IMG/VR virus record: IMGVR_UViG_3300025874_000005
Span: 100,119-164,118 of that record
DNA: 64,000 nucleotides
Source of the DNA: a virus
Direction: 5' to 3' (one strand)
Shown here piece by piece: positions 1 to 64,000 of this stretch. Every line of letters starts with the position of its first letter. Position 1 is the stretch's first letter. The notes beneath the pieces are model-generated. The model saw only the letters and a list, made by a program, of their open reading frames with translations, did not search any database and had not been told where the DNA came from. The translations under genes were made by a program, and so were the position numbers.

Positions 1-9
1 TGGTATGAA

Positions 10-1239
10 ATGGAATATGATGGAGATAGAGCATGGTACCCAAAAATAAAATTTCAATTTAATGTAGCAGATTTTCCAATCAACGAAGGGATGAGTAAAG
101 CAGGCATCAAAAAACAAATCAAAGATGCAGAAGAAATATTAGATAGTGGTGAAGCTAATGGTGAACCTTTAACTTCTGAAACAGAAATGTTAGTACAGAA
201 AGAACTTAAAAGACTACTTTCACTATACAAATCAGTTAACGAAATGGATATAAATGACCCAGTACTCGTAAAAATAAGAGCTGCTAAAGATAGAACTGAT
301 AAAATACTATCCCAACCTAAATCAGATTTCGGTAAAGAATATGGTGATGCTGTTAAAAAAGCTCGTGGTGGTAATAATAATGATACTAAACTTAGATTTC
401 TTAAGAAAGAAAGAGATCAATTAATGCGTGATATGGAGCAAGAAGCTGAACCAGAAGGTGGACCAATTGCTGATGAATATGGTAGTAAACTAAACCGTAT
501 AGATAATGCAATTGCTAAACTATCAGGTAGAAAAGAAATGACTTATGACCAAGCAATAGCTGAAGGTAAAAAAATAGGAAAAAATTCATATAAAACTAGA
601 ACTGCTATAAACACAGCACCTGGAAAAACAGAAGATAAAGAAGTAATAATTGATAACATAAGTGATCTTGATAATGTTACTATTAGATGGAGAGGAACTA
701 ACCATCATGGTAATAAAACACTTACAAATTTAAAATTTAAACAAGAATCTAAAGGTGATGATGATTTAATGGCAATATCAAATGATGATAAATGGCTATT
801 TATAGTAGATAGGGATGACGACACAGGGGAGATAGATTGGAATACTTTAATCGTAGATAGTAGAGAATTAGAACAAGACGATGGTAGCTATGCCGTAGAT
901 TCTGAAGATAGAATAAATACTAAAGAATCAATAGATGAAAGTGCTTCAACAGAAGAAAAAAGAATTGCCTTACGTGCTATTAAAAGTATAGCTAAGTATA
1001 GAGGTGTTAGTGAAGATGAAGCAAAACGAGATCTTACTAGAGCAATTGAACAGTTAGGTAGTTTAAAAGAAGCAATTAAAGATATTAAAGAAACTACTGA
1101 ATTAGGAAAAAATCTAACTGAAGAACTTTGTGCTAAAGGTAAAGCATATAGAAAGAAAAGAATGGCAGCTGGTGAGAAATCATCTGCTTACTTGAATGGT
1201 CGTGCTGTTAAAGTATGTAAAGGTCAAATGAAAGGGTAG
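10..1239 (+). CDS. Highly charged hypothetical protein, putative head-internal protein; may be 5'-truncated by the window edge
   Basis: 409-aa ORF open from the window start; K/E/D-rich segments separated by INE/VNE/IAE/IDE/LKE/LTE motifs; basic C-terminal LCAKGKAY...SAY...VKVCKG module. Confidence 0.55.
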   Translation: MEYDGDRAWYPKIKFQFNVADFPINEGMSKAGIKKQIKDAEEILDSGEANGEPLTSETEMLVQKELKRLLSLYKSVNEMDINDPVLVKIRAAKDRTDKILSQPKSDFGKEYGDAVKKARGGNNNDTKLRFLKKERDQLMRDMEQEAEPEGGPIADEYGSKLNRIDNAIAKLSGRKEMTYDQAIAEGKKIGKNSYKTRTAINTAPGKTEDKEVIIDNISDLDNVTIRWRGTNHHGNKTLTNLKFKQESKGDDDLMAISNDDKWLFIVDRDDDTGEIDWNTLIVDSRELEQDDGSYAVDSEDRINTKESIDESASTEEKRIALRAIKSIAKYRGVSEDEAKRDLTRAIEQLGSLKEAIKDIKETTELGKNLTEELCAKGKAYRKKRMAAGEKSSAYLNGRAVKVCKGQMKG

Positions 1240-1240
1240 T

Positions 1241-1777
1241 ATGAAAGATTTAAAAATAATACAAGAATTTTTTTCTAAACCTATCTATGAAAATGAAATA
1301 GATAGTTTAGGTGATGCTTTAGCTGATGAAATAAAAGATACCTTAGAAGATAAAAAAGATGAATTAAAAGAAATAGTTGATCCTATAACAATTTTATCTA
1401 CAGTATTAGCTAGCACAACATTAATCAACATTATAGCTAAATTCTCAGGTAAAATATTTAAAAAATATAATTTTGGTAAAGGTGAAGAAGCAGCTAAAAA
1501 AATCTATGATTTTACTCATAAATTAGAACAAGATTTTAAGGGACCCATTAAACGTGTAGTTTCATTATTTTCTAAAGATCCAAAAACAATAAAATTGGTA
1601 ACTGATGGTTTATATGCTTTATTAATTTTAAGTTTAGGTGTTAAAGCCGGTAGTGGAGCAGTACAAAGTTTATCAAAAGGTAATATAGCATCAGGAACCA
1701 TTAGTGGTTTAAAGGCAGCTTTAAAAGGTAAAGATTTAACTACACTAATTAAAGATATAGCAGGAGCAGTAACATGA
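1241..1777 (+). CDS. Hypothetical protein with hydrophobic/amphipathic helices
   Basis: 178-aa ORF tightly coupled to its neighbours; hydrophobic stretches ITILSTVLASTTLINIIA and GLYALLILSLGV. Confidence 0.55.
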   Translation: MKDLKIIQEFFSKPIYENEIDSLGDALADEIKDTLEDKKDELKEIVDPITILSTVLASTTLINIIAKFSGKIFKKYNFGKGEEAAKKIYDFTHKLEQDFKGPIKRVVSLFSKDPKTIKLVTDGLYALLILSLGVKAGSGAVQSLSKGNIASGTISGLKAALKGKDLTTLIKDIAGAVT

Positions 1778-2064
1778 TAACAGAAGAAAGAGTATATGAA
1801 ATAGTTAAAGAATCCTTACGTGATTGGTTTAAAAAAGAAAATTGGGTAAGAATTAACACATCAGGTAATATTGCAGGTGATTGTGGTACTATGAAAAAAG
1901 GAAAGGCCACTACCAGATGTTTACCTAAGAAAAAAGCTCAATCTTTGTCAAAATCAGAAAGAAAATCTACAGTTGCTAAGAAAGTTAGGGGTAGTAAAAA
2001 AGGAAAACAATTTGTAAAAAATACAAAGTCCGCAAAATATCGAAAAGGAACGTATGAGAAATAA
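1774..2064 (+). CDS. Small basic hypothetical protein
   Basis: ATGA overlap with the upstream stop; K/R-rich; LRDWF...WVRI...CG...CLP pattern. Confidence 0.6.
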   Translation: MITEERVYEIVKESLRDWFKKENWVRINTSGNIAGDCGTMKKGKATTRCLPKKKAQSLSKSERKSTVAKKVRGSKKGKQFVKNTKSAKYRKGTYEK

Positions 2065-2071
2065 TTTTTAC

Positions 2072-2081
2072 ATATTTATAA
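2072..2081 (+). promoter_or_regulatory. Putative phage late promoter motif ATATTTATAA
   Basis: Exact copy of the recurrent intergenic motif, 31 nt before ATG 2113. Confidence 0.65.
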
Positions 2082-2112
2082 TAAAATTAATCAACAGAAA
2101 AATACAAATATA

Positions 2113-2775
2113 ATGAAAAAATCGGAATTAAAAGAAATCATCAAAAGTCAGTTTTTAGCTGAAGCTGATGACTCTAAAAAAGGAAACAGCGAAGAACAAA
2201 AACGAATGGAAGGTGCCATTCGTGATGATAGAGATCACATTAAAAATCTTGAAAAAGACATTAAAGATAACGAAGAAAAATTAGCTAAATTAAAGAAAGA
2301 CTTTAAAAAAGATGTTAATGAAGCTGAGGATGTTGATGTTGAAGATAATGAAGATATTGATGTTGAAGATAATGAAGATATTGATGTAGATATTGAAGAT
2401 GATGTTAACATTGATGATGAATCATCCAAATCAGAAATTGAAGTTGATTCAGAATTAGCAGGTGAAGATTCTGATGTAGCAGCTATATTAGGTCTTTTAA
2501 CTAAGGCACAAGAAGAAGCTAAAGGTTTAGGAGATGAAAAACTATTAGACCAAATAGGAAATACAATTACTTATTATACTAGAGCACACGTTGTAGCTAC
2601 TAATGAAGAACAAGGAATGGATCCTGAAAGATTCGTAGGTTCGGGTGGTGATGAAGTTGATTCTGATAGTATAGTTAATGTAACAAAAGACAACCCAGCT
2701 GAAGATGCTGAGATTGGATTTGCATTAGATGAGTCAATTCAAAGATTTGCTAAATTAGCAGGATTAGAAAAATAA
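2113..2775 (+). CDS. Acidic scaffold-like/prohead core protein
   Basis: N-terminal MKKSELKEIIK leader, D/E-rich middle, C-terminal ESIQRFAKLAGL resembling the scaffold C-terminus. Confidence 0.55.
   Translation: MKKSELKEIIKSQFLAEADDSKKGNSEEQKRMEGAIRDDRDHIKNLEKDIKDNEEKLAKLKKDFKKDVNEAEDVDVEDNEDIDVEDNEDIDVDIEDDVNIDDESSKSEIEVDSELAGEDSDVAAILGLLTKAQEEAKGLGDEKLLDQIGNTITYYTRAHVVATNEEQGMDPERFVGSGGDEVDSDSIVNVTKDNPAEDAEIGFALDESIQRFAKLAGLEK
2333..2387 (+). repeat. 24-bp in-frame tandem repeat (DVEDNEDI, about 2.3 copies)
   Basis: ttgatgttgaagataatgaagata at 2333-2356 and 2357-2380, with a partial third copy. Confidence 0.85.
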
Positions 2776-2810
2776 ATAAAAACAGTTATTAACAAATAAA
2801 ATTTATAAAA

Positions 2811-2966
2811 ATGGACACAAAAGAATTATTAGAAGGAATTAAAGAACAAGTATTATTAATTGAAGCAGAATTAGAAAAAACAAGTGCTGCCGCAAAGGGT
2901 AGATGTAGATCTGCTGCCAATAAAATTAAAAACTTATCTGCTGATTTCAAAAGAAACCATAAATAG
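2811..2966 (+). CDS. Small basic protein, histone H1-like Hc1 family-like (not in the ORF track)
   Basis: Manual translation MDTKELLEGIKEQVLLIEAELEKTSAAAKGRCRSAANKIKNLSADFKRNHK (51 aa); A-rich leader; TAG ends 2 nt before the next ATG. Confidence 0.65.
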   Translation: MDTKELLEGIKEQVLLIEAELEKTSAAAKGRCRSAANKIKNLSADFKRNHK

Positions 2967-2968
2967 GA

Positions 2969-5113
2969 ATGAACGAGCGTAAACTGTCAAAAGCAGAACT
3001 CAAAAAGAGGGAAGATATTATCATGAATATGAAAGGTAACAAACGTGACCTTGTTAAAAAATATGGTAAAGATGCTGAGGCAGTTATGTATGGACGTGCA
3101 ACTAATATGGCTAAAAAACAAACAAAAGAAATGAGAGATCCTAATTTAACAGAGTTGATTAAAGATGCATTAAAAAACCCATCAAAAGCAGATTTAAATA
3201 AGGATGGAAAGCTATCAGATTATGAAAAAACTAGGGGGGCTGCTATTGAAAAAAACATAAAAGAATTAGACTCATCAATTCCGTTGGGAAAAGATTTTAC
3301 TTATGATTATGAAGATATAGGTCAATTTTATTTAGAAGGTTTTGGTAGACCACACTCATTAAATAATAGTGAATTAGAAGCATTAGGTAAGCAAATTGTT
3401 GGTAGACTATATGGTGGTAACATTAGTAAAGCCTATGATGATTTAAAAAATAAAGGTAAAATGAATGAAGTAGAATTACCTACATCAATTATCCAGAAAT
3501 TTGCTAATGAAATTAAGGACCCCCAAGGATTTGCAAAAGCAATGCTTGGGATTTTTAATTCTATACAAGATAAAGAACAAAAAGATTATTCTAAAAATCA
3601 AAAATTTGGAAGAGTACTTAGTTATTTAAAAGATATAGCCGATAGTGAAGCTGAAGAAATAAATGAAGCACCAGGAACAACATTAGATTTATCTCAAGAT
3701 GATATGGATAAACTTCATCAAAGTGGTAAATTAGAACTTGATGGTCATAAACTTTTATATAAAGTAAAAGAAGATATTGATTTAGGTCATGAAGATAATG
3801 AACCTGGAATGCTTAAAGCAGAGCTTTACCATATTGGTAGTTATGCTATGGAATTATATAAAATGATGGATGATTTAGAAGGTATGGGAGAAATTGATTT
3901 CCCTGCTTGGTGGCAATCAAAAATCACAACAGCTAAAAATAATATATCAGGAGCTAAACATTATCTTGAATTTGAACTTAAAGAACCTAAAATTGATGCC
4001 GTAGTTGATGTAGCTACAGACGTAGTAGATGAAGAAATAGGCCAACTAGGCACAGATGGTGATACAGGATTTCAAGCGTCATTATACACACCAAACGAAT
4101 TAGGTGATGCATCAGTAGGAAGAGAATATGCATCAGGAGCATTTGAGGAAAGTAAAAAACCAATAGAAGAAGCAATGAATATGAATAAATGGCGCCGCGC
4201 CTACAACGGAAAAGCATTTGCTAAAAAAACAGTATATTTAACAGATTATAATAATAATAAAAAGAGATATACTATTTATTTTAAATATAAGGAAACACCA
4301 TCTAAAGATGTTGTATCACTTAAAGAATCTCATTATGGTAATCATGAAGGTAGTGGAATGGCATTTGCAATGTCTAATTTACAAAACAAACCAGTATATC
4401 AATTTACATCTGATGATAAATTTGAGTGGGACAATGAAGAAGAATTTGATGCTTGGGTAGCAGAAGGACCTAAAGGTTTAGAAAGTTTACTAAGCTTTTT
4501 CTTAGGTGGTAGAAATGTTGATGATGCTATTAAATCTTGGTTTGACACAGGTGTTACTGATAAAAGTAAATTAAAAATAGGACCTGCAGAATATTATCCA
4601 GATGCAGCCGTAAATGAATCTACTTCTAAACATAGTTCAATAGCAGAAAAATTAGCTAAAGAGTTAAAAGAAGGTTTACCTAAAGGATTTTGGGATAAAA
4701 AAATCGATGCTAAAGATGAAGACCAAGATGGTAAAATAGATGAAGACTTAAAAGGTCTAATGGCACAGGGAGAAAAAATAGCTGCATTTGCTAATAAGCA
4801 AAGTGGGTATGAAGGGGGTGTATCTTCACCTGTAAGAGGTGTTTTAGCAGCTATGGCAGCAGCGGGTGCACCTGATTTTGATGGTGATGATGAAATGGTA
4901 AGTTATTATACTAGAAAATTAACTAAAGCTATTGAAACTCAAAAAGGTAAAAAATATATGAGTGGTTTTTCTATTGATGAATCATACGATACTTTAGTTA
5001 ATAAAATTAAAAAACAAGGTAAATCTAGTAAGGCAGCTAAAGCAATTGCAGGTGCAGTAGCATCATATAAAGCAAAAGGCGGAGGTAAAGGCCCAACAGC
5101 AAAACAAAAATAA
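2969..5113 (+). CDS. Large modular charged protein, putative head-internal protein
   Basis: 714 aa; modules separated by IKE/MNE/INE/VKE/VNE/LKE/IDE; DLNKDGKLSDYE and DEDQDGKIDE DxDxDG-like loops; basic C-terminus. Confidence 0.55.
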   Translation: MNERKLSKAELKKREDIIMNMKGNKRDLVKKYGKDAEAVMYGRATNMAKKQTKEMRDPNLTELIKDALKNPSKADLNKDGKLSDYEKTRGAAIEKNIKELDSSIPLGKDFTYDYEDIGQFYLEGFGRPHSLNNSELEALGKQIVGRLYGGNISKAYDDLKNKGKMNEVELPTSIIQKFANEIKDPQGFAKAMLGIFNSIQDKEQKDYSKNQKFGRVLSYLKDIADSEAEEINEAPGTTLDLSQDDMDKLHQSGKLELDGHKLLYKVKEDIDLGHEDNEPGMLKAELYHIGSYAMELYKMMDDLEGMGEIDFPAWWQSKITTAKNNISGAKHYLEFELKEPKIDAVVDVATDVVDEEIGQLGTDGDTGFQASLYTPNELGDASVGREYASGAFEESKKPIEEAMNMNKWRRAYNGKAFAKKTVYLTDYNNNKKRYTIYFKYKETPSKDVVSLKESHYGNHEGSGMAFAMSNLQNKPVYQFTSDDKFEWDNEEEFDAWVAEGPKGLESLLSFFLGGRNVDDAIKSWFDTGVTDKSKLKIGPAEYYPDAAVNESTSKHSSIAEKLAKELKEGLPKGFWDKKIDAKDEDQDGKIDEDLKGLMAQGEKIAAFANKQSGYEGGVSSPVRGVLAAMAAAGAPDFDGDDEMVSYYTRKLTKAIETQKGKKYMSGFSIDESYDTLVNKIKKQGKSSKAAKAIAGAVASYKAKGGGKGPTAKQK

Positions 5114-5114
5114 C

Positions 5115-5555
5115 ATGACATCAGCAGAATTAAGGGAAAAGATAAGATTACTTGTCCCAACTGTTGTTGGTAACAAGAAACAAGCAGAAGCAGCTGCTGT
5201 GGAATATGATGAATTAACAAAATTCCCAGAGTTAAAAGCTATTATTGTTGACTTGTTAACTCATGAATTTGATTCTTTTTTATCATCAATTGATTGGGTT
5301 GCCCCAAAACCATCAACTTTTAGAATAAATTTAAAAAATGATCAAGCTTTTTATTTAACATACTCAAGAACAAGTTGGGTAGCTCAAGTAGAAGGTAAAA
5401 GATATTACTTATTAAATCTACCAGAAGAAGAAAGAGCAACAGAAGCTATTGCACGTATTTTAAGATATGGTGTAAAGGCTGACACTGATGCTGTTGAAGG
5501 TGGTGGAGAAGATGTAGATGTGGAGGTAGATGATAACGTTGATATAGACATATAA
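5115..5555 (+). CDS. Hypothetical protein with acidic C-terminal tail
   Basis: 146-aa ORF, translationally coupled on both sides. Confidence 0.6.
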   Translation: MTSAELREKIRLLVPTVVGNKKQAEAAAVEYDELTKFPELKAIIVDLLTHEFDSFLSSIDWVAPKPSTFRINLKNDQAFYLTYSRTSWVAQVEGKRYYLLNLPEEERATEAIARILRYGVKADTDAVEGGGEDVDVEVDDNVDIDI

Positions 5556-6592
5556 TGGATAATATAACAAAATATTTACATAAAATAGCATATAAATTTC
5601 CTAAAGGATATCCTGATATGGGTGATCCTAAAGATAAAGATATGTTATTTGAATTAATAAAAACTGTAATAGAAGCAGAAGAAGAAGTAGAAATTGATGT
5701 CAAAACATCACAACCTTCTGGGGGGTCTGAAACATATAATGATACTATTAGATATGCTATATATGGTAAAGATTACAAAGATAAACCAATTCCAAAACCT
5801 AAGAGTAAATACCCTTATAAAAATTCTACATTTAGTATAGCAGTTAGCTCTGAAGATAAAGAATTATTTACCAAACTATACCCTGTTAAACCCCCAAAAG
5901 TAGGAAAAGAAATAGGTAGTGCTGGTTCTTTAGGTGTGGGGAATGGAGAAATTGCATTATATTGGTTATATCATTTTTCAAATAGTGCTAAAGTAACAGA
6001 AGGTAGAGAAAAAGATGACCCGGATTTATACTTTAACAATCAGGGAGTAGAGGTTAAATCTTGGAGTACTGATAAAGGTTTACACGGTTTAGGAAGATTT
6101 GGAGCTGATAAAGAAAATTTATCATTACTTTCACTTATATTTGGGTTTAGTGCTCTAGTAAGTGTTTTTGATGGTGAAGGTGAATTGCCAAAAACAGTAA
6201 ATCCAACTAATTTTAGAGGATTTCAACTTACGGCTGCTATGGAAAAAGTAAAAGAGTTTAAAAGCCTTTTAAATAAAAATAGTGATTTAGTAGATGAATA
6301 TCCTTTATTTAAAAATATTAAATCTAATGTAGATAGAGTATACAATACATTAAATTTAGAAGATTCAGATAGCCCTCAGGATATGGGGAGAAAGATGGCA
6401 ATACAACTTTTAAAACCAAAATTAGATAGAAAACCAGGAGATGGTAACCATTTAGCAAATGTAAAAGACAATGGGGATATTAAATTCTTTCAAATTAATT
6501 TTGATGAATTAAAAAATAGTGATGAATTAATGAAAGACTTTGAAGTAAAACAGAGTGCAATTAGAATTAATTTTGATAAAATTTGGGGTTAA
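5555..6592 (+). CDS. Putative PD-(D/E)XK nuclease-fold protein with N-terminal leader
   Basis: GNGE helix followed by DPDL-x6-VEVKS, matching the E...PD...ExK catalytic pattern. Confidence 0.45.
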   Translation: MDNITKYLHKIAYKFPKGYPDMGDPKDKDMLFELIKTVIEAEEEVEIDVKTSQPSGGSETYNDTIRYAIYGKDYKDKPIPKPKSKYPYKNSTFSIAVSSEDKELFTKLYPVKPPKVGKEIGSAGSLGVGNGEIALYWLYHFSNSAKVTEGREKDDPDLYFNNQGVEVKSWSTDKGLHGLGRFGADKENLSLLSLIFGFSALVSVFDGEGELPKTVNPTNFRGFQLTAAMEKVKEFKSLLNKNSDLVDEYPLFKNIKSNVDRVYNTLNLEDSDSPQDMGRKMAIQLLKPKLDRKPGDGNHLANVKDNGDIKFFQINFDELKNSDELMKDFEVKQSAIRINFDKIWG

Positions 6593-6610
6593 AAAATAAA
6601 ATAAAACAAT

Positions 6611-7963
6611 ATGTGTAACTGCGGATGTAATACTTGTGATACTAATAAATCAACGTTAATGTTAAATGAAAATTTAGCACCGCGTGCTATATTGTCTGAG
6701 GGTTTAAAACACCATATAGACAACGATAAACCGCTTACTGAACATTTATACCGTGCGGGTTCACGTGCTTATTTTGATTTATTTGCAGAAGCAAGATCTT
6801 TATATAGTAGAGGCATTTTAAAATTTACTAATGAAGATGATTTAGCTTTACTTACAGAAACTAATTTAGGTCATTTTGGTATGTTTGAAGGTAAAAAAGT
6901 GCCTTTAGATTTTCCTATTGAATTAAATGAGCAAATGGACATATATGATGACATTGCAAATATGGAATTTGGAATGGATTATGACCAATTAGGTGATAAT
7001 GAAAAAGAATGGGTTCGTGATGAAATTGATAATATGGAAATGAATGAAGTTACCAGTTATAGTGGTTTTAATAGAAACCCAGAGGACCCAGATTCCGAAC
7101 CATTTCAACCAACAGGGTCAGTATCTGAATTTAGAGAAGATTTAAGAGCATTATTTGGTAAATTTAAGGGTGATTTAAAAAATCCTGAGTTTATAAAAGG
7201 AGTAGCTCAAATAATGGTTAATTGGAAATCACTTTTAAGAAGTCAATTAAATGAATCAGATTCTAAATATCCAAATTTTGATTTAAATAAAAATATAAAA
7301 TACAAAGATACATCTATTTCAAGTGGGATGTGGAGATACACAGGTCAAGAACAAGGTGGAGCAGGTGTTTATAGAAATTTAAATAATGGTCAAATATTAG
7401 CTTTTGATAGAAGTGATTTTGATATATTTAAAAATAATCTTAGCAGTCATTTTGATATAAATGAAGGAACATTTAATTCTCCTAACCATATTGCAATTTT
7501 TGATGGTCCTGATGGCATGGTAGATGTTTATAAGACACCAGAGGGTTATTATTTCCAAACTGATAATTATGATGGAGAAGCTTCTAATGCTAAAGAAGCA
7601 GCTAAATGGTTAAAAGATAATGGTTTTGTTAGATTACAAGCTGGTAGTTTAGATGAAGCTAAAAAGAAAAAAGCTAAGAAAAAAGATAATAGACCAATAG
7701 GAAAACCAATGCGTTCATCTTCAGGTGGAAAAGCTTACAAAGTATACGTTAAGGATCCTAAAACTAAAAAGATTAAAACCGTTAGATTTGGATCTGGTGG
7801 TTTAAGAGCAAAAATAAATGACTCTAAGGCCCGCGCAGCATTTGCAAAAAGACACAAATGTTCAACTAAAAAAGACAGAACTAAAGCAGGTTATTGGAGT
7901 TGTAGATTACCTAGATATGCAAAATTACTCGGACTCAAATCAAGCTTTTCTGGATTCTGGTAA
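6611..7963 (+). CDS. Modular hypothetical protein: Cys-rich N-terminus, basic C-terminal domain (FAKRHKC...AGYWSC)
   Basis: 450 aa; starts MCNCGCNTC; repeated LNE/MNE/INE/LDE junctions. Confidence 0.6.
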   Translation: MCNCGCNTCDTNKSTLMLNENLAPRAILSEGLKHHIDNDKPLTEHLYRAGSRAYFDLFAEARSLYSRGILKFTNEDDLALLTETNLGHFGMFEGKKVPLDFPIELNEQMDIYDDIANMEFGMDYDQLGDNEKEWVRDEIDNMEMNEVTSYSGFNRNPEDPDSEPFQPTGSVSEFREDLRALFGKFKGDLKNPEFIKGVAQIMVNWKSLLRSQLNESDSKYPNFDLNKNIKYKDTSISSGMWRYTGQEQGGAGVYRNLNNGQILAFDRSDFDIFKNNLSSHFDINEGTFNSPNHIAIFDGPDGMVDVYKTPEGYYFQTDNYDGEASNAKEAAKWLKDNGFVRLQAGSLDEAKKKKAKKKDNRPIGKPMRSSSGGKAYKVYVKDPKTKKIKTVRFGSGGLRAKINDSKARAAFAKRHKCSTKKDRTKAGYWSCRLPRYAKLLGLKSSFSGFW

Positions 7964-8228
7964 ACCATATATTGACTTAGAAGTTACAGATAATTATATT
8001 CTAAGACAATTTAATGAATCAATTGATCCTATAGAATTACTTTGGCATCGTGATGATGAAGACAGAGTAGTTGAAATTATAGGAGAAACTGATTGGAGTT
8101 TACAACTTGATAATTCCCTTCCATCTTCCCTTCAGGAACGTATATTTATACCTCGACATCAGTGGCATAGAGTAATCAAAGGCACTGGAAGTTTAAAACT
8201 TAAAATATATAAAAATGAACAAATGTGA
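7917..8228 (+). CDS. Small cupin-like protein (start uncertain: 7818 or 7917)
   Basis: WHRD...IFIPRHQWHRVIKG cupin-type His motifs; the nearest ATG (7917) overlaps the upstream gene by 47 nt. Confidence 0.55.
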   Translation: MQNYSDSNQAFLDSGKPYIDLEVTDNYILRQFNESIDPIELLWHRDDEDRVVEIIGETDWSLQLDNSLPSSLQERIFIPRHQWHRVIKGTGSLKLKIYKNEQM

Positions 8229-8283
8229 TTGTCAAATATGTAAGTGCGGTACTTCATGTAGTTGTACTTGTTGTAATTGTTAA
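8215..8283 (+). CDS. Metallothionein-like micro-protein, 22 aa with 9 Cys (not in the ORF track)
   Basis: ATG 8215 to TAA 8283 translates as MNKCDCQICKCGTSCSCTCCNC; fills the gap between two genes; AAAA directly before the ATG. Confidence 0.65.
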   Translation: MNKCDCQICKCGTSCSCTCCNC

Positions 8284-8288
8284 ATAAA

Positions 8289-8564
8289 ATGGAAAATTTC
8301 GATTATAAAAAATATTTAGCTGAAGGTCGCTTATACGAAAACGTATTAGCTCAAAAACTTAGAGACGAAGCAAAACACCCAGACTCAAAAGTGGGTGCTG
8401 CTATATTTAACAAGTATGCTGAAAAAGTAGAAAAAGCTAAAAAAGAAGATTATGTAAAACTTATAAAAGCTATGGAAAGCGAATTAATATCTAAACACCC
8501 TGATACATTCAGTGGTGAAGATGACATTCCAGGAAGCTTTTTACGTGAGGACAAAATAAATTAA
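8289..8564 (+). CDS. Hypothetical protein with NFDxxKYLAEG leader (start moved from TTG 8277 to ATG 8289)
   Basis: MENFDYKKYLAEGRL matches the N-terminus of the next gene; A-rich context before ATG 8289. Confidence 0.65.
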   Translation: MENFDYKKYLAEGRLYENVLAQKLRDEAKHPDSKVGAAIFNKYAEKVEKAKKEDYVKLIKAMESELISKHPDTFSGEDDIPGSFLREDKIN

Positions 8565-8569
8565 AATAA

Positions 8570-9052
8570 ATGAATAACTTCGATTTAACAAAATATTTAG
8601 CTGAAGGTAAGCTACTAAATGAATTCGTAGGTAAAGCCTTAGAAGATAGAAATCAACCTCTTTATGATAAATTAGTAGCAGGATCTGGCAAATCAGATAC
8701 TATGGAAGGTGAAATGTTAAGAGCTATTAATAGAATTGTTTATCGTTATTATAATGATGGAGATGAATACCATACAGGATATGGTACTGAAACAGCAGGA
8801 CCAGCTCATTCATTTTTGGTTAATGCTAACACAGGTGTAAGATCAGCAATGAATATGATATTTAGAAATGGAACTAATTATGAAGAAACTATTGAGGATG
8901 CTTTAGAGCATATTTTATCTCATATTGAAGCTAAACAAGGTAAATACACCCCTAATACAGTAGGTGATATGTTTGATTATGAAGCTGAATTTGAAGACGA
9001 TACATATGAAGAAGAAGATTATGATGATTATGATGATGATTATGATTATTAA
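8570..9052 (+). CDS. Hypothetical protein with NFDxxKYLAEG leader and acidic D/Y tail
   Basis: MNNFDLTKYLAEGKL; GEMLRAINRIVYRYYNDGD core. Confidence 0.6.
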   Translation: MNNFDLTKYLAEGKLLNEFVGKALEDRNQPLYDKLVAGSGKSDTMEGEMLRAINRIVYRYYNDGDEYHTGYGTETAGPAHSFLVNANTGVRSAMNMIFRNGTNYEETIEDALEHILSHIEAKQGKYTPNTVGDMFDYEAEFEDDTYEEEDYDDYDDDYDY

Positions 9053-9062
9053 TTAAAATAAT

Positions 9063-9072
9063 ATATTTATAA
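9063..9072 (+). promoter_or_regulatory. Putative late promoter motif ATATTTATAA
   Basis: Exact copy, 16 nt before ATG 9089. Confidence 0.65.
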
Positions 9073-9088
9073 TAAAAAATAATAAAAC

Positions 9089-9811
9089 ATGAAATATCAC
9101 ATATTTAGTGGATTGTACGTAGATGGAGCAGACTTTCAAACTGGCACGGGGATAGGCCTTTGGTGTAATTTTAATGATAATTCAGGACTATACACAGTAG
9201 ACCAAGAACAAAATTTTGTAATAGACACACCAAATTTTCTAAATAATTCTTCTATAGGAGGTAGCCTTAATATAGATAATGAAATGTGTGGATCAGCACC
9301 TATACAAGCAGGTACTAATTCCCAATTCCAAGGCCCCGCAGATGGTCTCCCAACTACTTTTCCTGTAGGAAAAAGTAGATTTGCAATAGGAGCAGTTGAC
9401 CTTGATGAATATGTAAGCCAGGGGGGCACTTTATCTCCATCTGATTGGTCAAATAATTTTGCTCAAATAGGATTTAGAGGAAATGCCAACCCATTAACAG
9501 TTTCAAAACTTCCAGGACAAGTTATTCCAAGTACAGATCATTATAATGTAATAGTTGCTGGAAACGAACCCTTAGGATTAAATACAAACGATGCAGGTGG
9601 AAGAGTACATTGGGATGTTGCTACCGGTACTTTAGGTCAATTTGTTAGTAAAATATTAGGTATAAAAATTGGAGAAGTTGGTGGAGCGGGAAGTATAGGA
9701 ACTGTAGTTCCTTCAACTTCCGATGAATTAGCTGCTGGTGTTTTATTACTATCAGGGTATGGAATTTTAAAAAATGATGCACTAGCATTTGCAACAGAAC
9801 CCCAACCATAA
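9089..9811 (+). CDS. Gly-rich hypothetical protein, possibly a virion surface protein
   Basis: 240 aa; G/N/S/T-rich, low charge; has its own late-motif copy upstream and a terminator downstream. Confidence 0.5.
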   Translation: MKYHIFSGLYVDGADFQTGTGIGLWCNFNDNSGLYTVDQEQNFVIDTPNFLNNSSIGGSLNIDNEMCGSAPIQAGTNSQFQGPADGLPTTFPVGKSRFAIGAVDLDEYVSQGGTLSPSDWSNNFAQIGFRGNANPLTVSKLPGQVIPSTDHYNVIVAGNEPLGLNTNDAGGRVHWDVATGTLGQFVSKILGIKIGEVGGAGSIGTVVPSTSDELAAGVLLLSGYGILKNDALAFATEPQP

Positions 9812-9872
9812 TACAATAAACTTACAGCTCGATTCATAGCCGAGCGATTATATAAAAATAAATTTAGAGATC

Positions 9873-9905
9873 TGTGGCCTCCATTTGGAGGTCACATTTT
9901 TTTTT
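9873..9905 (+). terminator. Intrinsic terminator
   Basis: TGTGGCCTCC-ATTT-GGAGGTCACA hairpin followed by T9. Confidence 0.85.
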
Positions 9906-9913
9906 CGTATATT
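9884..9913 (+). promoter_or_regulatory. Putative Bacteroidota housekeeping-sigma-type promoter (-33 TTTG, -7 TATATT)
   Basis: TTTG 9884-9887, 20-nt spacer, TATATT 9908-9913; identical geometry at 43753-43782. Confidence 0.5.
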
Positions 9914-9938
9914 AATAACAAATAAAATTTAAGTCTAG

Positions 9939-11414
9939 ATGAATAAAAACATAGTAATGGTTGGAGCCGGGGTAGCAAATGTAAATGCTGCTACTAAGCT
10001 AGTAGATGAAGGTTATAATGGTAAAATTACCATTATTGATATGGGTAAAGACCCTTATTTAAGACCCTATGAAGAAGTAATGACAGGATTTTTAGGTGCA
10101 GGAGGTTGGTCTGATGGTAAATTAACTTACCATACTTCAATTGGAGGACAATTATCTAAATATTGTGGGGAAGAAAAAGCAATGGAATTATTTGATCAGG
10201 TGATAGATAATTTTAAACGTTTCCACCCCAAACCAGAGGAAGTACAATGTTCAAATCCAATTGCAGAACCAGATTTTATTAAACCCTATTTTGGTTTACG
10301 TTTATTCCCTGTATGGCACGTTGGTACAGATTACCTACACGAAATTGGAAAAAATTGGTATGATTATCTAGTATCTAAAGGTGTTAAATTTGAATGGGAA
10401 GCTAAGGTAACTTCAATTGATTTTGAAAACCAAACAGGAACTGTAATAGTACTACAATCTGATCTAACACATACATTTGAATATGACCGTCTAATATTTG
10501 GTGTAGGTAAATCAGGTATTGACTTTGGTAAACAATTAGCTGAAAAATATGAACTACCAACTGAACCAAAACCAGTACAAATTGGTGTCCGATTTGAAGC
10601 ACCACAAAAACACTTTCAAAAACTTATTGATGTAAGCTATGATTTCAAATTGTATCGTAAATTCGAAGACAAAGGAGTATCATTACGTTCATTCTGTACT
10701 AACAACAACGCAGCTTATGTTGCCGTTGAGCAAACGTATGGGGATGTTAGCTACAATGGACACGCTAAAAAAGGAGAAGAACATAGAAACAATATGACCA
10801 ATTTTGGCATATTAATGGAAATTCAAGGTATTGATGAACCTTTTACCTGGTCAAGAGAATTAGTTAAAGCTGTAAATGAAACTTGGTTTGATAATAGTAA
10901 AGGCCAAGGTAGATTTGCTCGTAAGACTCATACAGGTTTATATTATTCACCTACTCGTGAAGCAGGAATGACAAGTGAAGGTATAAAAGTTGATGCTATG
11001 CCTATTAAATCATTAGATCAAGTTAAAGATGCATTTCAAGGTTATTATGATTACATAGAAGATTTTATTGAAGATATGAAAAAAGTATTCCCAACACTTA
11101 AAGATGATTGGGGTATTTATGTACCTGAAGTAAAATATTTGTCACCTGAACCATTAGTTAACTATAATGATTTAAGTTTAACTACATACCCTAATGTACA
11201 TTTTGTAGGTGATGCTTTAAGTGCAAGAGGCATTACAGTATCAGGTGCTCAAGGGACATTAGTAGCAGAACAAATTGTAAATGACCAAAAAGAAATAAAT
11301 GATTTTTTAGAATGGGCTGATAAACCTGGACCTTGGTCTGAAGAAGATAATAAAATACATACTATAGGAGGATTAACAATGCCTAAAAAAAATACTAATA
11401 AATTAAATAAATAA
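9939..11414 (+). CDS. FAD/NAD(P)-dependent oxidoreductase
   Basis: N-terminal Rossmann VGAGVAN, GFLGAGGWSDGKL motif, C-terminal FVGD...GITVSGAQG FAD-binding motif. Confidence 0.8.
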   Translation: MNKNIVMVGAGVANVNAATKLVDEGYNGKITIIDMGKDPYLRPYEEVMTGFLGAGGWSDGKLTYHTSIGGQLSKYCGEEKAMELFDQVIDNFKRFHPKPEEVQCSNPIAEPDFIKPYFGLRLFPVWHVGTDYLHEIGKNWYDYLVSKGVKFEWEAKVTSIDFENQTGTVIVLQSDLTHTFEYDRLIFGVGKSGIDFGKQLAEKYELPTEPKPVQIGVRFEAPQKHFQKLIDVSYDFKLYRKFEDKGVSLRSFCTNNNAAYVAVEQTYGDVSYNGHAKKGEEHRNNMTNFGILMEIQGIDEPFTWSRELVKAVNETWFDNSKGQGRFARKTHTGLYYSPTREAGMTSEGIKVDAMPIKSLDQVKDAFQGYYDYIEDFIEDMKKVFPTLKDDWGIYVPEVKYLSPEPLVNYNDLSLTTYPNVHFVGDALSARGITVSGAQGTLVAEQIVNDQKEINDFLEWADKPGPWSEEDNKIHTIGGLTMPKKNTNKLNK

Positions 11415-11419
11415 AAATT

Positions 11420-11686
11420 ATGAGCAGTAAATTTTATGAAGAAAAAGTAATTAAATATAAAGGAGCTAGACATTATTTAATTAGATTAGAAGGTGAAGAA
11501 CATTTTAAACATCACAGATACGATTCACCAGCAATAGTACCTATCAATAAACAATCAGAGTTTAAAAGGGGATACTTTTTAAGTGGGATTGAATATTCTG
11601 AGGAAGAGTTTAAGGATATAATGAAGGAAAGAGAAGGTTTACCTTGGTACAAAACATCAGCTGGGAAGGGAACATCAAGACATTAA
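11420..11686 (+). CDS. Hypothetical protein
   Basis: 88-aa ORF in operon context; HRYDSPAI motif. Confidence 0.55.
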   Translation: MSSKFYEEKVIKYKGARHYLIRLEGEEHFKHHRYDSPAIVPINKQSEFKRGYFLSGIEYSEEEFKDIMKEREGLPWYKTSAGKGTSRH

Positions 11687-11687
11687 T

Positions 11688-12095
11688 ATGAGAGACCACA
11701 CATTAGAAGCAATGCCTTATAAAGGAGAAATTCATGAAAAAGCATGGGGTCATGAGTTATGGATAATTAATAATGAATTCTATTGCGGTAAGTTATTAGT
11801 ATTTAAAAAGGATAAATCATTTTCAATGCATTATCATTTATTAAAAGATGAAGCATGGTACATCTCTAAAGGAAAATTTTTGTACAAATATATTGATACT
11901 GAGGATGCTGAGTATAAATCAATTGAAGTAACAGAAGGAGATTGTATACATTTAATGCCAGGACAGCCTCACCAAATGTTGGCTCTCGAAGAAGGAAGTT
12001 GTATATTTGAAGTATCAACACAGCACTTTGATAGTGATAGTTATAGAATAGGAATGGGATCTTCACAGTTAGATCCAAAAAACTTACCATTTTAA
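11688..12095 (+). CDS. Cupin-fold sugar-isomerase-like protein (mannose-6-phosphate isomerase type II / lyxose isomerase-like)
   Basis: KAWGHE...YCGKLL...SMHYHLLKDE...PGQPH...FEVST cupin metal-binding motifs. Confidence 0.7.
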   Translation: MRDHTLEAMPYKGEIHEKAWGHELWIINNEFYCGKLLVFKKDKSFSMHYHLLKDEAWYISKGKFLYKYIDTEDAEYKSIEVTEGDCIHLMPGQPHQMLALEEGSCIFEVSTQHFDSDSYRIGMGSSQLDPKNLPF

Positions 12096-12097
12096 TT

Positions 12098-12385
12098 ATG
12101 AGTATTAGAAAAAAATATAAACAGGAAGACCAAGAATTAGCAGCTTCTTTACAGGAAATAAACATAAATACAGCGATATTAGAAATAAAATTATTGGGTT
12201 TATCTAAAATAAAAGATAATTTATTATATGAGTGTAGATATGTTGATAGAGGAACAATTAAAACAGTGCCGATTATAGCACAAGATGTTACTCAAGCAAT
12301 AGCTAAGTTAGATCCCTATGTAGAATCAGCAATCCCCGAAAACGTATTAAAAATAATGTTGGGCACAGAAAGATATAGTATATAA
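12098..12385 (+). CDS. Hypothetical protein
   Basis: 95-aa ORF coupled on both sides. Confidence 0.55.
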   Translation: MSIRKKYKQEDQELAASLQEININTAILEIKLLGLSKIKDNLLYECRYVDRGTIKTVPIIAQDVTQAIAKLDPYVESAIPENVLKIMLGTERYSI

Positions 12386-13074
12386 TGATAAGAAACGGTA
12401 AACAATTTTATACAAAAGATGGAAAATTAATAGATATGTCAAGCTGGGATGTTAGTAAAGGACATCAAGATGTAGGTATTAATTATGGCTGGGAAGGTGC
12501 TATGGCTTGGGGGAATTTAATCCATGATGAGTTAAATAAATATGGACCTGGTGTTCAACCCGGTGATGTTTATTTAGATTTAGGAGCAAATATAGGACTA
12601 TCAGCTTTAAGAGCAGAATTATCAGGGGCCTCTAAATTATATTGCATTGAACCTGACCCAGGAGTATACGAGGCATTAGAAATGAATAAATCAGATAAAT
12701 GGGAGAATTTTAATTTAGCAATTGCAGACTATGATGGAGAAATAGACATACCCAAATGGCCTGATTGGTGGGATAATGTTTCACGTCCTTGTATTACTTT
12801 AGAAAATTTTATGTATTCTAATAAAATTACACATATTGATTATATGAAAGTTGATATTGAGGGACATGAAATTAAAATTTTACCCCAAATTCCAAAAGCT
12901 ATATATGATAAAATTTCAAAAATTTTTATTGAATATCATGAGGATACTACAATTTCACCAGAAGATAGAGATAAAAAAAGATTAGAATTTGTAAAATCAA
13001 TAATATCAAAAGGATATAATAATCACTTTGTTGAAGTTGGATATCATCAAAGTTTTATTTATATTTGGAAATAA
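12385..13074 (+). CDS. FkbM-family SAM-dependent methyltransferase
   Basis: YLDLGANIG motif I, IEP, IDYMKVDIEGHE, IEYH. Confidence 0.85.
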   Translation: MIRNGKQFYTKDGKLIDMSSWDVSKGHQDVGINYGWEGAMAWGNLIHDELNKYGPGVQPGDVYLDLGANIGLSALRAELSGASKLYCIEPDPGVYEALEMNKSDKWENFNLAIADYDGEIDIPKWPDWWDNVSRPCITLENFMYSNKITHIDYMKVDIEGHEIKILPQIPKAIYDKISKIFIEYHEDTTISPEDRDKKRLEFVKSIISKGYNNHFVEVGYHQSFIYIWK

Positions 13075-13086
13075 AATAAATAAGTT

Positions 13087-13617
13087 ATGAAAATAGGTTT
13101 TTGTGGAACAATGTCAGTAGGTAAAACAACTTTAGTTAATGCTTTATCTGAACTACCAGAATTAAAAAATTATAAATTTAGAACAGAACGTTCTAAATAT
13201 CTTATGGAAATGGGAATCCCATTAAACACAGATAGTACCGTAAAAGGCCAGTCTGTATTTTTAGCTGAAAGAGCTAGTGAACTAATGCAAAATAATATTA
13301 TAACAGATAGAACTATTATTGATGTGATGGCGTTTGCTAAATGTTCTAAGTCTATGAATTACATGGAAGCAGATGATTTTTGCTCATTTGCTAGTAATAT
13401 GTTAGATGAATATGATTATATATTTTATGTTTCACCTGAAGGTGTTGATATAGAAAATAATGGTGTTAGAGAAACTAATGCTGAATATAGAAAATTAATT
13501 GACCAAAACATACAGCTTTTAATTATTAAGTACAGACATAAGATAAAAAACTTAATTGAAATAAAAGGTTCAACAGAGGAACGTATAAAGTTAGTTAAAC
13601 AGTCAATTTCTTTGTGA
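13087..13617 (+). CDS. P-loop kinase/ATPase, NadR-type (AAA_28-like) nucleotide kinase fold
   Basis: Walker A GTMSVGKTT, ITDRTIID, YDYIFY, C-terminal GSTEER. Confidence 0.75.
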   Translation: MKIGFCGTMSVGKTTLVNALSELPELKNYKFRTERSKYLMEMGIPLNTDSTVKGQSVFLAERASELMQNNIITDRTIIDVMAFAKCSKSMNYMEADDFCSFASNMLDEYDYIFYVSPEGVDIENNGVRETNAEYRKLIDQNIQLLIIKYRHKIKNLIEIKGSTEERIKLVKQSISL

Positions 13618-13626
13618 TATTTATAA
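13617..13626 (+). promoter_or_regulatory. Putative late promoter motif ATATTTATAA
   Basis: Exact copy overlapping the upstream stop codon, 13 nt before ATG 13640. Confidence 0.65.
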
Positions 13627-13639
13627 CAAAAATACTCTA

Positions 13640-14008
13640 ATGAAGAAATCAGAATTAAAAGCATCAATTAAAGAAGAAATCCTTGAACTATTAGAAGCAG
13701 AATCTGCAGATGAAATTAGTGCTAAAGCCGATGCACAGGCTGACCTAAATAAGGAATTAGAAAAAACTCAAGACCTTATGAAAGAAGAAGATGAAGATGA
13801 TGAGGATGTAATGGATAAGAAAGCTATAAAAGGAGCTAAAAAAGGAGACTCAGTATCTAAATTAGCATCAAAACTTCAACAAACATCTGCTGAAATGAAA
13901 AAAGTAGTAAAAAAGTGGAAAAATGCTGAAGGTTCTGAAAAACAAAAACTTACGGATCGTCTAAGAGAATTAACTAAAATTAAAAAAGAACTTGAAGGTC
14001 TTCTTTAA
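13640..14008 (+). CDS. Helical charged protein with MKKSELK leader
   Basis: MKKSELKASIKEEILE parallels the N-terminus of ORF 2113. Confidence 0.6.
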   Translation: MKKSELKASIKEEILELLEAESADEISAKADAQADLNKELEKTQDLMKEEDEDDEDVMDKKAIKGAKKGDSVSKLASKLQQTSAEMKKVVKKWKNAEGSEKQKLTDRLRELTKIKKELEGLL

Positions 14009-14588
14009 AAATATCCAATTTCTACTTATTGTAGTTTTAGTTGTACTCCTTTTATTACAAAGGAGTTGTACTTCTGATCCAACTATTATTGAACCTACGA
14101 TTATAACAAAGGTTGAAACTAAATGGGATACTATTACTATTAACAAGATAGAATATGTACCTAAATGGGTAGAAAAAATAGTAACAGTATATGAAAATGA
14201 TACTATTATAATAAATACTCCTATAGATACATTAGAAGTATTAAAAGAATACTATGCCAAAAATGTTTATGTAGATAAAATTGTATTGGATTCTTTAGGG
14301 GTTGTAACTGTAACAGATACAATTTCCCAAAATAGAATATTTTCAAGACAAATAAAATCAGATATACTAATCCCTACAAAAACACTAACTCAAGAGATTT
14401 ATTTAAATAATAGAGAATTTTATTGGGGTTTAAATATAGCAGGTAGATCATCACAAATTAATTATTTAGGTGGGGGAATATTATACAAATCAAAAAGAAA
14501 AAACATATATGGTTTAGGGATAGGTGTTAATGAAAACTTTGAACCTATTATATCAGGTAGTTATTATATGAAAATAGGTAAAAAATAA
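13992..14588 (+). CDS. Membrane-anchored/exported protein with C-terminal amphipathic beta strands
   Basis: N-terminal hydrophobic helix FLLIVVLVVLLLL followed by QRSC; C-terminal alternating G/aromatic strands; TTG start. Confidence 0.6.
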   Translation: MKVFFKNIQFLLIVVLVVLLLLQRSCTSDPTIIEPTIITKVETKWDTITINKIEYVPKWVEKIVTVYENDTIIINTPIDTLEVLKEYYAKNVYVDKIVLDSLGVVTVTDTISQNRIFSRQIKSDILIPTKTLTQEIYLNNREFYWGLNIAGRSSQINYLGGGILYKSKRKNIYGLGIGVNENFEPIISGSYYMKIGKK

Positions 14589-16163
14589 ATGGCTGAAGAT
14601 TTAAAAAAAATAATAAGACAAGAATATATGAAATGTGCTCAAGACCCAGCTCATTTTATGAAAAAATACTGTTTTATTCAACACCCTCAAAGAGGTAGAA
14701 TCCAGTTTAATTTATATCCTTTTCAAGAAAAAACTTTACATTTAGTTAGAGATAATCCTTATTCAATAATATTAAAGTCAAGACAATTAGGAATATCAAC
14801 CCTATCAGCCGGTTATTCTTTATGGTTAATGTTGTTTCATAAGGATAAAAACGTGTTATGTATAGCGACTAAACAAGAAACAGCGCGTAACATGGTTACT
14901 AAGGTAAAATTCATGTATGACAATTTACCATCATGGTTATCTATAAAAGCAGAAGAAAATAACAAACTATCACTTAGATTAAATAATGGATCTATAATTA
15001 AGGCAACATCAGCTAGTAGTGATGCTGGTAGATCAGAAGCAGTATCTTTACTATTAATAGATGAAGCAGCCTTTATTGATAATATTGGTGAGATTTGGGC
15101 ATCAGCTCAACAAACACTAGCAACTGGTGGGGGTGCTATAGTATTAAGTACTCCCTATGGTACCGGAAATTGGTTCCATAAAACTTGGGTTAATGCAGAA
15201 GCTAATGAAAATCAATTTATACCTATTAAATTACCTTGGTTTGTCCACCCTGAAAGAAACCAGGAGTGGAGAGATAACCAAAATGAATTATTAGGAGATC
15301 CTAGAATGGCAGCTCAAGAGTGTGATTGTGATTTTAGTACATCAGGTGATATTGTATTTTACAATGAATGGATTGAGTTTTTAAATGAAACTACTATTAA
15401 AGAGCCTATGGAAAGAAGAGGAGTAGACCAAAATTTATGGGTTTGGGAATCTGCTGATTATTCTAGAGAATATATGGTTGTAGCAGATGTTGCACGGGGT
15501 GATGGTAAAGATTATTCAGCCTGCCATGTAATGGATATAGCTACAAATACACAAGTAGCAGAATATAAAGGACAAATGCCCCCTAAAGAATTTGGATATT
15601 TTTTAACAGGTTTATCTACAGAATATAATAATGCTATGTTAGTAGTAGAAAATGCTAATATAGGGTGGGCAACCTTAGATGCGATACAAGAAAGAGGATA
15701 TAAAAATTTATACCAATCCCCCAAATCCGATGCCTTAACGGCTGAGTCATTTTTAAGAGTATTTGAAGGAAATTCAGAGATGGTACCTGGGTTTACAATG
15801 TCAATGAGAACAAGACCTCTTTGTATTAATAAATTTAGAGAATTTGTAGGAGATAAATCTGTGGTAATTAGGTCAAAACGTTTAATAGAAGAAATGAAGG
15901 TATTTATCTGGAAAAACGGAAGACCAGAAGCTCAAACTGGTTATAACGATGACTTGGTTATGTCATTTGGGATTGGTATGTTTCTACGAGACACATCATT
16001 AAAATTCCAACAGCAGAGTTTAGATATGACAAGGGCAACATTAGGTAGTGTAAAATCTAATAAAGTAACATATAGTGGAGGACATTCAGCAAACAATTCA
16101 ATTGAAAATCCATATGAGATGAAAATAAATGGTAAGTCTCATGATATAGGATGGTTATTATAA
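14589..16163 (+). CDS. terL: Terminase large subunit (T4 gp17-like)
   Basis: LYPFQ, KSRQLGIST (Walker A), LLLIDEAAF (Walker B), STPYG, VADVARGDGKDYS and NDDLVMS nuclease motifs. Confidence 0.95.
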   Translation: MAEDLKKIIRQEYMKCAQDPAHFMKKYCFIQHPQRGRIQFNLYPFQEKTLHLVRDNPYSIILKSRQLGISTLSAGYSLWLMLFHKDKNVLCIATKQETARNMVTKVKFMYDNLPSWLSIKAEENNKLSLRLNNGSIIKATSASSDAGRSEAVSLLLIDEAAFIDNIGEIWASAQQTLATGGGAIVLSTPYGTGNWFHKTWVNAEANENQFIPIKLPWFVHPERNQEWRDNQNELLGDPRMAAQECDCDFSTSGDIVFYNEWIEFLNETTIKEPMERRGVDQNLWVWESADYSREYMVVADVARGDGKDYSACHVMDIATNTQVAEYKGQMPPKEFGYFLTGLSTEYNNAMLVVENANIGWATLDAIQERGYKNLYQSPKSDALTAESFLRVFEGNSEMVPGFTMSMRTRPLCINKFREFVGDKSVVIRSKRLIEEMKVFIWKNGRPEAQTGYNDDLVMSFGIGMFLRDTSLKFQQQSLDMTRATLGSVKSNKVTYSGGHSANNSIENPYEMKINGKSHDIGWLL

Positions 16164-16172
16164 TATTTATAA
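16163..16172 (+). promoter_or_regulatory. Putative late promoter motif ATATTTATAA
   Basis: Exact copy 9 nt before the portal ATG. Confidence 0.65.
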
Positions 16173-16181
16173 ATAAATAAA

Positions 16182-18074
16182 ATGGCAGATACAGGTTTAT
16201 TCCCAAGATTAAGAAGGTTATTTTCTACAGACGTAATAATTCGTAATGTAGGGGGCAGCCAACTTAAAGTTTTCGATGTTAACAAAATCCAGCAAAGTGG
16301 AGAAATTGAAACAAACACACTAGTAGATAGATTTAATAGAATCTATTCAAATTCTTCAACATCACTATATGGTCAACAAGCTGGTTTTAACTACCAGTAT
16401 TTAAGACCTATGCTATACTCAGAATATGATGCAATGGATACAGATGCTATTGTTGCATCTGCTTTAGATATTATAGCTGATGAGTCTACCCTTAAAAATG
16501 ATATGGGTGAAGTGCTACAAATTAAATCTTCTGATGAAGACATCCAAAAAATATTATATAATTTATTTTATGATGTTTTAAATATTGAATTTAATCTTTG
16601 GCCTTGGGTTAGAAATTTAGCTAAATATGGAGATTTTTTCTTAAAATTAGAAATAGCTGAAAAGTATGGAGTATATAATGTAATACCTTATACTGCTTTC
16701 CATATTGAAAGAATGGAGGGAGATGGTGAAAACCCAACTGAAGTTAAATTTAGATTTGACCCAGAAGGAGTATCAGCATCAGATTATGGTATGATGAGTG
16801 TACCAAATGCGGGAGTTAATAATTCCCGCTCTATTATATTTGACAACTATGAAATGGCTCATTTTCGTCTATTAACAGATATGAACTTTTTACCTTATGG
16901 TAGATCATATATAGAGCCTGCTCGTAAATTATTTAAACAGTATGTTTTAATGGAAGATGCTATGTTAATTCATAGAATTGTTCGTGCACCTGAAAAACGT
17001 ATCTTTTATATGAATGTTGGGTCAATTCCTCCAAATGAGGTAGATGCCTTTATGGAAAAAACATTAAGTAAACTTAAACGTACTCCTCACGTAGATGAGA
17101 AAACTGGAGAGTATAACTTAAGATACAACATGCAAAACCTTTTAGAAGATTATTATATTCCTGTTAGAGGTAATGATTCAAGTACTAAAATTGAAAGTGC
17201 AAACGGGTTACAATGGGATGGGATTGCTGATGTTGAATATTTAAGAGATAAATTATTTGCTGCCTTAAAAGTACCAAAAGCATTTTTAGGGTATGATGAA
17301 AATACGGATGGTAAAGCAACACTAGCAGCTCAAGATATTAGATTTGCACGTACTATTGAAAGAATACAAAGAATTATAGTATCAGAATTATATAAAATAG
17401 GATTAGTCCATTTATACACTCAGGGCTATAGAGATGAACAATTAGCTAATTTTGAATTATCATTAACTACCCCATCAATTATATATGATCAAGAAAGGGT
17501 AGCATTAATGAAAGAAAAAATGGATTTAGCAGCTCAAATGACTGAAACTAATTTATTTCCTTCTGATTTCATTTACGACCATTTATTCCATTTAAGTGAA
17601 GACCAATATGATGATTTTAGAGATTTGATTAGAGAAGATGCTAAACGTAAATTTAGAATAGACCAAATAGAAGCAGAAGGTAATGATCCTGTTGAAACTG
17701 GCAAATCATATGGTACACCTCATGATTTAGCTTCACTATATGGTAAGGGTAGAATGTATTCAAACCCAGGTGATGTTCCTAAACCTGAAACATATGATAA
17801 AGATGGAGATAAAGATGTATTAGGTAGACCAAAAGAAAAAGCTTCTAAAAGAAACACACAAGATGATAATTTTGGTAAAGATAGATTAGGTGCTAAAGGT
17901 ATAAAAAAGGATTATAATGATACAAATAAAAGTGGTATGGCTTTAGAAAATAATAGCCACTTTGCAAAGCATCAATCCATGTTAAAATCTATCCCTACAG
18001 GTAAAAAGTTAGTATTTGAAGATAAACCCGCAAAAAGTTCGCTTCTTGACGAGTCAAATATTAAGGAACAATAA
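16182..18074 (+). CDS. gp20: Portal protein (T4 gp20-like)
   Basis: LMEDAMLIHRIVRAPEKRIFY, EDYYIP, DVEYLRDKLFAALKVP motifs; directly follows the terminase. Confidence 0.93.
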   Translation: MADTGLFPRLRRLFSTDVIIRNVGGSQLKVFDVNKIQQSGEIETNTLVDRFNRIYSNSSTSLYGQQAGFNYQYLRPMLYSEYDAMDTDAIVASALDIIADESTLKNDMGEVLQIKSSDEDIQKILYNLFYDVLNIEFNLWPWVRNLAKYGDFFLKLEIAEKYGVYNVIPYTAFHIERMEGDGENPTEVKFRFDPEGVSASDYGMMSVPNAGVNNSRSIIFDNYEMAHFRLLTDMNFLPYGRSYIEPARKLFKQYVLMEDAMLIHRIVRAPEKRIFYMNVGSIPPNEVDAFMEKTLSKLKRTPHVDEKTGEYNLRYNMQNLLEDYYIPVRGNDSSTKIESANGLQWDGIADVEYLRDKLFAALKVPKAFLGYDENTDGKATLAAQDIRFARTIERIQRIIVSELYKIGLVHLYTQGYRDEQLANFELSLTTPSIIYDQERVALMKEKMDLAAQMTETNLFPSDFIYDHLFHLSEDQYDDFRDLIREDAKRKFRIDQIEAEGNDPVETGKSYGTPHDLASLYGKGRMYSNPGDVPKPETYDKDGDKDVLGRPKEKASKRNTQDDNFGKDRLGAKGIKKDYNDTNKSGMALENNSHFAKHQSMLKSIPTGKKLVFEDKPAKSSLLDESNIKEQ

Positions 18075-18081
18075 TTTTAGT

Positions 18082-18091
18082 ATATTTATAA
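18082..18091 (+). promoter_or_regulatory. Putative late promoter motif ATATTTATAA
   Basis: Exact intergenic copy. Confidence 0.65.
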
Positions 18092-18102
18092 AAAAATATT
18101 GA

Positions 18103-18963
18103 TTGATGTATATAAAACATTCAAAATTCAGGAATACAGGCATTTTATTCGAGGTAATAGTAAGAAAAATTACATCAGAAACCCTGTCAGGAAAAGATTC
18201 ACCAGCTATTAACATTCTAAAATCCCACTTTGTAAATACTGAGTTAGGGAAAGAATATAAATTGTATGAAACTATATTTAAATCTAAAAATCTAGATAGT
18301 ACTAGAGCTAGTACAGTTTTAGATACCATATTAGAATCTTCAAAAAGACTTAATAGAACTAGGATTAGAAAAGAAAAATACAATCTTATAAAAGAACTTA
18401 AAGCTCACTATAATGTTGAAGATTTATTTAAAACAAAACTTAATGATTATAAAGCACAGGCTTCATTGTATACTTTATTAGAAACATACAACACAGAAAA
18501 ATTAATAGACCCAAATCAAATTATAGATAATAAAGTTACACTATTAGAATATTTAACATCTAAAGATATAAATAGAGATAATGTTAAAGAAGATGTAATT
18601 GAAGAGTTTAAATCTCAAGATAAAGATATTCGTACATTAACATATTATGTATTACTAGAAAAATTTAATGATAAATACTCAACATTAAACCCTAGACAAA
18701 AGAATATTCTTAAAGAATTTATTGAGTCTGTAGATAACACACCATCATTAAAAGAATTTTATAATAAAGAAGTTCTTTTTATTAAAGAATCAATTAAATC
18801 TCAAATTGCTAAAACAGAAAGTAAAGTAATTAAGATTAAATTAAATGAAGTTAATTCTTTGATTAGTGAGTTAAATAAAAAAACAACCATTAAAAGTGAT
18901 CACTTAGTTGATTTGTTACAATACCATTCATTAATAGAAGAATTAACAAAATCAAATGGATAG
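18103..18963 (+). CDS. Hypothetical head-module protein (ATG 18106 is the likely start)
   Basis: 286 aa, helical; KHSKFRNTGILFE N-terminus; lies between portal and protease. Confidence 0.6.
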   Translation: MMYIKHSKFRNTGILFEVIVRKITSETLSGKDSPAINILKSHFVNTELGKEYKLYETIFKSKNLDSTRASTVLDTILESSKRLNRTRIRKEKYNLIKELKAHYNVEDLFKTKLNDYKAQASLYTLLETYNTEKLIDPNQIIDNKVTLLEYLTSKDINRDNVKEDVIEEFKSQDKDIRTLTYYVLLEKFNDKYSTLNPRQKNILKEFIESVDNTPSLKEFYNKEVLFIKESIKSQIAKTESKVIKIKLNEVNSLISELNKKTTIKSDHLVDLLQYHSLIEELTKSNG

Positions 18964-19993
18964 CATAGTAGAAAAAATAATTGGCTTGATAAAAGAAGTT
19001 AAAAGAAAAGATATTGATCCAAAATTAATAACTTGGATTGAAGATAGATATGGTCCTTGGGATGATAGAGATTTTATATCTGATGATGGTGATACTTATT
19101 TTAAAACAGATGCTGATTATGAATCTGAAGGAGGTGGAATTTCACATAAAATAGTTAAATTGCCTTCATTTTCAGTATTAATCAAACAATTAAAAGCAAC
19201 TAGGGATGCTGCTAATGAATTAGTTAAAGGTGAATCTGTAAGAGATGATGAGATATTAAGAGATATATCTAATGAATTAAAAAGAGAATTTAATAGATTT
19301 AGAACTCATTTAAGAAAAGAATACCCAGCATTTTATGCTCAATTAAAATCTCAACTTACTAAAGAAGAATTAGAGGAAATGTCTACAACTGGCGGTGGAG
19401 CAGGTGCTGCTTCATTTACCCCGGGTACAGGAATGCAATATGCAACCCCATATGCTTTTAAAAAAGCTAAAAAAGCAGTGCAAAAAGAAGCATTACAACT
19501 AGTACATGTTTACGATAAAGATGGTAAAATGTATGGTACTGGATCAGTTGAAAAGGTAGAAGGGGATAAAACGACAGTTCGTTTTGATGGTAGTACAGTT
19601 AAAATATTTCCTAGCAATAGAGTAAAACTAGTAAAAGAGGATATTGGAGCAACATTAGGCCCAGGACCTAAAGCAGGTCCAGAAGGAGTAAAAGATAATG
19701 CATACGTAAAACAATTTAAATATAGTTTAGTACCTAAGAAAATAAAAGGATCTGGTTTAGAAGTTAAGCAGTTATTTGAAGCTGATGATGTAAAATCATT
19801 CCAACAAGAAAGAATAGCTGCTTTTGATGTAATTGAACAACAACTTAATGATATTTATAAGATGTTAAGCAATGCTAAAAATGAAACAGGGGATTATTAC
19901 ACAGAAAACCCTACATCATTTTCAGTTATAAAACCAACAGATCTAGTATTAGATTATATAAAAGATATAAAAGACTTATTAAAAGGAGAATAA
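18956..19993 (+). CDS. Modular hypothetical head protein
   Basis: 345 aa; EMSTTGG...QYATPYAF segment; small SH3-like stretch (GSVEKVEGDKTTVRFDG); xxE junctions. Confidence 0.55.
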   Translation: MDSIVEKIIGLIKEVKRKDIDPKLITWIEDRYGPWDDRDFISDDGDTYFKTDADYESEGGGISHKIVKLPSFSVLIKQLKATRDAANELVKGESVRDDEILRDISNELKREFNRFRTHLRKEYPAFYAQLKSQLTKEELEEMSTTGGGAGAASFTPGTGMQYATPYAFKKAKKAVQKEALQLVHVYDKDGKMYGTGSVEKVEGDKTTVRFDGSTVKIFPSNRVKLVKEDIGATLGPGPKAGPEGVKDNAYVKQFKYSLVPKKIKGSGLEVKQLFEADDVKSFQQERIAAFDVIEQQLNDIYKMLSNAKNETGDYYTENPTSFSVIKPTDLVLDYIKDIKDLLKGE

Positions 19994-21160
19994 ATGAAAA
20001 CATTACAAGAACAATACAACCAAATTAAAAAGGGAAAAGGCAGTAAGCATATTTTCCTTAAAGAAGTTAAAGCTAAATATCCTAATTTAGTACGTAATGC
20101 TGCAGGATTTGATGAAGCATCATCTGCTCTAATTGGTAGAAGCATTATAGCTGAAAACCTTTATGTAGGAACAGGAAACACTAAAAAACCAGACTGGTTT
20201 AAACTTTTTGATGACAACATGAACTTAATCTCTGAGGAAGAAGCTAAAGCTATAGAAAAAAAGGTAACAAAAGGAGTAACTGATTTACAAGCACCTGATA
20301 AAGGATACGATTATAAAGATGATAAAATGCTTAATAATGTATCTGGTGAGCAATTTCGTCAAGGATATTTTACAGAACTTACTTGTGTATCTAATAAAGA
20401 CAAAACTAAGGAAGAATTAATAGATTTAGTTATTAAAAATATTGATAAAAACCCCCTATATTATATTGAGGAAGCTCAATTTGGCATTAAAGGGATAGGA
20501 TATACTGAAGATGCACCCGCTTTAGGTAAAGGTAAAATGGTTAAAGATCCGGGTGTTGGTGGTGGATATGGTGAAGCTACAAAAAAAGACTTCCCAGAAG
20601 GTGAAGTAGGTACTGGTTATTTAGAAATTAAAGAAAACAAAATGATATCATTATTAAACTTATTAGAAAATAGTCCTTTAGGTGAAAAACCAAAGGCAAA
20701 AGTAAAAAAGAAAGTAAAAAAAGAAACAACAGATAGCAAATTAGCCGAGATTGAAAATAATGGTAGAATTGCTACTCTTGAGTTACAAATTAATGCCTTA
20801 GATGAAATCATTGAAAGTAAAAATGATAGAATTTCTATGGTATCCGAAGATGAAAGTTTATCTGAATTAGTAGATAAGAAAAAAATGAAAGAAATGCAAC
20901 GTGAAGTAAAAGTTCTTGAAAAGAAAAAAGCGGGCATGGAGAAAATGTATGAAAAGATGTGTGGTAAATCATACAAAAAAGTAGTTACTGAAATGGATCC
21001 TGAAGCATGGAAAAGACAAAATGGTCAAGATGCTGATTGGGCACCAAGAAATGAAGAAAGTAATGCTAACAGTAATGAAGGATCTAACGAAAATTCAAAC
21101 GAAAATTCAAACGATAATAAAGAATCATATTCAGGATTATCAAAATTTAGAACTGCATAA
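19994..21160 (+). CDS. Hypothetical head protein with MKTLQEQY leader and coiled coil
   Basis: 388 aa; C-terminal SNEN low-complexity repeat. Confidence 0.55.
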   Translation: MKTLQEQYNQIKKGKGSKHIFLKEVKAKYPNLVRNAAGFDEASSALIGRSIIAENLYVGTGNTKKPDWFKLFDDNMNLISEEEAKAIEKKVTKGVTDLQAPDKGYDYKDDKMLNNVSGEQFRQGYFTELTCVSNKDKTKEELIDLVIKNIDKNPLYYIEEAQFGIKGIGYTEDAPALGKGKMVKDPGVGGGYGEATKKDFPEGEVGTGYLEIKENKMISLLNLLENSPLGEKPKAKVKKKVKKETTDSKLAEIENNGRIATLELQINALDEIIESKNDRISMVSEDESLSELVDKKKMKEMQREVKVLEKKKAGMEKMYEKMCGKSYKKVVTEMDPEAWKRQNGQDADWAPRNEESNANSNEGSNENSNENSNDNKESYSGLSKFRTA

Positions 21161-21168
21161 AACATATT

Positions 21169-21771
21169 ATGAGTCAATTACTAATAGAAACACACGTATT
21201 TAAACCTAAGGGAGTCATTTTAAATGAATCACGCTCAAAACGAGGTTTACCCTTAGTTGAAGGAATATTAGCTACTGCTGAAGTAAAAAACGGTAATGGT
21301 AGGTATTATTCTAAAGAATTGTGGGATAGAGAAATTGACAAATATAGAGTATTAGTTGATGAAAATAGAGCAATGGGAGAATTAGACCACCCAGAATCCT
21401 CAGTAATAAATTTACAGAATGTATCACATAATATTTCTGAAATGTGGTGGGATGGAGATAATGTAATGGGTAAAATAGAAATTTTACCTACACCAAATGG
21501 TAATATACTCAAAGCATTAGTTGAAAGTGGGATTACAGTAGGTGTGTCTTCAAGAGGAATGGGTTCATTAGAACAAAAAGGTGAATTAATGGAAGTTCAA
21601 GATGACTTTGAATTATTATGTTGGGATTTTGTCTCAACACCATCTAACCCAGACTCATTTATGCATTTAGTAAGAGAAAATAAAGAATTTAAATCACAAG
21701 ATAAATATAAAAACGTAAATAATATATTAGGTGAAATATTATGTTCATACGGACATTGCCCTATATTATAG
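21169..21771 (+). CDS. gp21: Prohead core protease (T4 gp21-like)
   Basis: KNGNGRYY, GELDHP, VSH, GVSSRGMGS, DFVSTPS motifs. Confidence 0.93.
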   Translation: MSQLLIETHVFKPKGVILNESRSKRGLPLVEGILATAEVKNGNGRYYSKELWDREIDKYRVLVDENRAMGELDHPESSVINLQNVSHNISEMWWDGDNVMGKIEILPTPNGNILKALVESGITVGVSSRGMGSLEQKGELMEVQDDFELLCWDFVSTPSNPDSFMHLVRENKEFKSQDKYKNVNNILGEILCSYGHCPIL

Positions 21772-21797
21772 CTTAACAATACAACCCCTGATTCCTA

Positions 21798-21839
21798 GAA
21801 GAGGCGCACTCATTTTTTTGATGCGCCTTTTCGACTTTT
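21798..21839 (+). terminator. Hairpin, probable terminator after the protease gene
   Basis: GAAGAGGCGCA pairs with TGCGCCTTTTC; T-rich tail is imperfect. Confidence 0.6.
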
Positions 21840-21851
21840 ATACCTTTGCAT

Positions 21852-21861
21852 ATACGTATAA
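21852..21861 (+). promoter_or_regulatory. Late promoter variant ATACGTATAA upstream of the scaffold-capsid operon
   Basis: Two-mismatch variant, also at 50691-50700; follows the terminator-like hairpin. Confidence 0.5.
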
Positions 21862-21961
21862 TTGATAATATGTCATTTCTCATATGACATCAATAATTTT
21901 TTATTATAACCCCCATTACGTTTCTTAATAAACGTAGTTTCCCAACAAAAAATTTAGGAAA

Positions 21962-23119
21962 ATGAATAGAAACTTTTTACAAGAGGCTATCGCCGATGCT
22001 AAAGCAGTCAAAGAATCTGCAATAGCAAATGCTAAAGTCGCATTAGAAGAAGCTTTCTCACCTCAAGTTCAAGCCATGTTTGCTAGTAAACTAGAAGAAA
22101 TGGAAAAAGACGAAGAAGTGAATGAAGCTTATGATGATGTAGATGAAGCAAAAGATGATGAAATTTCAGAAAAGAAAGAGTACATGACCAAAAAGGAAAA
22201 GCGCGAAGGTGACGATCGTAAGTCTGATAATAAGGCTGAGACTGAAACTGAAAAAATGCGTAAAATCAAAGAGGAAGAAGAAATGGACTTAGACGAAATT
22301 TTAGCAGAGTTAGAAAAAGATGAAGATCTTAAAGAAAATGCTCGTACAGACGCTGAAGAAGAAGGCTACAAGGACGGTATGAAGGACGAAAAAGAGGACT
22401 TGAAAGAGGACGAACGTACGGATGCTGAAGAAGAAGGCTACTTAGACGGTGAAAAAGACGAGAAAGAAGACATGGATGATGAGGACGATGAAGATATCGA
22501 CCTTGAAGATATGTCAGAAGAAGACCTTAAGAAATTTATCGAAGACGTAATCGAAGATATGGTTAGTGCAGGTGAAATTGAAGCCGGCGAATCATTCGAA
22601 GATGATGTAGATGTTGATGTTGATGCAGATGGTGAAATTGAAATAGAAGATGATGAAGAAACTTCTGTAGATGTAGCTGAAGCTAAAGACGACATTGATG
22701 AATACGGTAAAGAAGAAATCGATGAAGCAAAAGACGAAATGGATGAAGTTAAAAAAGATTTAGATGAAGCAATGAAAACTGTTGCTACTTTAAGATCTGA
22801 ACTAAATGAAATCAATTTGTTAAATGCTAAATTACTTTACACAAACAAAGTGTTCCGCGGTAAAAATTTATCTGAAAACCAAAAGGTTAAAGTGTTAGGT
22901 GCTTTTGATAAAGCTGAAACAGTTAAAGAAGTAAAACTTGTATTTGAAACTATTAATAGTAGTGTTAAATCAAAAACTACAAATAATTCTATAAGCGAAG
23001 GCTTTAGAGCTAAAGGTAGTGCCTCAAATATGTCAGCTCCAAAAGTAACTAAAAAACAACCAATTGTTGAATCAGATGAAATGGTCGCTCGCTTTAAAAA
23101 ATTAGCTGGAATAATCTAA
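21962..23119 (+). CDS. Prohead scaffold/core protein (T4 gp22-like position)
   Basis: Very acidic and coiled-coil; between protease and major capsid; AIADAKAVKE N-terminus, LNEINLLNAKLLY, C-terminal RFKKLAGII. Confidence 0.75.
   Translation: MNRNFLQEAIADAKAVKESAIANAKVALEEAFSPQVQAMFASKLEEMEKDEEVNEAYDDVDEAKDDEISEKKEYMTKKEKREGDDRKSDNKAETETEKMRKIKEEEEMDLDEILAELEKDEDLKENARTDAEEEGYKDGMKDEKEDLKEDERTDAEEEGYLDGEKDEKEDMDDEDDEDIDLEDMSEEDLKKFIEDVIEDMVSAGEIEAGESFEDDVDVDVDADGEIEIEDDEETSVDVAEAKDDIDEYGKEEIDEAKDEMDEVKKDLDEAMKTVATLRSELNEINLLNAKLLYTNKVFRGKNLSENQKVKVLGAFDKAETVKEVKLVFETINSSVKSKTTNNSISEGFRAKGSASNMSAPKVTKKQPIVESDEMVARFKKLAGII
22328..22471 (+). repeat. 72-bp (24-aa) imperfect tandem duplication in the scaffold gene
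   Basis: LKENARTDAEEEGYKDGMKDEKED / LKEDERTDAEEEGYLDGEKDEKED. Confidence 0.85.
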
Positions 23120-23165
23120 TTAAGTAAAACAAAACAATTAATTATTAAATTTAAAAACGTAAAAA

Positions 23166-24806
23166 ATGAGTCAATTAAATTCTCTTTTAGAAAGCGCTAA
23201 TCCTTACAAGTCACTACAAAGTGATGCTGCAAGATTAGCCAACAAATGGAACAAGACAGGCTTGTTAGAAGGTATCGGAAACGAAACTGAGAAAAACAAT
23301 ATGTCTATGATCCTTGAAAACCAAGCTAAGCAATTAGTGATGGAAGAAAGTAACACCGGTGGTCCACTTCCTGGAGCAGGTACATTCACTCCTGGAACAG
23401 GAGCACAATGGGCAGGTGTAGCTTTACCACTAGTAAGAAAGGTATTTGGTCAAATCGCAGCGAAAGAATTCGTTTCGGTTCAACCAATGAATTTACCTTC
23501 TGGTCTAGTATTTTATCTAGATTTCCAATACGGAACTGCAGGTAAACAACCTTTTGCACAAGGCGGATCACTTTACGGTGATACTGACGGTAACTTACCA
23601 TTTGGTAATGGTGCTACAGGTGGTCTTTATGGTGCTGGTAGATTTGGTTATTCAATTAACAATACTCAATCTGCTGCTTATGCAGTAGCTTCTGGTTCTG
23701 TTGATTGGTATAGTGATTTGAATGCTGATTCTTCAGTATCTCAGTCTTATGTTGCAGGTGCTTCAGGTCAAATTGTAAAATTAACTGTCCCTTCTGCTTC
23801 ATTACCTAACTTTGATGAAAGAGCAGTAAGAGGTTTTTACCTTTCAGGTTCAGCTGCTGATTTACCAGCTTCTGCTACTCAATACCCACAATTTACTAAA
23901 ATCAATGGTGCAAACATTGAATTCTTTGTAGGTTCTGATGTTGTTGAAGCAGGTGCATTAAAAGTTGAGTATTTACTACAAACAAATGACGCTCAAAGAG
24001 GTGATTTTGAAGATGGTAATAACAACTTAAATGCTGACAACACTCCAATTTCAATTCCAGAAATCAATATTCAAATGCAGTCGGAAGCAATTGTTGCTAA
24101 GACTCGTAAATTGAAAGCTGTTTGGACTCCTGAGTTTGCTCAAGATCTTAACGCTTACCACTCTTTGGATGCTGAAGCTGAATTAACTTCAATTATGAGT
24201 GAGTATATCTCATTAGAAATTGATTTAGAAATTCTTGATATGTTGATCGAATCTGCTGCTGCTGGTACTGAGTACTGGAGTGCACAGAATAACTTAGCAT
24301 TAGCTTCAACAGGTGTTGTAGATTCAGATTTAGGTTTCTACAACTCACAAGGACAATGGTTCCAAACTTTAGGAACTAAAGTTCAGAAATTGAGTAATAT
24401 CATTCACCAGAAAACTCTAAGAGGTGGAGCTAATTTTATGGTATGTTCTCCAACAGTAGCTACAATTATCGAATCCATTCCAGGATTTGCTAGTACTTCT
24501 GATGGTGATGCTGCTAAAATGAGCTACGCATTTGGTGTACAAAAAGCAGGTACTATCAATTCAAGATACACAGTTTATAAGAATCCATACATGACTGAAA
24601 ATACCATTTTAATGGGCTTTAGAGGTGGACAATTCTTAGAAGCAGGTGCTGTATTTGCTCCATATATTCCGTTAATCATGACTCCATTAGTATACGATCC
24701 AAATACCTTTACTCCAAGAAAAGGTCTATTAACTCGTTACGCTAAGAAAGTCGTAAGACCAGAATTTTATGGTAAGATCTTCGTAGAAGGTTTAAACACT
24801 CTATAA
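23166..24806 (+). CDS. gp23: Major capsid protein (T4 gp23-like)
   Basis: LENQ, LPLVRKV, SVQPMNLPSGLVF, AKTRKLKAVWTPEFAQDL, LDAEAEL, APYIPL, PRKGLLTRY motifs. Confidence 0.96.
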   Translation: MSQLNSLLESANPYKSLQSDAARLANKWNKTGLLEGIGNETEKNNMSMILENQAKQLVMEESNTGGPLPGAGTFTPGTGAQWAGVALPLVRKVFGQIAAKEFVSVQPMNLPSGLVFYLDFQYGTAGKQPFAQGGSLYGDTDGNLPFGNGATGGLYGAGRFGYSINNTQSAAYAVASGSVDWYSDLNADSSVSQSYVAGASGQIVKLTVPSASLPNFDERAVRGFYLSGSAADLPASATQYPQFTKINGANIEFFVGSDVVEAGALKVEYLLQTNDAQRGDFEDGNNNLNADNTPISIPEINIQMQSEAIVAKTRKLKAVWTPEFAQDLNAYHSLDAEAELTSIMSEYISLEIDLEILDMLIESAAAGTEYWSAQNNLALASTGVVDSDLGFYNSQGQWFQTLGTKVQKLSNIIHQKTLRGGANFMVCSPTVATIIESIPGFASTSDGDAAKMSYAFGVQKAGTINSRYTVYKNPYMTENTILMGFRGGQFLEAGAVFAPYIPLIMTPLVYDPNTFTPRKGLLTRYAKKVVRPEFYGKIFVEGLNTL

Positions 24807-24827
24807 TCAATAGATTATAAATAAATT

Positions 24828-24858
24828 AAGAGCCCCGCGTCAGCGGGGCTTTTTTTTT
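24828..24858 (+). terminator. Intrinsic terminator after the major capsid gene
   Basis: AGCCCCGC-GTCA-GCGGGGCT followed by a T run. Confidence 0.92.
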
Positions 24859-24889
24859 GTTACTAGTGTGTACCTAGTAGGTAGTTAGT

Positions 24890-24910
24890 ATATTTATACT
24901 CGAATATTAA
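24890..24910 (+). promoter_or_regulatory. Late promoter variant with extended conserved downstream element
   Basis: ATATTTATACTCGAATATTAA; 19/21 identical to 54199-54219. Confidence 0.55.
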
Positions 24911-24927
24911 TTAAAATAGTTTTTAAA

Positions 24928-25842
24928 ATGAAAGAAACCCCTTCACAGTTACCGATTCAAAGTTATGTAATGAATTTCCCACATACTTTCTCAACAAATG
25001 ACCCTAATAACGTTTGGATGAAAGAAATGTCCGATAAAGAGTTAGCTATAAATAGACCTAAAGCATACAAACAATTTATGGATTTGTATAATTTTATGGC
25101 TGGTCAATCATTAGTACATTTGTTACCTGCAGAAGGTAATTTTCAAGATTTAATATACGTTGCTAATTTAGGGTTACAATTACCCCACATTAAAGATGAA
25201 AACCATATTTTATTATCAAATTATACTTCACCTCCAAGACAGGGTGAAGAATATGTTGGTGAAAAATTCTTTAATCAAATGGGTTATAAAACCCACATTT
25301 CTCCCCATAAATGGGAAGGGGAAGCAGATATAAAATATCTAAAAGATAATGTTTATATTGGGGGGTATGATATAAGATCAGATATTAAAACCTACCACTG
25401 GATGGAAGAAAATTTTGATATGAAAGTAATCAAAGTTAAAATGGTTGATGAATATATGTATCACTTAGACTGCAGTATCTTCCCGTTAAATACGCGATCA
25501 ACTATGGTTTGCACTGAGTTATATGATAAAACAGAGTTAGCGCAAATAAGCAAATATACAAATATAATAGATATAAATGCTGATGATTCTACTTATGGAA
25601 TGGCCAATTCTGTTAGATTAGGAAACATGATATTATGTGCCTCAAACATTTCAGAATTAAAAAAATCAGATGAATTTTATGAGGGTGAAAAACACAAAAT
25701 TGAATCATTAGAAAAAATATGTTCTGACGAGGGGATGGAACCTGTTATATTTAATTTATCTGAATATATGAAATCTGGAGCTATGTTAAGTTGTATGGTA
25801 ATGCATTTAAATAGAGTTGATCACTTTAAATCACTTCTTTAA
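24928..25842 (+). CDS. Amidinotransferase/pentein superfamily enzyme (arginine dihydrolase ArgZ N-domain / DDAH-like)
   Basis: NNVWM, DLIYVANLG, RQGEE, WEG, YHLD, LSEYMKSGAMLSC with the catalytic Cys. Confidence 0.85.
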   Translation: MKETPSQLPIQSYVMNFPHTFSTNDPNNVWMKEMSDKELAINRPKAYKQFMDLYNFMAGQSLVHLLPAEGNFQDLIYVANLGLQLPHIKDENHILLSNYTSPPRQGEEYVGEKFFNQMGYKTHISPHKWEGEADIKYLKDNVYIGGYDIRSDIKTYHWMEENFDMKVIKVKMVDEYMYHLDCSIFPLNTRSTMVCTELYDKTELAQISKYTNIIDINADDSTYGMANSVRLGNMILCASNISELKKSDEFYEGEKHKIESLEKICSDEGMEPVIFNLSEYMKSGAMLSCMVMHLNRVDHFKSLL

Positions 25843-26609
25843 TGGCTGAAAAACTAGAAGACTGGTTAAATGGAGAAGTTGCAGAATTATCTAAAAAGTC
25901 TGTAGGAGAGTTAAGTAATAATTTTTTCTTTAGAGATCCATTAAGGCCAACACATATAGATTATAAGCATTTTTATAGCCCAGCAGATGGAACTATTTTA
26001 TATCAAAAAGTAGTACAACCTGGTGATCAAGTTTTAGAAATAAAAGGTGTTGATTACACACTTCAAGATGTAATGGGAGATCGTGATTATAATCACCCTT
26101 CTTTAGTTATTGGAATATTTATGTCATTTTATGATGTACATATTAATAGAATTCCATACGGGGGTGTACTTAAATATAAACGTTTGGAGCCTATTGAATC
26201 TACTAATCAACCTATGTTAGCTGTAGAGAAGGATATATTAAATAAAGTAATTAATCCTAACAACATGGCATATTTAAAATACAATGAAAGAATGTCTAAC
26301 CAAGTGTATGTTCCCTCTTTGGATTATACATACCATTTAATACAAATTGCCGATGAAGATGTAAATGTAATAGCCCCTTTTAAACAACAAAATGATCTTT
26401 GTGTCCAAAACGAAAGATTCAGTTTAATTAGATGGGGTTCCCAAGTAGATTTAGTTCTACCTCTAGATTCTAGATATGAGTTTGAGACTGTATTAGATAA
26501 TACAATGCATGTAAATGCTGGTCTTGATAAATTAATTAAAATAAACCACACTCAAAAATGCCTTCAAAACCCCACACAGACGAAGTACACAGAAAACAAA
26601 GAACTGTGA
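25842..26609 (+). CDS. psd: Phosphatidylserine decarboxylase-family pyruvoyl enzyme
   Basis: FFFR, YSPADG, IFMSFYDVHINRIP, RWGSQVDL self-cleavage motif; no N-terminal hydrophobic anchor visible. Confidence 0.8.
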   Translation: MAEKLEDWLNGEVAELSKKSVGELSNNFFFRDPLRPTHIDYKHFYSPADGTILYQKVVQPGDQVLEIKGVDYTLQDVMGDRDYNHPSLVIGIFMSFYDVHINRIPYGGVLKYKRLEPIESTNQPMLAVEKDILNKVINPNNMAYLKYNERMSNQVYVPSLDYTYHLIQIADEDVNVIAPFKQQNDLCVQNERFSLIRWGSQVDLVLPLDSRYEFETVLDNTMHVNAGLDKLIKINHTQKCLQNPTQTKYTENKEL

Positions 26610-27292
26610 AGAACCCAATAAAATTCAAAATAAGTTTAAACGAGGAACAAAAAGAAGCCAAACAAAAAATATTAGATAACACATTAACCCTATTAGCCGG
26701 AAGAGCAGGATCTGGAAAAACACTCCTAGCATGTCAAGTTGCTTTAGATGGTCTTATACGAAGACACTATTCAAAAATAATCATTACTAGACCTACAGTT
26801 TCAAAAGAAGAAATAGGATTTTTACCTGGGGATTTAAGAGAAAAAATGGATCCTTGGATTCAACCTATTTACCAAAATATGTATGCCTTATATGATAAGG
26901 TAAAAGTAGAAAAATTAATTGAGGATGGCAAAGTAGAAATAGTTCCTTTAGCATTTATGAGAGGAAGAACCTTTTTAGACTCTTGTATTATTGTAGATGA
27001 AGCTCAGAATGTTACTCATGAACAAATGGAAATGATTTCAACCCGAATAGGATTAAGATCAAAAATGATTATTTGTGGTGATGACCACCAAGTTGATTTG
27101 AAATCAAAACGAGAATCTGGTTTTAGATTTTTATACTCAGCAGCTCGTAAAGTAAAAAATATGTGTTCTATTACTTTAATGCAAAATCATAGAGACCCAA
27201 TTGTGGATAACTTGATTGAAATTTATGAAGAAGCTGAAAGTAGGGGGATTATTAAAGGATCCTCCGGCACTAGCGGAAAAGCTAGGCGATAG
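26558..27292 (+). CDS. phoH: PhoH-family ATPase
   Basis: GRAGSGKT, TRP, IGFLPGDLREK, FMRGRTF, DEAQN, GDDHQVD, HR motifs. Confidence 0.95.
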   Translation: MPSKPHTDEVHRKQRTVKNPIKFKISLNEEQKEAKQKILDNTLTLLAGRAGSGKTLLACQVALDGLIRRHYSKIIITRPTVSKEEIGFLPGDLREKMDPWIQPIYQNMYALYDKVKVEKLIEDGKVEIVPLAFMRGRTFLDSCIIVDEAQNVTHEQMEMISTRIGLRSKMIICGDDHQVDLKSKRESGFRFLYSAARKVKNMCSITLMQNHRDPIVDNLIEIYEEAESRGIIKGSSGTSGKARR

Positions 27293-27304
27293 TCCTAAAA
27301 ATTT

Positions 27305-27336
27305 AAAAGGGGCTTAGCAATTAAGCCTCTTTTTTT
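27305..27336 (+). terminator. Intrinsic terminator after phoH
   Basis: AAAAGGGGCTTA-GCAAT-TAAGCCTCTTTT followed by further T residues. Confidence 0.8.
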
Positions 27337-27338
27337 AT

Positions 27339-27348
27339 ATATTTATAA
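27339..27348 (+). promoter_or_regulatory. Putative late promoter motif ATATTTATAA
   Basis: Exact copy directly after the terminator, 11 nt before ATG 27360. Confidence 0.7.
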
Positions 27349-27359
27349 CAAAAATAATT

Positions 27360-28673
27360 ATGGCATCAATACTTACTCCATCAGCATTTCAGATTAAAAT
27401 AAAGGAGGAACACGTAGTTAAGGGTATTAAAACTACAAATGAAACATTTTTTACATTAGGGAATATTACTAATGTAGATAGAAGAATAGTTACAATACCA
27501 GCTCAAACTCCAATTGATTTATTTAATGTCAATGGGGTAAGACCTTCAGCAGGAACTTTTCCATCAAGTAGTATGAAATATGCTAGGATTACTAATTTAG
27601 ACACAACATCTTCATTAGCAGTTTCTTTTACATCATCAAAGTCACCTGATGGGATAGGCGTTATAGGTACGGATTTAACTTCATCTTATACAAGCGGTGG
27701 TGTTGGGGGTGTAATTGGGTTATACGCAGGTGTACCAACTACAGCAAGTGTTAGTGGTAGTGGGATGACATTAGATGTTGTTATTTCTTCATCTTTAATA
27801 ATGAGTCAAAGTTTAGGATTAAATATTGCACCCGATGATTGTGCTACTGGAACTTATAATGTTAATTTAATAGGAGGTAGCGGTACTGGAGCAACAGCTC
27901 AAGCAGTAGTTACAGGAGCAAATCCATCTACACCAACATTATCAACTGTAATGGTATTAAATCCTGGAAGAGGATATGTAGTAGGAGATTTATTAACAAT
28001 TGCAAGCGGAGATTTAGGAACGGGACAATTAGTAACAAATCAACCTTTTACTAATAACGGTTTAATTCCTAATGTAACAAATAATATAACAAGAGAAATA
28101 GCAGTTTATACAGCTACAGGTCAAGGTGGTACAGTTAGTGTAAAGTCAGATGGTGGTGTAATTACAGTAGTAAAACCAGTAAATATAGGAACAGGATATT
28201 TGGAAAATCAAACAATTACAATATCTCAAGATCAACTAACTAATGTAGGGTTTGGAGTAGTAAGTTCAGATTATACTAATACATTAATAGCAGATGATGT
28301 TGCTGATTCATCTGCAGCATCTATGTTAGCCTTAACTAGTAGTAATATAAATACAAACGTATTTCAAGCAAAAATAGCAGCAGGTGGAAGTGGGTATGAA
28401 GTAGGAGAAACAATTACAGTAAATGGTGCTGAAATAGGTAATTCAACAGATGCCGTATTTACTTTAACCTTAAATGATTTTACAGAAAATGGAGCAAGAA
28501 GTTACTGGACGATGGATGTATTACCTACATCATCTTTAATGTTTTCAAGTCCTCAAGTTACAGGAAGTACATTTAACGGCTTCTTTGAGCAAGATATAGA
28601 ATTTGTTTCTGTGTATGCTGAAACAGAAAGGATGGATGTTGAATACGTAGTTGTTAACTCAGATAACGCATAA
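27360..28673 (+). CDS. Virion structural protein carrying GxGYxxGD/E-type beta modules
   Basis: T/S/G/V-rich; three GxGY...TI modules; colinear similarity to the tail-sheath insertion. Confidence 0.6.
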   Translation: MASILTPSAFQIKIKEEHVVKGIKTTNETFFTLGNITNVDRRIVTIPAQTPIDLFNVNGVRPSAGTFPSSSMKYARITNLDTTSSLAVSFTSSKSPDGIGVIGTDLTSSYTSGGVGGVIGLYAGVPTTASVSGSGMTLDVVISSSLIMSQSLGLNIAPDDCATGTYNVNLIGGSGTGATAQAVVTGANPSTPTLSTVMVLNPGRGYVVGDLLTIASGDLGTGQLVTNQPFTNNGLIPNVTNNITREIAVYTATGQGGTVSVKSDGGVITVVKPVNIGTGYLENQTITISQDQLTNVGFGVVSSDYTNTLIADDVADSSAASMLALTSSNINTNVFQAKIAAGGSGYEVGETITVNGAEIGNSTDAVFTLTLNDFTENGARSYWTMDVLPTSSLMFSSPQVTGSTFNGFFEQDIEFVSVYAETERMDVEYVVVNSDNA

Positions 28674-28683
28674 ATAAAAAACT

Positions 28684-29847
28684 ATGGCAAATATACCAAT
28701 ATGGCCCGGATCTAGTTCATTCCACCCAGGAGATACACCTTTTGGGTTTTATGATAATGATCCTGAATTCCAAATAGACGCAGATAAATTTTCAACTTTT
28801 GCAGCAAGAAGATTAGGATATCCTATTGTGGATGTTGAACTTCAAGATTTAAACTTTTATGCTGCTTTTGAAGAAGCAGTAACAATATATGCTAATGAAT
28901 TATACGGGTTTAAAATTAGAGATAATTATTTAACCTTAGAAGGAGCAGATGCTTCTACTATGGATATTGAAAATTCAGTTGTTGTTCCAAATCTAGGAAG
29001 AATAATCCAAATGTCAGAACAATATGGGGTTGAAGCTGGTACTGGTGGTAATGTTGACTGGCATACAGGTCATGTTAATTTAACAAAATCAGTACAAGAT
29101 TATAATTTAGAAGAATGGGCAAAGGATACTATACCACATTATAAGGATCATGATATAGAAATTATGAGAGTTTTTTATGAAGCTCCACCTGCAATGTTAA
29201 GATTTTTTGATCCTTATGTAGGAGCAGGAATGGGTACTATGGATATGATGGATACTTTTGGTTGGGATGGATTTTCTCCTGCTGGTGTAAATTTCATGTT
29301 AATGCCTATTAATTATGATTTACAAGTTATCCAACAAATAGAATTTAATGATATGATCAGAAGAGCAAATTATTCTTTTGAAATGCATAACAATAATTTA
29401 AGAATTTTCCCAATACCCGATGGATCAGTCCCAAAATTATACTTTGAATATATTCTTAACTCAGAAAGATCTTCAGCTTCCTTTGTAGTAGGTGGAAGTA
29501 GTACTATTACTAATATATATGATGTACCTTATAAAAACCCAAATTACGATGATATTAACTCAGTAGGTAGAAGTTGGATATTTGAATATGCTTTAGCTTT
29601 ATGTAAAGAAATGTTAGGGTATGTTAGAGGTAAATATCAAGTAGTACCAGTCCCTGGGGATAATGTTACACTAAATGCAAATGATTTAATTACAGCAGCT
29701 ACTGGAGAAAAAGAAAGATTAATTGATAGGTTAAGGGCTTATTTAGGAGAAACATCAAGAGAAAAATTACTAGAAAGAAGAACAGCCGAAAGCGATTTCA
29801 TTGAAAAAGAATTAGGCAAGGTTCCATTTCCAATTTATATAGGATAA
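28684..29847 (+). CDS. Neck/head-tail adaptor protein (T4 gp13-like)
   Basis: RRLGYPIVDVEL N-terminal motif; WIFEYALALCKEMLG...GKY...PG.NVTLN C-terminal motif. Confidence 0.75.
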   Translation: MANIPIWPGSSSFHPGDTPFGFYDNDPEFQIDADKFSTFAARRLGYPIVDVELQDLNFYAAFEEAVTIYANELYGFKIRDNYLTLEGADASTMDIENSVVVPNLGRIIQMSEQYGVEAGTGGNVDWHTGHVNLTKSVQDYNLEEWAKDTIPHYKDHDIEIMRVFYEAPPAMLRFFDPYVGAGMGTMDMMDTFGWDGFSPAGVNFMLMPINYDLQVIQQIEFNDMIRRANYSFEMHNNNLRIFPIPDGSVPKLYFEYILNSERSSASFVVGGSSTITNIYDVPYKNPNYDDINSVGRSWIFEYALALCKEMLGYVRGKYQVVPVPGDNVTLNANDLITAATGEKERLIDRLRAYLGETSREKLLERRTAESDFIEKELGKVPFPIYIG

Positions 29848-29848
29848 T

Positions 29849-30445
29849 ATGGCATTATTTGGAGGAGCAAGAGACATAAGTTTATTTAGACATCTAAATA
29901 GAGAGTTAATGGCAGACATCATTACTCAGCAATGTTCTTTTTATAAGTTTAAGTTAGAAGAAACTAAAGTAAACATATATGGAGAAGCAGCAGAGGAAAA
30001 ATTCTACATGGGTCCTGTTTTACTAAATTGTCTAATTGAAAGATCAAATGAAGAATTTCCTGAAACAGATTTAGGTACTGACTTTACTTGGGGTGCTACC
30101 TTTAAATTTTTAAGAGATGATTTATTAGGAAAAATGAAAGAATTTAATTTAGATTTTGCACCTACAAACTATCAATATGGAGCTGATTTAGTTCCTGAAG
30201 TTGGAGATATAATTTTATATAATGAAGGATATTATGAAGTAGATAATGTAAATGCTAACCAATATTTTATGGGTAAAAATCCAGATTATCCTAATTCACC
30301 TCAATTACAAAACCCAGGCTTAGAAAATTTTGGAACTTCAGTTTCAATTATAGTTGAAACACATTATGTACCTGCTGATAAGGTTGGTATTACACAAGAA
30401 AGATTGTATACTGGAAATAATTCAAACCCATCACTAAATGGCTAA
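29849..30445 (+). CDS. Neck/head-closure protein (T4 gp14-like)
   Basis: NIYGE, PEVGDII, YYEVDNV; position after the gp13-like gene. Confidence 0.6.
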   Translation: MALFGGARDISLFRHLNRELMADIITQQCSFYKFKLEETKVNIYGEAAEEKFYMGPVLLNCLIERSNEEFPETDLGTDFTWGATFKFLRDDLLGKMKEFNLDFAPTNYQYGADLVPEVGDIILYNEGYYEVDNVNANQYFMGKNPDYPNSPQLQNPGLENFGTSVSIIVETHYVPADKVGITQERLYTGNNSNPSLNG

Positions 30446-31397
30446 AAGAGGAAAAATACCAACACCTAAAACTCAAAGAGAAATATTAAATTCTCAAATT
30501 GATCCATACAGCCCACCAGCTGGTTCTCCTGGTTTTTCAGATACAGGTAATCCTAATAATGCTGATACTCCTAATAGAGGTAACCAAGTATCATTTAGAG
30601 ATGATACTACTAAACCTTTTAGTTTAGGAATTAAAGATATAGATGAAGCTATTGCTTATTATATGGAAGAAGTAATTCAACCTACCGTAATACAAAATGG
30701 GGCAGTACAACAAGTACCATTTATTTATGGTTCTCCTGAAAGGTGGAAGCAGGTACAAAAAGATGGGTATTATAGAGATAAAAAAGGTAAAATTATGTTA
30801 CCTTTAATTACTTTTAAACGTAACAATATTGAAAAAGTTAGAAATATAGCTAATAAATTAGATGCAAATAACCCACATAATGTAAATATTTTTCAAAAAC
30901 AATATAGTGTTAGTAATGCTTATGATAATTTTGATATACTAAATAATAAAAGACCTGATAAGGTTAATTATGCAGTAGTAGTACCTGACTATGTAAATAT
31001 TACTTATGATTTTATTGTTGCTACTTACTATATAGAACAATTAAATAAAATAGTCGAAGCTATTAACTATGCTTCAGATTCTTATTGGGGCAATCCTGAA
31101 AGATATCAATTTAGAGCTAGAATAGATAATTTTGCTACACCTGTACAAGTAGAACAAAAAGGAGAAAGATCAGTTAAAGCAACATTTAGCCTAAAATTAT
31201 ATGGTTATTTAGTTCCTGACACAGTCCAAAAACAATTAAACGCAATAAAAAAATTCAATACCCCAACACAAATTATATTTAATATGGAAACAGTACAAAG
31301 TATAGAAGAGTTAAACCAAAGAAAAAAATTAGATAATTCCCGTCTTAGTATTCAAACGGATAATAATTTTACAGAATTTCCAAAATCTGGGAAATAA
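30438..31397 (+). CDS. Tail terminator/sheath stabiliser (T4 gp15-like)
   Basis: VPFIYGSPERW, LPLI, PDYVNITYDF, QLNKIVE motifs; position in the neck cluster. Confidence 0.65.
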   Translation: MAKRGKIPTPKTQREILNSQIDPYSPPAGSPGFSDTGNPNNADTPNRGNQVSFRDDTTKPFSLGIKDIDEAIAYYMEEVIQPTVIQNGAVQQVPFIYGSPERWKQVQKDGYYRDKKGKIMLPLITFKRNNIEKVRNIANKLDANNPHNVNIFQKQYSVSNAYDNFDILNNKRPDKVNYAVVVPDYVNITYDFIVATYYIEQLNKIVEAINYASDSYWGNPERYQFRARIDNFATPVQVEQKGERSVKATFSLKLYGYLVPDTVQKQLNAIKKFNTPTQIIFNMETVQSIEELNQRKKLDNSRLSIQTDNNFTEFPKSGK

Positions 31398-31411
31398 TAC
31401 TGTTTTTTATA

Positions 31412-31421
31412 ATATTTATAA
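31412..31421 (+). promoter_or_regulatory. Putative late promoter motif ATATTTATAA
   Basis: Exact copy 10 nt before ATG 31432. Confidence 0.65.
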
Positions 31422-31431
31422 ATAAAATTAG

Positions 31432-33972
31432 ATGGGTATAATATTAAGACAGAACAAAGGTTCCGAGTTAACATTCGCAGAAGTAGATGGCAATTTTCAG
31501 TCACTCTACTACTCTAGTTCTCTGTCTGGTACTGACCTTCAATTCTTTTTTGCAAGTAGTAGTGTAACACATAGTATAGATTTACAAAATGTTCCGGGAT
31601 TTACAGGAGTTACAATTGAAAGTGGAAGTACTTTAATAAGTAATGGTGTTCAAACTCTAAATTTTTTAGGAGATGGTATAGCTAGTATAACAAACTCCCC
31701 AACAACAAACCAAGTTGATATTAATATCCAAGGAGGTGGTGGTGGTGGTGGTTCTGGAACAGGAATATTCCAATTATTAGGAGCTACAGATATATATTTT
31801 GCAACCTCTTCATTACAAGTTACAGCCAGTACTTACCAAGAATCTGAGTATACTACTATAGGCGTTACACAAAACCCAAACAATGATGGCACTGGAGGTA
31901 ATGTAGCTAAGTATGGAATGATGTTTAGCCAATCAGTATGGCATTATACGGATAATGTAGGTTACCCAACATCAAAAGCATGGCAGACAGATTTAGAAGG
32001 ATCGGTATTTAATAACTATGACCAAAATACAGATACAGCAGAAATTTTAAGGTTTATTGCAACACAATTAAGTGCATCATCCCCAGATACTTCCCCAAAT
32101 GCTCGTTATTATTCTGGTACTTCTGAAACAATTGCTTCAAATGGAACTGGTGGGGTTACGGGTTATGTACCCAATTCTACAACCGACCCCATTTTATTAT
32201 ATTTGCAAGGAAAAGGATGGGCTATAGCAGGACAAAGTGTATTTCAAGGAATTACCCCAATTTATAATAATTCAGGCTATAATATAAAATATACATCAGT
32301 TGCAGCTGGTTCGACTACATGCCCCTCATCATCTTATGATCCTTCTTTCCAATTATTCAATTTAGGATTAGTAAGTTCTTCATTTACAACATCAGGTTCT
32401 TTAAGAAGAATTTTTGCTGATAACTCTGCAAAAACCCAAACAGTAGTAGATGAACAACAATATACTTTAGTAAAAACCCCACCACCTTTTAATACAACAT
32501 CAGGTCAAACTATTGGGGCAATACCTACAGTAGGAGGATTAGATATAAAATATCAAGATGGTAAATTTGCTACGATTTTCCAAAATAATTTATATAATGG
32601 GGGTATTTCTTTCACAACAAAAGAGGCTACAGGTTGGTATAGATTATCTTCATCAATAGGAGTACAATCAGGTTCTTCTAATTATACTACTTTTTATGAT
32701 CAAGATACTGAAATATTTTGGTCGGAAGTACAAACTAGTGATTTTTCTCAAACAGTAGGTTTTAATACTAGACAAAGTTCATCTTTATCAGCAACCTCAA
32801 GATCACTTTCAGGAGCTCCTTTATTATTAACATCAAATTTTAAAGAAGGATCTCATCTTACAGGATATTTCAATCCTTTATTTTCAGCACAACCTACATT
32901 TGCTTCAATTACAGAAACAGATTCTTTAGTAACCCCCTCTAACCCAACAGGTGGAACTAGAAATGGAAGTACAAATGGGGGTACTGTTCAAACTTCTAAT
33001 TTTATATATTCTAGTGGGGGTGTTGTTAGAACTGTAGGAACTATACCAAGTCAAGGAGATGTTGTTTATTTGACAGCAAGTTTAGCATTTAATGCAGGAT
33101 CAGGAGGGGCTGATAATATCAACCAAACCGGATTTGGCACAACAACATTTATAACAACAACAAAAGGTAGAGAATTTGGAGGATCGTTAAATACCGTATT
33201 TACTAATACTTATGCTTATTTTGACCCAGGGGCATATGGACAAAATGTACTGTCAGGTTCTATGGGTTACTACGGTAGAGCTCAAGGATATGATGGTGGC
33301 ACCTTAACTGGGGCTTCAAGTAATACAATATTTACAGAACAATTTTCAGGAGAAGATTATAGAATAGTTATTGATGATGATTTATTAACAGGATCCTATG
33401 CTAGTGGAACAAAATTGGCAACGGGTGTGTATGCAGAGTATGTTCAACAACCCTTAGAATTACAAATAAAACCAGGATATTTAGTAACCCCAGGAGGAAC
33501 ATATGGTTATTGGACTCCTGCAAACGCTGGTGCAAATACTTATCAATATTATTCAAGAGCATTTCAAAGAGATTTAACAACAGGAGCAAGTGATGTAACA
33601 GCTAGTTTTGGTGCAGCTTTAAATACGTGGGATAGCACAGCTAATGGGGTATCAGTAGCATTTTTGTTTTCAGGTTCGGGTGCACAAGCTTATACAAATC
33701 CAAGAATATTTGATCCTGCAACAACCGTAGGAGATGCTTTACAAATAGGTATAACAAATAATAATTTTACAAATCCATTTAGTGATCCAATTGATTTATA
33801 TGCTTGTAAAACAGGTACAGTAAGAGGAAGTGGAGCTGGTACAAGTTATGAATTTCCTCTTTTAAATGGAAATGGTATGACTTTAGATCAGTTAACACAG
33901 GACTTTATAGTTATAATAAGATATAAAGGAGACCCAGTTCCAGTAGAAGATATAGACATAACGATTACGTAA
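31432..33972 (+). CDS. Ser/Thr/Gly-rich virion structural protein
   Basis: N-terminal LRQNKGSELTFAEVDGNF (RxxKGSxLTxxExDxNF-type motif seen in phage fibre/appendage proteins); poly-Gly linker; beta-rich body. Confidence 0.6.
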   Translation: MGIILRQNKGSELTFAEVDGNFQSLYYSSSLSGTDLQFFFASSSVTHSIDLQNVPGFTGVTIESGSTLISNGVQTLNFLGDGIASITNSPTTNQVDINIQGGGGGGGSGTGIFQLLGATDIYFATSSLQVTASTYQESEYTTIGVTQNPNNDGTGGNVAKYGMMFSQSVWHYTDNVGYPTSKAWQTDLEGSVFNNYDQNTDTAEILRFIATQLSASSPDTSPNARYYSGTSETIASNGTGGVTGYVPNSTTDPILLYLQGKGWAIAGQSVFQGITPIYNNSGYNIKYTSVAAGSTTCPSSSYDPSFQLFNLGLVSSSFTTSGSLRRIFADNSAKTQTVVDEQQYTLVKTPPPFNTTSGQTIGAIPTVGGLDIKYQDGKFATIFQNNLYNGGISFTTKEATGWYRLSSSIGVQSGSSNYTTFYDQDTEIFWSEVQTSDFSQTVGFNTRQSSSLSATSRSLSGAPLLLTSNFKEGSHLTGYFNPLFSAQPTFASITETDSLVTPSNPTGGTRNGSTNGGTVQTSNFIYSSGGVVRTVGTIPSQGDVVYLTASLAFNAGSGGADNINQTGFGTTTFITTTKGREFGGSLNTVFTNTYAYFDPGAYGQNVLSGSMGYYGRAQGYDGGTLTGASSNTIFTEQFSGEDYRIVIDDDLLTGSYASGTKLATGVYAEYVQQPLELQIKPGYLVTPGGTYGYWTPANAGANTYQYYSRAFQRDLTTGASDVTASFGAALNTWDSTANGVSVAFLFSGSGAQAYTNPRIFDPATTVGDALQIGITNNNFTNPFSDPIDLYACKTGTVRGSGAGTSYEFPLLNGNGMTLDQLTQDFIVIIRYKGDPVPVEDIDITIT

Positions 33973-33989
33973 AAGAATAAAGATATAGA

Positions 33990-36900
33990 ATGGCATTAGA
34001 TAAAATAAAAAAGTCGAATAGATTACTCCAGAGTAAGAGATATACAATGGAGCAGAGTACTGATGCTCAGGAGGCATTCACAAGAACTCTCGACATTAAT
34101 GCTGGTGATGTTTATATAAGAGAAAATTTTGTTCCCTTAAATAATTTACCATATTCTGGTAGTGGACAGAACCAAGATACAATAGAATCAGGTTCAGCTT
34201 TAACAGCTGTTGATATTGTAAAGTTTCACTTCCAACATCAATTAACACCATCATCGGTTGTTAATGGTAGTAAAACAGAAGTATTTTTCTTTATATCAAA
34301 ATCAGCACATGATCCTACAATAGCTGTTACTCCTCAAATTATACAGGATGGACAACAAACAAACTTTTTATCACCAAAATATTCAGATGCTTCCTTAACA
34401 TTTAAAAATACTGAGGATAATGTACCCGCAGGAAACGGTACACCTGGATATAATGTTACTGTTAGAGTAAATGGTACTGAACAAGATTCAGCTTTTTATC
34501 AATTTGATTATAAAACAGGTGTAATACAATTCGTAGATAATTCAGTCTCACCATCAACCGGAGATACTGTCGTTTTATCAGCATACCAATATGTAGGTCC
34601 TACATTAGCAGATGGTGGTGTTGGTGGAGGTAATGCTTTTCCATTTTCAGGATCAGCACAAATAACAGGATCAGTTGGGGGTGTTCCAGGTGGATTCGCA
34701 GTAACCGGTAGTAGTACATTTGATGTAAGTGGTACCGGAGATGATTTTTCTATAATATCAGCTCCAATACAAGATAGACCTGAATTATTAACATATAACC
34801 CTTCAACAGGTCTTATAGGATATGTAAATGCAACTAGTGGTACTAGTGGATTTTCAGGTTCAAGTGGTACAGCAGGCCAATCTGGTACTTCAGGTACAAG
34901 TGGTTCATCAGGTTCAACAGGAACAAATGGTACTTCAGGAGAATCTGGTACTTCAGGAACATCAGGTGAAAGTGCTACTTCAGGTACATCAGGTACATCA
35001 GGTACTTCAGGTACATCAGGTGAAAACGGAACAAACGGTACTTCAGGTTTAAGTGCAACAAGTGGTTCTTCAGGAACAAGTGGTACTTCAGGTGAATCAG
35101 GCACAGCAGGAACAAGCGGAGAAAGTGCAACATCAGGCTCAAGTGGTACTTCAGGTACTTCAGGTGAAAGCGGCACAGTAGGTACATCAGGAGAAAGTGC
35201 AACATCAGGCTCAAGTGGTACATCAGGTACTTCAGGAGCAGATGGAACAAGAGGTACTTCAGGTTCAAGTGGTACAAGTGGTACTTCAGGTACATCAGGT
35301 ACTTCAGGAGCAGATGGGACAAGAGGTACGTCAGGAGAAAGTGCAACATCCGGCTCATCAGGTACTAGTGGTACTTCAGGTGAATCAGGCACAGCAGGAA
35401 CAAGCGGAGAAAGTGCAACATCAGGCTCAAGTGGTACTTCAGGTACTTCAGGAGCAGATGGAACACGCGGAACTTCAGGAGAAAGCGCTACTTCAGGATC
35501 AACAGGTACTTCAGGTACATCAGGTTCAAACGGAGTAGCAGGAGAAAGTGGCTTAAGTGCTACAAGTGGTACATCAGGAACCAGTGGTGCAGATGGTACA
35601 TCAGGTACTTCAGGTTTAAGTGCAACAAGTGGTTCTTCAGGAACAAGTGGTACTTCAGGAGCAGATGGAACAAGAGGTACATCAGGAGAAAGTGCAACAT
35701 CAGGCTCAAGTGGTACTTCAGGTACTTCAGGAGAATCTGGTACTGCGGGAACATCAGGTGAAAGTAGTACAAGTGGTTCTTCAGGTACTAGTGGTACCTC
35801 AGGAGCAGATGGAACATCAGGTACATCAGGTAAAAGTGCAACAAGTGGTTCTACAGGAACAAATGGAACTTCAGGTTCAAATGGTGTTGCCGGAGAAAGT
35901 GGCTTAAGTGCTACAAGTGGTACATCAGGAACCAGTGGTGCAGATGGCACCTCAGGAACTTCAGGTGTAAGTGGTACAGCAGGTTCATCAGGAACTTCAG
36001 GTACTTCAGGAGCAGATGGAACAAGAGGTACTTCAGGAGAAAGTGCAACATCCGGCTCATCAGGTACTAGTGGTACTTCAGGTGAATCAGGCACAGCAGG
36101 AACATCAGGAGAAAGTGAAACTTCAGGATCTTCAGGAACAAGCGGTACTTCAGGAGCAGATGGAACATCAGGTACATCAGGTTTAAGTGCAACAAGTGGT
36201 TCAACAGGAACAAATGGTACAAGTGGCTCAAACGGAGTAGCAGGTGAAAGTGGCTTAAGTGCAACTTCAGGTACTTCAGGAACAAGTGGAGTTGATGGTA
36301 CATCTGGAACAAACGGAAAAAGCGGAACAAGTGGTTCATCAGGAACAAGTGGTACTTCAGGAGCAGATGGAACAAACGGAACTTCAGGTTTAAGTGCAAC
36401 TTCAGGATCATCAGGTACTTCAGGTACTTCAGGTACTTCAGGAGAATCTGGTACTGCAGGAACATCAGGTGAAAGTGCTACAAGTGGTTCAGCAGGTACA
36501 TCAGGTACTTCAGGTGAAAGTGGAACAAATGGCACATCAGGAGAAAGTGCAACCTCAGGTTCAACAGGAACAAATGGTACATCAGGTTCAAATGGGGTAG
36601 CAGGAGAAAGTGGCCTAAGTGCAACTTCAGGAACCTCAGGAACTTCAGGTGTAGATGGCACCTCAGGAACTTCAGGTGTAAGTGGTACAGGAGGTTCATC
36701 AGGTACATCAGGTACTTCAGGAGCAGATGGAACAAATGGTACAAGTGGTTTAAGTTCAACTTCAGGTTCAACAGGAACAAGCGGTACTTCAGGTGAATCA
36801 GGTACTGCAGGAACATCAGGAGAAAGCGAAACTTCAGGATCTTCAGGAACAAGCGGTACCTCAGGAGCAGATGGAACATCAGGTACATCAGGTTTAAGTG

Positions 36901-39900
36901 CAACTTCAGGTTCAACAGGTACTTCAGGTACATCAGGTTCAAATGGGGTAGCAGGTGAAAGTGGCTTAAGTGCAACTTCAGGAACTTCAGGAACTTCAGG
37001 AGCAGATGGAACTTCAGGTACAAGTGGCGAAAGTGGCGAAAGTGGCTCATCAGGTACTAGTGGTACTTCAGGAGCAGATGGAACATCAGGAACAAGTGGT
37101 CTAAGTGCAACTTCAGGTTCATCAGGTACATCAGGTACTTCAGGAGCAGAGGGAACAAAAGGAACTTCAGGAAAAAGCGGAAAAAGCGGAACTAGTGGTT
37201 CAGCAGGTACTTCAGGTACTTCAGGTGAAACAGGAACAAATGGTACATCAGGTTTAAGTGCAACAAGCGGTTCAACAGGAACAAATGGTACAAGTGGCTC
37301 AAATGGAGTAGCAGGGGAAAGCGGTTTAAGCGCAACTTCAGGTACTTCAGGAACTTCAGGTGTAGATGGTACATCAGGTACAAGTGGTGTAAGCGGAACT
37401 GGAGGTTCATCAGGAACTTCAGGTACTTCAGGAGCAGATGGAACAGCAGGAACATCAGGTGAAAGTAGTACAAGTGGTTCTTCAGGTACTAGTGGTACTT
37501 CAGGTGAATCAGGTACTGCAGGAACATCAGGAGAAAGTAAAACAAGTGGTTCATCAGGTACTTCAGGTACTTCAGGTGAAACTGGAACAAATGGTACATC
37601 AGGTAAAAGTGCAACATCAGGATCAACGGGTACTAATGGTACTTCAGGTTCAAACGGAGTAGCAGGTGAAAGTGGCTTAAGTGCAACTTCAGGTACTTCA
37701 GGAACTTCAGGAGTAGATGGAACTTCAGGTACAAGTGGCATTAGTGGTACAAGTGGCTCATCAGGTACATCAGGTACATCAGGAGCAGATGGAACAAACG
37801 GAACTTCAGGTTTAAGTGCAACTTCAGGATCAGGAGGTACTTCAGGTACTTCAGGAGCAGATGGAACAAACGGAACTTCAGGAAAAAGTGCAACTTCAGG
37901 ATCATCAGGTACATCAGGTACTTCAGGTAAAACAGGAACAAACGGAACTTCAGGTAAATCAAATACTTCAGGTACATCAGGTACTTCAGGTTCCTCAGGT
38001 ACTAATGGTACAAGAGGTTTATCAGGTAAATCAAATACTTCAGGTACATCAGGTACTTCAGGTTCGACAGGTACTTCAGGTACATCAGGTGAATCAGGCA
38101 CAGCAGGAACAAGCGGAGAAAGTGCAACTTCAGGTTCGACAGGTACTTCAGGTACATCAGGTTCAAATGGAGTAGCAGGTGAAAGTGGCTTAAGTGCAAC
38201 TTCAGGAACTTCAGGAACTTCAGGTGTAGATGGCACCTCAGGAACTTCAGGTGTAAGTGCAACAAGCGGTTCATCAGGTACTTCAGGTACAAGTGGTGCT
38301 GATGGTACAGCAGGAACATCAGGTGAAAGTAATTTAAGTGGTACATCAGGTACATCTGGTACATCAGGTACATCAGGTTCAAGAGGTACTTCAGGTACTT
38401 CAGGCGAAAATGGTACATCAGGTACAAGTGGTGTAAGTGCAACAAGTGGTTCAGCAGGTACATCAGGTACTTCAGGTGAAACCGGAACAAATGGTACGTC
38501 AGGTTTAAGTGGTAAAAGTGGTACTTCAGGTTCAGCAGGTACTTCAGGTACATCAGGTAAATCAGGTAAAAACGGCACAGCAGGAACAAGTGGTAAAAGT
38601 TCAACTTCAGGATCAGCAGGTACAAATGGTACTTCAGGTAAAAATGGAACAGCAGGAACAAGTGGTAAATCAGGAACTTCAGGTTCAACAGGAACAAATG
38701 GTACATCAGGTTCAAATGGGGTAGCAGGAGAAAGTGGCCTAAGTGCAACTTCAGGAACCTCAGGAACTTCAGGTGTAGATGGTACTTCAGGTACAAGTGG
38801 TGAAAGTGGAGGAAGTGGTTCATCCGGTACTAGCGGTACTTCAGGAACAGACGGAACAAATGGAACAAAAGGTTCAAGTGGAAATAGTGCAACATCAGGT
38901 TCATCAGGTACATCAGGTACATCAGGTGAAAGTGGAACTTCAGGAACCTCAGGTTTAAGTTCAACTTCAGGAAGTTCAGGTACTTCAGGTACAAGTGGTA
39001 AATCAGGAAAAGATGGTACTGCTGGTACATCAGGTAAATCAAATACTTCAGGAAGTTCAGGTACTTCAGGTACATCAGGTACATCAGGTGAAAGTGGAAC
39101 TTCAGGAACCTCAGGTTTAAGTTCAACTTCAGGATCAAGTGGTACTTCAGGTACAAGTGGTAAAAATGGAACAGCAGGAACAAGTGGTAAATCAAATACA
39201 TCAGGAACAACAGGTACTTCAGGTACAAGTGGTTCAAACGGAGTGGCAGGAGAAAGTGGCCTAAGTGCAACTTCAGGAACCTCAGGAACTTCAGGTGTAG
39301 ATGGAACTTCAGGCACATCAGGTTTAAGTGGTACTGCAGGTTCAAGTGGTACAGCAGGTACTTCAGGTAAATCAGGAAAAGATGGCACTTCAGGTACATC
39401 AGGCAAATCAGGTACTTCAGGATCAGCAGGTACAAATGGTACTTCAGGTAAAAGTTCAACTTCAGGTACCTCAGGTTTAAGTTCAACTTCAGGAAGTTCA
39501 GGAACTTCAGGTACTTCAGGAGCAGATGGAACAGCAGGAACCTCAGGTGAAAGTAATTTAAGTGGTACATCAGGTACATCAGGTACATCAGGTACATCAG
39601 GATCAAGGGGTACTTCAGGTACTTCCGGTAAAAATGGAACAGCAGGAACCTCAGGTTTAAGTTCAACTTCAGGATCAGCAGGTACAGCAGGTACTTCCGG
39701 TAAAAGTGGAACAGCAGGTACAAGCGGTAAATCAAATACATCAGGTACATCAGGTACTTCAGGATCATCAGGTACTAATGGTACAAGAGGTTTATCAGGT
39801 CAATCAAATACCTCAGGTACATCAGGTTCTTCGGGTTCAACAGGTACAGCAGGTACTTCCGGTAAAAGTGGAGTAGCAGGTACAAGTGGTAAAAGTTCAA

Positions 39901-42900
39901 CTTCAGGAACAACAGGTACTTCGGGTACAAGTGGCTCAAACGGAGTAGCAGGTGAAAGTGGTTTAAGCGCAACTTCAGGTACTTCAGGAACGAGTGGAGT
40001 TGATGGTACATCAGGTACAAGTGGTGTAAGTGCAACAAGTGGTTCAGCAGGTACATCAGGTACTTCAGGTAAATCAGGAGCAGATGGAACAGCAGGTACT
40101 TCAGGTAAAAGTGCAACTTCAGGATCAGGAGGTACATCAGGTACAAGCGGTAAAAACGGAACAGCAGGAACCTCAGGTAAATCTAATACTTCAGGAAGTT
40201 CAGGTACAAATGGTACTTCAGGTAAAAATGGAACAGCAGGAACCTCAGGTAAATCAAATACTTCAGGAACATCAGGTACTTCGGGATCATCAGGTACTAA
40301 CGGTACAAGAGGCCTATCAGGTCAATCAAATACCTCAGGTACATCAGGTTCTTCAGGTTCAACGGGTACGGCAGGTACAAGCGGTAAATCAGGAGCAGAT
40401 GGAACAGCAGGAACTTCAGGTGTATCAAATACTTCAGGTTCTACAGGTACTTCAGGTAAGTCAGGAGCAGATGGAACCGCAGGAACCTCAGGTAAATCTA
40501 ATACTTCAGGATCAGGAGGTACTTCAGGTACTTCAGGTAAATCAGGAGCAGATGGAACAGCAGGAACTTCAGGTAAATCAAATACTTCAGGTTCTACAGG
40601 TACAAGTGGTACTTCCGGTAAAAGTGGAACAGCAGGTACAAGCGGTAAATCAAATACTTCAGGTACATCAGGTACTTCAGGATCATCAGGTACTAATGGT
40701 ACAAGAGGCCTATCAGGTCAATCAAATACCTCAGGTACATCAGGTTCTTCGGGTTCAACAGGTACAGCAGGTACAAGCGGTAAATCAGGAAAAGATGGTA
40801 CTGCGGGTACTTCAGGTGTATCAAATACTTCAGGTTCTACAGGTACTTCAGGTAAATCAGGAGCAGATGGAACAGCAGGAACATCAGGTAAAAGTTCAAC
40901 TTCAGGATCAGCAGGTACTTCAGGTAAATCAGGAGCAGATGGAACAGCAGGAACCTCAGGTAAATCAAATACATCAGGATCATCAGGTACATCAGGATCA
41001 TCAGGTATAGATGGGGGTAGTGGTGAAAGTGGCGAAAGCGCTACAAGTGGATCATCAGGTACTTCAGGTACTTCAGGTAAAAATGGTACTGCTGGAACTT
41101 CAGGTGTATCAAATACTTCAGGAAGTTCAGGTACAAATGGTACTTCAGGTAAAAATGGAACAGCAGGAACAAGTGGTAAATCAAACACTTCAGGTACATC
41201 AGGTACTTCGGGTTCCTCGGGTACTAATGGTACAAGAGGCCTATCAGGTCAATCAAATACCTCAGGTACCTCAGGTACATCAGGTTCTTCAGGTTCAACA
41301 GGTACGGCAGGTACAAGCGGTAAATCAGGAAAAGATGGAACAGCCGGAACATCAGGTAAAAGTGCAACTTCAGGATCAGGAGGTACTTCAGGTACTTCAG
41401 GTAAGTCAGGAGCAGATGGAACAGCAGGTACTTCAGGTAAAAGTGCAACTTCAGGATCAGGAGGTACATCAGGTACTTCAGGTAAAAATGGAACAGCAGG
41501 AACAAGTGGTAAATCAAACACTTCAGGAACATCCGGTACTTCAGGTTCCTCAGGTACTAACGGTACAAGAGGCCTATCAGGTCAATCAAATACCTCAGGT
41601 ACCTCAGGTACATCAGGTTCTTCAGGTTCAACGGGTACAGCAGGTACTTCAGGTAAATCAGGAGCAGATGGAACAGCAGGAACATCAGGTAAATCTAATA
41701 CTTCAGGTTCTACAGGTACTTCAGGTAAGTCAGGAGCAGATGGAACAGCAGGTACTTCAGGTGTATCAAATACTTCAGGATCAGCAGGTACTTCAGGTAA
41801 ATCAGGAGCAGATGGAACAGCAGGTACTTCAGGTGTATCAAATACTTCAGGATCAGCAGGTACTTCAGGTAAATCAGGAGCAGATGGAACAGCAGGAACC
41901 TCAGGTAAATCAAACACTTCAGGTTCTACAGGTACTTCAGGTACTTCAGGTAAATCAGGAGCAGATGGAACAGCAGGAACTTCAGGTAAATCAAATACTT
42001 CAGGTTCAACGGGTACGGCAGGTACAAGCGGTAAATCAGGAGCAGATGGAACAGCAGGAACATCAGGTAAATCTAATACTTCAGGATCAGCAGGTACTTC
42101 AGGTAAATCAGGAGCAGATGGAACAGCAGGAACCTCAGGTAAAAGTGCAACTTCAGGATCAGGAGGTACTTCAGGTACAAGCGGTAAAAACGGAACAGCA
42201 GGTACGTCAGGTACTTCAGGATCATCAGGTACAACTGGTTCAAGTGGTGTAGGTGGTGCTGGTGGTGTTTCAGGTGGATCAGGTACATCTGGTACATCAG
42301 GAAAAGATGGTACTTCAGGATCATCAGGTACATCAGGTACATCAGGTACTTCAGGTACTTCAGGTAAAAATGGTACAAGTGGTACATCAGGTATAAACGG
42401 TGCCTCAGGAGCGAGTGGAACACCTTTAGAGGTTTGGGTTGATGATAATACATCATTAGATTATGCTGCAAATATTAAGATAAATGGAGCAAATTATACA
42501 CAAGCATCACCATTTACATTAAATACAGATTTTTCATTAGGTATTACAAACCCATTCCAAATAGGTAAAAACCAACCAGACTTAACTAATACAAGTGCAA
42601 TTAATGGTACAGGATTTATTGAATATCTAATCCCAGGTGCAGATGGTTTTACTGGGGAATTTTATACTGGTGGGGGGAATGCAGGTGGAGTAACTCAATT
42701 TGAATTAGTAGCTTTAAACAGTGCTGGTAATTGGGATGAAGCAGATGCTGATTTATCATCAACAAAGAATTTATTGGGTGTTGCATATAAGGCAACCGGA
42801 GTATTGGTTGATGTTATATTAAGAGGTATGATTAAATCTAAGACTTTTAGTTTTACTGTTGGAGCACCAGTTTATGTTTCAAGAACACCTGGGGGTTTCA

Positions 42901-43013
42901 CACAATCATTAACAGGATTTGTTACTGGTGATTATGTAAGATTAGTAGGACATTCCATAGAAACTAATGTTTTATATTTCAACCCAGAACCAACATGGAT
43001 CTTAATTTCATAA
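33990..43013 (+). CDS. Giant Gly-Thr-Ser triplet-repeat (collagen-like/PPII-like) fibre protein, 3007 aa
   Basis: About 280-aa globular N-terminus, about 2530 aa of period-3 repeats, about 195-aa globular C-terminus; synonymous codon variation across repeats indicates selection on the protein. Confidence 0.85.
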   Translation: MALDKIKKSNRLLQSKRYTMEQSTDAQEAFTRTLDINAGDVYIRENFVPLNNLPYSGSGQNQDTIESGSALTAVDIVKFHFQHQLTPSSVVNGSKTEVFFFISKSAHDPTIAVTPQIIQDGQQTNFLSPKYSDASLTFKNTEDNVPAGNGTPGYNVTVRVNGTEQDSAFYQFDYKTGVIQFVDNSVSPSTGDTVVLSAYQYVGPTLADGGVGGGNAFPFSGSAQITGSVGGVPGGFAVTGSSTFDVSGTGDDFSIISAPIQDRPELLTYNPSTGLIGYVNATSGTSGFSGSSGTAGQSGTSGTSGSSGSTGTNGTSGESGTSGTSGESATSGTSGTSGTSGTSGENGTNGTSGLSATSGSSGTSGTSGESGTAGTSGESATSGSSGTSGTSGESGTVGTSGESATSGSSGTSGTSGADGTRGTSGSSGTSGTSGTSGTSGADGTRGTSGESATSGSSGTSGTSGESGTAGTSGESATSGSSGTSGTSGADGTRGTSGESATSGSTGTSGTSGSNGVAGESGLSATSGTSGTSGADGTSGTSGLSATSGSSGTSGTSGADGTRGTSGESATSGSSGTSGTSGESGTAGTSGESSTSGSSGTSGTSGADGTSGTSGKSATSGSTGTNGTSGSNGVAGESGLSATSGTSGTSGADGTSGTSGVSGTAGSSGTSGTSGADGTRGTSGESATSGSSGTSGTSGESGTAGTSGESETSGSSGTSGTSGADGTSGTSGLSATSGSTGTNGTSGSNGVAGESGLSATSGTSGTSGVDGTSGTNGKSGTSGSSGTSGTSGADGTNGTSGLSATSGSSGTSGTSGTSGESGTAGTSGESATSGSAGTSGTSGESGTNGTSGESATSGSTGTNGTSGSNGVAGESGLSATSGTSGTSGVDGTSGTSGVSGTGGSSGTSGTSGADGTNGTSGLSSTSGSTGTSGTSGESGTAGTSGESETSGSSGTSGTSGADGTSGTSGLSATSGSTGTSGTSGSNGVAGESGLSATSGTSGTSGADGTSGTSGESGESGSSGTSGTSGADGTSGTSGLSATSGSSGTSGTSGAEGTKGTSGKSGKSGTSGSAGTSGTSGETGTNGTSGLSATSGSTGTNGTSGSNGVAGESGLSATSGTSGTSGVDGTSGTSGVSGTGGSSGTSGTSGADGTAGTSGESSTSGSSGTSGTSGESGTAGTSGESKTSGSSGTSGTSGETGTNGTSGKSATSGSTGTNGTSGSNGVAGESGLSATSGTSGTSGVDGTSGTSGISGTSGSSGTSGTSGADGTNGTSGLSATSGSGGTSGTSGADGTNGTSGKSATSGSSGTSGTSGKTGTNGTSGKSNTSGTSGTSGSSGTNGTRGLSGKSNTSGTSGTSGSTGTSGTSGESGTAGTSGESATSGSTGTSGTSGSNGVAGESGLSATSGTSGTSGVDGTSGTSGVSATSGSSGTSGTSGADGTAGTSGESNLSGTSGTSGTSGTSGSRGTSGTSGENGTSGTSGVSATSGSAGTSGTSGETGTNGTSGLSGKSGTSGSAGTSGTSGKSGKNGTAGTSGKSSTSGSAGTNGTSGKNGTAGTSGKSGTSGSTGTNGTSGSNGVAGESGLSATSGTSGTSGVDGTSGTSGESGGSGSSGTSGTSGTDGTNGTKGSSGNSATSGSSGTSGTSGESGTSGTSGLSSTSGSSGTSGTSGKSGKDGTAGTSGKSNTSGSSGTSGTSGTSGESGTSGTSGLSSTSGSSGTSGTSGKNGTAGTSGKSNTSGTTGTSGTSGSNGVAGESGLSATSGTSGTSGVDGTSGTSGLSGTAGSSGTAGTSGKSGKDGTSGTSGKSGTSGSAGTNGTSGKSSTSGTSGLSSTSGSSGTSGTSGADGTAGTSGESNLSGTSGTSGTSGTSGSRGTSGTSGKNGTAGTSGLSSTSGSAGTAGTSGKSGTAGTSGKSNTSGTSGTSGSSGTNGTRGLSGQSNTSGTSGSSGSTGTAGTSGKSGVAGTSGKSSTSGTTGTSGTSGSNGVAGESGLSATSGTSGTSGVDGTSGTSGVSATSGSAGTSGTSGKSGADGTAGTSGKSATSGSGGTSGTSGKNGTAGTSGKSNTSGSSGTNGTSGKNGTAGTSGKSNTSGTSGTSGSSGTNGTRGLSGQSNTSGTSGSSGSTGTAGTSGKSGADGTAGTSGVSNTSGSTGTSGKSGADGTAGTSGKSNTSGSGGTSGTSGKSGADGTAGTSGKSNTSGSTGTSGTSGKSGTAGTSGKSNTSGTSGTSGSSGTNGTRGLSGQSNTSGTSGSSGSTGTAGTSGKSGKDGTAGTSGVSNTSGSTGTSGKSGADGTAGTSGKSSTSGSAGTSGKSGADGTAGTSGKSNTSGSSGTSGSSGIDGGSGESGESATSGSSGTSGTSGKNGTAGTSGVSNTSGSSGTNGTSGKNGTAGTSGKSNTSGTSGTSGSSGTNGTRGLSGQSNTSGTSGTSGSSGSTGTAGTSGKSGKDGTAGTSGKSATSGSGGTSGTSGKSGADGTAGTSGKSATSGSGGTSGTSGKNGTAGTSGKSNTSGTSGTSGSSGTNGTRGLSGQSNTSGTSGTSGSSGSTGTAGTSGKSGADGTAGTSGKSNTSGSTGTSGKSGADGTAGTSGVSNTSGSAGTSGKSGADGTAGTSGVSNTSGSAGTSGKSGADGTAGTSGKSNTSGSTGTSGTSGKSGADGTAGTSGKSNTSGSTGTAGTSGKSGADGTAGTSGKSNTSGSAGTSGKSGADGTAGTSGKSATSGSGGTSGTSGKNGTAGTSGTSGSSGTTGSSGVGGAGGVSGGSGTSGTSGKDGTSGSSGTSGTSGTSGTSGKNGTSGTSGINGASGASGTPLEVWVDDNTSLDYAANIKINGANYTQASPFTLNTDFSLGITNPFQIGKNQPDLTNTSAINGTGFIEYLIPGADGFTGEFYTGGGNAGGVTQFELVALNSAGNWDEADADLSSTKNLLGVAYKATGVLVDVILRGMIKSKTFSFTVGAPVYVSRTPGGFTQSLTGFVTGDYVRLVGHSIETNVLYFNPEPTWILIS
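34833..42423 (+). repeat. 7.6-kb degenerate 9-bp coding tandem repeat (GGT ACT/ACA TCA) with a 351-360-bp higher-order unit
   Basis: ggtacttca/ggtacatca/ggaacaagt units throughout; SNGVAGESGLSATS marker recurs 11 times. Confidence 0.95.
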
Positions 43014-43017
43014 AAAT

Positions 43018-43746
43018 ATGCCTCAAGTAAATTTAGCCCCATATACTACAAACAGCTCTAACTATGCTTTAGGTAATATTAGAAGAACGGGTGTAGGTTC
43101 CTGGACTTCTATTAGAACAGGCACACCAGTTTCAGGAAATGTGTCTCAAACAGGTAATTCTACTAAAAGTATTGGTGTTGCTTGGACTGGAGGTAGTAGA
43201 GGATCATATAGCTTATATAGAAATTATATATGGTATGATGTAACAGCCTACCAAAGCGTTTTAATAACTTCAGCAGAATTAACTTGTCCTACAACGGCAG
43301 GGGTAACTGCTTTAGCACTTCCAGTAATAGCAGTAGATAGTAGTACTGCTTTTAGTAATAATTCAAACACAACATTAAGTTTAAGTCAATTTCTTTCTAC
43401 TTCTTTTGTAGCTTATAGTAATTCTACAAATTGGGCACAAACCACAGGTTTCCAACAAATAACCCTAAATAGTTCAGCAATAGTAGCAATACAAAATGGA
43501 AATAATTTTGGAGTTGGTATTATAGACCATAATTATGATTTTCAAAATGTTCAACCCTCAGGTATTGGATTTGATGGTTTTTATTTAGGTGATATGTCAA
43601 ATGCAACACAAAGATCAAGATGGACATTAACTTTAAATTACATAGCAGGATGGTCAGCCGGAGACATGAATGGAGTGGCAAGTAGTGACATGGGGGAAGT
43701 TAATGGTGTAGCTATAGCAGACATAAGTGAAATTAATGGTATTTAA
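43018..43746 (+). CDS. Ser/Thr-rich beta-sandwich-like structural protein
   Basis: 242 aa; YRNYIWYDVT...ITSAEL pattern; C-terminal 11-residue NGV/NGI repeats. Confidence 0.55.
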   Translation: MPQVNLAPYTTNSSNYALGNIRRTGVGSWTSIRTGTPVSGNVSQTGNSTKSIGVAWTGGSRGSYSLYRNYIWYDVTAYQSVLITSAELTCPTTAGVTALALPVIAVDSSTAFSNNSNTTLSLSQFLSTSFVAYSNSTNWAQTTGFQQITLNSSAIVAIQNGNNFGVGIIDHNYDFQNVQPSGIGFDGFYLGDMSNATQRSRWTLTLNYIAGWSAGDMNGVASSDMGEVNGVAIADISEINGI

Positions 43747-43752
43747 CAATAG

Positions 43753-43783
43753 TTTGGATATGTAATTAATATTTATTATATTG
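43753..43783 (+). promoter_or_regulatory. Putative Bacteroidota-type promoter overlapping a late-motif variant
   Basis: TTTG 43753-43756, 20-nt spacer, TATATTG 43777-43783; ATATTTATTA at 43769-43778. Confidence 0.5.
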
Positions 43784-43808
43784 TCAAGTAGTTTTAAAAA
43801 ATAGTTAT

Positions 43809-46520
43809 ATGAAGAAAATCTTATTTATAGCGCCTCATCTTTCAACAGGAGGACTCCCACAATATTTAACTAAAAAAATTGAACTTATTAAAGATGAGTT
43901 TGAAGTATATGTAGTAGAATGGGTAGATTGTACTGGGGGGAAATTAGTTGTAACCAAAAATAAAATATTAGAATTAGTAGATAATAATAAATTTTTTACA
44001 CTTGAAGAAGATAAAAGTGAATTATTTAATATTATAGATAGGATTACACCAGACATTATTCATTTAGAAGAAATTCCTGAGTATTTTATGGATGATGATA
44101 TAGCTCGAAAGTTATATGATGTAAATAGAAGTTATTTTTTAGTAGAAACATCACATGATTCTTCTATGGATACAGACACTAAAATATTCTCACCAGATAA
44201 GTTTATGTTTGTGTCAAACTGGCAAATAGAACAGTATAAAAACATAGATATACCTAAAATACTGGTAGAATACCCAATTGAATATATCCCCAGACCTAAT
44301 AGAGAAAATGCGTTAAAACGCTTAAATCTCGACCCATCAAAAAAACATATATTACATATAGGTTTATTTACTTCTAGAAAAAACCAAAAAGAATTTTTTG
44401 AATATGCTGAAGCATTACCTGAATATGAATTTCATAGTGTAGGAAACCAGGCAGATAATTTTAAATGGTATTGGGAACCTTTAATGGAAAATAAACCAAC
44501 TAATTTAACTTGGTGGGGTGAACGAACTGATGTAAATAATTTCTATCAATCAATGGATTTATTTTTATTTACATCTAGAGGAAGTAAAAATGATAAAGAA
44601 ACAATGCCTCTAGTAATACGTGAAGCTTTATCTTATCAAATACCACAACTATTATATAATTTAGAAGTTTATCAAAATTATTTTGAAGACTATAATACAA
44701 TTAATTATTTAGATTTTGCAGATTTTAATAAGAACGTTAAATTAATTAAAAATCAACTAAATACCCCTTCTATAATACCCCCAGATGTTGAAGAAAAAGA
44801 AGCATATGTGATTTGTACTTACCCAAATACACAAGCAGTAGTAGATACCACAATAGAATGTATTAAATCATTAAGAAAAAACAGTAATAGAAAAATAATT
44901 ATATCCGCACATTGTCCTGTTCCAAAGGAATTACAGGGTATGGTTGATTATGTTTTTTATGAAAAAAATAATTTATTAACAAAACATACATTCTACTCAG
45001 GTTATTGGATGTATCATGATCAATATGATACCCATGTAAATTTAAAAGGTGAAGATAATGATAGATATCACGGCCCAGCATGTTATACATCCTTCTATAA
45101 CCCAGCAACATTTGCTAAAGAATTAGGGATTGAAAAATTATACTATATTAACTTTGATTATATTCTTAAAGATAGTAGTTATATAGATTATATATCTAAA
45201 AAATTAAATACTCATGATACTTTCTTTGGTGAATATGAAGCACAAGAAGGTAAATGTTATTATACATATTTCTTTGCAGTCAAACCAGATGCAATTTTAA
45301 GACATTGTGATTTTATAGAAACTGAAAATCAATATAATAGTCTTATGGATAAGTATGAGGCTGAATCTAATGGTATTGAAAATTTATATTATCATATATT
45401 TAAAAATAATATAAATAACTATATTGAACCAAAAGAAAAATTTGAATCTGATGCTGAAAAGTATTTTGAATTTGAGGATTATTCAATGATTGAATATTAT
45501 ACTATACTTCCTACAGATGTAGATAATCATTTTTGTCCTTGGATAACTATTTCTAATGCTAAAGAAAGTAAGAATATCTACTATACAGTAGAAAAAAATG
45601 GTGAAGTTATCATTGATAGATTGCTAGAAGTTAGGGGAAAATTTTCATTTTGGGATTTAGTAAAATATGATTTAGATGATAACATCATAGTTACATTTGA
45701 TGTAAAAGATACTAATACTGGAGAAAGTGTAAAATATCATAAATTTAATTTAAATAAAGATTATTTTTTAAATACAATGCCTAATAATGGTATGTTTAAT
45801 TGGAAAGGAGATAGAAGTAGATACAACCCAAAAATTAAACTAATGCATTTAGTTACAGAACCAGATGTAAATGAAAAAGAAATAAGATCAGTAAAAAATA
45901 TTAAAGAATTTTGTGAATCAACAGGTATAGAATACGAACAAAGAATAAATAAAATATGGACTGACTTACCCCCAATTGATACTTGTAATAGACCTGAAGA
46001 TGTTCAAGACAAACCAGGATATTATAAACTAGCACCAGGACATTATGGGTGTTATAAAGCACACACAAATGCTATTATGTCTGAAAATAATAAAGATTAT
46101 GATTATATTTTAATCTTTGAAGGGGATGTTATTGTTGATTCCCCATTTGATGAATTAAAACAAGCTTTAAATCGTTTTAGTAATCTATCTAAATCTAATA
46201 ATCAGGACATTATAGGATTTGGCAACCCTTACCAAAATCGTAATTTAAATGGGCCTAAAATTGAAGACATATACACTAATATATCTCCATTTATACCTGC
46301 ACAATCTTATTTAATAAATAAAAATAAATTACAACTTATTCAAGATAAAATTAAAAATACAAAATGGGATGCTTTTGATATGTGGGTATGTAATGTAGCT
46401 AAATTAAAAGTAGGAACAGCAGAAAAAATTTATACTAAACATCTACCAGGATTTAGTATAATTGAGCAAGAAATAAAAACAACAGACGAAAATAGTCCTT
46501 TAATATACGCTGGAGAATGA
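43809..46520 (+). CDS. Multidomain glycosyltransferase (N-terminal GT-B/GT4-like, central unknown domain, C-terminal GT-A/GT25-like)
   Basis: HLSTGGLPQY, RKNQ, DLFLFTS...ETMPLVIREA (GT4 ExxxxxxxE); C-terminal GHYGCYKAH, ILIFEGD, AQSYLIN, AFD. Confidence 0.8.
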   Translation: MKKILFIAPHLSTGGLPQYLTKKIELIKDEFEVYVVEWVDCTGGKLVVTKNKILELVDNNKFFTLEEDKSELFNIIDRITPDIIHLEEIPEYFMDDDIARKLYDVNRSYFLVETSHDSSMDTDTKIFSPDKFMFVSNWQIEQYKNIDIPKILVEYPIEYIPRPNRENALKRLNLDPSKKHILHIGLFTSRKNQKEFFEYAEALPEYEFHSVGNQADNFKWYWEPLMENKPTNLTWWGERTDVNNFYQSMDLFLFTSRGSKNDKETMPLVIREALSYQIPQLLYNLEVYQNYFEDYNTINYLDFADFNKNVKLIKNQLNTPSIIPPDVEEKEAYVICTYPNTQAVVDTTIECIKSLRKNSNRKIIISAHCPVPKELQGMVDYVFYEKNNLLTKHTFYSGYWMYHDQYDTHVNLKGEDNDRYHGPACYTSFYNPATFAKELGIEKLYYINFDYILKDSSYIDYISKKLNTHDTFFGEYEAQEGKCYYTYFFAVKPDAILRHCDFIETENQYNSLMDKYEAESNGIENLYYHIFKNNINNYIEPKEKFESDAEKYFEFEDYSMIEYYTILPTDVDNHFCPWITISNAKESKNIYYTVEKNGEVIIDRLLEVRGKFSFWDLVKYDLDDNIIVTFDVKDTNTGESVKYHKFNLNKDYFLNTMPNNGMFNWKGDRSRYNPKIKLMHLVTEPDVNEKEIRSVKNIKEFCESTGIEYEQRINKIWTDLPPIDTCNRPEDVQDKPGYYKLAPGHYGCYKAHTNAIMSENNKDYDYILIFEGDVIVDSPFDELKQALNRFSNLSKSNNQDIIGFGNPYQNRNLNGPKIEDIYTNISPFIPAQSYLINKNKLQLIQDKIKNTKWDAFDMWVCNVAKLKVGTAEKIYTKHLPGFSIIEQEIKTTDENSPLIYAGE

Positions 46521-47473
46521 AAATATGCCATGTAGACCCAGCTTGTGGGTTAGATATCCCACCAAAAAATTGGGGAGCAATTGAAAAAATTATTTGGGAA
46601 TTTATAAATAATCAAAAATTACTAGGCCATGAATCTACCTACAAATTATCTTCTCATATTAATCTTGGAGAATTTGATATTGTACATTGTCATGTAGCTA
46701 ATTTAGCAATTGGTTTACAAGAAAGAAATATACCCTATATATTCCAACTTCATGACCACCATGCATTTCATTATGGTAAAGACTCACATATATTTAAAGA
46801 AAATTTAAAAGCTATAGAAGGATCACTTTTAACCTTACTACCAGGTAAATTTTTAGTTGATTATTTTAACCACCCCAAAGCACAATATTTTTCTCATGGG
46901 GTTAATGTTAATGAATTTTATCCTTCACCTAACCCAAATCCTATAAAAATAACAAACCCCAAACTGTTGATGGTTGCAGCTAATGGTTTAGCTGGTGATA
47001 AGGGTTATGATAGAAAAGGATTTAAATATGGATTAGCTTTAGCAGCAAAACATAATTTAGATATAACCATAGCAGGTCCAAACTTTAATAAAGAATTTTT
47101 TAATCAACATTTAGAAATGTTTAATTATCCAAAATTAAACTTAGTCTTTGATACACCCAACAATAAATTATTAGAATTATATCACAAACATGATATTTTT
47201 ATTCACCCTACAATGCTAGAAGCAGGCCACCCAAATTTAACTATGATTGAAGCCGCAGCTGCTGGTTTACCTATAATAGCAAATTGGGAATATGAAACAG
47301 ATTTTCATGGTGCTTGGAGATCACCACGTGATATATTTCACATGGAAGTAGGGTTAAAAGATATAATAAATAACTATGACTATTATAAAGTTAGAGCAGT
47401 AGCTACTGGAAAAGAATTAAGCTGGAAAAACAGAACAAAAGATTTATTAGAAATTTATAAAAATTTTATATAA
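46517..47473 (+). CDS. GT-B glycosyltransferase (GT4-like)
   Basis: IPPKNWGAIE, HGVNVNEF, RKG, DIFIHPT..EAGHPNLTMIEAAAAGLPII. Confidence 0.85.
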   Translation: MKICHVDPACGLDIPPKNWGAIEKIIWEFINNQKLLGHESTYKLSSHINLGEFDIVHCHVANLAIGLQERNIPYIFQLHDHHAFHYGKDSHIFKENLKAIEGSLLTLLPGKFLVDYFNHPKAQYFSHGVNVNEFYPSPNPNPIKITNPKLLMVAANGLAGDKGYDRKGFKYGLALAAKHNLDITIAGPNFNKEFFNQHLEMFNYPKLNLVFDTPNNKLLELYHKHDIFIHPTMLEAGHPNLTMIEAAAAGLPIIANWEYETDFHGAWRSPRDIFHMEVGLKDIINNYDYYKVRAVATGKELSWKNRTKDLLEIYKNFI

Positions 47474-47474
47474 T

Positions 47475-48677
47475 ATGAAAGAAATTTTAATCCAAGAATA
47501 TAATAATTTATCTAAATTACTTATTAAACCAAAACCTCAATCTAACTTTTACCACATTAACTTTATTAATGGGGCTAAATTAGAAATTACAGGTAAAATA
47601 GATAAAAAATATAACATCCAATTTTACGACCAAAATACATTAGAATTACTTTTTGAAAGTGAAATTACAAATAATATGTGGACTAAATTTAACAAAACAT
47701 ATTATATAAATTATAATATTAAAGTAATAGATTTAGAAAATAATACAGTTGTTTTTGAACATAAATTTAATGCAAAAAACAAAAGAGTTTATATTCATTT
47801 TGCCTCAAAAGCCTTAGGGGATACTATAGCATGGTTTCCATTTGCTGAAGAGTTTAGAAAAAAGCACCAATGTGAATTAATTGTTTCTACTTTCCATAAC
47901 AGTATGTTTAAGGAAAACTATCCAAACATTAAATTTATAACTCCTGGAGAAGAACAATTTGACTTATATGCTATGTATGAAGTTGGGTGGCATTATAATG
48001 AAGATGAAAAAATAGATTATAATAAAAATATATCAGATTTTAGAAAACATGGTTTACAAAAATGTAGTGGTGAAATTTTAGGAGTTAACCAATCAGAAAT
48101 TAAACCAAAACTAACATTCAAAAATACAGGATCTACAATAGAAGGAAAATATGTCGTTATAGCACCCCATGGGTCGGCACATGCTAAGTATTGGAATTAT
48201 AAAGGAGGGTGGCAAACAATAATAGATTATTTAAATAATAAAGGTTATAAAGTAGTAATGATAACACAAGAATTATTAGGAGACAAATGGCATGATTCTA
48301 AATTAGGAGGAACTTTAACGGGGGTTATTGATAAAACTGGAGATTACCCTTTAAGTGAAAGAGCTAATGATATGTTAAATGCTAAAGCTTTTATTGGTAT
48401 TGGAAGTGGGTTAAGTTGGTTAGCTTGGGCTTTAAAAACCCCTGTAGTAATGATATCAGGATTTAGTGAAGCTTATAGTGAATTTGAAGATTGTGAAAGA
48501 ATATCATCACCTAAAAATAAATGTTCTGGATGTTTTAATAGAGTAAGATTAGATGCAGGAGATTGGGAATGGTGTCCTGATCATAAGGATACAGATAGAA
48601 TGTTTGAATGTACTAAATCAATAACACCAGATACAGTAATTGCTGCTATAAACCATCAATTAGAAAAATCTCTTTGA
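47475..48677 (+). CDS. Autotransporter O-heptosyltransferase (Aah/TibC)-like protein glycosyltransferase
   Basis: ALGDTIAWFP, KYWN..GGW, FIGIGSGLSWLAWA...VVMISGFS, C-x2-C-x13-C-x11-C metal-finger motif ending FECTKSITP. Confidence 0.8.
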   Translation: MKEILIQEYNNLSKLLIKPKPQSNFYHINFINGAKLEITGKIDKKYNIQFYDQNTLELLFESEITNNMWTKFNKTYYINYNIKVIDLENNTVVFEHKFNAKNKRVYIHFASKALGDTIAWFPFAEEFRKKHQCELIVSTFHNSMFKENYPNIKFITPGEEQFDLYAMYEVGWHYNEDEKIDYNKNISDFRKHGLQKCSGEILGVNQSEIKPKLTFKNTGSTIEGKYVVIAPHGSAHAKYWNYKGGWQTIIDYLNNKGYKVVMITQELLGDKWHDSKLGGTLTGVIDKTGDYPLSERANDMLNAKAFIGIGSGLSWLAWALKTPVVMISGFSEAYSEFEDCERISSPKNKCSGCFNRVRLDAGDWEWCPDHKDTDRMFECTKSITPDTVIAAINHQLEKSL

Positions 48678-48686
48678 TATTTATAA
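48677..48686 (+). promoter_or_regulatory. Putative late promoter motif ATATTTATAA
   Basis: Exact copy; flanks (tgatatttataacaaaa) identical to the 13617 copy. Confidence 0.65.
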
Positions 48687-48698
48687 CAAAATTATAGA

Positions 48699-50651
48699 AT
48701 GGCAATTAAACTTTCAAATACAGGCATAACACCAGGAGCAGTAGTTAAATCCGCTGAAGTTTCTCAATCTATAGATGCTTTTACAGGTACTATAGCCTAT
48801 GATATTCAACAATCAGGCTCATTTAGCCAAACAGGTTCTTCTATACTATCAGGTTCAGTTTATCTACCAGATAATACTCATATGGGGATTGGTACTGCAC
48901 CATCTCCAACAGCTGGAGTTAAATTAACTTTAAAAGCAAATGACTCTTCAAATGATCCAACAATCTTATTAGAAGCATTTGGAGCAGCAGATTCAGCTAC
49001 TATAGGGTGGAAAAATCCTGATGTAAGGTGGAATTTAGGGTTAGCTGGAGGAAGTTCTGATTCTTTTGTTCTACAAAATCAAACAACTAATAAGTTTCCT
49101 ATTTTAATAGATTACTCTTCTTCTGATGCATCAATAGTACTTAGAAATGATAATGGGTCAGATTTATTTCAAAAAGTTGGTATTAATTGGCCTTATGGTG
49201 AGATGGGTTTTGGATCACCAAATCATACACTTTTAGTTAGTGGCTCTGTAACATCATCAGTAGGTTTTTATGGTGATTTAATAGGAACAGCTTCTGTAAC
49301 GGATAAGGCTAAAGTAAGTAATATGATTGCAAATCAAACCAATCCAGTTTTAGTTATGCCCGGAACAGTTGATGGAGGTTATAAAGATGTTATGGCCGAT
49401 CCATTATATCTTAACTTTAATAATATAACAAAAATATTAGAAACAACTGCATCATGGGCAACAGAGTCAATTTCTGCTTCTTATAGTGAAACAGCATCTT
49501 ATGCCTTAACAGCTGAATCAGCAAATCCTCTTTGGTATGATGGGGGTACTTATATCTCATCTTCTTACGGTACTATTGTAAGTGGATCGACAGCAGAATT
49601 TGTACTTTATAGAGGGGGTGTAACCAATACATCCTTAGTATCATCATCTGCAGTCCACTCAATAAATTTTTCTGGAAGCAATTATACAGCTTCAAGTGCT
49701 GTATCCAGTATTGTTATAGGATCTAATAATATATCTTACGATTATAATGGAAGAAGCTACATCCAAAATAAAAATGTAGGAGCTAGTGCTACATTAAATA
49801 TTGGGGTAGGTGGCGTTGGAGGAACAACATCTTCAGCAATAATAATAAATAGTAACAATGAAACCTCAATTGGTTCATCATCACCTGCTTTTAGTTACCC
49901 ATTAGGATATACAGCTGGAGAAATACATTCATATGTCCAAATGCAGAATAACCACCAAGATTCTTCATCAGTATTAGCTGTAAAAGGTGCAAATGGAAGT
50001 GACGGTATTATTTATTTAGGAGGAAATGAAGCATATGGTGGAGGTATTTTATATCATGGTGGGGGTGGAACTTCCCAAATACCTACTGCATTTGCTAGTC
50101 AGAAAACAGCATTATATAGAAGTAGTCAATCTGTTCCATTCCCAGTAATAGATTTTCCTACAGATAATAATCACATTATGGCAAGGTTAGATTCTAGCCC
50201 TGAATCTGATGCTAATTTAGATTATTTTGGTATGGGTCCTTCAGGTAATATAGAGCCCTATAGAAGAACTTACATGCTTAATGGGATACTTACATCTGGT
50301 GCAGGTAATTCTGTCTCCTTAGGTCAAGTATCTGCCGTTCAATCTGGTACTTATTTAGTAAAATTAACTGTAGGTAAATCTAATAATCAATCCCCAACTG
50401 ACGTTGGAGCTATAATAGAAGAAATACAAACCTTTTATGTAGATTCATTTGGAAATCAACCACAAGCTTTGATTACTGGAACAGCACCAGGCCCTACAAC
50501 AGTAGCTGAGGGATCATTCGGTAGTGGAAACACAACCATCCAAATACTCCCCATTTCAACCGGTTTTCAATTCCGCGCTAATGGTAATGTAGGAGAAAAT
50601 ATGAACTTACAAGGCTTTGCAGAAGTAACATTTTTCCCTAATTCTATTTAA
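48699..50651 (+). CDS. Tail-fibre-like structural protein
   Basis: MGIGT/VGIN fibre-type repeats, TASWA/SASYS/TASYA repeats, many SGS motifs. Confidence 0.6.
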   Translation: MAIKLSNTGITPGAVVKSAEVSQSIDAFTGTIAYDIQQSGSFSQTGSSILSGSVYLPDNTHMGIGTAPSPTAGVKLTLKANDSSNDPTILLEAFGAADSATIGWKNPDVRWNLGLAGGSSDSFVLQNQTTNKFPILIDYSSSDASIVLRNDNGSDLFQKVGINWPYGEMGFGSPNHTLLVSGSVTSSVGFYGDLIGTASVTDKAKVSNMIANQTNPVLVMPGTVDGGYKDVMADPLYLNFNNITKILETTASWATESISASYSETASYALTAESANPLWYDGGTYISSSYGTIVSGSTAEFVLYRGGVTNTSLVSSSAVHSINFSGSNYTASSAVSSIVIGSNNISYDYNGRSYIQNKNVGASATLNIGVGGVGGTTSSAIIINSNNETSIGSSSPAFSYPLGYTAGEIHSYVQMQNNHQDSSSVLAVKGANGSDGIIYLGGNEAYGGGILYHGGGGTSQIPTAFASQKTALYRSSQSVPFPVIDFPTDNNHIMARLDSSPESDANLDYFGMGPSGNIEPYRRTYMLNGILTSGAGNSVSLGQVSAVQSGTYLVKLTVGKSNNQSPTDVGAIIEEIQTFYVDSFGNQPQALITGTAPGPTTVAEGSFGSGNTTIQILPISTGFQFRANGNVGENMNLQGFAEVTFFPNSI

Positions 50652-50703
50652 TAGTTTTTAATAATAATATAATTTTAATAACAAGTTTTAATACGTATAA
50701 AAG

Positions 50704-50949
50704 ATGACAAAATTACAAAGTGAAGAAATCAAAAAGGTTAATGATTTAAAAAATAAGTTTAATGAAACAGTACAAGCCCTAGGTAGTATTGAACTTCAAC
50801 TTTTAAACATCAATTTAAAAAAGGAACAACTTAAAATGGAAGCAGTCGAAATTCAAAAAGAAGAAATAGATTTAGCAAAAGAGTTAGAGGAAAAATATGG
50901 TAGCGGAACTATTTCTTTAGAAACTGGTGAATTTTCTCCAACTAAATAG
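50704..50949 (+). CDS. Small coiled-coil protein (possible chaperone)
   Basis: 81 aa, heptad pattern, C-terminal LEEKYGSGTISLETGEF. Confidence 0.6.
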   Translation: MTKLQSEEIKKVNDLKNKFNETVQALGSIELQLLNINLKKEQLKMEAVEIQKEEIDLAKELEEKYGSGTISLETGEFSPTK

Positions 50950-50968
50950 ACTTTTGACAGAAAACCAT

Positions 50969-50978
50969 ATATTTATTA
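50969..50978 (+). promoter_or_regulatory. Late promoter variant ATATTTATTA
   Basis: Intergenic, 23 nt before the sheath ATG. Confidence 0.55.
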
Positions 50979-51001
50979 TCAAAATATAACAATTACATAA
51001 C

Positions 51002-53596
51002 ATGGCAGAAACATTAATTTCCCCAGGAGTATTAGCAAGAGAAAACGATCAATCCCAGATTACATCTCAACCAATACAAGCCGGTGCAGCAATAATAGGA
51101 CCAACAGTAAAAGGTCAAGTAAACATTCCAAGGCTTATTACCACTTATAGTGAGTATCAAGCTAATTTTGGTACTACCTTCGAAAGTGGGTCGGCAAACC
51201 AAAAAAGTGAATATACTTTCTTAACTTCAATCTCAGCTTATAATTACTTCTCAAATGGAGGTACTTCGCTAATTGTTACTAGAGTAGCCTCAGGTTCTTT
51301 TTCACCAGCAACTTCTTCTAAGATTGCTAATGATCAAGAAACAGGACAAATTTTAGCTACAACTAATTTATTAGGATCTGCCGTAGGTGGTGGAGGTGGA
51401 GATGCTACATTCTCTGGAACACCTGCTTTTACAGGAGGAACAGGAACAGGATTAACACTTAACGCAGCAGTAACAACAAATGGGGGTGTTAAAGTAGCAG
51501 TAGATACTTTATTAGATAATTTAAATGCAGGTACAAATCCAACAGATGCAGTAGATGGATCTTACACAGTTCCATTAGTTGGAGGAACAGGAACAAATTT
51601 AACAGCTTCAATTACAGTATCAGGCCAAACAGTTACTTCTATTACAACTCCCCTAGCAACATCAGGTTCAGGTTACACAGCTTTAGATGCTTTAACTTTC
51701 CCAGCAGGTGCTTTATCAGATGGTCAGTTAAAAACAGCTCAAGATATATTATCTATATCTAATGGTGGCGCTTTAGCAATAGGAGCAGGTGGTCCAGCAA
51801 CTGGAGTAGCTATTACAACAGTTACTGGGGGTACAGTACAAACAGGAACAGGAGCAACAGTCGATATAACATCAGATGGAACAAATGTTTCAGTACTAAC
51901 AGTAAATGCATTAGGAACAGGATATGTTACAGGTAATGTATTAACAATTACACAAGCAGATTTAGTTACAGCTGGATTCGCAACTGCAGCAGCAGATTTA
52001 ACAATTACATTAACCCCTGCAAATGTTGAATTATCAACAGCAGGAGCCTTAACATTACAAGCTGCAGATTTATTTTACTCACTAACAACTTTAAATGCTG
52101 CTACAGAAGGTACAGGATATGAAGTTAATGATCAATTAACAATTGTAGCAGGTGCTATGGGTGCAAATTCATCAGAATGTATAATTACATTAGTAGATGC
52201 TGATATAGTAGATGGAAATGCATTTATATTAGAATCAATTGGTCAAGGCCAAATCATGAATAGTACAGGAGCTGAAAATTCTCAAGGTGCTTTAACAAAT
52301 GGATCATCAAATAATTTAAGATGGGAAATTACATCACCAAATACCTCTTCAGGTACGTTTAGTGTAGTAATTAGACAAGGTAATGATAATACAAGAGCTA
52401 AATCAGTACTTGAAAGCTTTACTAATGTATCATTAGACCCAAAATCATCAAATTATATTTCAAGAGTAATTGGTGATCAAACACAAACAGTAAAAGGAGT
52501 TGGAACAACAGATGTTTACCTACAAACAACTGGATCTTATGCCAATGCTTCAAGATACGTAAGAGTAAAAGAAGTTAATTTCAAAACACCAGATTATTTA
52601 GATAATAGTGGACAAGCAAAACCAGAATATACAGCTTCTATACCAGTACAAGCTTCAGGAACATTTGGAGATGCAGTAGGTAGTATTTTAACCGGAACTG
52701 GAAAATATTATGATAAAATTACAGCAGATGATACTCAAGGATTAGTTGGAGATAATTATACAACTGCAATTAATTTATTAGCAAATAAAGATGATTACAA
52801 ATACAACATTATCTCAACACCAGGTTTAACTCAAGCAGATTATACATCAACAACCAATAAATTAATTTCTAACACAGAAAATAGAGGAGATAATATTGTA
52901 ATATTAGATCTTGAACTATATGCTAAGTCTATTACAAATGTTACTACAACGGCAGCAAGTAAAGACTCATCATATGCAGCTTCATATTGGCCTTGGTGTA
53001 TGGTAACAGATCCAGATTCAGGACAAAGAGTTTGGGTACCAGCAGGAACATTAATTCCAGGAGTTTATGCTAATAATGATAGAACAGCAGAAGCATGGTT
53101 TGCCCCAGCAGGTATTAATAGAGGTGGATTAGGTCAAGTAATTCAAGCTGAAAGAAAATTAACTCAAGCTAATAGAGATGAATTATATATTAATAAAGTA
53201 AATCCTATTGCAACCTTCCCAGGAAGAGGAGTAGTAGTATTTGGTCAGAAAACACTACAAAATCAAGCATCAGCTTTAGATAGAGTAAATGTTAGAAGAT
53301 TGTTAATTGCACTTAAAAATTATATTTCTCAATTATCTGATAATTTAGTATTTGAACAAAATACAGCGGCTACAAGAAATACATTCTTAAGCCAAGTTAA
53401 TCCATATTTAGAGTCAGTACAGCAAAGACAGGGTTTATACGCGTTTAAAGTTGTTATGAATGATTCAAATAATGGACCCGATGTAATTGATAGAAACGAA
53501 TTAAGAGGTGCTATATACATACAACCTACTAAAACGGCTGAATTCATTTACTTAGATTTCAACATTTTACCAACTGGAGCAGAATTTCCAGCATAA
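51002..53596 (+). CDS. gp18: Contractile tail sheath protein (T4 gp18-like) with a large internal insertion
   Basis: SPGVLARE, GPTVKG, YWPW, WFAPAGINRG, VNPI, VFGQKTL, RVNVRRL, FEQN, PTKTAEFI motifs. Confidence 0.95.
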   Translation: MAETLISPGVLARENDQSQITSQPIQAGAAIIGPTVKGQVNIPRLITTYSEYQANFGTTFESGSANQKSEYTFLTSISAYNYFSNGGTSLIVTRVASGSFSPATSSKIANDQETGQILATTNLLGSAVGGGGGDATFSGTPAFTGGTGTGLTLNAAVTTNGGVKVAVDTLLDNLNAGTNPTDAVDGSYTVPLVGGTGTNLTASITVSGQTVTSITTPLATSGSGYTALDALTFPAGALSDGQLKTAQDILSISNGGALAIGAGGPATGVAITTVTGGTVQTGTGATVDITSDGTNVSVLTVNALGTGYVTGNVLTITQADLVTAGFATAAADLTITLTPANVELSTAGALTLQAADLFYSLTTLNAATEGTGYEVNDQLTIVAGAMGANSSECIITLVDADIVDGNAFILESIGQGQIMNSTGAENSQGALTNGSSNNLRWEITSPNTSSGTFSVVIRQGNDNTRAKSVLESFTNVSLDPKSSNYISRVIGDQTQTVKGVGTTDVYLQTTGSYANASRYVRVKEVNFKTPDYLDNSGQAKPEYTASIPVQASGTFGDAVGSILTGTGKYYDKITADDTQGLVGDNYTTAINLLANKDDYKYNIISTPGLTQADYTSTTNKLISNTENRGDNIVILDLELYAKSITNVTTTAASKDSSYAASYWPWCMVTDPDSGQRVWVPAGTLIPGVYANNDRTAEAWFAPAGINRGGLGQVIQAERKLTQANRDELYINKVNPIATFPGRGVVVFGQKTLQNQASALDRVNVRRLLIALKNYISQLSDNLVFEQNTAATRNTFLSQVNPYLESVQQRQGLYAFKVVMNDSNNGPDVIDRNELRGAIYIQPTKTAEFIYLDFNILPTGAEFPA

Positions 53597-53611
53597 AAGT
53601 TAAAAAGTATA

Positions 53612-53621
53612 ATATTTATAA
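53612..53621 (+). promoter_or_regulatory. Putative late promoter motif ATATTTATAA
   Basis: Exact copy between the sheath and tube genes. Confidence 0.65.
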
Positions 53622-53649
53622 TTGAATAAAAAAATTAAAAAAACATAAA

Positions 53650-54138
53650 ATGGCAGTATTAGATCCAAACGAAATATTTTTCACAGCATTTGAGCCAAAG
53701 GTAGCTAATAGATTTATCATGTACGTAGATGGATTTCCATCATACATTATTAAAGGTATTAGTGGATTAGGGTTCGCACAAGATGAAATTACATTAAATC
53801 ATATCAACACTTATAGAAAAGTTAAAGGTAAGTTAAGATGGAATGACATTACGATGCAATTATTTGACCCTATAACACCTTCAGGAGCACAAGCTGTAAT
53901 GGAGTGGGTTAGATTACACCATGAATCAGTAACTGGTAGAGATGGTTACTCTGATTTCTATAAAAAAGATTTAACAATTGATGTGTTAGGTCCTGTAGGT
54001 GATGTTGTTTCTGAATGGATCATAAAAGGAGCATTTATCAAAGACGGATCGTTTGCTGATATGAATTGGGACACTGATGGTGAAGCTCAAAACATTGATT
54101 TAACAATTGGAATGGATTACTGCGTGTTGAATTTCTAA
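53650..54138 (+). CDS. gp19: Tail tube protein (T4 gp19-like)
   Basis: EPKVANRF, KGKLRWNDIT, YKKD, WIIKGAF; follows the sheath gene. Confidence 0.88.
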   Translation: MAVLDPNEIFFTAFEPKVANRFIMYVDGFPSYIIKGISGLGFAQDEITLNHINTYRKVKGKLRWNDITMQLFDPITPSGAQAVMEWVRLHHESVTGRDGYSDFYKKDLTIDVLGPVGDVVSEWIIKGAFIKDGSFADMNWDTDGEAQNIDLTIGMDYCVLNF

Positions 54139-54164
54139 TAAGAAATTATATATTTTTGAAAAAT

Positions 54165-54191
54165 AGCTTGGCTTCGGTCAAGCTTTTTTTT
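54165..54191 (+). terminator. Intrinsic terminator after the tube gene
   Basis: AGCTTGGC-TTCG-GTCAAGCT (cUUCGg tetraloop) followed by a T run. Confidence 0.9.
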
Positions 54192-54198
54192 ATATTAT

Positions 54199-54219
54199 AT
54201 ATGTATACGCGAATATTAA
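54199..54219 (+). promoter_or_regulatory. Late promoter variant with extended conserved downstream element
   Basis: ATATGTATACGCGAATATTAA; 19/21 identical to 24890-24910. Confidence 0.55.
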
Positions 54220-54240
54220 GTTATAACAAATAAAATTTAT

Positions 54241-54975
54241 ATGGAAGAATTTAAACTACCTACTGAAAACGTAGAATTACCTTCAAAGGGATTATTATAC
54301 CCTGAAGACAACCCACTATCTTCTGGTATGGTTGAAATAAAATATATGACTGCTAAAGAAGAAGATATTTTAACTAACCAATCATACATTAAAAAAGGAA
54401 TTGTACTAGATAAACTACTACAATCACTTATAGTTAATAAATCTATTAAATATGATGATATTATCGTAGGAGATAAAAATGCACTACTTATTGCAGCCCG
54501 TATCTTAGGATATGGTGCAACCTATGACTTTGATTATAATGGCGAAAAACAATCAGTTGATTTATCTACATTAGAAAATGTTCAGTTCAATGAAGATTTA
54601 ATTACAAAAGGAGTAAATGAGTTTGATTATGAACTCCCAAAAATTAAAGCTAAAATATCTTTTAAAATATTAGATGGAAAAGATGAAAGAGCTATTGAAA
54701 GAGAACTTCAAGGACTTAAAAAGATTAATAAGGATGCTAATCCTGAAATGTCTACTCGTTTAAAATATATTATAACAGCAATTGAGGGAAATCCTGATAG
54801 AAAATCAATTAGGGAGTTTGTAGATAATTATCTGCTAGCCCAGGATTCCAGGGCATTAAGAAACTATATAAAATTAGTTCAACCAGATGTTGATCTAACT
54901 TTTTTTCCCGACGGAAGGACTGATGACGCAATCCTCCCCATTGGACTTAACTTTTTTTGGCCTGACGCTCGATAA
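54241..54975 (+). CDS. Baseplate hub/tail assembly chaperone (T4 gp26-like)
   Basis: VELPSKG, MTAKEEDIL, LLIAARILGYG, C-terminal FFWP; between tube and tape measure genes. Confidence 0.7.
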   Translation: MEEFKLPTENVELPSKGLLYPEDNPLSSGMVEIKYMTAKEEDILTNQSYIKKGIVLDKLLQSLIVNKSIKYDDIIVGDKNALLIAARILGYGATYDFDYNGEKQSVDLSTLENVQFNEDLITKGVNEFDYELPKIKAKISFKILDGKDERAIERELQGLKKINKDANPEMSTRLKYIITAIEGNPDRKSIREFVDNYLLAQDSRALRNYIKLVQPDVDLTFFPDGRTDDAILPIGLNFFWPDAR

Positions 54976-55252
54976 TGCGCCCGGAGTTAGAGTAAACGTA
55001 TTTAATACAATACACGAAATTGTATTCAATGGTAAGGGTGGATATGATTGGAACACTGTGTATAACATGCCTATATGGCTACGTAAGTTTACTTTTAATA
55101 AACTAAAAAGTCATTATGATGAAGTTGAAGAGAATAGAAAAAAAGCTAATAAGGGAAAAGGCACACAAATAGATTTAAATAACCCAACTAAATCCCAACC
55201 ACCAAAAAGTATATCACCCCCCTCTTACGTTTCAAAAAGAACGCAAAAATAG
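54923..55252 (+). CDS. Tail assembly chaperone second ORF, possibly expressed by frameshift
   Basis: +1 frame overlapping the upstream gene across a T7 run; YDWNTVYNMPIWLRKF core. Confidence 0.55.
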   Translation: MTQSSPLDLTFFGLTLDNAPGVRVNVFNTIHEIVFNGKGGYDWNTVYNMPIWLRKFTFNKLKSHYDEVEENRKKANKGKGTQIDLNNPTKSQPPKSISPPSYVSKRTQK

Positions 55253-55261
55253 GTTTTTCTA

Positions 55262-55271
55262 ATATTTATAA
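55262..55271 (+). promoter_or_regulatory. Putative late promoter motif ATATTTATAA
   Basis: Exact copy 15 nt before the tape-measure ATG. Confidence 0.65.
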
Positions 55272-55286
55272 TAAAACAAACCTATA

Positions 55287-58250
55287 ATGGCTGATAATAG
55301 TTTAGACCCTAAAAAATACCAACAGGTAGTTGAACTTCTTAAACAGATAAGAAGAGGCTATGAATCTTTAGGTAAAGCAAATCCTTTTACGGGTCAAACA
55401 GCACGTGAGTTTATTGACGCTATGGAGGATGCTGATGATGCTATTATTAAACTAGTTGATGGTGTAGATGAATTAGATAAGCAATTAGATAATGTTGGGA
55501 AAAATGCAAAGGGTTACTTTGAAACTTTAATAGGTTTAAATGGTGCCCTAAAAAAGCAAAATGAAAGTCTTAACATTACTAAAAGAGCAACCAGCCAAAT
55601 CCAGGGAATTGCTGAAAAGTTAAAAGATGATCAAGAGGGTATTAACAGACTAAACGCTAAAGAACTTGCCCAACTCCAACAAAAATACAAATCCCAACTT
55701 TCTAACTTTCAAATAGCTAATAAAGAAATACTTTTAGGAAAAGATGGTGAAAAATTAAATGAAGCTAATCTAAAAAAACGTTTAGCATCATTATTAGTAC
55801 AAGAAAAGATTACTGAGGGTCATGCTGATATGATAATGGAGATGCAGGCTGAGTCTTCAGTTTTAACTGACATAAACCAAAAATTAGCAGACAGGCAAGC
55901 AAAAGAAGCAAAGGTTGCTGAGTACAATGAATTAACCAATAAAGCATTAGACTCAGCTGGTGGGTTAATGAAAAGTTTAGGATTTGGTAAATATGCTGAT
56001 ATGTTTAAGGACATAAGTAAAGAAGCTAATGAATTAACTGAAGAACTTTACGACCAACAACAAGCAGCTAATGATTTTAATACGGAATTAAAAAAAGCCC
56101 AGGCAAACGGTGAAAGAACAGGTGAAGAGCTTAAAGATTTAAGTAAACTAGGTTTAGAGGATGCCGACATTGAGGCAAAAGTTTTAGGAGATACACTTGT
56201 AAAGGGAGCTACAAAGTTTAAGAAGGAAATGTTAGCTGCTTTAGATGTAGCTATACTTAAGGGTTTAAAAGATGGAATTAAAAAGTTTGGGGAAGAAAGA
56301 GAAGATTTAGCTAAAACATTTGCCCTAGGGAGAGATGATGCTAATAATTTAAAATCTTCATTAAATGTAGCTGCTAATTCTAGTGGAGAACTTCATTTTA
56401 ATATTGCAGATGCTGTTAAAGGTATACAAGAATTCAACCAAGAAATAGGAGGTGCTGTTAAACTAACCCAAGATGAATTAAAAACATTTTCATTATTATC
56501 TAATGAATTTGGGTTAACCAATGAACAAGCAGCTCAATTTGTAAAATCAGCAAAATTAAGAGGTGAAAGTGCTGAAGATCTTACTGCAACCTTAAGAGGA
56601 CAAGTAGCAATTTTAGCAGAACAAGAAGGAGTAGCAGTAAACCAACAACAAACATTTGCTGCCATTGGTAATATTAGTGCTGCTAATAGATTATCAATGG
56701 AAGGTCAAGGTAAATCATTAGCTAATGCAGCATTCCAAGCTGCTAAATTAGGAATGAGTCAATCACAACTTGAAAAAACATCATCATCACTATTAGACTT
56801 TGAAAGTTCTATAGCAGCAGAGATGGAAGCTGAATTAATGACTGGTAAACAGTTAAATTTAGAAGATGCCAGAAGAGCTGCTTTAATGGGTGATCAAGAA
56901 GGATTAGCCAAAGCAATATCTAGAGAAATAGGAACAGCTAAAGATTTTAGTAAAATGAATGTTTTACAACAACAATCATTAGCCAAAGCCTTTGGAATGT
57001 CAAGGGAAGAATTAGCAGAAACTTTAGAAACCCAAGAGCTTTTAACAGGTGAAGCTAAATCTATGACAGCTGCTTCTGATGCTTATAATAAAGCAATGGA
57101 GGATGGAGTTATAACAGCTGATGAACAAAGACAAATTGGATCTGATCAATTAACAGATCAACTACATGCTGAGGCTGCTAGTAAAAGATTTGCAGATGCT
57201 ATGGTAAAATTAAAAGATCAATTAACTCCTATTATGGAATCCATATCTAAGATATTAGATGGATTAATGGATATGGTTGAAGCTGCCCAAAGTGTAGGAG
57301 GTTTATTTACAAGTATAGGTAAATATATGGGAATTATATCTGGGATTAGGATATTTGCAAGAATGAAAGCAGGTTTAGGAGTATTAAAAAATATGTTTGG
57401 TTTTTTAACTAAAATAGGAGGAGCTGCATCATCTTTAGCAAGTACATTAGGGTTTGGTTCAACAGCTGCGTCATCAGCAGCATCCACATCAGCTAATGTT
57501 GCTGAGGGGGTTGCAGGAGCATCTACTAAAGCAGCAGCATCAAAAGTAGCAACAGCAGGTGGTGCAGCTGGTGGAGGTATGATGTCTAAAATTGGAGGAC
57601 TTTTTAGTAAAATAAATCCTATAAATGCTTTAAAAGATGCTATTAAACCTGTAATTGGTAAAGCTGCTTTAGGTCAAACTTTAAAATCATTAACAAAAAG
57701 AATTCCTATAATAGGAAGTTTTATTGAAGGAGTATTTGCAAACTCAGACATTAAAGGAATGATTGCTGACGGTAAAACTAAAAAAGAGATAGACGTAGCA
57801 ATAGGAAAAAGAGTAAATGAAGGTATAGGAGCAGTTATTGGGTCCGCTGGTGGAATGGCAGCTATTCAAGCTTTAAACATAGCACCAGGTTTAGGAATAG
57901 CTTTAACCCCAGTTGCAGGTATAGCAGGAGATTGGTTAGGAAGAAGATTAGGAGGGTTAATGCCAGGACAAGAAACTGTAGGGGGTATTGTTAGAAATAC
58001 ATTCTATGACAAAGAATCAGAAGCTGCGGGTATAGCAGAAGATTTTATTTCAAGACCAGGACAACCTATTCAAAAGTTTAGAGCTGATGATATTATAATG
58101 GGGGGAACTAATCTTACAGGTGGGGGTGATAATTCTCAAGTAGTAACTCTATTAAAAGAATTAATATCAGCAGTAAAAAGTGGCGGTGATGTTTATATTG
58201 ATGGAGCTAAAGCAGGTAAAGCAATGGTTATGGCGACTTCCAATATTTAA
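55287..58250 (+). CDS. Tape measure protein
   Basis: 987 aa, Ala/Gly/Lys-rich helical; LLDFESSIAAEMEAELMTGKQLNLEDAR core; hydrophobic G/A-rich C-terminal third; canonical position. Confidence 0.85.
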   Translation: MADNSLDPKKYQQVVELLKQIRRGYESLGKANPFTGQTAREFIDAMEDADDAIIKLVDGVDELDKQLDNVGKNAKGYFETLIGLNGALKKQNESLNITKRATSQIQGIAEKLKDDQEGINRLNAKELAQLQQKYKSQLSNFQIANKEILLGKDGEKLNEANLKKRLASLLVQEKITEGHADMIMEMQAESSVLTDINQKLADRQAKEAKVAEYNELTNKALDSAGGLMKSLGFGKYADMFKDISKEANELTEELYDQQQAANDFNTELKKAQANGERTGEELKDLSKLGLEDADIEAKVLGDTLVKGATKFKKEMLAALDVAILKGLKDGIKKFGEEREDLAKTFALGRDDANNLKSSLNVAANSSGELHFNIADAVKGIQEFNQEIGGAVKLTQDELKTFSLLSNEFGLTNEQAAQFVKSAKLRGESAEDLTATLRGQVAILAEQEGVAVNQQQTFAAIGNISAANRLSMEGQGKSLANAAFQAAKLGMSQSQLEKTSSSLLDFESSIAAEMEAELMTGKQLNLEDARRAALMGDQEGLAKAISREIGTAKDFSKMNVLQQQSLAKAFGMSREELAETLETQELLTGEAKSMTAASDAYNKAMEDGVITADEQRQIGSDQLTDQLHAEAASKRFADAMVKLKDQLTPIMESISKILDGLMDMVEAAQSVGGLFTSIGKYMGIISGIRIFARMKAGLGVLKNMFGFLTKIGGAASSLASTLGFGSTAASSAASTSANVAEGVAGASTKAAASKVATAGGAAGGGMMSKIGGLFSKINPINALKDAIKPVIGKAALGQTLKSLTKRIPIIGSFIEGVFANSDIKGMIADGKTKKEIDVAIGKRVNEGIGAVIGSAGGMAAIQALNIAPGLGIALTPVAGIAGDWLGRRLGGLMPGQETVGGIVRNTFYDKESEAAGIAEDFISRPGQPIQKFRADDIIMGGTNLTGGGDNSQVVTLLKELISAVKSGGDVYIDGAKAGKAMVMATSNI

Positions 58251-58252
58251 TA

Positions 58253-58262
58253 ATATTTATAA
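58253..58262 (+). promoter_or_regulatory. Putative late promoter motif ATATTTATAA
   Basis: Exact intergenic copy. Confidence 0.65.
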
Positions 58263-58290
58263 CAAAACAACAAATTAAACACATACAATT

Positions 58291-58590
58291 ATGGCAAATT
58301 CAATTCAAAAAATGTTTGATACTGATGGATCACCTTTAGGTGTTCCTGTATCACCAGCAAGCCCACAAGCTCCAGACGCAGTTAGCATTGTAGGTAATTC
58401 ATTACTCCACAATCAATACTCAAATATTGGAGACCCAACATTAACAAATCCAGCATATGATAATTTTGGTGCAGGAGCTATGGGATATACTAATCCAAGT
58501 ACTTCTCAATTAGGTGAACAAACACAAGCATACCAAGAACCAGTAAACAGATATGCAAATAACTTACCTGAAGGAGCAGCAGGAATCTAA
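58291..58590 (+). CDS. Small hypothetical virion protein
   Basis: 99 aa, P/G/N-rich; downstream of a late-motif copy. Confidence 0.55.
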   Translation: MANSIQKMFDTDGSPLGVPVSPASPQAPDAVSIVGNSLLHNQYSNIGDPTLTNPAYDNFGAGAMGYTNPSTSQLGEQTQAYQEPVNRYANNLPEGAAGI

Positions 58591-58599
58591 ATTTAAAAT

Positions 58600-60723
58600 A
58601 TGCCTCTAATTAATTTCCAAACAGATTTTACAAATCTGCCTTGGGGGAGAGACAGACGTAATAGTGACGACAGTCGTCAACCTTATATTACTAAAGATAT
58701 TCCTCAAGGTGATGATAACCTTCCTGTAAGATCAGGACCGGATTTTATCGTTAGGGGAGGATTAAAGGCAGTTTCAAATGCGTTAGATGATGTAGGTAGA
58801 TTAGCCCAAATGTTTGTGGATACTAAAAATCCATCAGCAGGTTTAGGATTTATAGCTAAACAAAATATATTATCTAGAACATCAGTTAAAACCCCAGCTT
58901 CATTTGGTTTAGGATATGCCGGTTTTACACCTTATGTTTGGGGTGTAAATGAAAATGGACTAATAGCTGAAGGTGGTGGTAATATAAATCAAGGAGTTTA
59001 TACTCCTATAGGTACTATAGCAACAGCTTTAGGAAATGGGTTAGGATTTCATGCAAATTTATTAGGTTTAGACCCTTTTTCCCCAATGAGTGGTGTAGTA
59101 GAAGGGGGTTTATTTCAGGGTGATTTACCTCCAGGGATGAGTTTATTAGGTTTAAATACCTATGAAGCAGCTACTAAACAATTAAATGAAACAGCTGAAA
59201 ATAATAGATTAGTAACATTCTTAACTAGGGCTGAAGAAGTAGGCAACAGCCCAGACCAAAATATTTTTGCTTATAGTGGAGGACCGGGTGCTATTTTAGG
59301 AATAGGTAAAACAAATATTAGATTTGCAGATCAACGAACAGGAGTAGCAAATCCTCAATCTGTATCAAACCCTGGACAGTTTTATTTAGGTGGAGTTACT
59401 AGAAGATCATATCAAACTGATGATTTATCAAAATTCCAATACCAACTTTCCATCCAAAATAGTGCCACAGCTAAATACGGCCAATTATATTTAACATCAA
59501 ATGAAAAATTTAAATTCCAGAGAAATAGAGAATTTTTATTTGATGATGTTAATGGTCCCGCAATATTAAAAGGAATAAATGGTCCTTACCAAACTTTTAA
59601 TTATAAGGTAGATGGGTTAGTAAATGAGATAAATTCATTTACAGATGATGAAACTGGAGAAGTAACAACATATAATACTCAAAAATTTATAGTAAATAAT
59701 AATGTATTATACAAAAATAACTCAAGAACATATTCACAACCACAATTAATAGGTAAAGAAAATGTAATTGAAGGAGGAGCTGCGGGTTTATACCCTACAG
59801 ATTTTAGAAAAGAACTATATGATGTAGATGGAGTTAATTTAGAAGATACAAAAGTATCATCTGTAATAGGTTTATCCCCTAACTATAGAGTTAAAAATAT
59901 AGATGAAAGGCTTAATATGGGTATGCCTGGAAAAGAAGGTGGTGAATACAGAGCAGATTACACTGGAAATAAAAATGTATGGAATTATGGAATCCCAGCA
60001 ACTGAATTACAAGCATTAGATAAAATTACAGCTATGCCTATGTATGATGGTACAGGGCCTGACGCAAACCAACCAATTAATGATTTAGTTAAGTTTAGAA
60101 TAGCAGCTATAAATAATGATGGCACAGATGGTGAAGCTGTTTATATGCATTTTAGAGCATTTTTAGATAATATGTCAGATAATTATGAAGCTAATTGGAA
60201 TAGTATTAAGTATGTTGGAAGGGGAGAACCATTATACAATTATGAAGGGTTTGGTAGAACTATATCATTAGGTTTTACAGTTGCAGCACAATCAAAAGCT
60301 GAACTTATCCCCATGTATAAAAAATTAAATTATTTAGCATCAACTTTAGCTCCTGATTACACAGCAGCAGGGTTTATGAGAGGAAATTTAGTTAGACTAA
60401 CAGTAGGGGGATATTTATATGAACAGCCTGGTTTTATTACATCATTAACATATGATATACCTGATACTTCAACTTGGGAAATAGCTATTGATGCTGAAGG
60501 AGGATCAGATGGTAGTGTTAAAGAACTCCCCCATGTTATTAAAGTAAGCGGGTTTTCATTCACCCCAATTCATACATTCCTACCAGAAAAACCAAATAAT
60601 GCAAATAATCCAAATAGTAAATTTATTGCATTAAGTAATGGGGTTAATAATAATTACAATGATGTATATGAAACATATCAACCAACTGCAGGTAGTGGAG
60701 GAGATAACCAAAGCCAAACATAA
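58600..60723 (+). CDS. Baseplate/tail-tube initiator-like protein
   Basis: C-terminal FRAFLDNMSD...W....YVGRGE..Y.Y.GFGRTISLGF...LTVGGY tube-fold pattern; position after the tape measure gene. Confidence 0.6.
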   Translation: MPLINFQTDFTNLPWGRDRRNSDDSRQPYITKDIPQGDDNLPVRSGPDFIVRGGLKAVSNALDDVGRLAQMFVDTKNPSAGLGFIAKQNILSRTSVKTPASFGLGYAGFTPYVWGVNENGLIAEGGGNINQGVYTPIGTIATALGNGLGFHANLLGLDPFSPMSGVVEGGLFQGDLPPGMSLLGLNTYEAATKQLNETAENNRLVTFLTRAEEVGNSPDQNIFAYSGGPGAILGIGKTNIRFADQRTGVANPQSVSNPGQFYLGGVTRRSYQTDDLSKFQYQLSIQNSATAKYGQLYLTSNEKFKFQRNREFLFDDVNGPAILKGINGPYQTFNYKVDGLVNEINSFTDDETGEVTTYNTQKFIVNNNVLYKNNSRTYSQPQLIGKENVIEGGAAGLYPTDFRKELYDVDGVNLEDTKVSSVIGLSPNYRVKNIDERLNMGMPGKEGGEYRADYTGNKNVWNYGIPATELQALDKITAMPMYDGTGPDANQPINDLVKFRIAAINNDGTDGEAVYMHFRAFLDNMSDNYEANWNSIKYVGRGEPLYNYEGFGRTISLGFTVAAQSKAELIPMYKKLNYLASTLAPDYTAAGFMRGNLVRLTVGGYLYEQPGFITSLTYDIPDTSTWEIAIDAEGGSDGSVKELPHVIKVSGFSFTPIHTFLPEKPNNANNPNSKFIALSNGVNNNYNDVYETYQPTAGSGGDNQSQT

Positions 60724-61043
60724 TGAATAGGTATTCTAACGTAAAAGAAATAAGAAATACAAATGAATTTGTAGGCACTATTGGTACTAGATATTATACT
60801 AATAATACTTATCCCGAAGTTCCCCCAAATGAAAATGATATATGGGTTGAAACAGAATTTGGTGATAGATTAGATTCATTAGCATTTCAATTTTATAATG
60901 ATGTTACCTTATATTGGGTAATATCTATAGCAAACCCAAATAAGATTAATATGGGCTCCTTATTTTTAGACCCAGGTGCCCAAATAAGAATCCCAACAAA
61001 TATAGTCCAAATAGTAGATAGTTATAATATATTAAATAGGTAA
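60723..61043 (+). CDS. LysM-like baseplate protein (gp53/tail X-like)
   Basis: GDRLDSLAFQFYNDVTLYWVISIAN...GAQIRIP. Confidence 0.8.
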   Translation: MNRYSNVKEIRNTNEFVGTIGTRYYTNNTYPEVPPNENDIWVETEFGDRLDSLAFQFYNDVTLYWVISIANPNKINMGSLFLDPGAQIRIPTNIVQIVDSYNILNR

Positions 61044-61048
61044 AAGTT

Positions 61049-63976
61049 ATGGGTCAATCATTTACAGGAACCCCTTTTGATCAAGGTGTAAAAACTCAAA
61101 TAGAAACAAGACAAAAATCTTTAGGAAAATATACTAATATTCCTTCTAAAGATCTTCAATATTATAATACAAAAACCCCATTTTTAAGGCTAGCAAGTTC
61201 AGTTGATTTAGAATTTTATAACCCCCTAAAAGGAGTACCTAAACAGTTAAAAAATCTAGGATATCCTGTAGATACATGGGATGGGTATTACTTAGCAAAA
61301 AATATAATACTTCAAGGAGGAGTAATGTCAGCAGATTTTGATGAAGGGTCAAACCCAGGAAAATTAAAATTTGGTTTAAATGATGGTAATAGCGTTTTTA
61401 ATGGTGCTTATGGGTGGGGAGGTACATCAGAAAGAGGATATGTTCCTATGCCTGGTATTACAACAGCCGATGTAACATATTATAATAATGGAGCTTTAGC
61501 TAAGTGTAACATTAATATAAAATGCTTCAGTAAGGCTCAATTTCAATTAATTGATATACTCTATTTAAGACCAGGATATACTTTATTAATGGAATTTGGA
61601 CATTCTGTATGGTTAGATAATGAACAAAATCTAAAATCTATGGATAGTTTCTTAACAGAACCTATGTCTAAATTTCTTTCACCCGATGAAGGAACAAACC
61701 AATACGAAATTTATCAATCTATTAAAACGGCTAGAGAAACATATGATTATAACTATGAAGCTTTTTTTGGTCAGATAAGTAATTTTAATTGGCAGTTTAA
61801 TAGTGATGGTAGTTATGATTGTCAAGTCCAATTAACATCCTTAGGAGATGTTATTTCAGCCCTAAAATGTAATATTACAGACCCTTCTTTAATAGAAATT
61901 AAAACAGATACAAGGGGATGGTGGAAAAAATTATGGACATCAGATCCAGACCCCACACAACAACCCCCATTAGTAGCAAATGCAAATAAAACAATAGTAA
62001 ATAGAGAATTATATGGTATATACCAAGCTGCTCAAGTTTCAGATCCTCAATTACAACTTTTAGATTATGAACTTGTAGATTATAGAGGTATAGATGAAAG
62101 TGGAAAACCTGAAACCCAATCATCTTTAACATTTTCTAAAGGACTACTTACAATTCCCGGCACAACCGCAGATATAGAAGAAAACCAATCACCCCAAGTT
62201 TATATAAAATATGGAGCTTTTTTAGCTTATTTACAATCAAAAATTCTATTATATGATAATAGTACTGATACACCTTTAGTTGTTTTTGATATGGATTTTA
62301 AAAACCTCGATAAAGATGAAAATGTAATATTTAAAGTACCAGGACAATTTTCAGCAGATCCTAGAATATGTATAATTCCTTATTCAAATACTAACATAGG
62401 AGAAGGTGTAACTCTACCCCAAACAAAAATTAATGAAGTTGTTTCTGCAACAGCTTGGGAATATCAAACTTATTTAGGTAGAGTAGGTAACATTATGGTA
62501 AATGTTAATTTTTTAGCTACTTGTTTAGTAGATGCCTCTGATGAAAAAGGTAATATTAATGTTATTAATTATCTTAAAAGTATTAATAATGGATTAATAA
62601 CAGCATTGGGAGATATAAATGAATTTAAAATCAAATTATCCGATGATGGTTTAAAATTAATATTTAATGAAAATATCCCCCAAAGAAGAACACCAGATAC
62701 CCCAACAAGTGAATATACTAGATTTAATGTGTATGGTGTAAAACCTGGAGTTGAGGGAAGTTTTATTAGAAATGTAAGTTTAAATGCTTCAATTCCTTCA
62801 AATTTTGCTACTATGATATCTATTGGGGCCCAAAGTAATGGAAATCAATTATCTGAAAATGCAACTTCGTTTTCAAATTATAATATGGGGTTAGCAGATA
62901 GGATTATAAAAGTAAAAGAAAGCATTTACCCTAAAAAAACACCAACTAATGAAGATGAAGTAGATGAAGTAACAATAAAAACTAATTTTGATGATAATAT
63001 AAATGCAACTAATGAAGAAGGTGCAAGTTTATTTTTAAAAATTTATGGGGATGCAAGTTTAAAATTTTTAAATGATAACATAGGTTCTCTAGTAAGCCAC
63101 AATAAAACTCATGCTTCTTTATTAGTAGGAAAATTAACTAAAGATAACCAAATACAAGCTCCTTTCTTTTTACCATTTAACTTCCAACTTGAAATGGATG
63201 GACTTTCAGGTATGAAATTATATCAGAAATTTTTAATGACTGATGACATTTTACCACCCACATATACTAATGATGGGGTTGATTTACAAATTACGGGTAT
63301 AAATCATAAAATAGACACATCATCTTGGATTACAGAGGTAACAACTCAAAGTGTAGCAGCCGAAACTTTAGGAGCTCCCGCAAGACCAAAACAATTAGTA
63401 TCATCACAAACAACACAACAATCATCAGCCCAAGGCGATGCATTACCTTTATCAACAAATGAGGCACCAGCATCTGATGATCCAGAATCAGTTGAAAGGT
63501 TTAATGCTATGCAAGCCTCTTACAATTATGTATTTAGTAGAGATGGAGAAATAAGTGGGATGTGTGCTAGATATTCTTATAATTTAGCTTTAAATTACAT
63601 GAGATATTTACGAGATAACAACCCAGAAAAAAGACAATTAGCAGCAGGGGGTAATGCTAACAATAACCAAGAATATTATAATAATTTAACAGCCTTAGGA
63701 TATACTAAAACCCAATCTGTTGTTACTAAAACACAACTATTAAATGACTTAGCTACCCGTACTTGGGGTTATGGGGATGTTGTAGCATACTATTGTAATA
63801 ATGGTCCTACACAAGAATCCCATGTAAAATATGGTCACACGCAAGTTTATGTAGGGACTATTAACTCTGTTGGGTGGACAACATCAACAAGATCAAATTA
63901 TAATACAGATTTCCCATATAGATCTAGAGTAGGAGATAATTGGACATATTTAATATTTACAGCACCCGCAGAATAA
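61049..63976 (+). CDS. Baseplate hub protein with C-terminal CHAP-like peptidoglycan hydrolase domain
   Basis: PMPGIT, YLRPGY.LLMEFGH hub-type motifs; C-terminal GMCARY, GNAN, GDVV, YGHTQVY Cys-His pattern. Confidence 0.65.
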   Translation: MGQSFTGTPFDQGVKTQIETRQKSLGKYTNIPSKDLQYYNTKTPFLRLASSVDLEFYNPLKGVPKQLKNLGYPVDTWDGYYLAKNIILQGGVMSADFDEGSNPGKLKFGLNDGNSVFNGAYGWGGTSERGYVPMPGITTADVTYYNNGALAKCNINIKCFSKAQFQLIDILYLRPGYTLLMEFGHSVWLDNEQNLKSMDSFLTEPMSKFLSPDEGTNQYEIYQSIKTARETYDYNYEAFFGQISNFNWQFNSDGSYDCQVQLTSLGDVISALKCNITDPSLIEIKTDTRGWWKKLWTSDPDPTQQPPLVANANKTIVNRELYGIYQAAQVSDPQLQLLDYELVDYRGIDESGKPETQSSLTFSKGLLTIPGTTADIEENQSPQVYIKYGAFLAYLQSKILLYDNSTDTPLVVFDMDFKNLDKDENVIFKVPGQFSADPRICIIPYSNTNIGEGVTLPQTKINEVVSATAWEYQTYLGRVGNIMVNVNFLATCLVDASDEKGNINVINYLKSINNGLITALGDINEFKIKLSDDGLKLIFNENIPQRRTPDTPTSEYTRFNVYGVKPGVEGSFIRNVSLNASIPSNFATMISIGAQSNGNQLSENATSFSNYNMGLADRIIKVKESIYPKKTPTNEDEVDEVTIKTNFDDNINATNEEGASLFLKIYGDASLKFLNDNIGSLVSHNKTHASLLVGKLTKDNQIQAPFFLPFNFQLEMDGLSGMKLYQKFLMTDDILPPTYTNDGVDLQITGINHKIDTSSWITEVTTQSVAAETLGAPARPKQLVSSQTTQQSSAQGDALPLSTNEAPASDDPESVERFNAMQASYNYVFSRDGEISGMCARYSYNLALNYMRYLRDNNPEKRQLAAGGNANNNQEYYNNLTALGYTKTQSVVTKTQLLNDLATRTWGYGDVVAYYCNNGPTQESHVKYGHTQVYVGTINSVGWTTSTRSNYNTDFPYRSRVGDNWTYLIFTAPAE

Positions 63977-64000
63977 TTATGTATATACCAAAAAGTAGAA

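What the first reader, a model, noticed from the sequence alone, without database searches (positions are those of the whole stretch)
34833..42423. The fibre repeat is hierarchical and not a true collagen: Gly is regularly replaced while the 3-residue register is kept
Seen: there is no Pro in the repeat. Every several triplets the Gly position is taken by Ala, Ser, Asn, Glu or Lys (ES-ATS, LS-STS, KS-NTS, ES-ETS), nearly always after a G-[E/L/K/V/Q]-S triplet. The marker SNGVAGESGLSATS has its Asn codon at 35529, 35880, 36231, 36591, 36942, 37302, 37653, 38166, 38715, 39237 and 39939. Spacings are 351, 351, 360, 351, 360, 351, 513, 549, 522 and 702 nt, all multiples of 9, with a basic unit of 39 triplets. 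Established: Gly substitutions destabilise collagen triple helices, whereas Gly-X-X polyproline-II bundles (snow-flea antifreeze protein, polyglycine sandwich of T-even gp38 adhesins) use short PPII rods joined by turns. Inference: a long PPII-bundle or glycan-stabilised triple helix, potentially a new fibre fold; ice-binding is a weaker alternative.
Basis: partly seen in the sequence, partly recalled or inferred. Interest (0 to 1): 0.7.

Follow-up and report, generated by a model that had tools for sequence, protein, structure and literature searches.

The report
Giant proline-free collagen-like phage fibre
A marine phage encodes a 3,007-residue fibre whose shaft is a proline-free collagen-type repeat in which the key glycine is swapped out about every 24 residues; it sits beside enzymes that probably coat it with sugar, so it is a natural test of how such a helix holds together without collagen's usual stabilisers.

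Summary
ORF 33990-43013 (3,007 aa) holds 843 triplets in one unbroken register: 758 start with Gly and 85 with Ala, Asn, Ser, Glu or Lys. There is one Pro, in the last triplet. All 11 marker coordinates are exact.

A non-Gly triplet follows only G-[KELVQN]-S: 85 of 154 such triplets against 0 of 688 others (p = 3e-74). The commonest spacing is 8 triplets.

The protein is a modular phage fibre. Its N-terminal domain is shared with 92 fibres that carry unrelated shafts. Its C-terminal domain is homologous to the trimeric "bead" of the cyanophage A-1(L) neck fibre.

Downstream lie two glycosyltransferases and a true Aah/TibC-type protein O-heptosyltransferase. In 41 of 44 related phage loci with enough upstream DNA, that enzyme sits beside a Pro-free Gly-Thr/Ser-Ser fibre. 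In 20 of 29 such fibres the Gly replacements also recur every 8 triplets, so the period is a family trait.

Best reading (0.55): a sugar-coated homotrimeric collagen-type shaft of about 0.7 µm with regular soft joints. A polyproline-II (PPII) bundle is not excluded.

This scan had already noted the enzyme-fibre pairing on other DNA. A word search of its notes found none on the periodic Gly replacement.

The parts
33990..43013 (+). Fibre gene, 3,007 aa, intact
   Evidence: a single ORF starting 18 nt after the preceding ORF. It lies in a phage structural block between a head-tail-adaptor-like gene (28684) and the tail sheath gene (51002).
33990..34838 (+). N-terminal domain (283 aa), the probable virion-attachment adaptor
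   Evidence: 76 homologues of 497-2000 aa and 16 of 1653-5263 aa share about the first 210 aa and then carry unrelated shafts. The AF2 core, aa 64-201, is beta-rich and confident. No clear fold match: Foldseek best E 6e-3; VIA best Z 5.1.
34839..42425 (+). 843 in-register triplets (2,529 aa): a Pro-free Gly-Thr-Ser collagen-type repeat with 85 in-phase non-Gly triplets
   Evidence: Pfam Collagen PF01391 scores 277-377 bits on three pieces. Composition: G 771, S 726, T 523.
35526..37652 (+). Six marker-delimited units of 39-40 triplets. Each is 7+8+8+8+8 triplets between replacement sites.
   Evidence: unit sequences; period 351 nt, 7.8 copies, 77% matches.
37653..39938 (+). Four longer marker-delimited units (57, 61, 58 and 78 triplets)
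39939..42425 (+). Distal part after the last marker, rich in GKSGADGTAGTSGKS-NTS, with periods of 72, 81 and 396 nt
42426..43010 (+). C-terminal domain (195 aa). Its last ~115-130 aa form a widespread fibre-end module homologous to the trimeric bead gp82C of phage A-1(L).
   Evidence: 2,502 representative proteins match at E<=1e-3, nearly always at their C-terminus. A profile of 40 members hits PDB chain 8keg_a at residues 120-231, E 3.1e-8. The paper describes gp82 as a trimer and gp82C as a globular trimer. The Pfam Phage_cement_2 hit is below its cut-off (18.7 against 24 bits).
43018..43746 (+). 242-aa ORF of unknown role; not a conserved part of the cassette
   Evidence: No Pfam, PHROG or NCBIfam match. 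Found in 2 of 44 related loci. No match to the bead profile.
43809..46520 (+). 903-aa multi-domain glycosyltransferase (GT4-type domain; weak GT25-like C-terminal domain)
   Evidence: Pfam Glycos_transf_1 at 2.5e-10; Glyco_transf_25 at 2.2e-4, below its cut-off. Present in 43 of 44 related loci with at least 5 kb upstream of the heptosyltransferase.
46517..47473 (+). 318-aa GT4-type glycosyltransferase
   Evidence: Pfam Glycos_transf_1 at 4.9e-8. Present in 43 of 44 related loci.
47475..48677 (+). Aah/TibC-family (BAHT) protein O-heptosyltransferase, 400 aa
   Evidence: NCBIfam TIGR04414 scores 336 bits against a cut-off of 200, E 2.6e-100. E 2.3e-63 to TibC, PDB 4RAP. D110, K230, R286, W305 and the four Cys are conserved; T226 is Ser (the residue list comes from passages of PMC4358343).

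Best explanation
The gene encodes a homotrimeric accessory fibre of a marine Flavobacteria-type myovirus. It is more likely a neck or whisker-type fibre than a baseplate fibre.

Proposed layout and action:
- The 283-aa N-terminal domain docks the fibre on the virion.
- The C-terminal globular domain trimerises and sets the chain register.
- The 843 Gly-Thr-Ser triplets between them wind into a collagen-type triple helix about 0.7 µm long.
- There is no proline, so the helix is held by dense O-glycosylation of its exposed Ser residues. The adjacent TibC/Aah-type heptosyltransferase adds the first sugar and the two neighbouring glycosyltransferases extend it, in the cytoplasm before or during chain association.
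- About every 8 triplets (about 6.9 nm) the motif G-[K/E/L/V/Q]-S-[A/N/S]-T-S puts a side chain where Gly should be, in all three chains at once. The helix relaxes locally there without losing register. These sites act as evenly spaced soft joints, and possibly as landmarks for the enzymes. The result would be a long, hydrated, flexible tether.

Shown here: the sequence anatomy, the homologies and the gene linkage.
Inferred: trimer state, triple helix, glycosylation, the role of the joints, the point of attachment and the tether function.
For: Sequence: one register over 843 triplets with 90% Gly. Pfam Collagen scores 277-377 bits. PHROG matches are collagen-like tail-fibre families.

The shaft occupies the exchangeable middle of a fibre family. 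92 proteins share the N-terminal domain and carry other shafts. Two of the 76 carry uninterrupted Gly-X-Y runs of 37 and 79 triplets, one of them GTSGTSGTT.

Trimer context:
- The C-terminal profile matches gp82C of the A-1(L) neck fibre, E 3.1e-8. The paper describes it as a globular trimer.
- Of 10 relatives' C-termini tested, the 4 picked for the motif all carry Peptidase_S74, directly after their Gly-X-Y region. Pfam names this family 'chaperone of endosialidase'; that it is specific to trimeric fibres is recalled knowledge.
- 13 of 38 related fibres carry the same bead domain.

Glycosylation context:
- TIGR04414 scores above its cut-off, with the TibC catalytic, sugar-binding and Cys residues kept.
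- TibC modifies Ser, not Thr (PMC4358343 passages). Ser fills 608 of 843 Y positions.
- Of 44 phage loci with at least 5 kb upstream of the enzyme, 41 have a Gly-X-Y fibre ORF on the same strand. 43 of 44 have each of the two other transferases.
- The nearest cultured relative has a syntenic fibre without Gly-X-Y and no such enzyme.
- The genome also holds genes whose best matches are the two halves of HldE.

Joints:
- Replacement is strictly context-bound.
- Ser and Asn at the Gly position use TCA and AAT, two steps from GGN, so they are not fresh point mutations.
- The 8-triplet spacing is the mode in 20 of 29 related fibres; pooled, 472 of 858 spacings.
- Gly-to-Ala is accommodated in a triple helix by local relaxation, and Ala and Ser are the least destabilising replacements (review PMC10765305, passages).
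- A phage collagen-like tail fibre has been shown by experiment to be a triple-helical trimer (PMC3368898, passages).
Against: No structural test of a trimer could be run.

No glycan has been measured on any such fibre.

The relatives L012 and L013 replace two consecutive Gly in every 8 triplets. That leaves runs of only six Gly triplets without any Pro, which is hard to reconcile with a stable continuous triple helix.

Arg (194), Asn (175) and Gln (71) are common at the Gly position across the family, and bulky residues destabilise collagen.

Asp-Gly and Asn-Gly, both turn-prone, are frequent.

The HldE-like matches are below their cut-offs (125 against 345 bits; 102 against 181.5 bits), and no GmhA was found, so the sugar donor is unproven.

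The known acceptors of TibC are beta-helix loops, not collagen.

The attachment site is unknown: the N-terminal fold search was inconclusive.
Confidence: 0.55

Rival explanations
1. A PPII-bundle or solenoid fold. Each 24-residue module would fold back as short polyproline-II rods joined by turns, with Gly facing the core, as in snow-flea antifreeze protein or the polyglycine sandwich of gp38 adhesins. The fibre would then be a much shorter ribbon of a new fold.
For: A 24-residue module is conserved across the family: the mode in 20 of 29 fibres. The Gly-free hexa- or nonapeptides, together with a second variable site holding Asp-Gly or Asn-Gly in each module (24-mer profile), could be two turns per module. 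A loss of 25% of the Gly in L012 and L013 fits segmentation better than one continuous helix.
Against: Gly is only 30% of the repeat, and Thr or Ser fill the other two faces. From recall, known PPII bundles need much more Gly. Replacing Gly with larger residues at a turn is not what turns need. The monomer AF2 model of three units has pLDDT 29.3 and pTM 0.12; this is weak evidence because it used a single sequence. The end domains are of trimeric kinds. The register never shifts over 843 triplets.
Confidence: 0.15
2. A glycan brush without an ordered helix. The three chains would be joined only at their end domains, and the repeat would be an extended, mucin-like, heavily O-glycosylated linker with no stable triple helix.
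For: There is no Pro and there are few charge pairs. Interruptions are frequent (10% here, up to 23% in L064). The monomer model is disordered. A dedicated glycosylation cassette is present.
Against: A brush gives no reason to keep Gly at every third residue over hundreds of triplets in fibres whose X and Y residues differ. It also gives no reason to confine non-Gly to one context.
Confidence: 0.2
3. The long-range periodicity or copy number is an assembly artefact. The gene would be real, but shorter or arranged differently.
For: No contig of four public runs spans the repeat, and many alternative joints appear in k-mer contigs.
Against: - The reading frame is open for 9,024 nt.
- The 351-nt units are only 77% alike, and no exact internal repeat reaches 120 nt.
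- Both flanks and the inner pieces are identical in runs of four studies from 2014 to 2023, with all 30 bins covered.
- Independent metagenomes give 38 distinct fibres of the same build, up to 631 triplets within the 10-kb flank fetched.
Confidence: 0.08
4. An ice-binding fibre.
For: Only the Thr/Ser-rich regular surface and the marine source.
Against: No family match or context points to ice binding. The cassette and fibre family also occur in freshwater and other phage contigs, according to earlier scan notes. If glycosylated, the surface would not be a flat Thr array.
Confidence: 0.02

Closest known systems
Collagen-like phage and prophage tail-fibre proteins (for example EPclA of E. coli prophages; PMC3368898)
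   Same: Modular fibre: N-terminal attachment domain, Gly-X-Y shaft, C-terminal trimerisation domain. EPclA was shown to be a trimer with a collagen triple helix that melts at 42 °C (passages). Both match Pfam Collagen (for this protein).
   Different: The longest Col domain reported in that paper is 322 aa and has a single register-breaking interruption. Recombinant EPclA was not glycosylated. Here the shaft has 2,529 aa, no Pro, Thr at X and Ser at Y, 85 in-phase Gly replacements at a regular period, and a linked glycosylation cassette.
TibC-TibA and Aah-AIDA-I: bacterial autotransporter heptosyltransferases and their substrates (PMC4358343)
   Same: The neighbouring enzyme is a member of this family by score and by residues. 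The substrate in both cases is a long, Ser-rich, repetitive surface fibre modified in the cytoplasm at many sites.
   Different: Known substrates are beta-helical autotransporter passengers with 19-residue repeats. Here the presumed substrate is a collagen-type phage fibre, and no autotransporter is present. Two further transferases are linked. Activity, acceptor and sugar are untested.
Neck fibre of Anabaena myophage A-1(L): gp82, gp81, gp80 (PMC10966104; PDB 8KEG)
   Same: The C-terminal module is homologous to gp82C (E 3.1e-8), a globular trimer of a flexible fibre that hangs from the neck. Here the gene lies in the head-neck block, while baseplate genes lie elsewhere in the genome.
   Different: The A-1(L) fibre is a chain of separate trimeric beads about 100 nm long and has no collagen shaft. 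No gp81-like bead gene was found next to this gene. The N-terminal domains are unrelated.
Glycosylated Pro-poor collagens: BclA of Bacillus spores; Riftia cuticle collagen (recalled)
   Same: Both are collagen helices that rely on Thr or Ser and on O-glycans instead of hydroxyproline. BclA glycosylation is described in the review PMC8968730 (passages).
   Different: Those keep Pro at X and put Thr at Y, with Gly uninterrupted. Here Pro is absent, Ser is at Y and Gly is replaced periodically. The Riftia comparison rests on recall only.
Non-fibrillar animal collagens with natural interruptions (type IV and others)
   Same: Interruptions are thought to give flexibility and recognition sites (review PMC10765305, passages).
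   Different: From recall, animal interruptions are mostly register-breaking and irregularly spaced. Here all 85 are in register, follow one sequence context and recur every 8 triplets.
PPII or polyglycine-II bundles (snow-flea antifreeze protein; gp38 adhesin sandwich)
   Same: Three-residue Gly periodicity without Pro.
   Different: From recall, those are compact monomeric domains of short rods with much more Gly. Here there are 2,529 residues in one register at 30% Gly, between end domains of trimeric kinds.

Membership tests
Collagen triple-helix repeat (Pfam PF01391) / bacterial and phage collagen-like proteins | Sequence match to the Gly-X-Y repeat model | tested here: met
   277, 377 and 287 bits on three pieces, against a cut-off of 27.2.
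Collagen triple-helix repeat (Pfam PF01391) / bacterial and phage collagen-like proteins | Gly at every third residue without exception | tested here: not met
   758 of 843. The 85 in-register replacements are A 42, N 29, S 11, E 2, K 1.
Collagen triple-helix repeat (Pfam PF01391) / bacterial and phage collagen-like proteins | Imino acids or another known stabiliser in X/Y | tested here: not met
   One Pro in 2,529 residues. Glycan stabilisation is inferred only.
Collagen triple-helix repeat (Pfam PF01391) / bacterial and phage collagen-like proteins | Flanking trimerisation domain | tested here: met
   By homology only: the C-terminal profile matches gp82C at E 3.1e-8, described as a globular trimer.
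Collagen triple-helix repeat (Pfam PF01391) / bacterial and phage collagen-like proteins | Triple-helical conformation (CD, melting, protease resistance, or a trimer model) | not testable with these tools
A monomer fold cannot show it.
BAHT: Aah/TibC protein O-heptosyltransferases (the neighbouring gene 47475-48677) | Equivalog model TIGR04414 above its cut-off | tested here: met
   336 bits against 200, E 2.6e-100, covering residues 29-393.
BAHT: Aah/TibC protein O-heptosyltransferases (the neighbouring gene 47475-48677) | Catalytic base D110, sugar-binding K230, R286, W305 and T226, and the Cys cluster of TibC | tested here: met
   In the alignment to 4RAP, D, K, R, W and four Cys are identical and T226 is Ser. 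P300, the donor-stereoselectivity position, is Gly (residue list from PMC4358343 passages). That the four Cys form TibC's iron site is recalled.
BAHT: Aah/TibC protein O-heptosyltransferases (the neighbouring gene 47475-48677) | Heptosyl transfer to Ser of a partner protein | not testable with these tools
   Linkage only: 41 of 44 loci.
BAHT substrates (AIDA-I/TibA-type autotransporters) | Beta-helical passenger of ~19-residue repeats plus a beta-barrel translocator | tested here: not met
   The only Pfam match in the repeat is Collagen. The N- and C-terminal domains have no autotransporter match.
PPII / polyglycine-II bundle domains | Compact monomeric fold of short PPII rods | tested here: inconclusive
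   The single-sequence AF2 model of 354 aa has pLDDT 29.3 and pTM 0.12. Gly is 30% of the repeat.
A-1(L)-type neck-fibre bead domain (gp82C-like C-terminal module) | Profile match to gp82 residues 126-241 | tested here: met
   E 3.1e-8 over chain residues 120-231.
A-1(L)-type neck-fibre bead domain (gp82C-like C-terminal module) | Attachment at the neck and chaining with bead proteins | tested here: inconclusive
   No bead-like neighbour gene. The N-terminal fold has no clear match.

The most novel reading that the evidence does not exclude
The conserved 24-residue module is a structural unit in its own right. It consists of six to seven Gly triplets plus one in-phase Gly-free hexa- or nonapeptide, always after G-x-Ser. 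It would define a new class of fibre, in one of two forms. One is a segmented 'glyco-collagen', whose periodic non-Gly knots staple or hinge three sugar-coated chains. The other is a PPII-based fold not yet seen. In either form a virus would build a fibre of up to about 0.7 µm with neither proline nor an uninterrupted Gly ladder.
Probability: 0.25. Interest if true: 0.85.

Novelty: new variant of a known kind. Interest (0 to 1): 0.66.

Why it matters
Collagen chemistry holds that Gly at every third residue is obligatory and that imino acids, or a substitute for them, are needed for stability. This natural fibre family drops proline entirely and breaks the Gly rule at a fixed period, yet keeps the register over hundreds of triplets in many phages.

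If the shaft is a sugar-stabilised triple helix, it offers three things:
- a test of how glycans can replace proline;
- a natural design for collagen with built-in joints;
- a new substrate class for the TibC/Aah enzymes, so far known only from bacterial adhesins.

For phage biology, it would mean that common marine phages carry sub-micrometre sugar-coated tethers. It would also mean that glycosyltransferases near fibre genes act on the virion. The pelagimyophage paper read here (PMC7029224, passages) instead assumed action on host lipopolysaccharide.

Tried and rejected
The central structural question stays open.
- Monomer AF2 of three units (aa 513-866): pLDDT 29.3, no secondary structure. 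This is uninformative beyond giving no support to a self-folding bundle.
- N-terminal domain fold searches: Foldseek against PDB gave no hit at E<=1e-3; the best was the N-terminal region of the CBA120 TSP4 tailspike at 6e-3. The wide VIA-align search gave a best Z of 5.1 (8gtc_G), with phage neck and tail parts among the generic beta-sandwich rows. No attachment site can be named.
- tblastn of the N-terminal domain against 50,697 phage records: no match.
- Search for long proteins (1653-5263 aa) with the same C-terminal domain: none.
- Bead-profile comparison with the neighbouring ORFs 43018, 31432 and 48699: no match.
- gmhA (TIGR00441) in the phage genome: no match.
- PDB sequence search with the repeat: it matched only animal collagens, a collagen fibril model and (PPG)10, all through Gly periodicity. 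There was no phage structure.
- Logan contigs of four runs: the pieces are too short (130-190 nt) to confirm unit order.
- Ice binding: no test was available.
- phmmer with one S74-type C-terminus also picked up a shared junction segment in bead-type fibres, so I did not use that count. I rely instead on the four Pfam-confirmed cases and on nine sequences that show the motif by eye.

Full report
OBSERVATION

The window is the last 64 kb of a single 164,118-bp virus record. All of its substantial ORFs lie on the + strand. ORF 33990-43013 encodes 3,007 residues without a stop.

Between residues 270 and 2820, Gly fills 89% of one codon register and about 1% or less of the other two. Residues 284-2812 (nt 34839-42425) form 843 consecutive triplets with no register shift:
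- The first position is Gly in 758 triplets, Ala in 42, Asn in 29, Ser in 11, Glu in 2 and Lys in 1.
- X is Thr in 493 triplets and Y is Ser in 608.
- The only Pro is in the final triplet.

The marker SNGVAGESGLSATS occurs 11 times at exactly the stated coordinates and spacings. Tandem Repeats Finder gives periods of 351 nt (7.8 copies, 77% matches), 72 nt and 396 nt. The 39-triplet unit resolves into 7+8+8+8+8 triplets between replacement sites.

The context rule is absolute. A non-Gly triplet follows 85 of 154 G-[KELVQN]-S triplets and 0 of 688 other triplets (Fisher p = 3e-74). The autocorrelation of non-Gly sites peaks at lags 8, 16, 24, 39 and 79 triplets.

Ser and Asn at the Gly position mostly use TCA (9 of 11) and AAT (26 of 29). 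These codons are two steps from GGN, so the sites are not fresh point mutations.

ASSEMBLY

The stretch is held in 18 public runs at half or more of its sampled words. These come from 16 studies, all but one labelled marine metagenome, dated 2014-2025. I laid the contigs of four runs from four studies on it:
- Both flanks (34000-35009 and 42347-43013) and many inner pieces of 130-190 nt were identical.
- All 30 bins were covered.
- No contig spanned the repeat, and many alternative k-mer joints appeared.

The longest exact internal repeat is 100-119 nt. The sequence content is thus reproduced independently, but the order and number of the long units are not. Long reads are still needed.

WHAT THE GENE IS

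PHROG and Pfam searches place the gene in a myovirus structural block: terminase, portal, prohead protease, major capsid protein, PhoH, a head-tail-adaptor-like gene, then the fibre, then tail sheath and tube. The capsid protein is 60% identical to that of Flavobacterium phage vB_FspM_immuto. A type IX secretion CHU_C-domain gene elsewhere in the genome also points to a Bacteroidota host.

The protein has three parts.

1. N-terminal domain (283 aa). It has 76 homologues of 497-2000 aa and 16 of 1653-5263 aa. They share about the first 210 residues and then carry quite different shafts and tips. Only 2 of the 76, and 0 of the 16, have Gly-X-Y runs; one of the two is an uninterrupted GTSGTSGTT run of 79 triplets. 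This is the pattern of an attachment adaptor with exchangeable distal parts. Its AF2 model has a confident beta-rich core, but fold searches gave no clear match.

2. C-terminal domain (195 aa). It belongs to a very widespread module, with 2,502 representative proteins at E<=1e-3, and it almost always lies at the C-terminus. A profile of 40 members hits residues 120-231 of PDB chain 8keg_a at E 3.1e-8. That chain is gp82 of the neck fibre of cyanophage A-1(L). The paper describes gp82 as a trimer and its C-terminal domain as a globular trimeric bead, based on an AlphaFold2 model fitted into a 6-Å map.

3. The repeat. It matches Pfam Collagen at 277-377 bits and PHROG collagen-like tail-fibre families.

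Baseplate genes and a second giant ORF lie about 20 kb upstream of the window. This fibre sits with the head and neck genes. That placement, together with the gp82C homology, leans towards a neck or whisker-type fibre, but this is not shown.

THE NEIGHBOURHOOD

Three transferase genes follow the fibre:
- a 903-aa protein with a GT4-type domain and a weak GT25-like domain;
- a 318-aa GT4-type protein;
- a 400-aa protein that scores 336 bits on NCBIfam TIGR04414, 'autotransporter strand-loop-strand O-heptosyltransferase', against a cut-off of 200.

In the alignment to TibC (PDB 4RAP, E 2.3e-63) the third protein keeps D110, K230, R286, W305 and four Cys. T226 is Ser and P300 is Gly. These are the catalytic and sugar-binding residues named in passages of PMC4358343, which also reports that TibC modifies Ser and not Thr.

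Elsewhere the genome holds a sugar-nucleotide cluster. It also holds two genes whose best matches are the kinase and adenylyltransferase halves of HldE, both below their cut-offs. No gmhA was found.

COMPARATIVE TEST

A scan of IMG/VR with the heptosyltransferase found 216 contigs, of which 80 loci were kept, at 56-83% identity.
- A Gly-periodic ORF of at least 20 triplets lies upstream on the same strand in 42 of 80 loci. Among loci with at least 5 kb upstream it lies in 41 of 44; the misses are L038, L042 and L079.
- The 903-aa and 318-aa transferases are each present in 43 of those 44. The 242-aa ORF is present in 2 of 44.
- The immuto phage has a syntenic fibre that shares only the C-terminal module and has no Gly-X-Y run. 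It has no match to TIGR04414.

The 38 distinct fibre ORFs are Pro-free (0-1.2% Pro), with X = Thr or Ser and Y = Ser. They follow the same rule as the window. The triplet after G-T-S is non-Gly in 36 of 1,943 cases. After G-S-S it is 129 of 1,653. After G-[other]-S it is 748 of 2,084. After any triplet whose Y is not Ser it is 53 of 3,661.

When adjacent replacements are merged, the spacing between sites has its mode at 8 triplets in 20 of the 29 ORFs that have at least five spacings. Pooled, 472 of 858 spacings are 8. The other modes are 6, 7, 10, 16 and 19.

The residues at the site differ between relatives. L041 uses [A/K/R/Q/N]-[L/A/T]-S. L012 and L013 use two consecutive non-Gly triplets, [N-I/V-S][A-T-S]. 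Family-wide the replacing residues are A 517, R 194, N 175, S 71 and Q 71.

The C-termini of these fibres vary. 13 of 38 carry the bead module. Of 10 C-termini tested, the 4 picked for the motif all carry Peptidase_S74 directly after the repeat. The N-terminal parts also differ from the window's: 0 of 38 match it. The collagen-type shaft plus the transferase cassette therefore moves as a module among different fibre scaffolds.

INTERPRETATION

The three-residue Gly periodicity fits a PPII-type conformation, not beta strands.

Three observations favour a parallel homotrimeric, collagen-type shaft:
- the single register over hundreds of triplets;
- the position of the repeat as the shaft of fibres whose end domains are of trimeric kinds;
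- the experimental precedent of a triple-helical phage tail fibre (PMC3368898, passages).

Ser at Y would be exposed and matches the Ser specificity of TibC. The tight linkage makes it likely that the fibre is the enzyme's substrate. Glycans could then take the stabilising role of proline. BclA is a reported precedent (review PMC8968730); Riftia collagen is a recalled one.

A Gly-to-Ala site is accommodated in a triple helix by local relaxation with water bridges. Ala and Ser are the least destabilising replacements (review PMC10765305, passages). In a homotrimer each site would therefore make a local soft spot every 8 triplets, about 6.9 nm at 0.286 nm per residue. The full length would be about 723 nm.

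With a one-residue stagger, the residues x, Ser and the replacing residue of the motif G-x-S-[A/N/S] from the three chains lie at one axial level. That could explain why the replacement is tied to the preceding triplet. This is my inference.

WHAT SPEAKS AGAINST IT

- The variants with two consecutive replacements leave only six Gly triplets per module.
- Arg, Asn and Gln are frequent at the Gly position.
- Asp-Gly and Asn-Gly are common.

All three fit a segmented structure at least as well as a continuous helix. It gained no support, however: Gly is 30% of the repeat, and a monomer AF2 model of three units has pLDDT 29.3.

A disordered glycan brush would not explain the conservation of Gly. 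The decisive trimer prediction could not be run.

COMPARISON AND NOVELTY

The nearest known things are:
- collagen-like phage tail fibres;
- the TibC/Aah enzyme-substrate pairs;
- the A-1(L) neck fibre;
- glycosylated Pro-poor collagens;
- interrupted non-fibrillar collagens.

None of them combines a Pro-free Thr/Ser shaft, strictly in-phase periodic Gly replacement and a dedicated heptosyltransferase cassette.

My literature searches gave the following:
- 'heptosyltransferase + TibC + phage' returned 6 papers. None concerns phage fibres, judging by titles and abstract starts.
- 'collagen + phage + proline-free + triple helix' returned 1 unrelated review.
- 'collagen-like + marine phage + glycosyltransferase + fiber' returned 2 papers. 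Their passages assign phage transferases to host lipopolysaccharide or to DNA modification.
- 'virion glycosylation' returned 11 papers, of which I saw the listing. I saw the mycobacteriophage study by Freeman et al. only as a reference.

Supplements were not consulted.

Earlier notes of this scan report the enzyme-fibre pairing, and Pro-free collagen-like fibres, in at least 26 other genomes. A word search of those notes found none on the periodic in-register replacement.

VERDICT

This is a new variant of a known kind, of real interest to collagen and phage structural biology. The fold and the glycosylation are still unproven.

Noticed in passing
G000 contig 83036-91201 (L006:7036-15201), upstream of the window: A second giant ORF (2,722 aa) next to baseplate genes (a gp25-like gene at L006:2648-3052). 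Its only Pfam hit is a pretoxin HINT domain at aa 2095-2223. It is probably the true tail fibre or a cargo-bearing fibre.
   Followed up: no
G000 (L004:12519-13262 and L005:11063-11464): Two separate genes whose best NCBIfam matches are the kinase and adenylyltransferase halves of HldE, which makes ADP-heptose. Both are below their cut-offs. No gmhA is present. They may supply the donor for the fibre's heptosyltransferase.
   Followed up: partly
G000 about 38-48 kb (L004:71-9497) and L005:4226-5365: A sugar-nucleotide and transferase cluster: one GT1, two epimerase/dehydratases, a nucleotide-sugar dehydrogenase and three GT2 genes. These could build the rest of the fibre glycan.
   Followed up: no
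window 34839-42425: There are 70 N-x-S/T sequons in the repeat: 41 are N-G-[ST] and 29 have Asn at the Gly position. No N-glycosyltransferase family was recognised nearby.
   Followed up: no
window about 42180-42260, also L041, L012, L018 and protein P0102: A conserved Gly-dense motif, G-[IV]-G-G-A-G-G-V-[SA]-G-G-S-G, lies about 25 triplets before the C-terminal domain in the window and in several relatives. It may be a hinge or a nucleation site.
   Followed up: no
L051, L052, L069: Some related phages carry two collagen-type fibre genes in tandem upstream of the same transferase cassette. One ends in Peptidase_S74 and the other in a different short C-terminal domain.
   Followed up: no
L053 and window 34770-34850: The junction motif TYNPST..LGYVNATSGTSG, which leads into the repeat, is shared between the window and a fibre with a different, short N-terminus.
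   Followed up: no
window 34508-39406, minus strand: A 1,632-aa antisense ORF and many shorter ones overlap the repeat. I take them to be mechanical by-products of the repeat's composition, not genes.
   Followed up: no
G000 (L003:174-6402; L003:11845-13777; L005:14085-15065; L007:1197-1991): Other cargo genes in the genome: a QueC, PTPS, radical-SAM and GTP cyclohydrolase I set (deazaguanine pathway); a Cpn10/Cpn60 chaperonin pair; a CHU_C type IX secretion-signal protein; and a zeta-toxin-domain kinase.
   Followed up: no

Follow-up and report, generated by a model that had tools for sequence, protein, structure and literature searches.

An uncultured phage genome encodes, beside the gene for a giant Ser/Thr-rich collagen-like fiber, an intact TibC/Aah-family (BAHT, GT9) glycosyltransferase, and we hold with moderate confidence that this is an active BAHT that O-glycosylates the phage's own fiber with an ADP-activated sugar, most likely ADP-heptose. 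What the sequences show is that the protein belongs to the family and has its predicted fold, that the residues for catalysis and donor binding are conserved along with the gene order, and that pathway genes exist in the genome; glycosylation of the fiber is inferred from these. To our knowledge, every BAHT described so far is a virulence-associated enzyme whose substrate is a proteobacterial autotransporter, and a literature search found no paper describing a phage BAHT or its pairing with a fiber. Here members of the family are encoded in a module that at least 216 IMG/VR phage contigs share, and in it they are paired with giant collagen-like fibers rich in Ser/Thr. If the fiber is glycosylated, abundant marine phages would be equipped with a collagen-like, sugar-coated organelle for host recognition, BAHTs would have a wider range of acceptors than is now known, and the heptose-pathway genes scattered among aquatic phages would have a use. 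Coexpression in E. coli and (GTS)n peptides would then also offer a simple system for bench work.

Phage genome and presumed host

The source is a 164,118-bp IMG/VR virus record that is 100% complete according to CheckV, and its last 64 kb, the whole stretch of 64,000 nucleotides analyzed here, is referred to as the window. The genome has a G+C content of about 30%, and almost all of its genes lie on one strand. The closest cultured relative is Flavobacterium phage vB_FspM_immuto, and TibC-bearing phage-like contigs have been binned with Flavobacteriales metagenome-assembled genomes (MAGs). The phage is accordingly taken to be of the Flavobacteria type, the host being presumed from sequence comparison, and to be marine; runs with small word shares were left out of the habitat inference. 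Run X1 suggests that nearly identical DNA is present at high depth in a small data set. A megablast search of GenBank phages gave no match to the module described below, and the cultured relative immuto lacks the whole of it. A BAHT is encoded by only 4 of 50,697 GenBank phage records.

Family membership and predicted fold

47475..48677, + strand: TibC/Aah-family (BAHT, GT9) glycosyltransferase, 400 aa, intact ORF (TIGR04414, TibC in the PDB, AlphaFold2, Foldseek)

The protein scored 336 bits against the NCBIfam model TIGR04414 (hepto_Aah_TibC; cutoff, 200; E = 2.6e-100), with 335.7 bits in the genome search, and the TibC chains 4rap/4rb4 in the PDB aligned with it nearly end to end, over residues 21 to 396 (E = 2.3e-63). 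Given these two E values, motif and homology are far beyond chance. The models of the lipopolysaccharide (LPS) heptosyltransferases WaaC, WaaF, and WaaQ gave just 20 to 41 bits against cutoffs of 170 to 467.

An AlphaFold2 model was built from 53 homologs, down to 40% identity, and had a pLDDT of 92.3 and a pTM of 0.88. Its predicted domains are an N-terminal beta-barrel at about residues 25 to 109, where the model places strands, a GT-B catalytic domain, and a four-Cys knuckle. A Foldseek comparison of the model with TibC (4rap/4rb4) gave TM-scores of 0.82 to 0.87 over about 390 columns, with an E value of about 1e-37 and 34% identity, and the next-best matches were GT9 chains (3tov, WaaF, and WaaC) with TM-scores of 0.42 to 0.52. 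The first-pass annotation, made from the letters and their ORFs, had proposed an Aah/TibC homolog as opposed to a WaaC/WaaF-type LPS enzyme. That proposal stands, since TibC, with its Cys knuckle, is the best structural match and WaaC and WaaF reach at most 0.52. Homology and predicted fold together confirm the 400-aa protein as a true BAHT relative.

Conserved residues and the thumb

47820..47822, + strand: D116 codon, aligned with the TibC catalytic base D110 and invariant in 53 of 53 homologs
48522..48611, + strand: iron-finger-type motif C350-x2-C353-x13-C367-x11-C379, aligned with TibC C339/C342/C358/C370

The roles of the corresponding residues in TibC (catalytic base, ADP-heptose contacts, and iron-finger Cys, with their numbering) follow PMC4358343. 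The motifs pointed out in the first-pass annotation are present, with LGD at residues 114 to 116, SGLSWLAWA at residues 311 to 319, and the four Cys as listed above. S234 and K238 correspond to TibC T226 and K230, which contact the beta-phosphate; K238 is invariant, and position 234 is Ser or Thr in all 53 homologs. R296 corresponds to R286, the adenine N1 contact, and is kept in 44 of the 53. W315, inside SGLSWLAWA, corresponds to W305, the heptose O4 contact, and is invariant in the 53 homologs; F377 corresponds to F368. The stereoselectivity site (P300 in TibC and S294 in Aah) is Gly in the phage protein, which is not unusual because an E. coli plasmid BAHT also has Gly there.

Each of the four Cys of this putative iron finger is present in 52 of 53 homologs. 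C340, 9 residues upstream, is a fifth Cys. The thumb region reads LGDKWHDSKLGG, which has a 3-residue insertion and is modeled as a helix at residues 271 to 276. The clade-wide pattern at this site is a conserved insertion, LGD[KE]WHDSKLGG, predicted to form a short helix. In both the alignment and the model, the hydrophobic beta-hairpin thumb tip F265/V266, through which TibC protomers join hand in hand in the dodecamer, is absent and replaced, so the dodecamer mechanism of TibC may not apply. Some distant relatives retain G-Y-M or G-Y-F at the thumb site.

A conserved module in the tail gene block

33990..43013, + strand: proline-poor collagen-like fiber, 3007 aa, candidate acceptor (translation, triplet statistics)
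43018..43746, + strand: conserved viral protein (p242), 242 aa, between the fiber and glycosyltransferase genes (Atlas; CBM96-like as a lead only)
43809..46520, + strand: multidomain glycosyltransferase (GT903), 903 aa (Pfam, AlphaFold2 model)
46517..47473, + strand: GT4 glycosyltransferase, 318 aa (Pfam Glycos_transf_1; in 73 of 80 related loci)
48699..50651, + strand: Ser/Thr-rich fiber-like variable protein (p650), 650 aa, possible further acceptor ([ST][GAQ]S density)
51002..53596, + strand: tail sheath (53% identity to the immuto tail sheath)

The GT903 stop codon overlaps the GT4 start codon (ATGA), and a single nucleotide separates the GT4 stop from the ATG of the TibC-like gene, which indicates that the three genes are translationally coupled. 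GT903 consists of a GT4 domain (residues 1 to 325), an alpha/beta domain plus a beta-sandwich (about 330 to 650), and a GT25-like domain (about 660 to 880). Its structure matches come from residues 1 to 325 only, with a VIA Z of about 20 to HepE/WaaG/PimA. Downstream of the TibC-like gene lie p650, an 81-aa protein (p81), and then the tail sheath and tube, and with the sheath as a neighbor the module sits in the tail gene block. No PHROGs family was found for the TibC-like protein, the fiber ends, p242, p650, or p81, and p242 had no Pfam match.

Relatives are encoded by 216 IMG/VR stretches, of which 80 loci were compared; the protein search for relatives returned 4213 proteins with E values up to 1e-10. 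The gene order in the 80 loci is fiber, p242 (optional), GT903, GT4, methyltransferase and others (optional), TibC-like gene, p650 (optional), p81, and sheath, and at least 80 contigs of uncultured phages preserve the module. Where the sequence reaches 5 kb or more upstream of the TibC-like gene (40 loci), a collagen-like ORF is present on that side in 37, and where it reaches 7 kb or more (30 loci), in 29. The accessory genes of the relatives are those of glycan tailoring, including FkbM and other methyltransferases, a carbamoyltransferase, and GT2s, and a methyltransferase domain is fused to the TibC-like gene in some of them. The TibC domain of Microcystis phage Mel-JY01 (43% identity) forms the C terminus of a 1227-aa enzyme encoded after a Ser/Thr-rich collagen-like ORF.

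Two runs from a single study of marine metatranscriptomes contained contigs with full identity to stretches of the GT903, GT4, and TibC-like genes, at depths of 11 to 24. They give a weak hint of transcription of the glycosyltransferase genes, as contigs from RNA libraries may derive from DNA carryover.

Donor sugar

The window contains no gmhA, hldE, or gmhB gene, as had been noted from its ORFs, and in the 164-kb genome, heptose-pathway-like genes occur only outside it, 80 to 97 kb from the TibC-like gene. One encodes an HldA-like PfkB kinase (G000 50519-51265) whose best family is TIGR02198 (HldE domain I; E = 3e-36; 125 bits against a cutoff of 345) and whose best PDB match is HldA (4e84); at 248 aa it is short of the 315-position model, and it carries the HldA-type motif SPEAPVPV. 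The other encodes an HldC-like nucleotidyltransferase of 134 aa (G000 68063-68467), with TIGR02199 (HldE domain II) as the best family (E = 2e-29; 102 bits against a cutoff of 181.5) and mixed cytidylyltransferases as PDB matches. Two SDR epimerase/dehydratase genes reached 73 to 74 bits with TIGR02197 (HldD; cutoff, 274.6), and GalE and LegB scored higher on them. No GmhA was found in the phage genome with TIGR00441 and PF13580, and no GmhB was found with TIGR00213 and TIGR01656, nor were there a DxDxT motif or a homolog of the cyanophage small HAD protein. The first-pass suggestion that the donor pathway lies elsewhere in the genome is thus half right: genes resembling HldA and HldC do lie there, and GmhA and GmhB were not found.

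A cupin encoded within the window was considered as a substitute for GmhA:

11688..12095, + strand: D-lyxose-isomerase-like cupin (Cupin_2 and Lyx_isomer above cutoffs; 49% to a cyanophage cassette member by tblastn)

This candidate is weak, as the cupin is missing from the 97%-complete relative G185, which has the TibC-like gene along with both the kinase and the transferase.

Among 151 sampled genomes of the Flavobacteriaceae, the family of a Winogradskyella MAG, HldE-kinase-like genes were found in 2 (E up to 1e-30) and GmhA-like genes in 4 (E up to 1e-20), none of them above the cutoff. The earlier expectation of a heptose-poor host is plausible on these counts, for a host that is itself presumed. 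That the presumed host family is mostly without the pathway and the phage is without GmhA and GmhB counts against ADP-heptose, as it leaves heptose-7-phosphate with no evident source.

Other phages bear on the donor in both directions. Some heptose-pathway gene is present in four of the five distinct complete TibC-positive phage genomes, including an HldA-like gene in LR756501 (306 bits) and a GmhA above the cutoff in LR756504 (251 bits), and an HldA-like kinase was matched in just 32 of 50,697 phage records. Further observations count against ADP-heptose transfer to the fiber: the HldA-like and HldC-like genes score below their equivalog cutoffs; no heptose-pathway gene was detected in the TibC-positive phage Mel-JY01; the 62%-complete relative G026 has no kinase at the syntenic slot, which its sequence covers; and the same kinase/nucleotidyltransferase pair occurs in cyanophages without TibC. 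HldA and HldC searches in 32 TibC-positive IMG/VR records were all negative, a result that is uninformative except for G026 because these records are 10 to 69% complete and the two genes lie so far from the TibC-like gene in the present genome.

The same enzyme may act on the same fiber with a different ADP-sugar, for example, an ADP-hexose from the phage's own anomeric-kinase-like/adenylyltransferase-like pair, which would be a new donor specificity for a BAHT. We regard this as a genuine possibility, though not a probable one. It would accommodate the lack of GmhA and GmhB in the phage and in most sampled Flavobacteriaceae, the short kinase with its subthreshold score, and the occurrence of the pair in cyanophages without TibC, and the conserved adenine-contacting Arg fits any ADP-sugar. 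However, no known heptose contact has been lost, be it W315 or backbone site 310, where the E. coli plasmid BAHT also has Gly, the kinase has the HldA-type motif, and heptose-specific genes recur in TibC-positive phages, as in LR756504 and LR756501. Taken together, the sequences favor ADP-heptose as the donor, with another ADP-sugar possible.

The collagen-like fiber as the candidate acceptor

A search of the 164-kb genome for the autotransporter family PF03797 found nothing at E values up to 0.1, and in a genome without an autotransporter the 3007-aa (G-T-S)n fiber is the likely acceptor. The fiber contains 759 strict G-X-Y triplets (in runs of at least 3), of which 308 are GTS, and Ser occupies 69% of the Y positions. 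An in-frame ATS triplet recurs about every 8 triplets, and the repeat region has only 5 Pro. The rise per residue in collagen is established geometry, and on the assumption that it applies here, the repeat would be roughly 0.75 micrometer long. A search of IMG/VR with the C-terminal 137 aa of the fiber found nothing, and its N-terminal domain had one homolog only among the loci compared. In the TibC-positive loci, 33 of 37 distinct fiber ORFs have Ser or Thr at 50% or more of the X and Y positions. The fiber is probably sugar coated by the TibC-like enzyme.

A sublineage of three loci (L038, L061, and L062) has the TibC-like gene together with G-Y/P-Q fibers with 12 to 20% Ser/Thr, which counts against the fiber as the acceptor. 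In favor of the fiber, four relatives without the glycosyltransferase cluster between fiber and sheath have G-T-Q fibers; their contigs are fragments, and a TibC gene may sit elsewhere in these genomes.

The Ser/Thr-poor fibers of some TibC-positive lineages leave some room for an alternative in which the main acceptors are the 650-aa, 846-aa, and 2722-aa tail/baseplate proteins, which have Ser/Thr-small-Ser tracts, and the fiber is a mere neighbor or is served by the GT4s. The density of [ST][GAQ]S in these three proteins is 13 to 21 per 1000 aa (20 in p650) against a genome mean of 4.9. The fiber, however, exceeds them all by a wide margin (36 per 1000 aa) and contains about 1260 Ser/Thr, and it is nearly always present, whereas the p650 gene is found in just 21 of the 80 loci. 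We consider this alternative unlikely.

Proposed mechanism

In the reading that we prefer, O-glycosylation of the fiber, the TibC-like enzyme would be made late in infection along with the two upstream glycosyltransferases. D116 would act as the base, like D110 of TibC, and the enzyme would transfer the sugar of an ADP-activated donor, most likely ADP-glycero-manno-heptose, to Ser, possibly also Thr, hydroxyls of the (G-T-S)n fiber and perhaps of other tail proteins rich in Ser/Thr-Gly-Ser. The activation steps may fall to the HldA-like kinase and the HldC-like adenylyltransferase; for the isomerase and phosphatase steps, no phage gene could be assigned. The GT4 and GT25-like enzymes and, in relatives, the methyl- and carbamoyltransferases could then extend or tailor the glycan. 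The coupling to further glycosyltransferases suggests that the product is probably an oligosaccharide instead of a single heptose.

A bolder version of this scheme can be drawn, which we put forward as speculative and on balance doubtful. In it, the phage builds an ADP-heptose-type donor noncanonically within a heptose-less host, with the HldA-like and HldC-like proteins and with a cupin-type aldose-ketose isomerase or host enzymes in place of GmhA and GmhB. A remodeled, possibly nondodecameric BAHT would then hyperheptosylate the fiber of about 0.75 micrometer, which would make it a virus-made glycosylated collagen bearing a sugar foreign to the host.

Phage glycosyltransferases that modify host glycans are known, and the three enzymes of the module might likewise act on host material, such as a lipid-linked or surface glycan or adhesins, for example, in superinfection exclusion or receptor masking. 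By their Pfam names, GT9, GT4, and GT25 are indeed families that build LPS/LOS cores. The TibC-like protein, however, matches a protein-specific BAHT equivalog with a beta-barrel and a Cys knuckle, far above its scores with the LPS models, and its gene is fixed between fiber and sheath in at least 80 lytic-type contigs. In addition, no BAHT was found in 400 sampled Bacteroidota genomes, save on one phage-like contig. A host target is therefore improbable in our view. It is harder still to credit that the protein is catalytically dead or only a scaffold for fiber assembly, as its remodeled thumb might suggest, since neither the catalytic Asp nor the phosphate-binding Lys varies among 53 homologs down to 40% identity.

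Comparison with known systems

The LPS heptosyltransferases WaaC, WaaF, and WaaQ (GT9) resemble the phage enzyme in the CAZy family fold of the catalytic domain and in the ADP-heptose donor that is favored for it. They differ from it in having no beta-barrel or Cys knuckle, with scores of 20 to 41 bits and TM-scores of 0.42 to 0.52.

The T4-like cyanophage cassette T4-GC 304-308 (P-SSM2, S-SM2, S-CAM1, and others) shares homologs of the HldC-like protein (40%), the kinase (33%), and the cupin (49%). In the cyanophages, which are without a BAHT, these genes are adjacent and accompanied by a small HAD-type protein and a carbamoyltransferase, whereas in the present genome they are scattered and the HAD protein is lacking.

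Phage glycosyltransferases that decorate the phage's own virion proteins have been described in mycobacteriophages (Freeman et al. 2023, as cited in PMC12619734 and PMC12801897). As that system is described in the citing papers, other glycosyltransferase families are involved, the acceptors are the C termini of the capsid and tail-tube proteins, and a BAHT, a collagen-like fiber, or a heptose pathway does not feature. Collagen-like acceptors are described for BclA of Bacillus anthracis and for BclA3, with SgtA, of C. difficile, in which a Thr-rich G-X-Y region is O-glycosylated by dedicated glycosyltransferases and forms a surface nap of filaments (PMC7157674 and PMC6222408). According to these descriptions, they differ from the phage fiber in that they belong to bacterial spores, consist of GPT-type triplets, bear rhamnose/anthrose or GlcNAc, and are modified by glycosyltransferases of other families.

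The nearest known systems are TibC-TibA and Aah-AIDA-I of E. coli (bacterial autotransporter heptosyltransferases [BAHT]; PDB 4rap/4rb4; PMC4358343), of which TibC attaches heptose to adhesins. In contrast to these, the phage gene resides in a lytic phage without an autotransporter partner, its neighbor is a Pro-poor collagen-like fiber instead of a beta-helix, it is coupled to further glycosyltransferases, the dodecamer thumb tip is replaced, and the presumed host lineage is mostly without the heptose pathway. TibC recognizes a beta-helix loop, not a triple helix, which counts against glycosylation of the fiber. Because the partner autotransporter and the hydrophobic thumb were both absent when tested, the phage enzyme is not considered part of an autotransporter glycosylation system. 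It nevertheless shares with TibC and Aah the family, the whole-chain fold, the catalytic Asp, and the ADP-heptose contacts at 34 to 37% identity, and in both cases a hyperrepetitive, Ser-rich, secreted or exposed substrate is encoded nearby.

Collagen-like fibers and the neighboring 242-aa protein

In the 3,007-aa fiber (window 33990-43013), a Gly triplet is replaced in frame by ATS, STS, or NTS approximately every 24 residues, and the fiber therefore has a regular 8-triplet superperiod. Microcystis phage Mel-JY01 (GenBank accession number PP395634.1) also contains a collagen-like open frame.

L108:2-3052, + strand: Mel-JY01 collagen-like open frame of 1,016 aa (G-X-Y, 606 residues; Ser/Thr, 40%)

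This frame is incomplete because the record begins within it, and the region is annotated as two minus-strand hypothetical CDSs rather than as the plus-strand G-X-Y frame. The fibers of four IMG/VR relatives (loci L143, L144, L147, and L148), which have no glycosyltransferase cluster between fiber and sheath, consist of G-T-Q/G-K-Q triplets, and from the sequence the fiber terminus reads like an intramolecular-chaperone (S74-type) tail fiber domain.

Between the window's fiber and its glycosyltransferase genes, window 43018-43746 encodes a 242-aa protein whose clusters are found only in viruses. CBM96 is present in the closest Atlas clusters that have a name (score 0.94), a link that serves as a lead only.

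Octamer motif and a probable match to the same phage in run X1

The plus strand of the window contains 18 copies of the octamer TATTTATA. Of these, 13 precede the start of an ORF by 11 to 33 nt, and one of the 13 belongs to the 650-aa gene directly after the stop codon of the TibC-like gene. Together with its complement, the octamer was observed 27 times in the window, compared with 15.6 expected; a role as a late promoter or leader motif is possible.

Window 2073, 9064, 13618, 16164, 18083, 27340, 31413, 48678, 53613, 55263, and 58254, + strand: examples of TATTTATA copies

Run X1 is a small data set from 2023 (76 million letters, organism code A). One of its contigs, of 10,956 nt, matches window 42347-53302 with 0 differences at a depth of ~361, which suggests that X1 was derived from this same phage, as an isolate, as an enrichment, or by single-virus sequencing.

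Sugar-related genes and the cyanophage cassette

The complete phage genome (G000) contains a second sugar cluster outside the window.

G000 38071-47500 (L087): two GT4-like genes, two SDR epimerase/dehydratases, one truncated-looking NDP-sugar dehydrogenase, and one GT2

A phage-type short HldA-like gene was also observed on a contig of a Winogradskyella MAG (G034:C132:10214-10969; L098). Its reading frame spans two in-frame stop codons (one TAG, one TAA), so the gene is possibly a degraded copy or else an artifact of the frame.

Window 11688-12095, + strand: cupin of 135 aa, matching Pfam Cupin_2 and D-lyxose isomerase, both above the cutoffs
L153:9725-10069: P-SSM2 "phosphoheptose isomerase" (T4-GC 306)
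L152:14975-15286 and 16616-16945: S-SM2 "phosphoheptose isomerase" (T4-GC 306)

The T4-GC 306 genes of P-SSM2 and S-SM2 contain a DxDxT motif, match HAD phosphatase models weakly, and have no match to SIS models; the "phosphoheptose isomerase" label is therefore probably wrong. By motif and model matches, their products look like small HAD phosphatases and are possible GmhB analogues. The window cupin, which could be a sugar isomerase, shares 49% identity with the cyanophage "cysteine dioxygenase" (T4-GC 307), a member of the kinase/nucleotidyltransferase sugar cassette of T4-like cyanophages.
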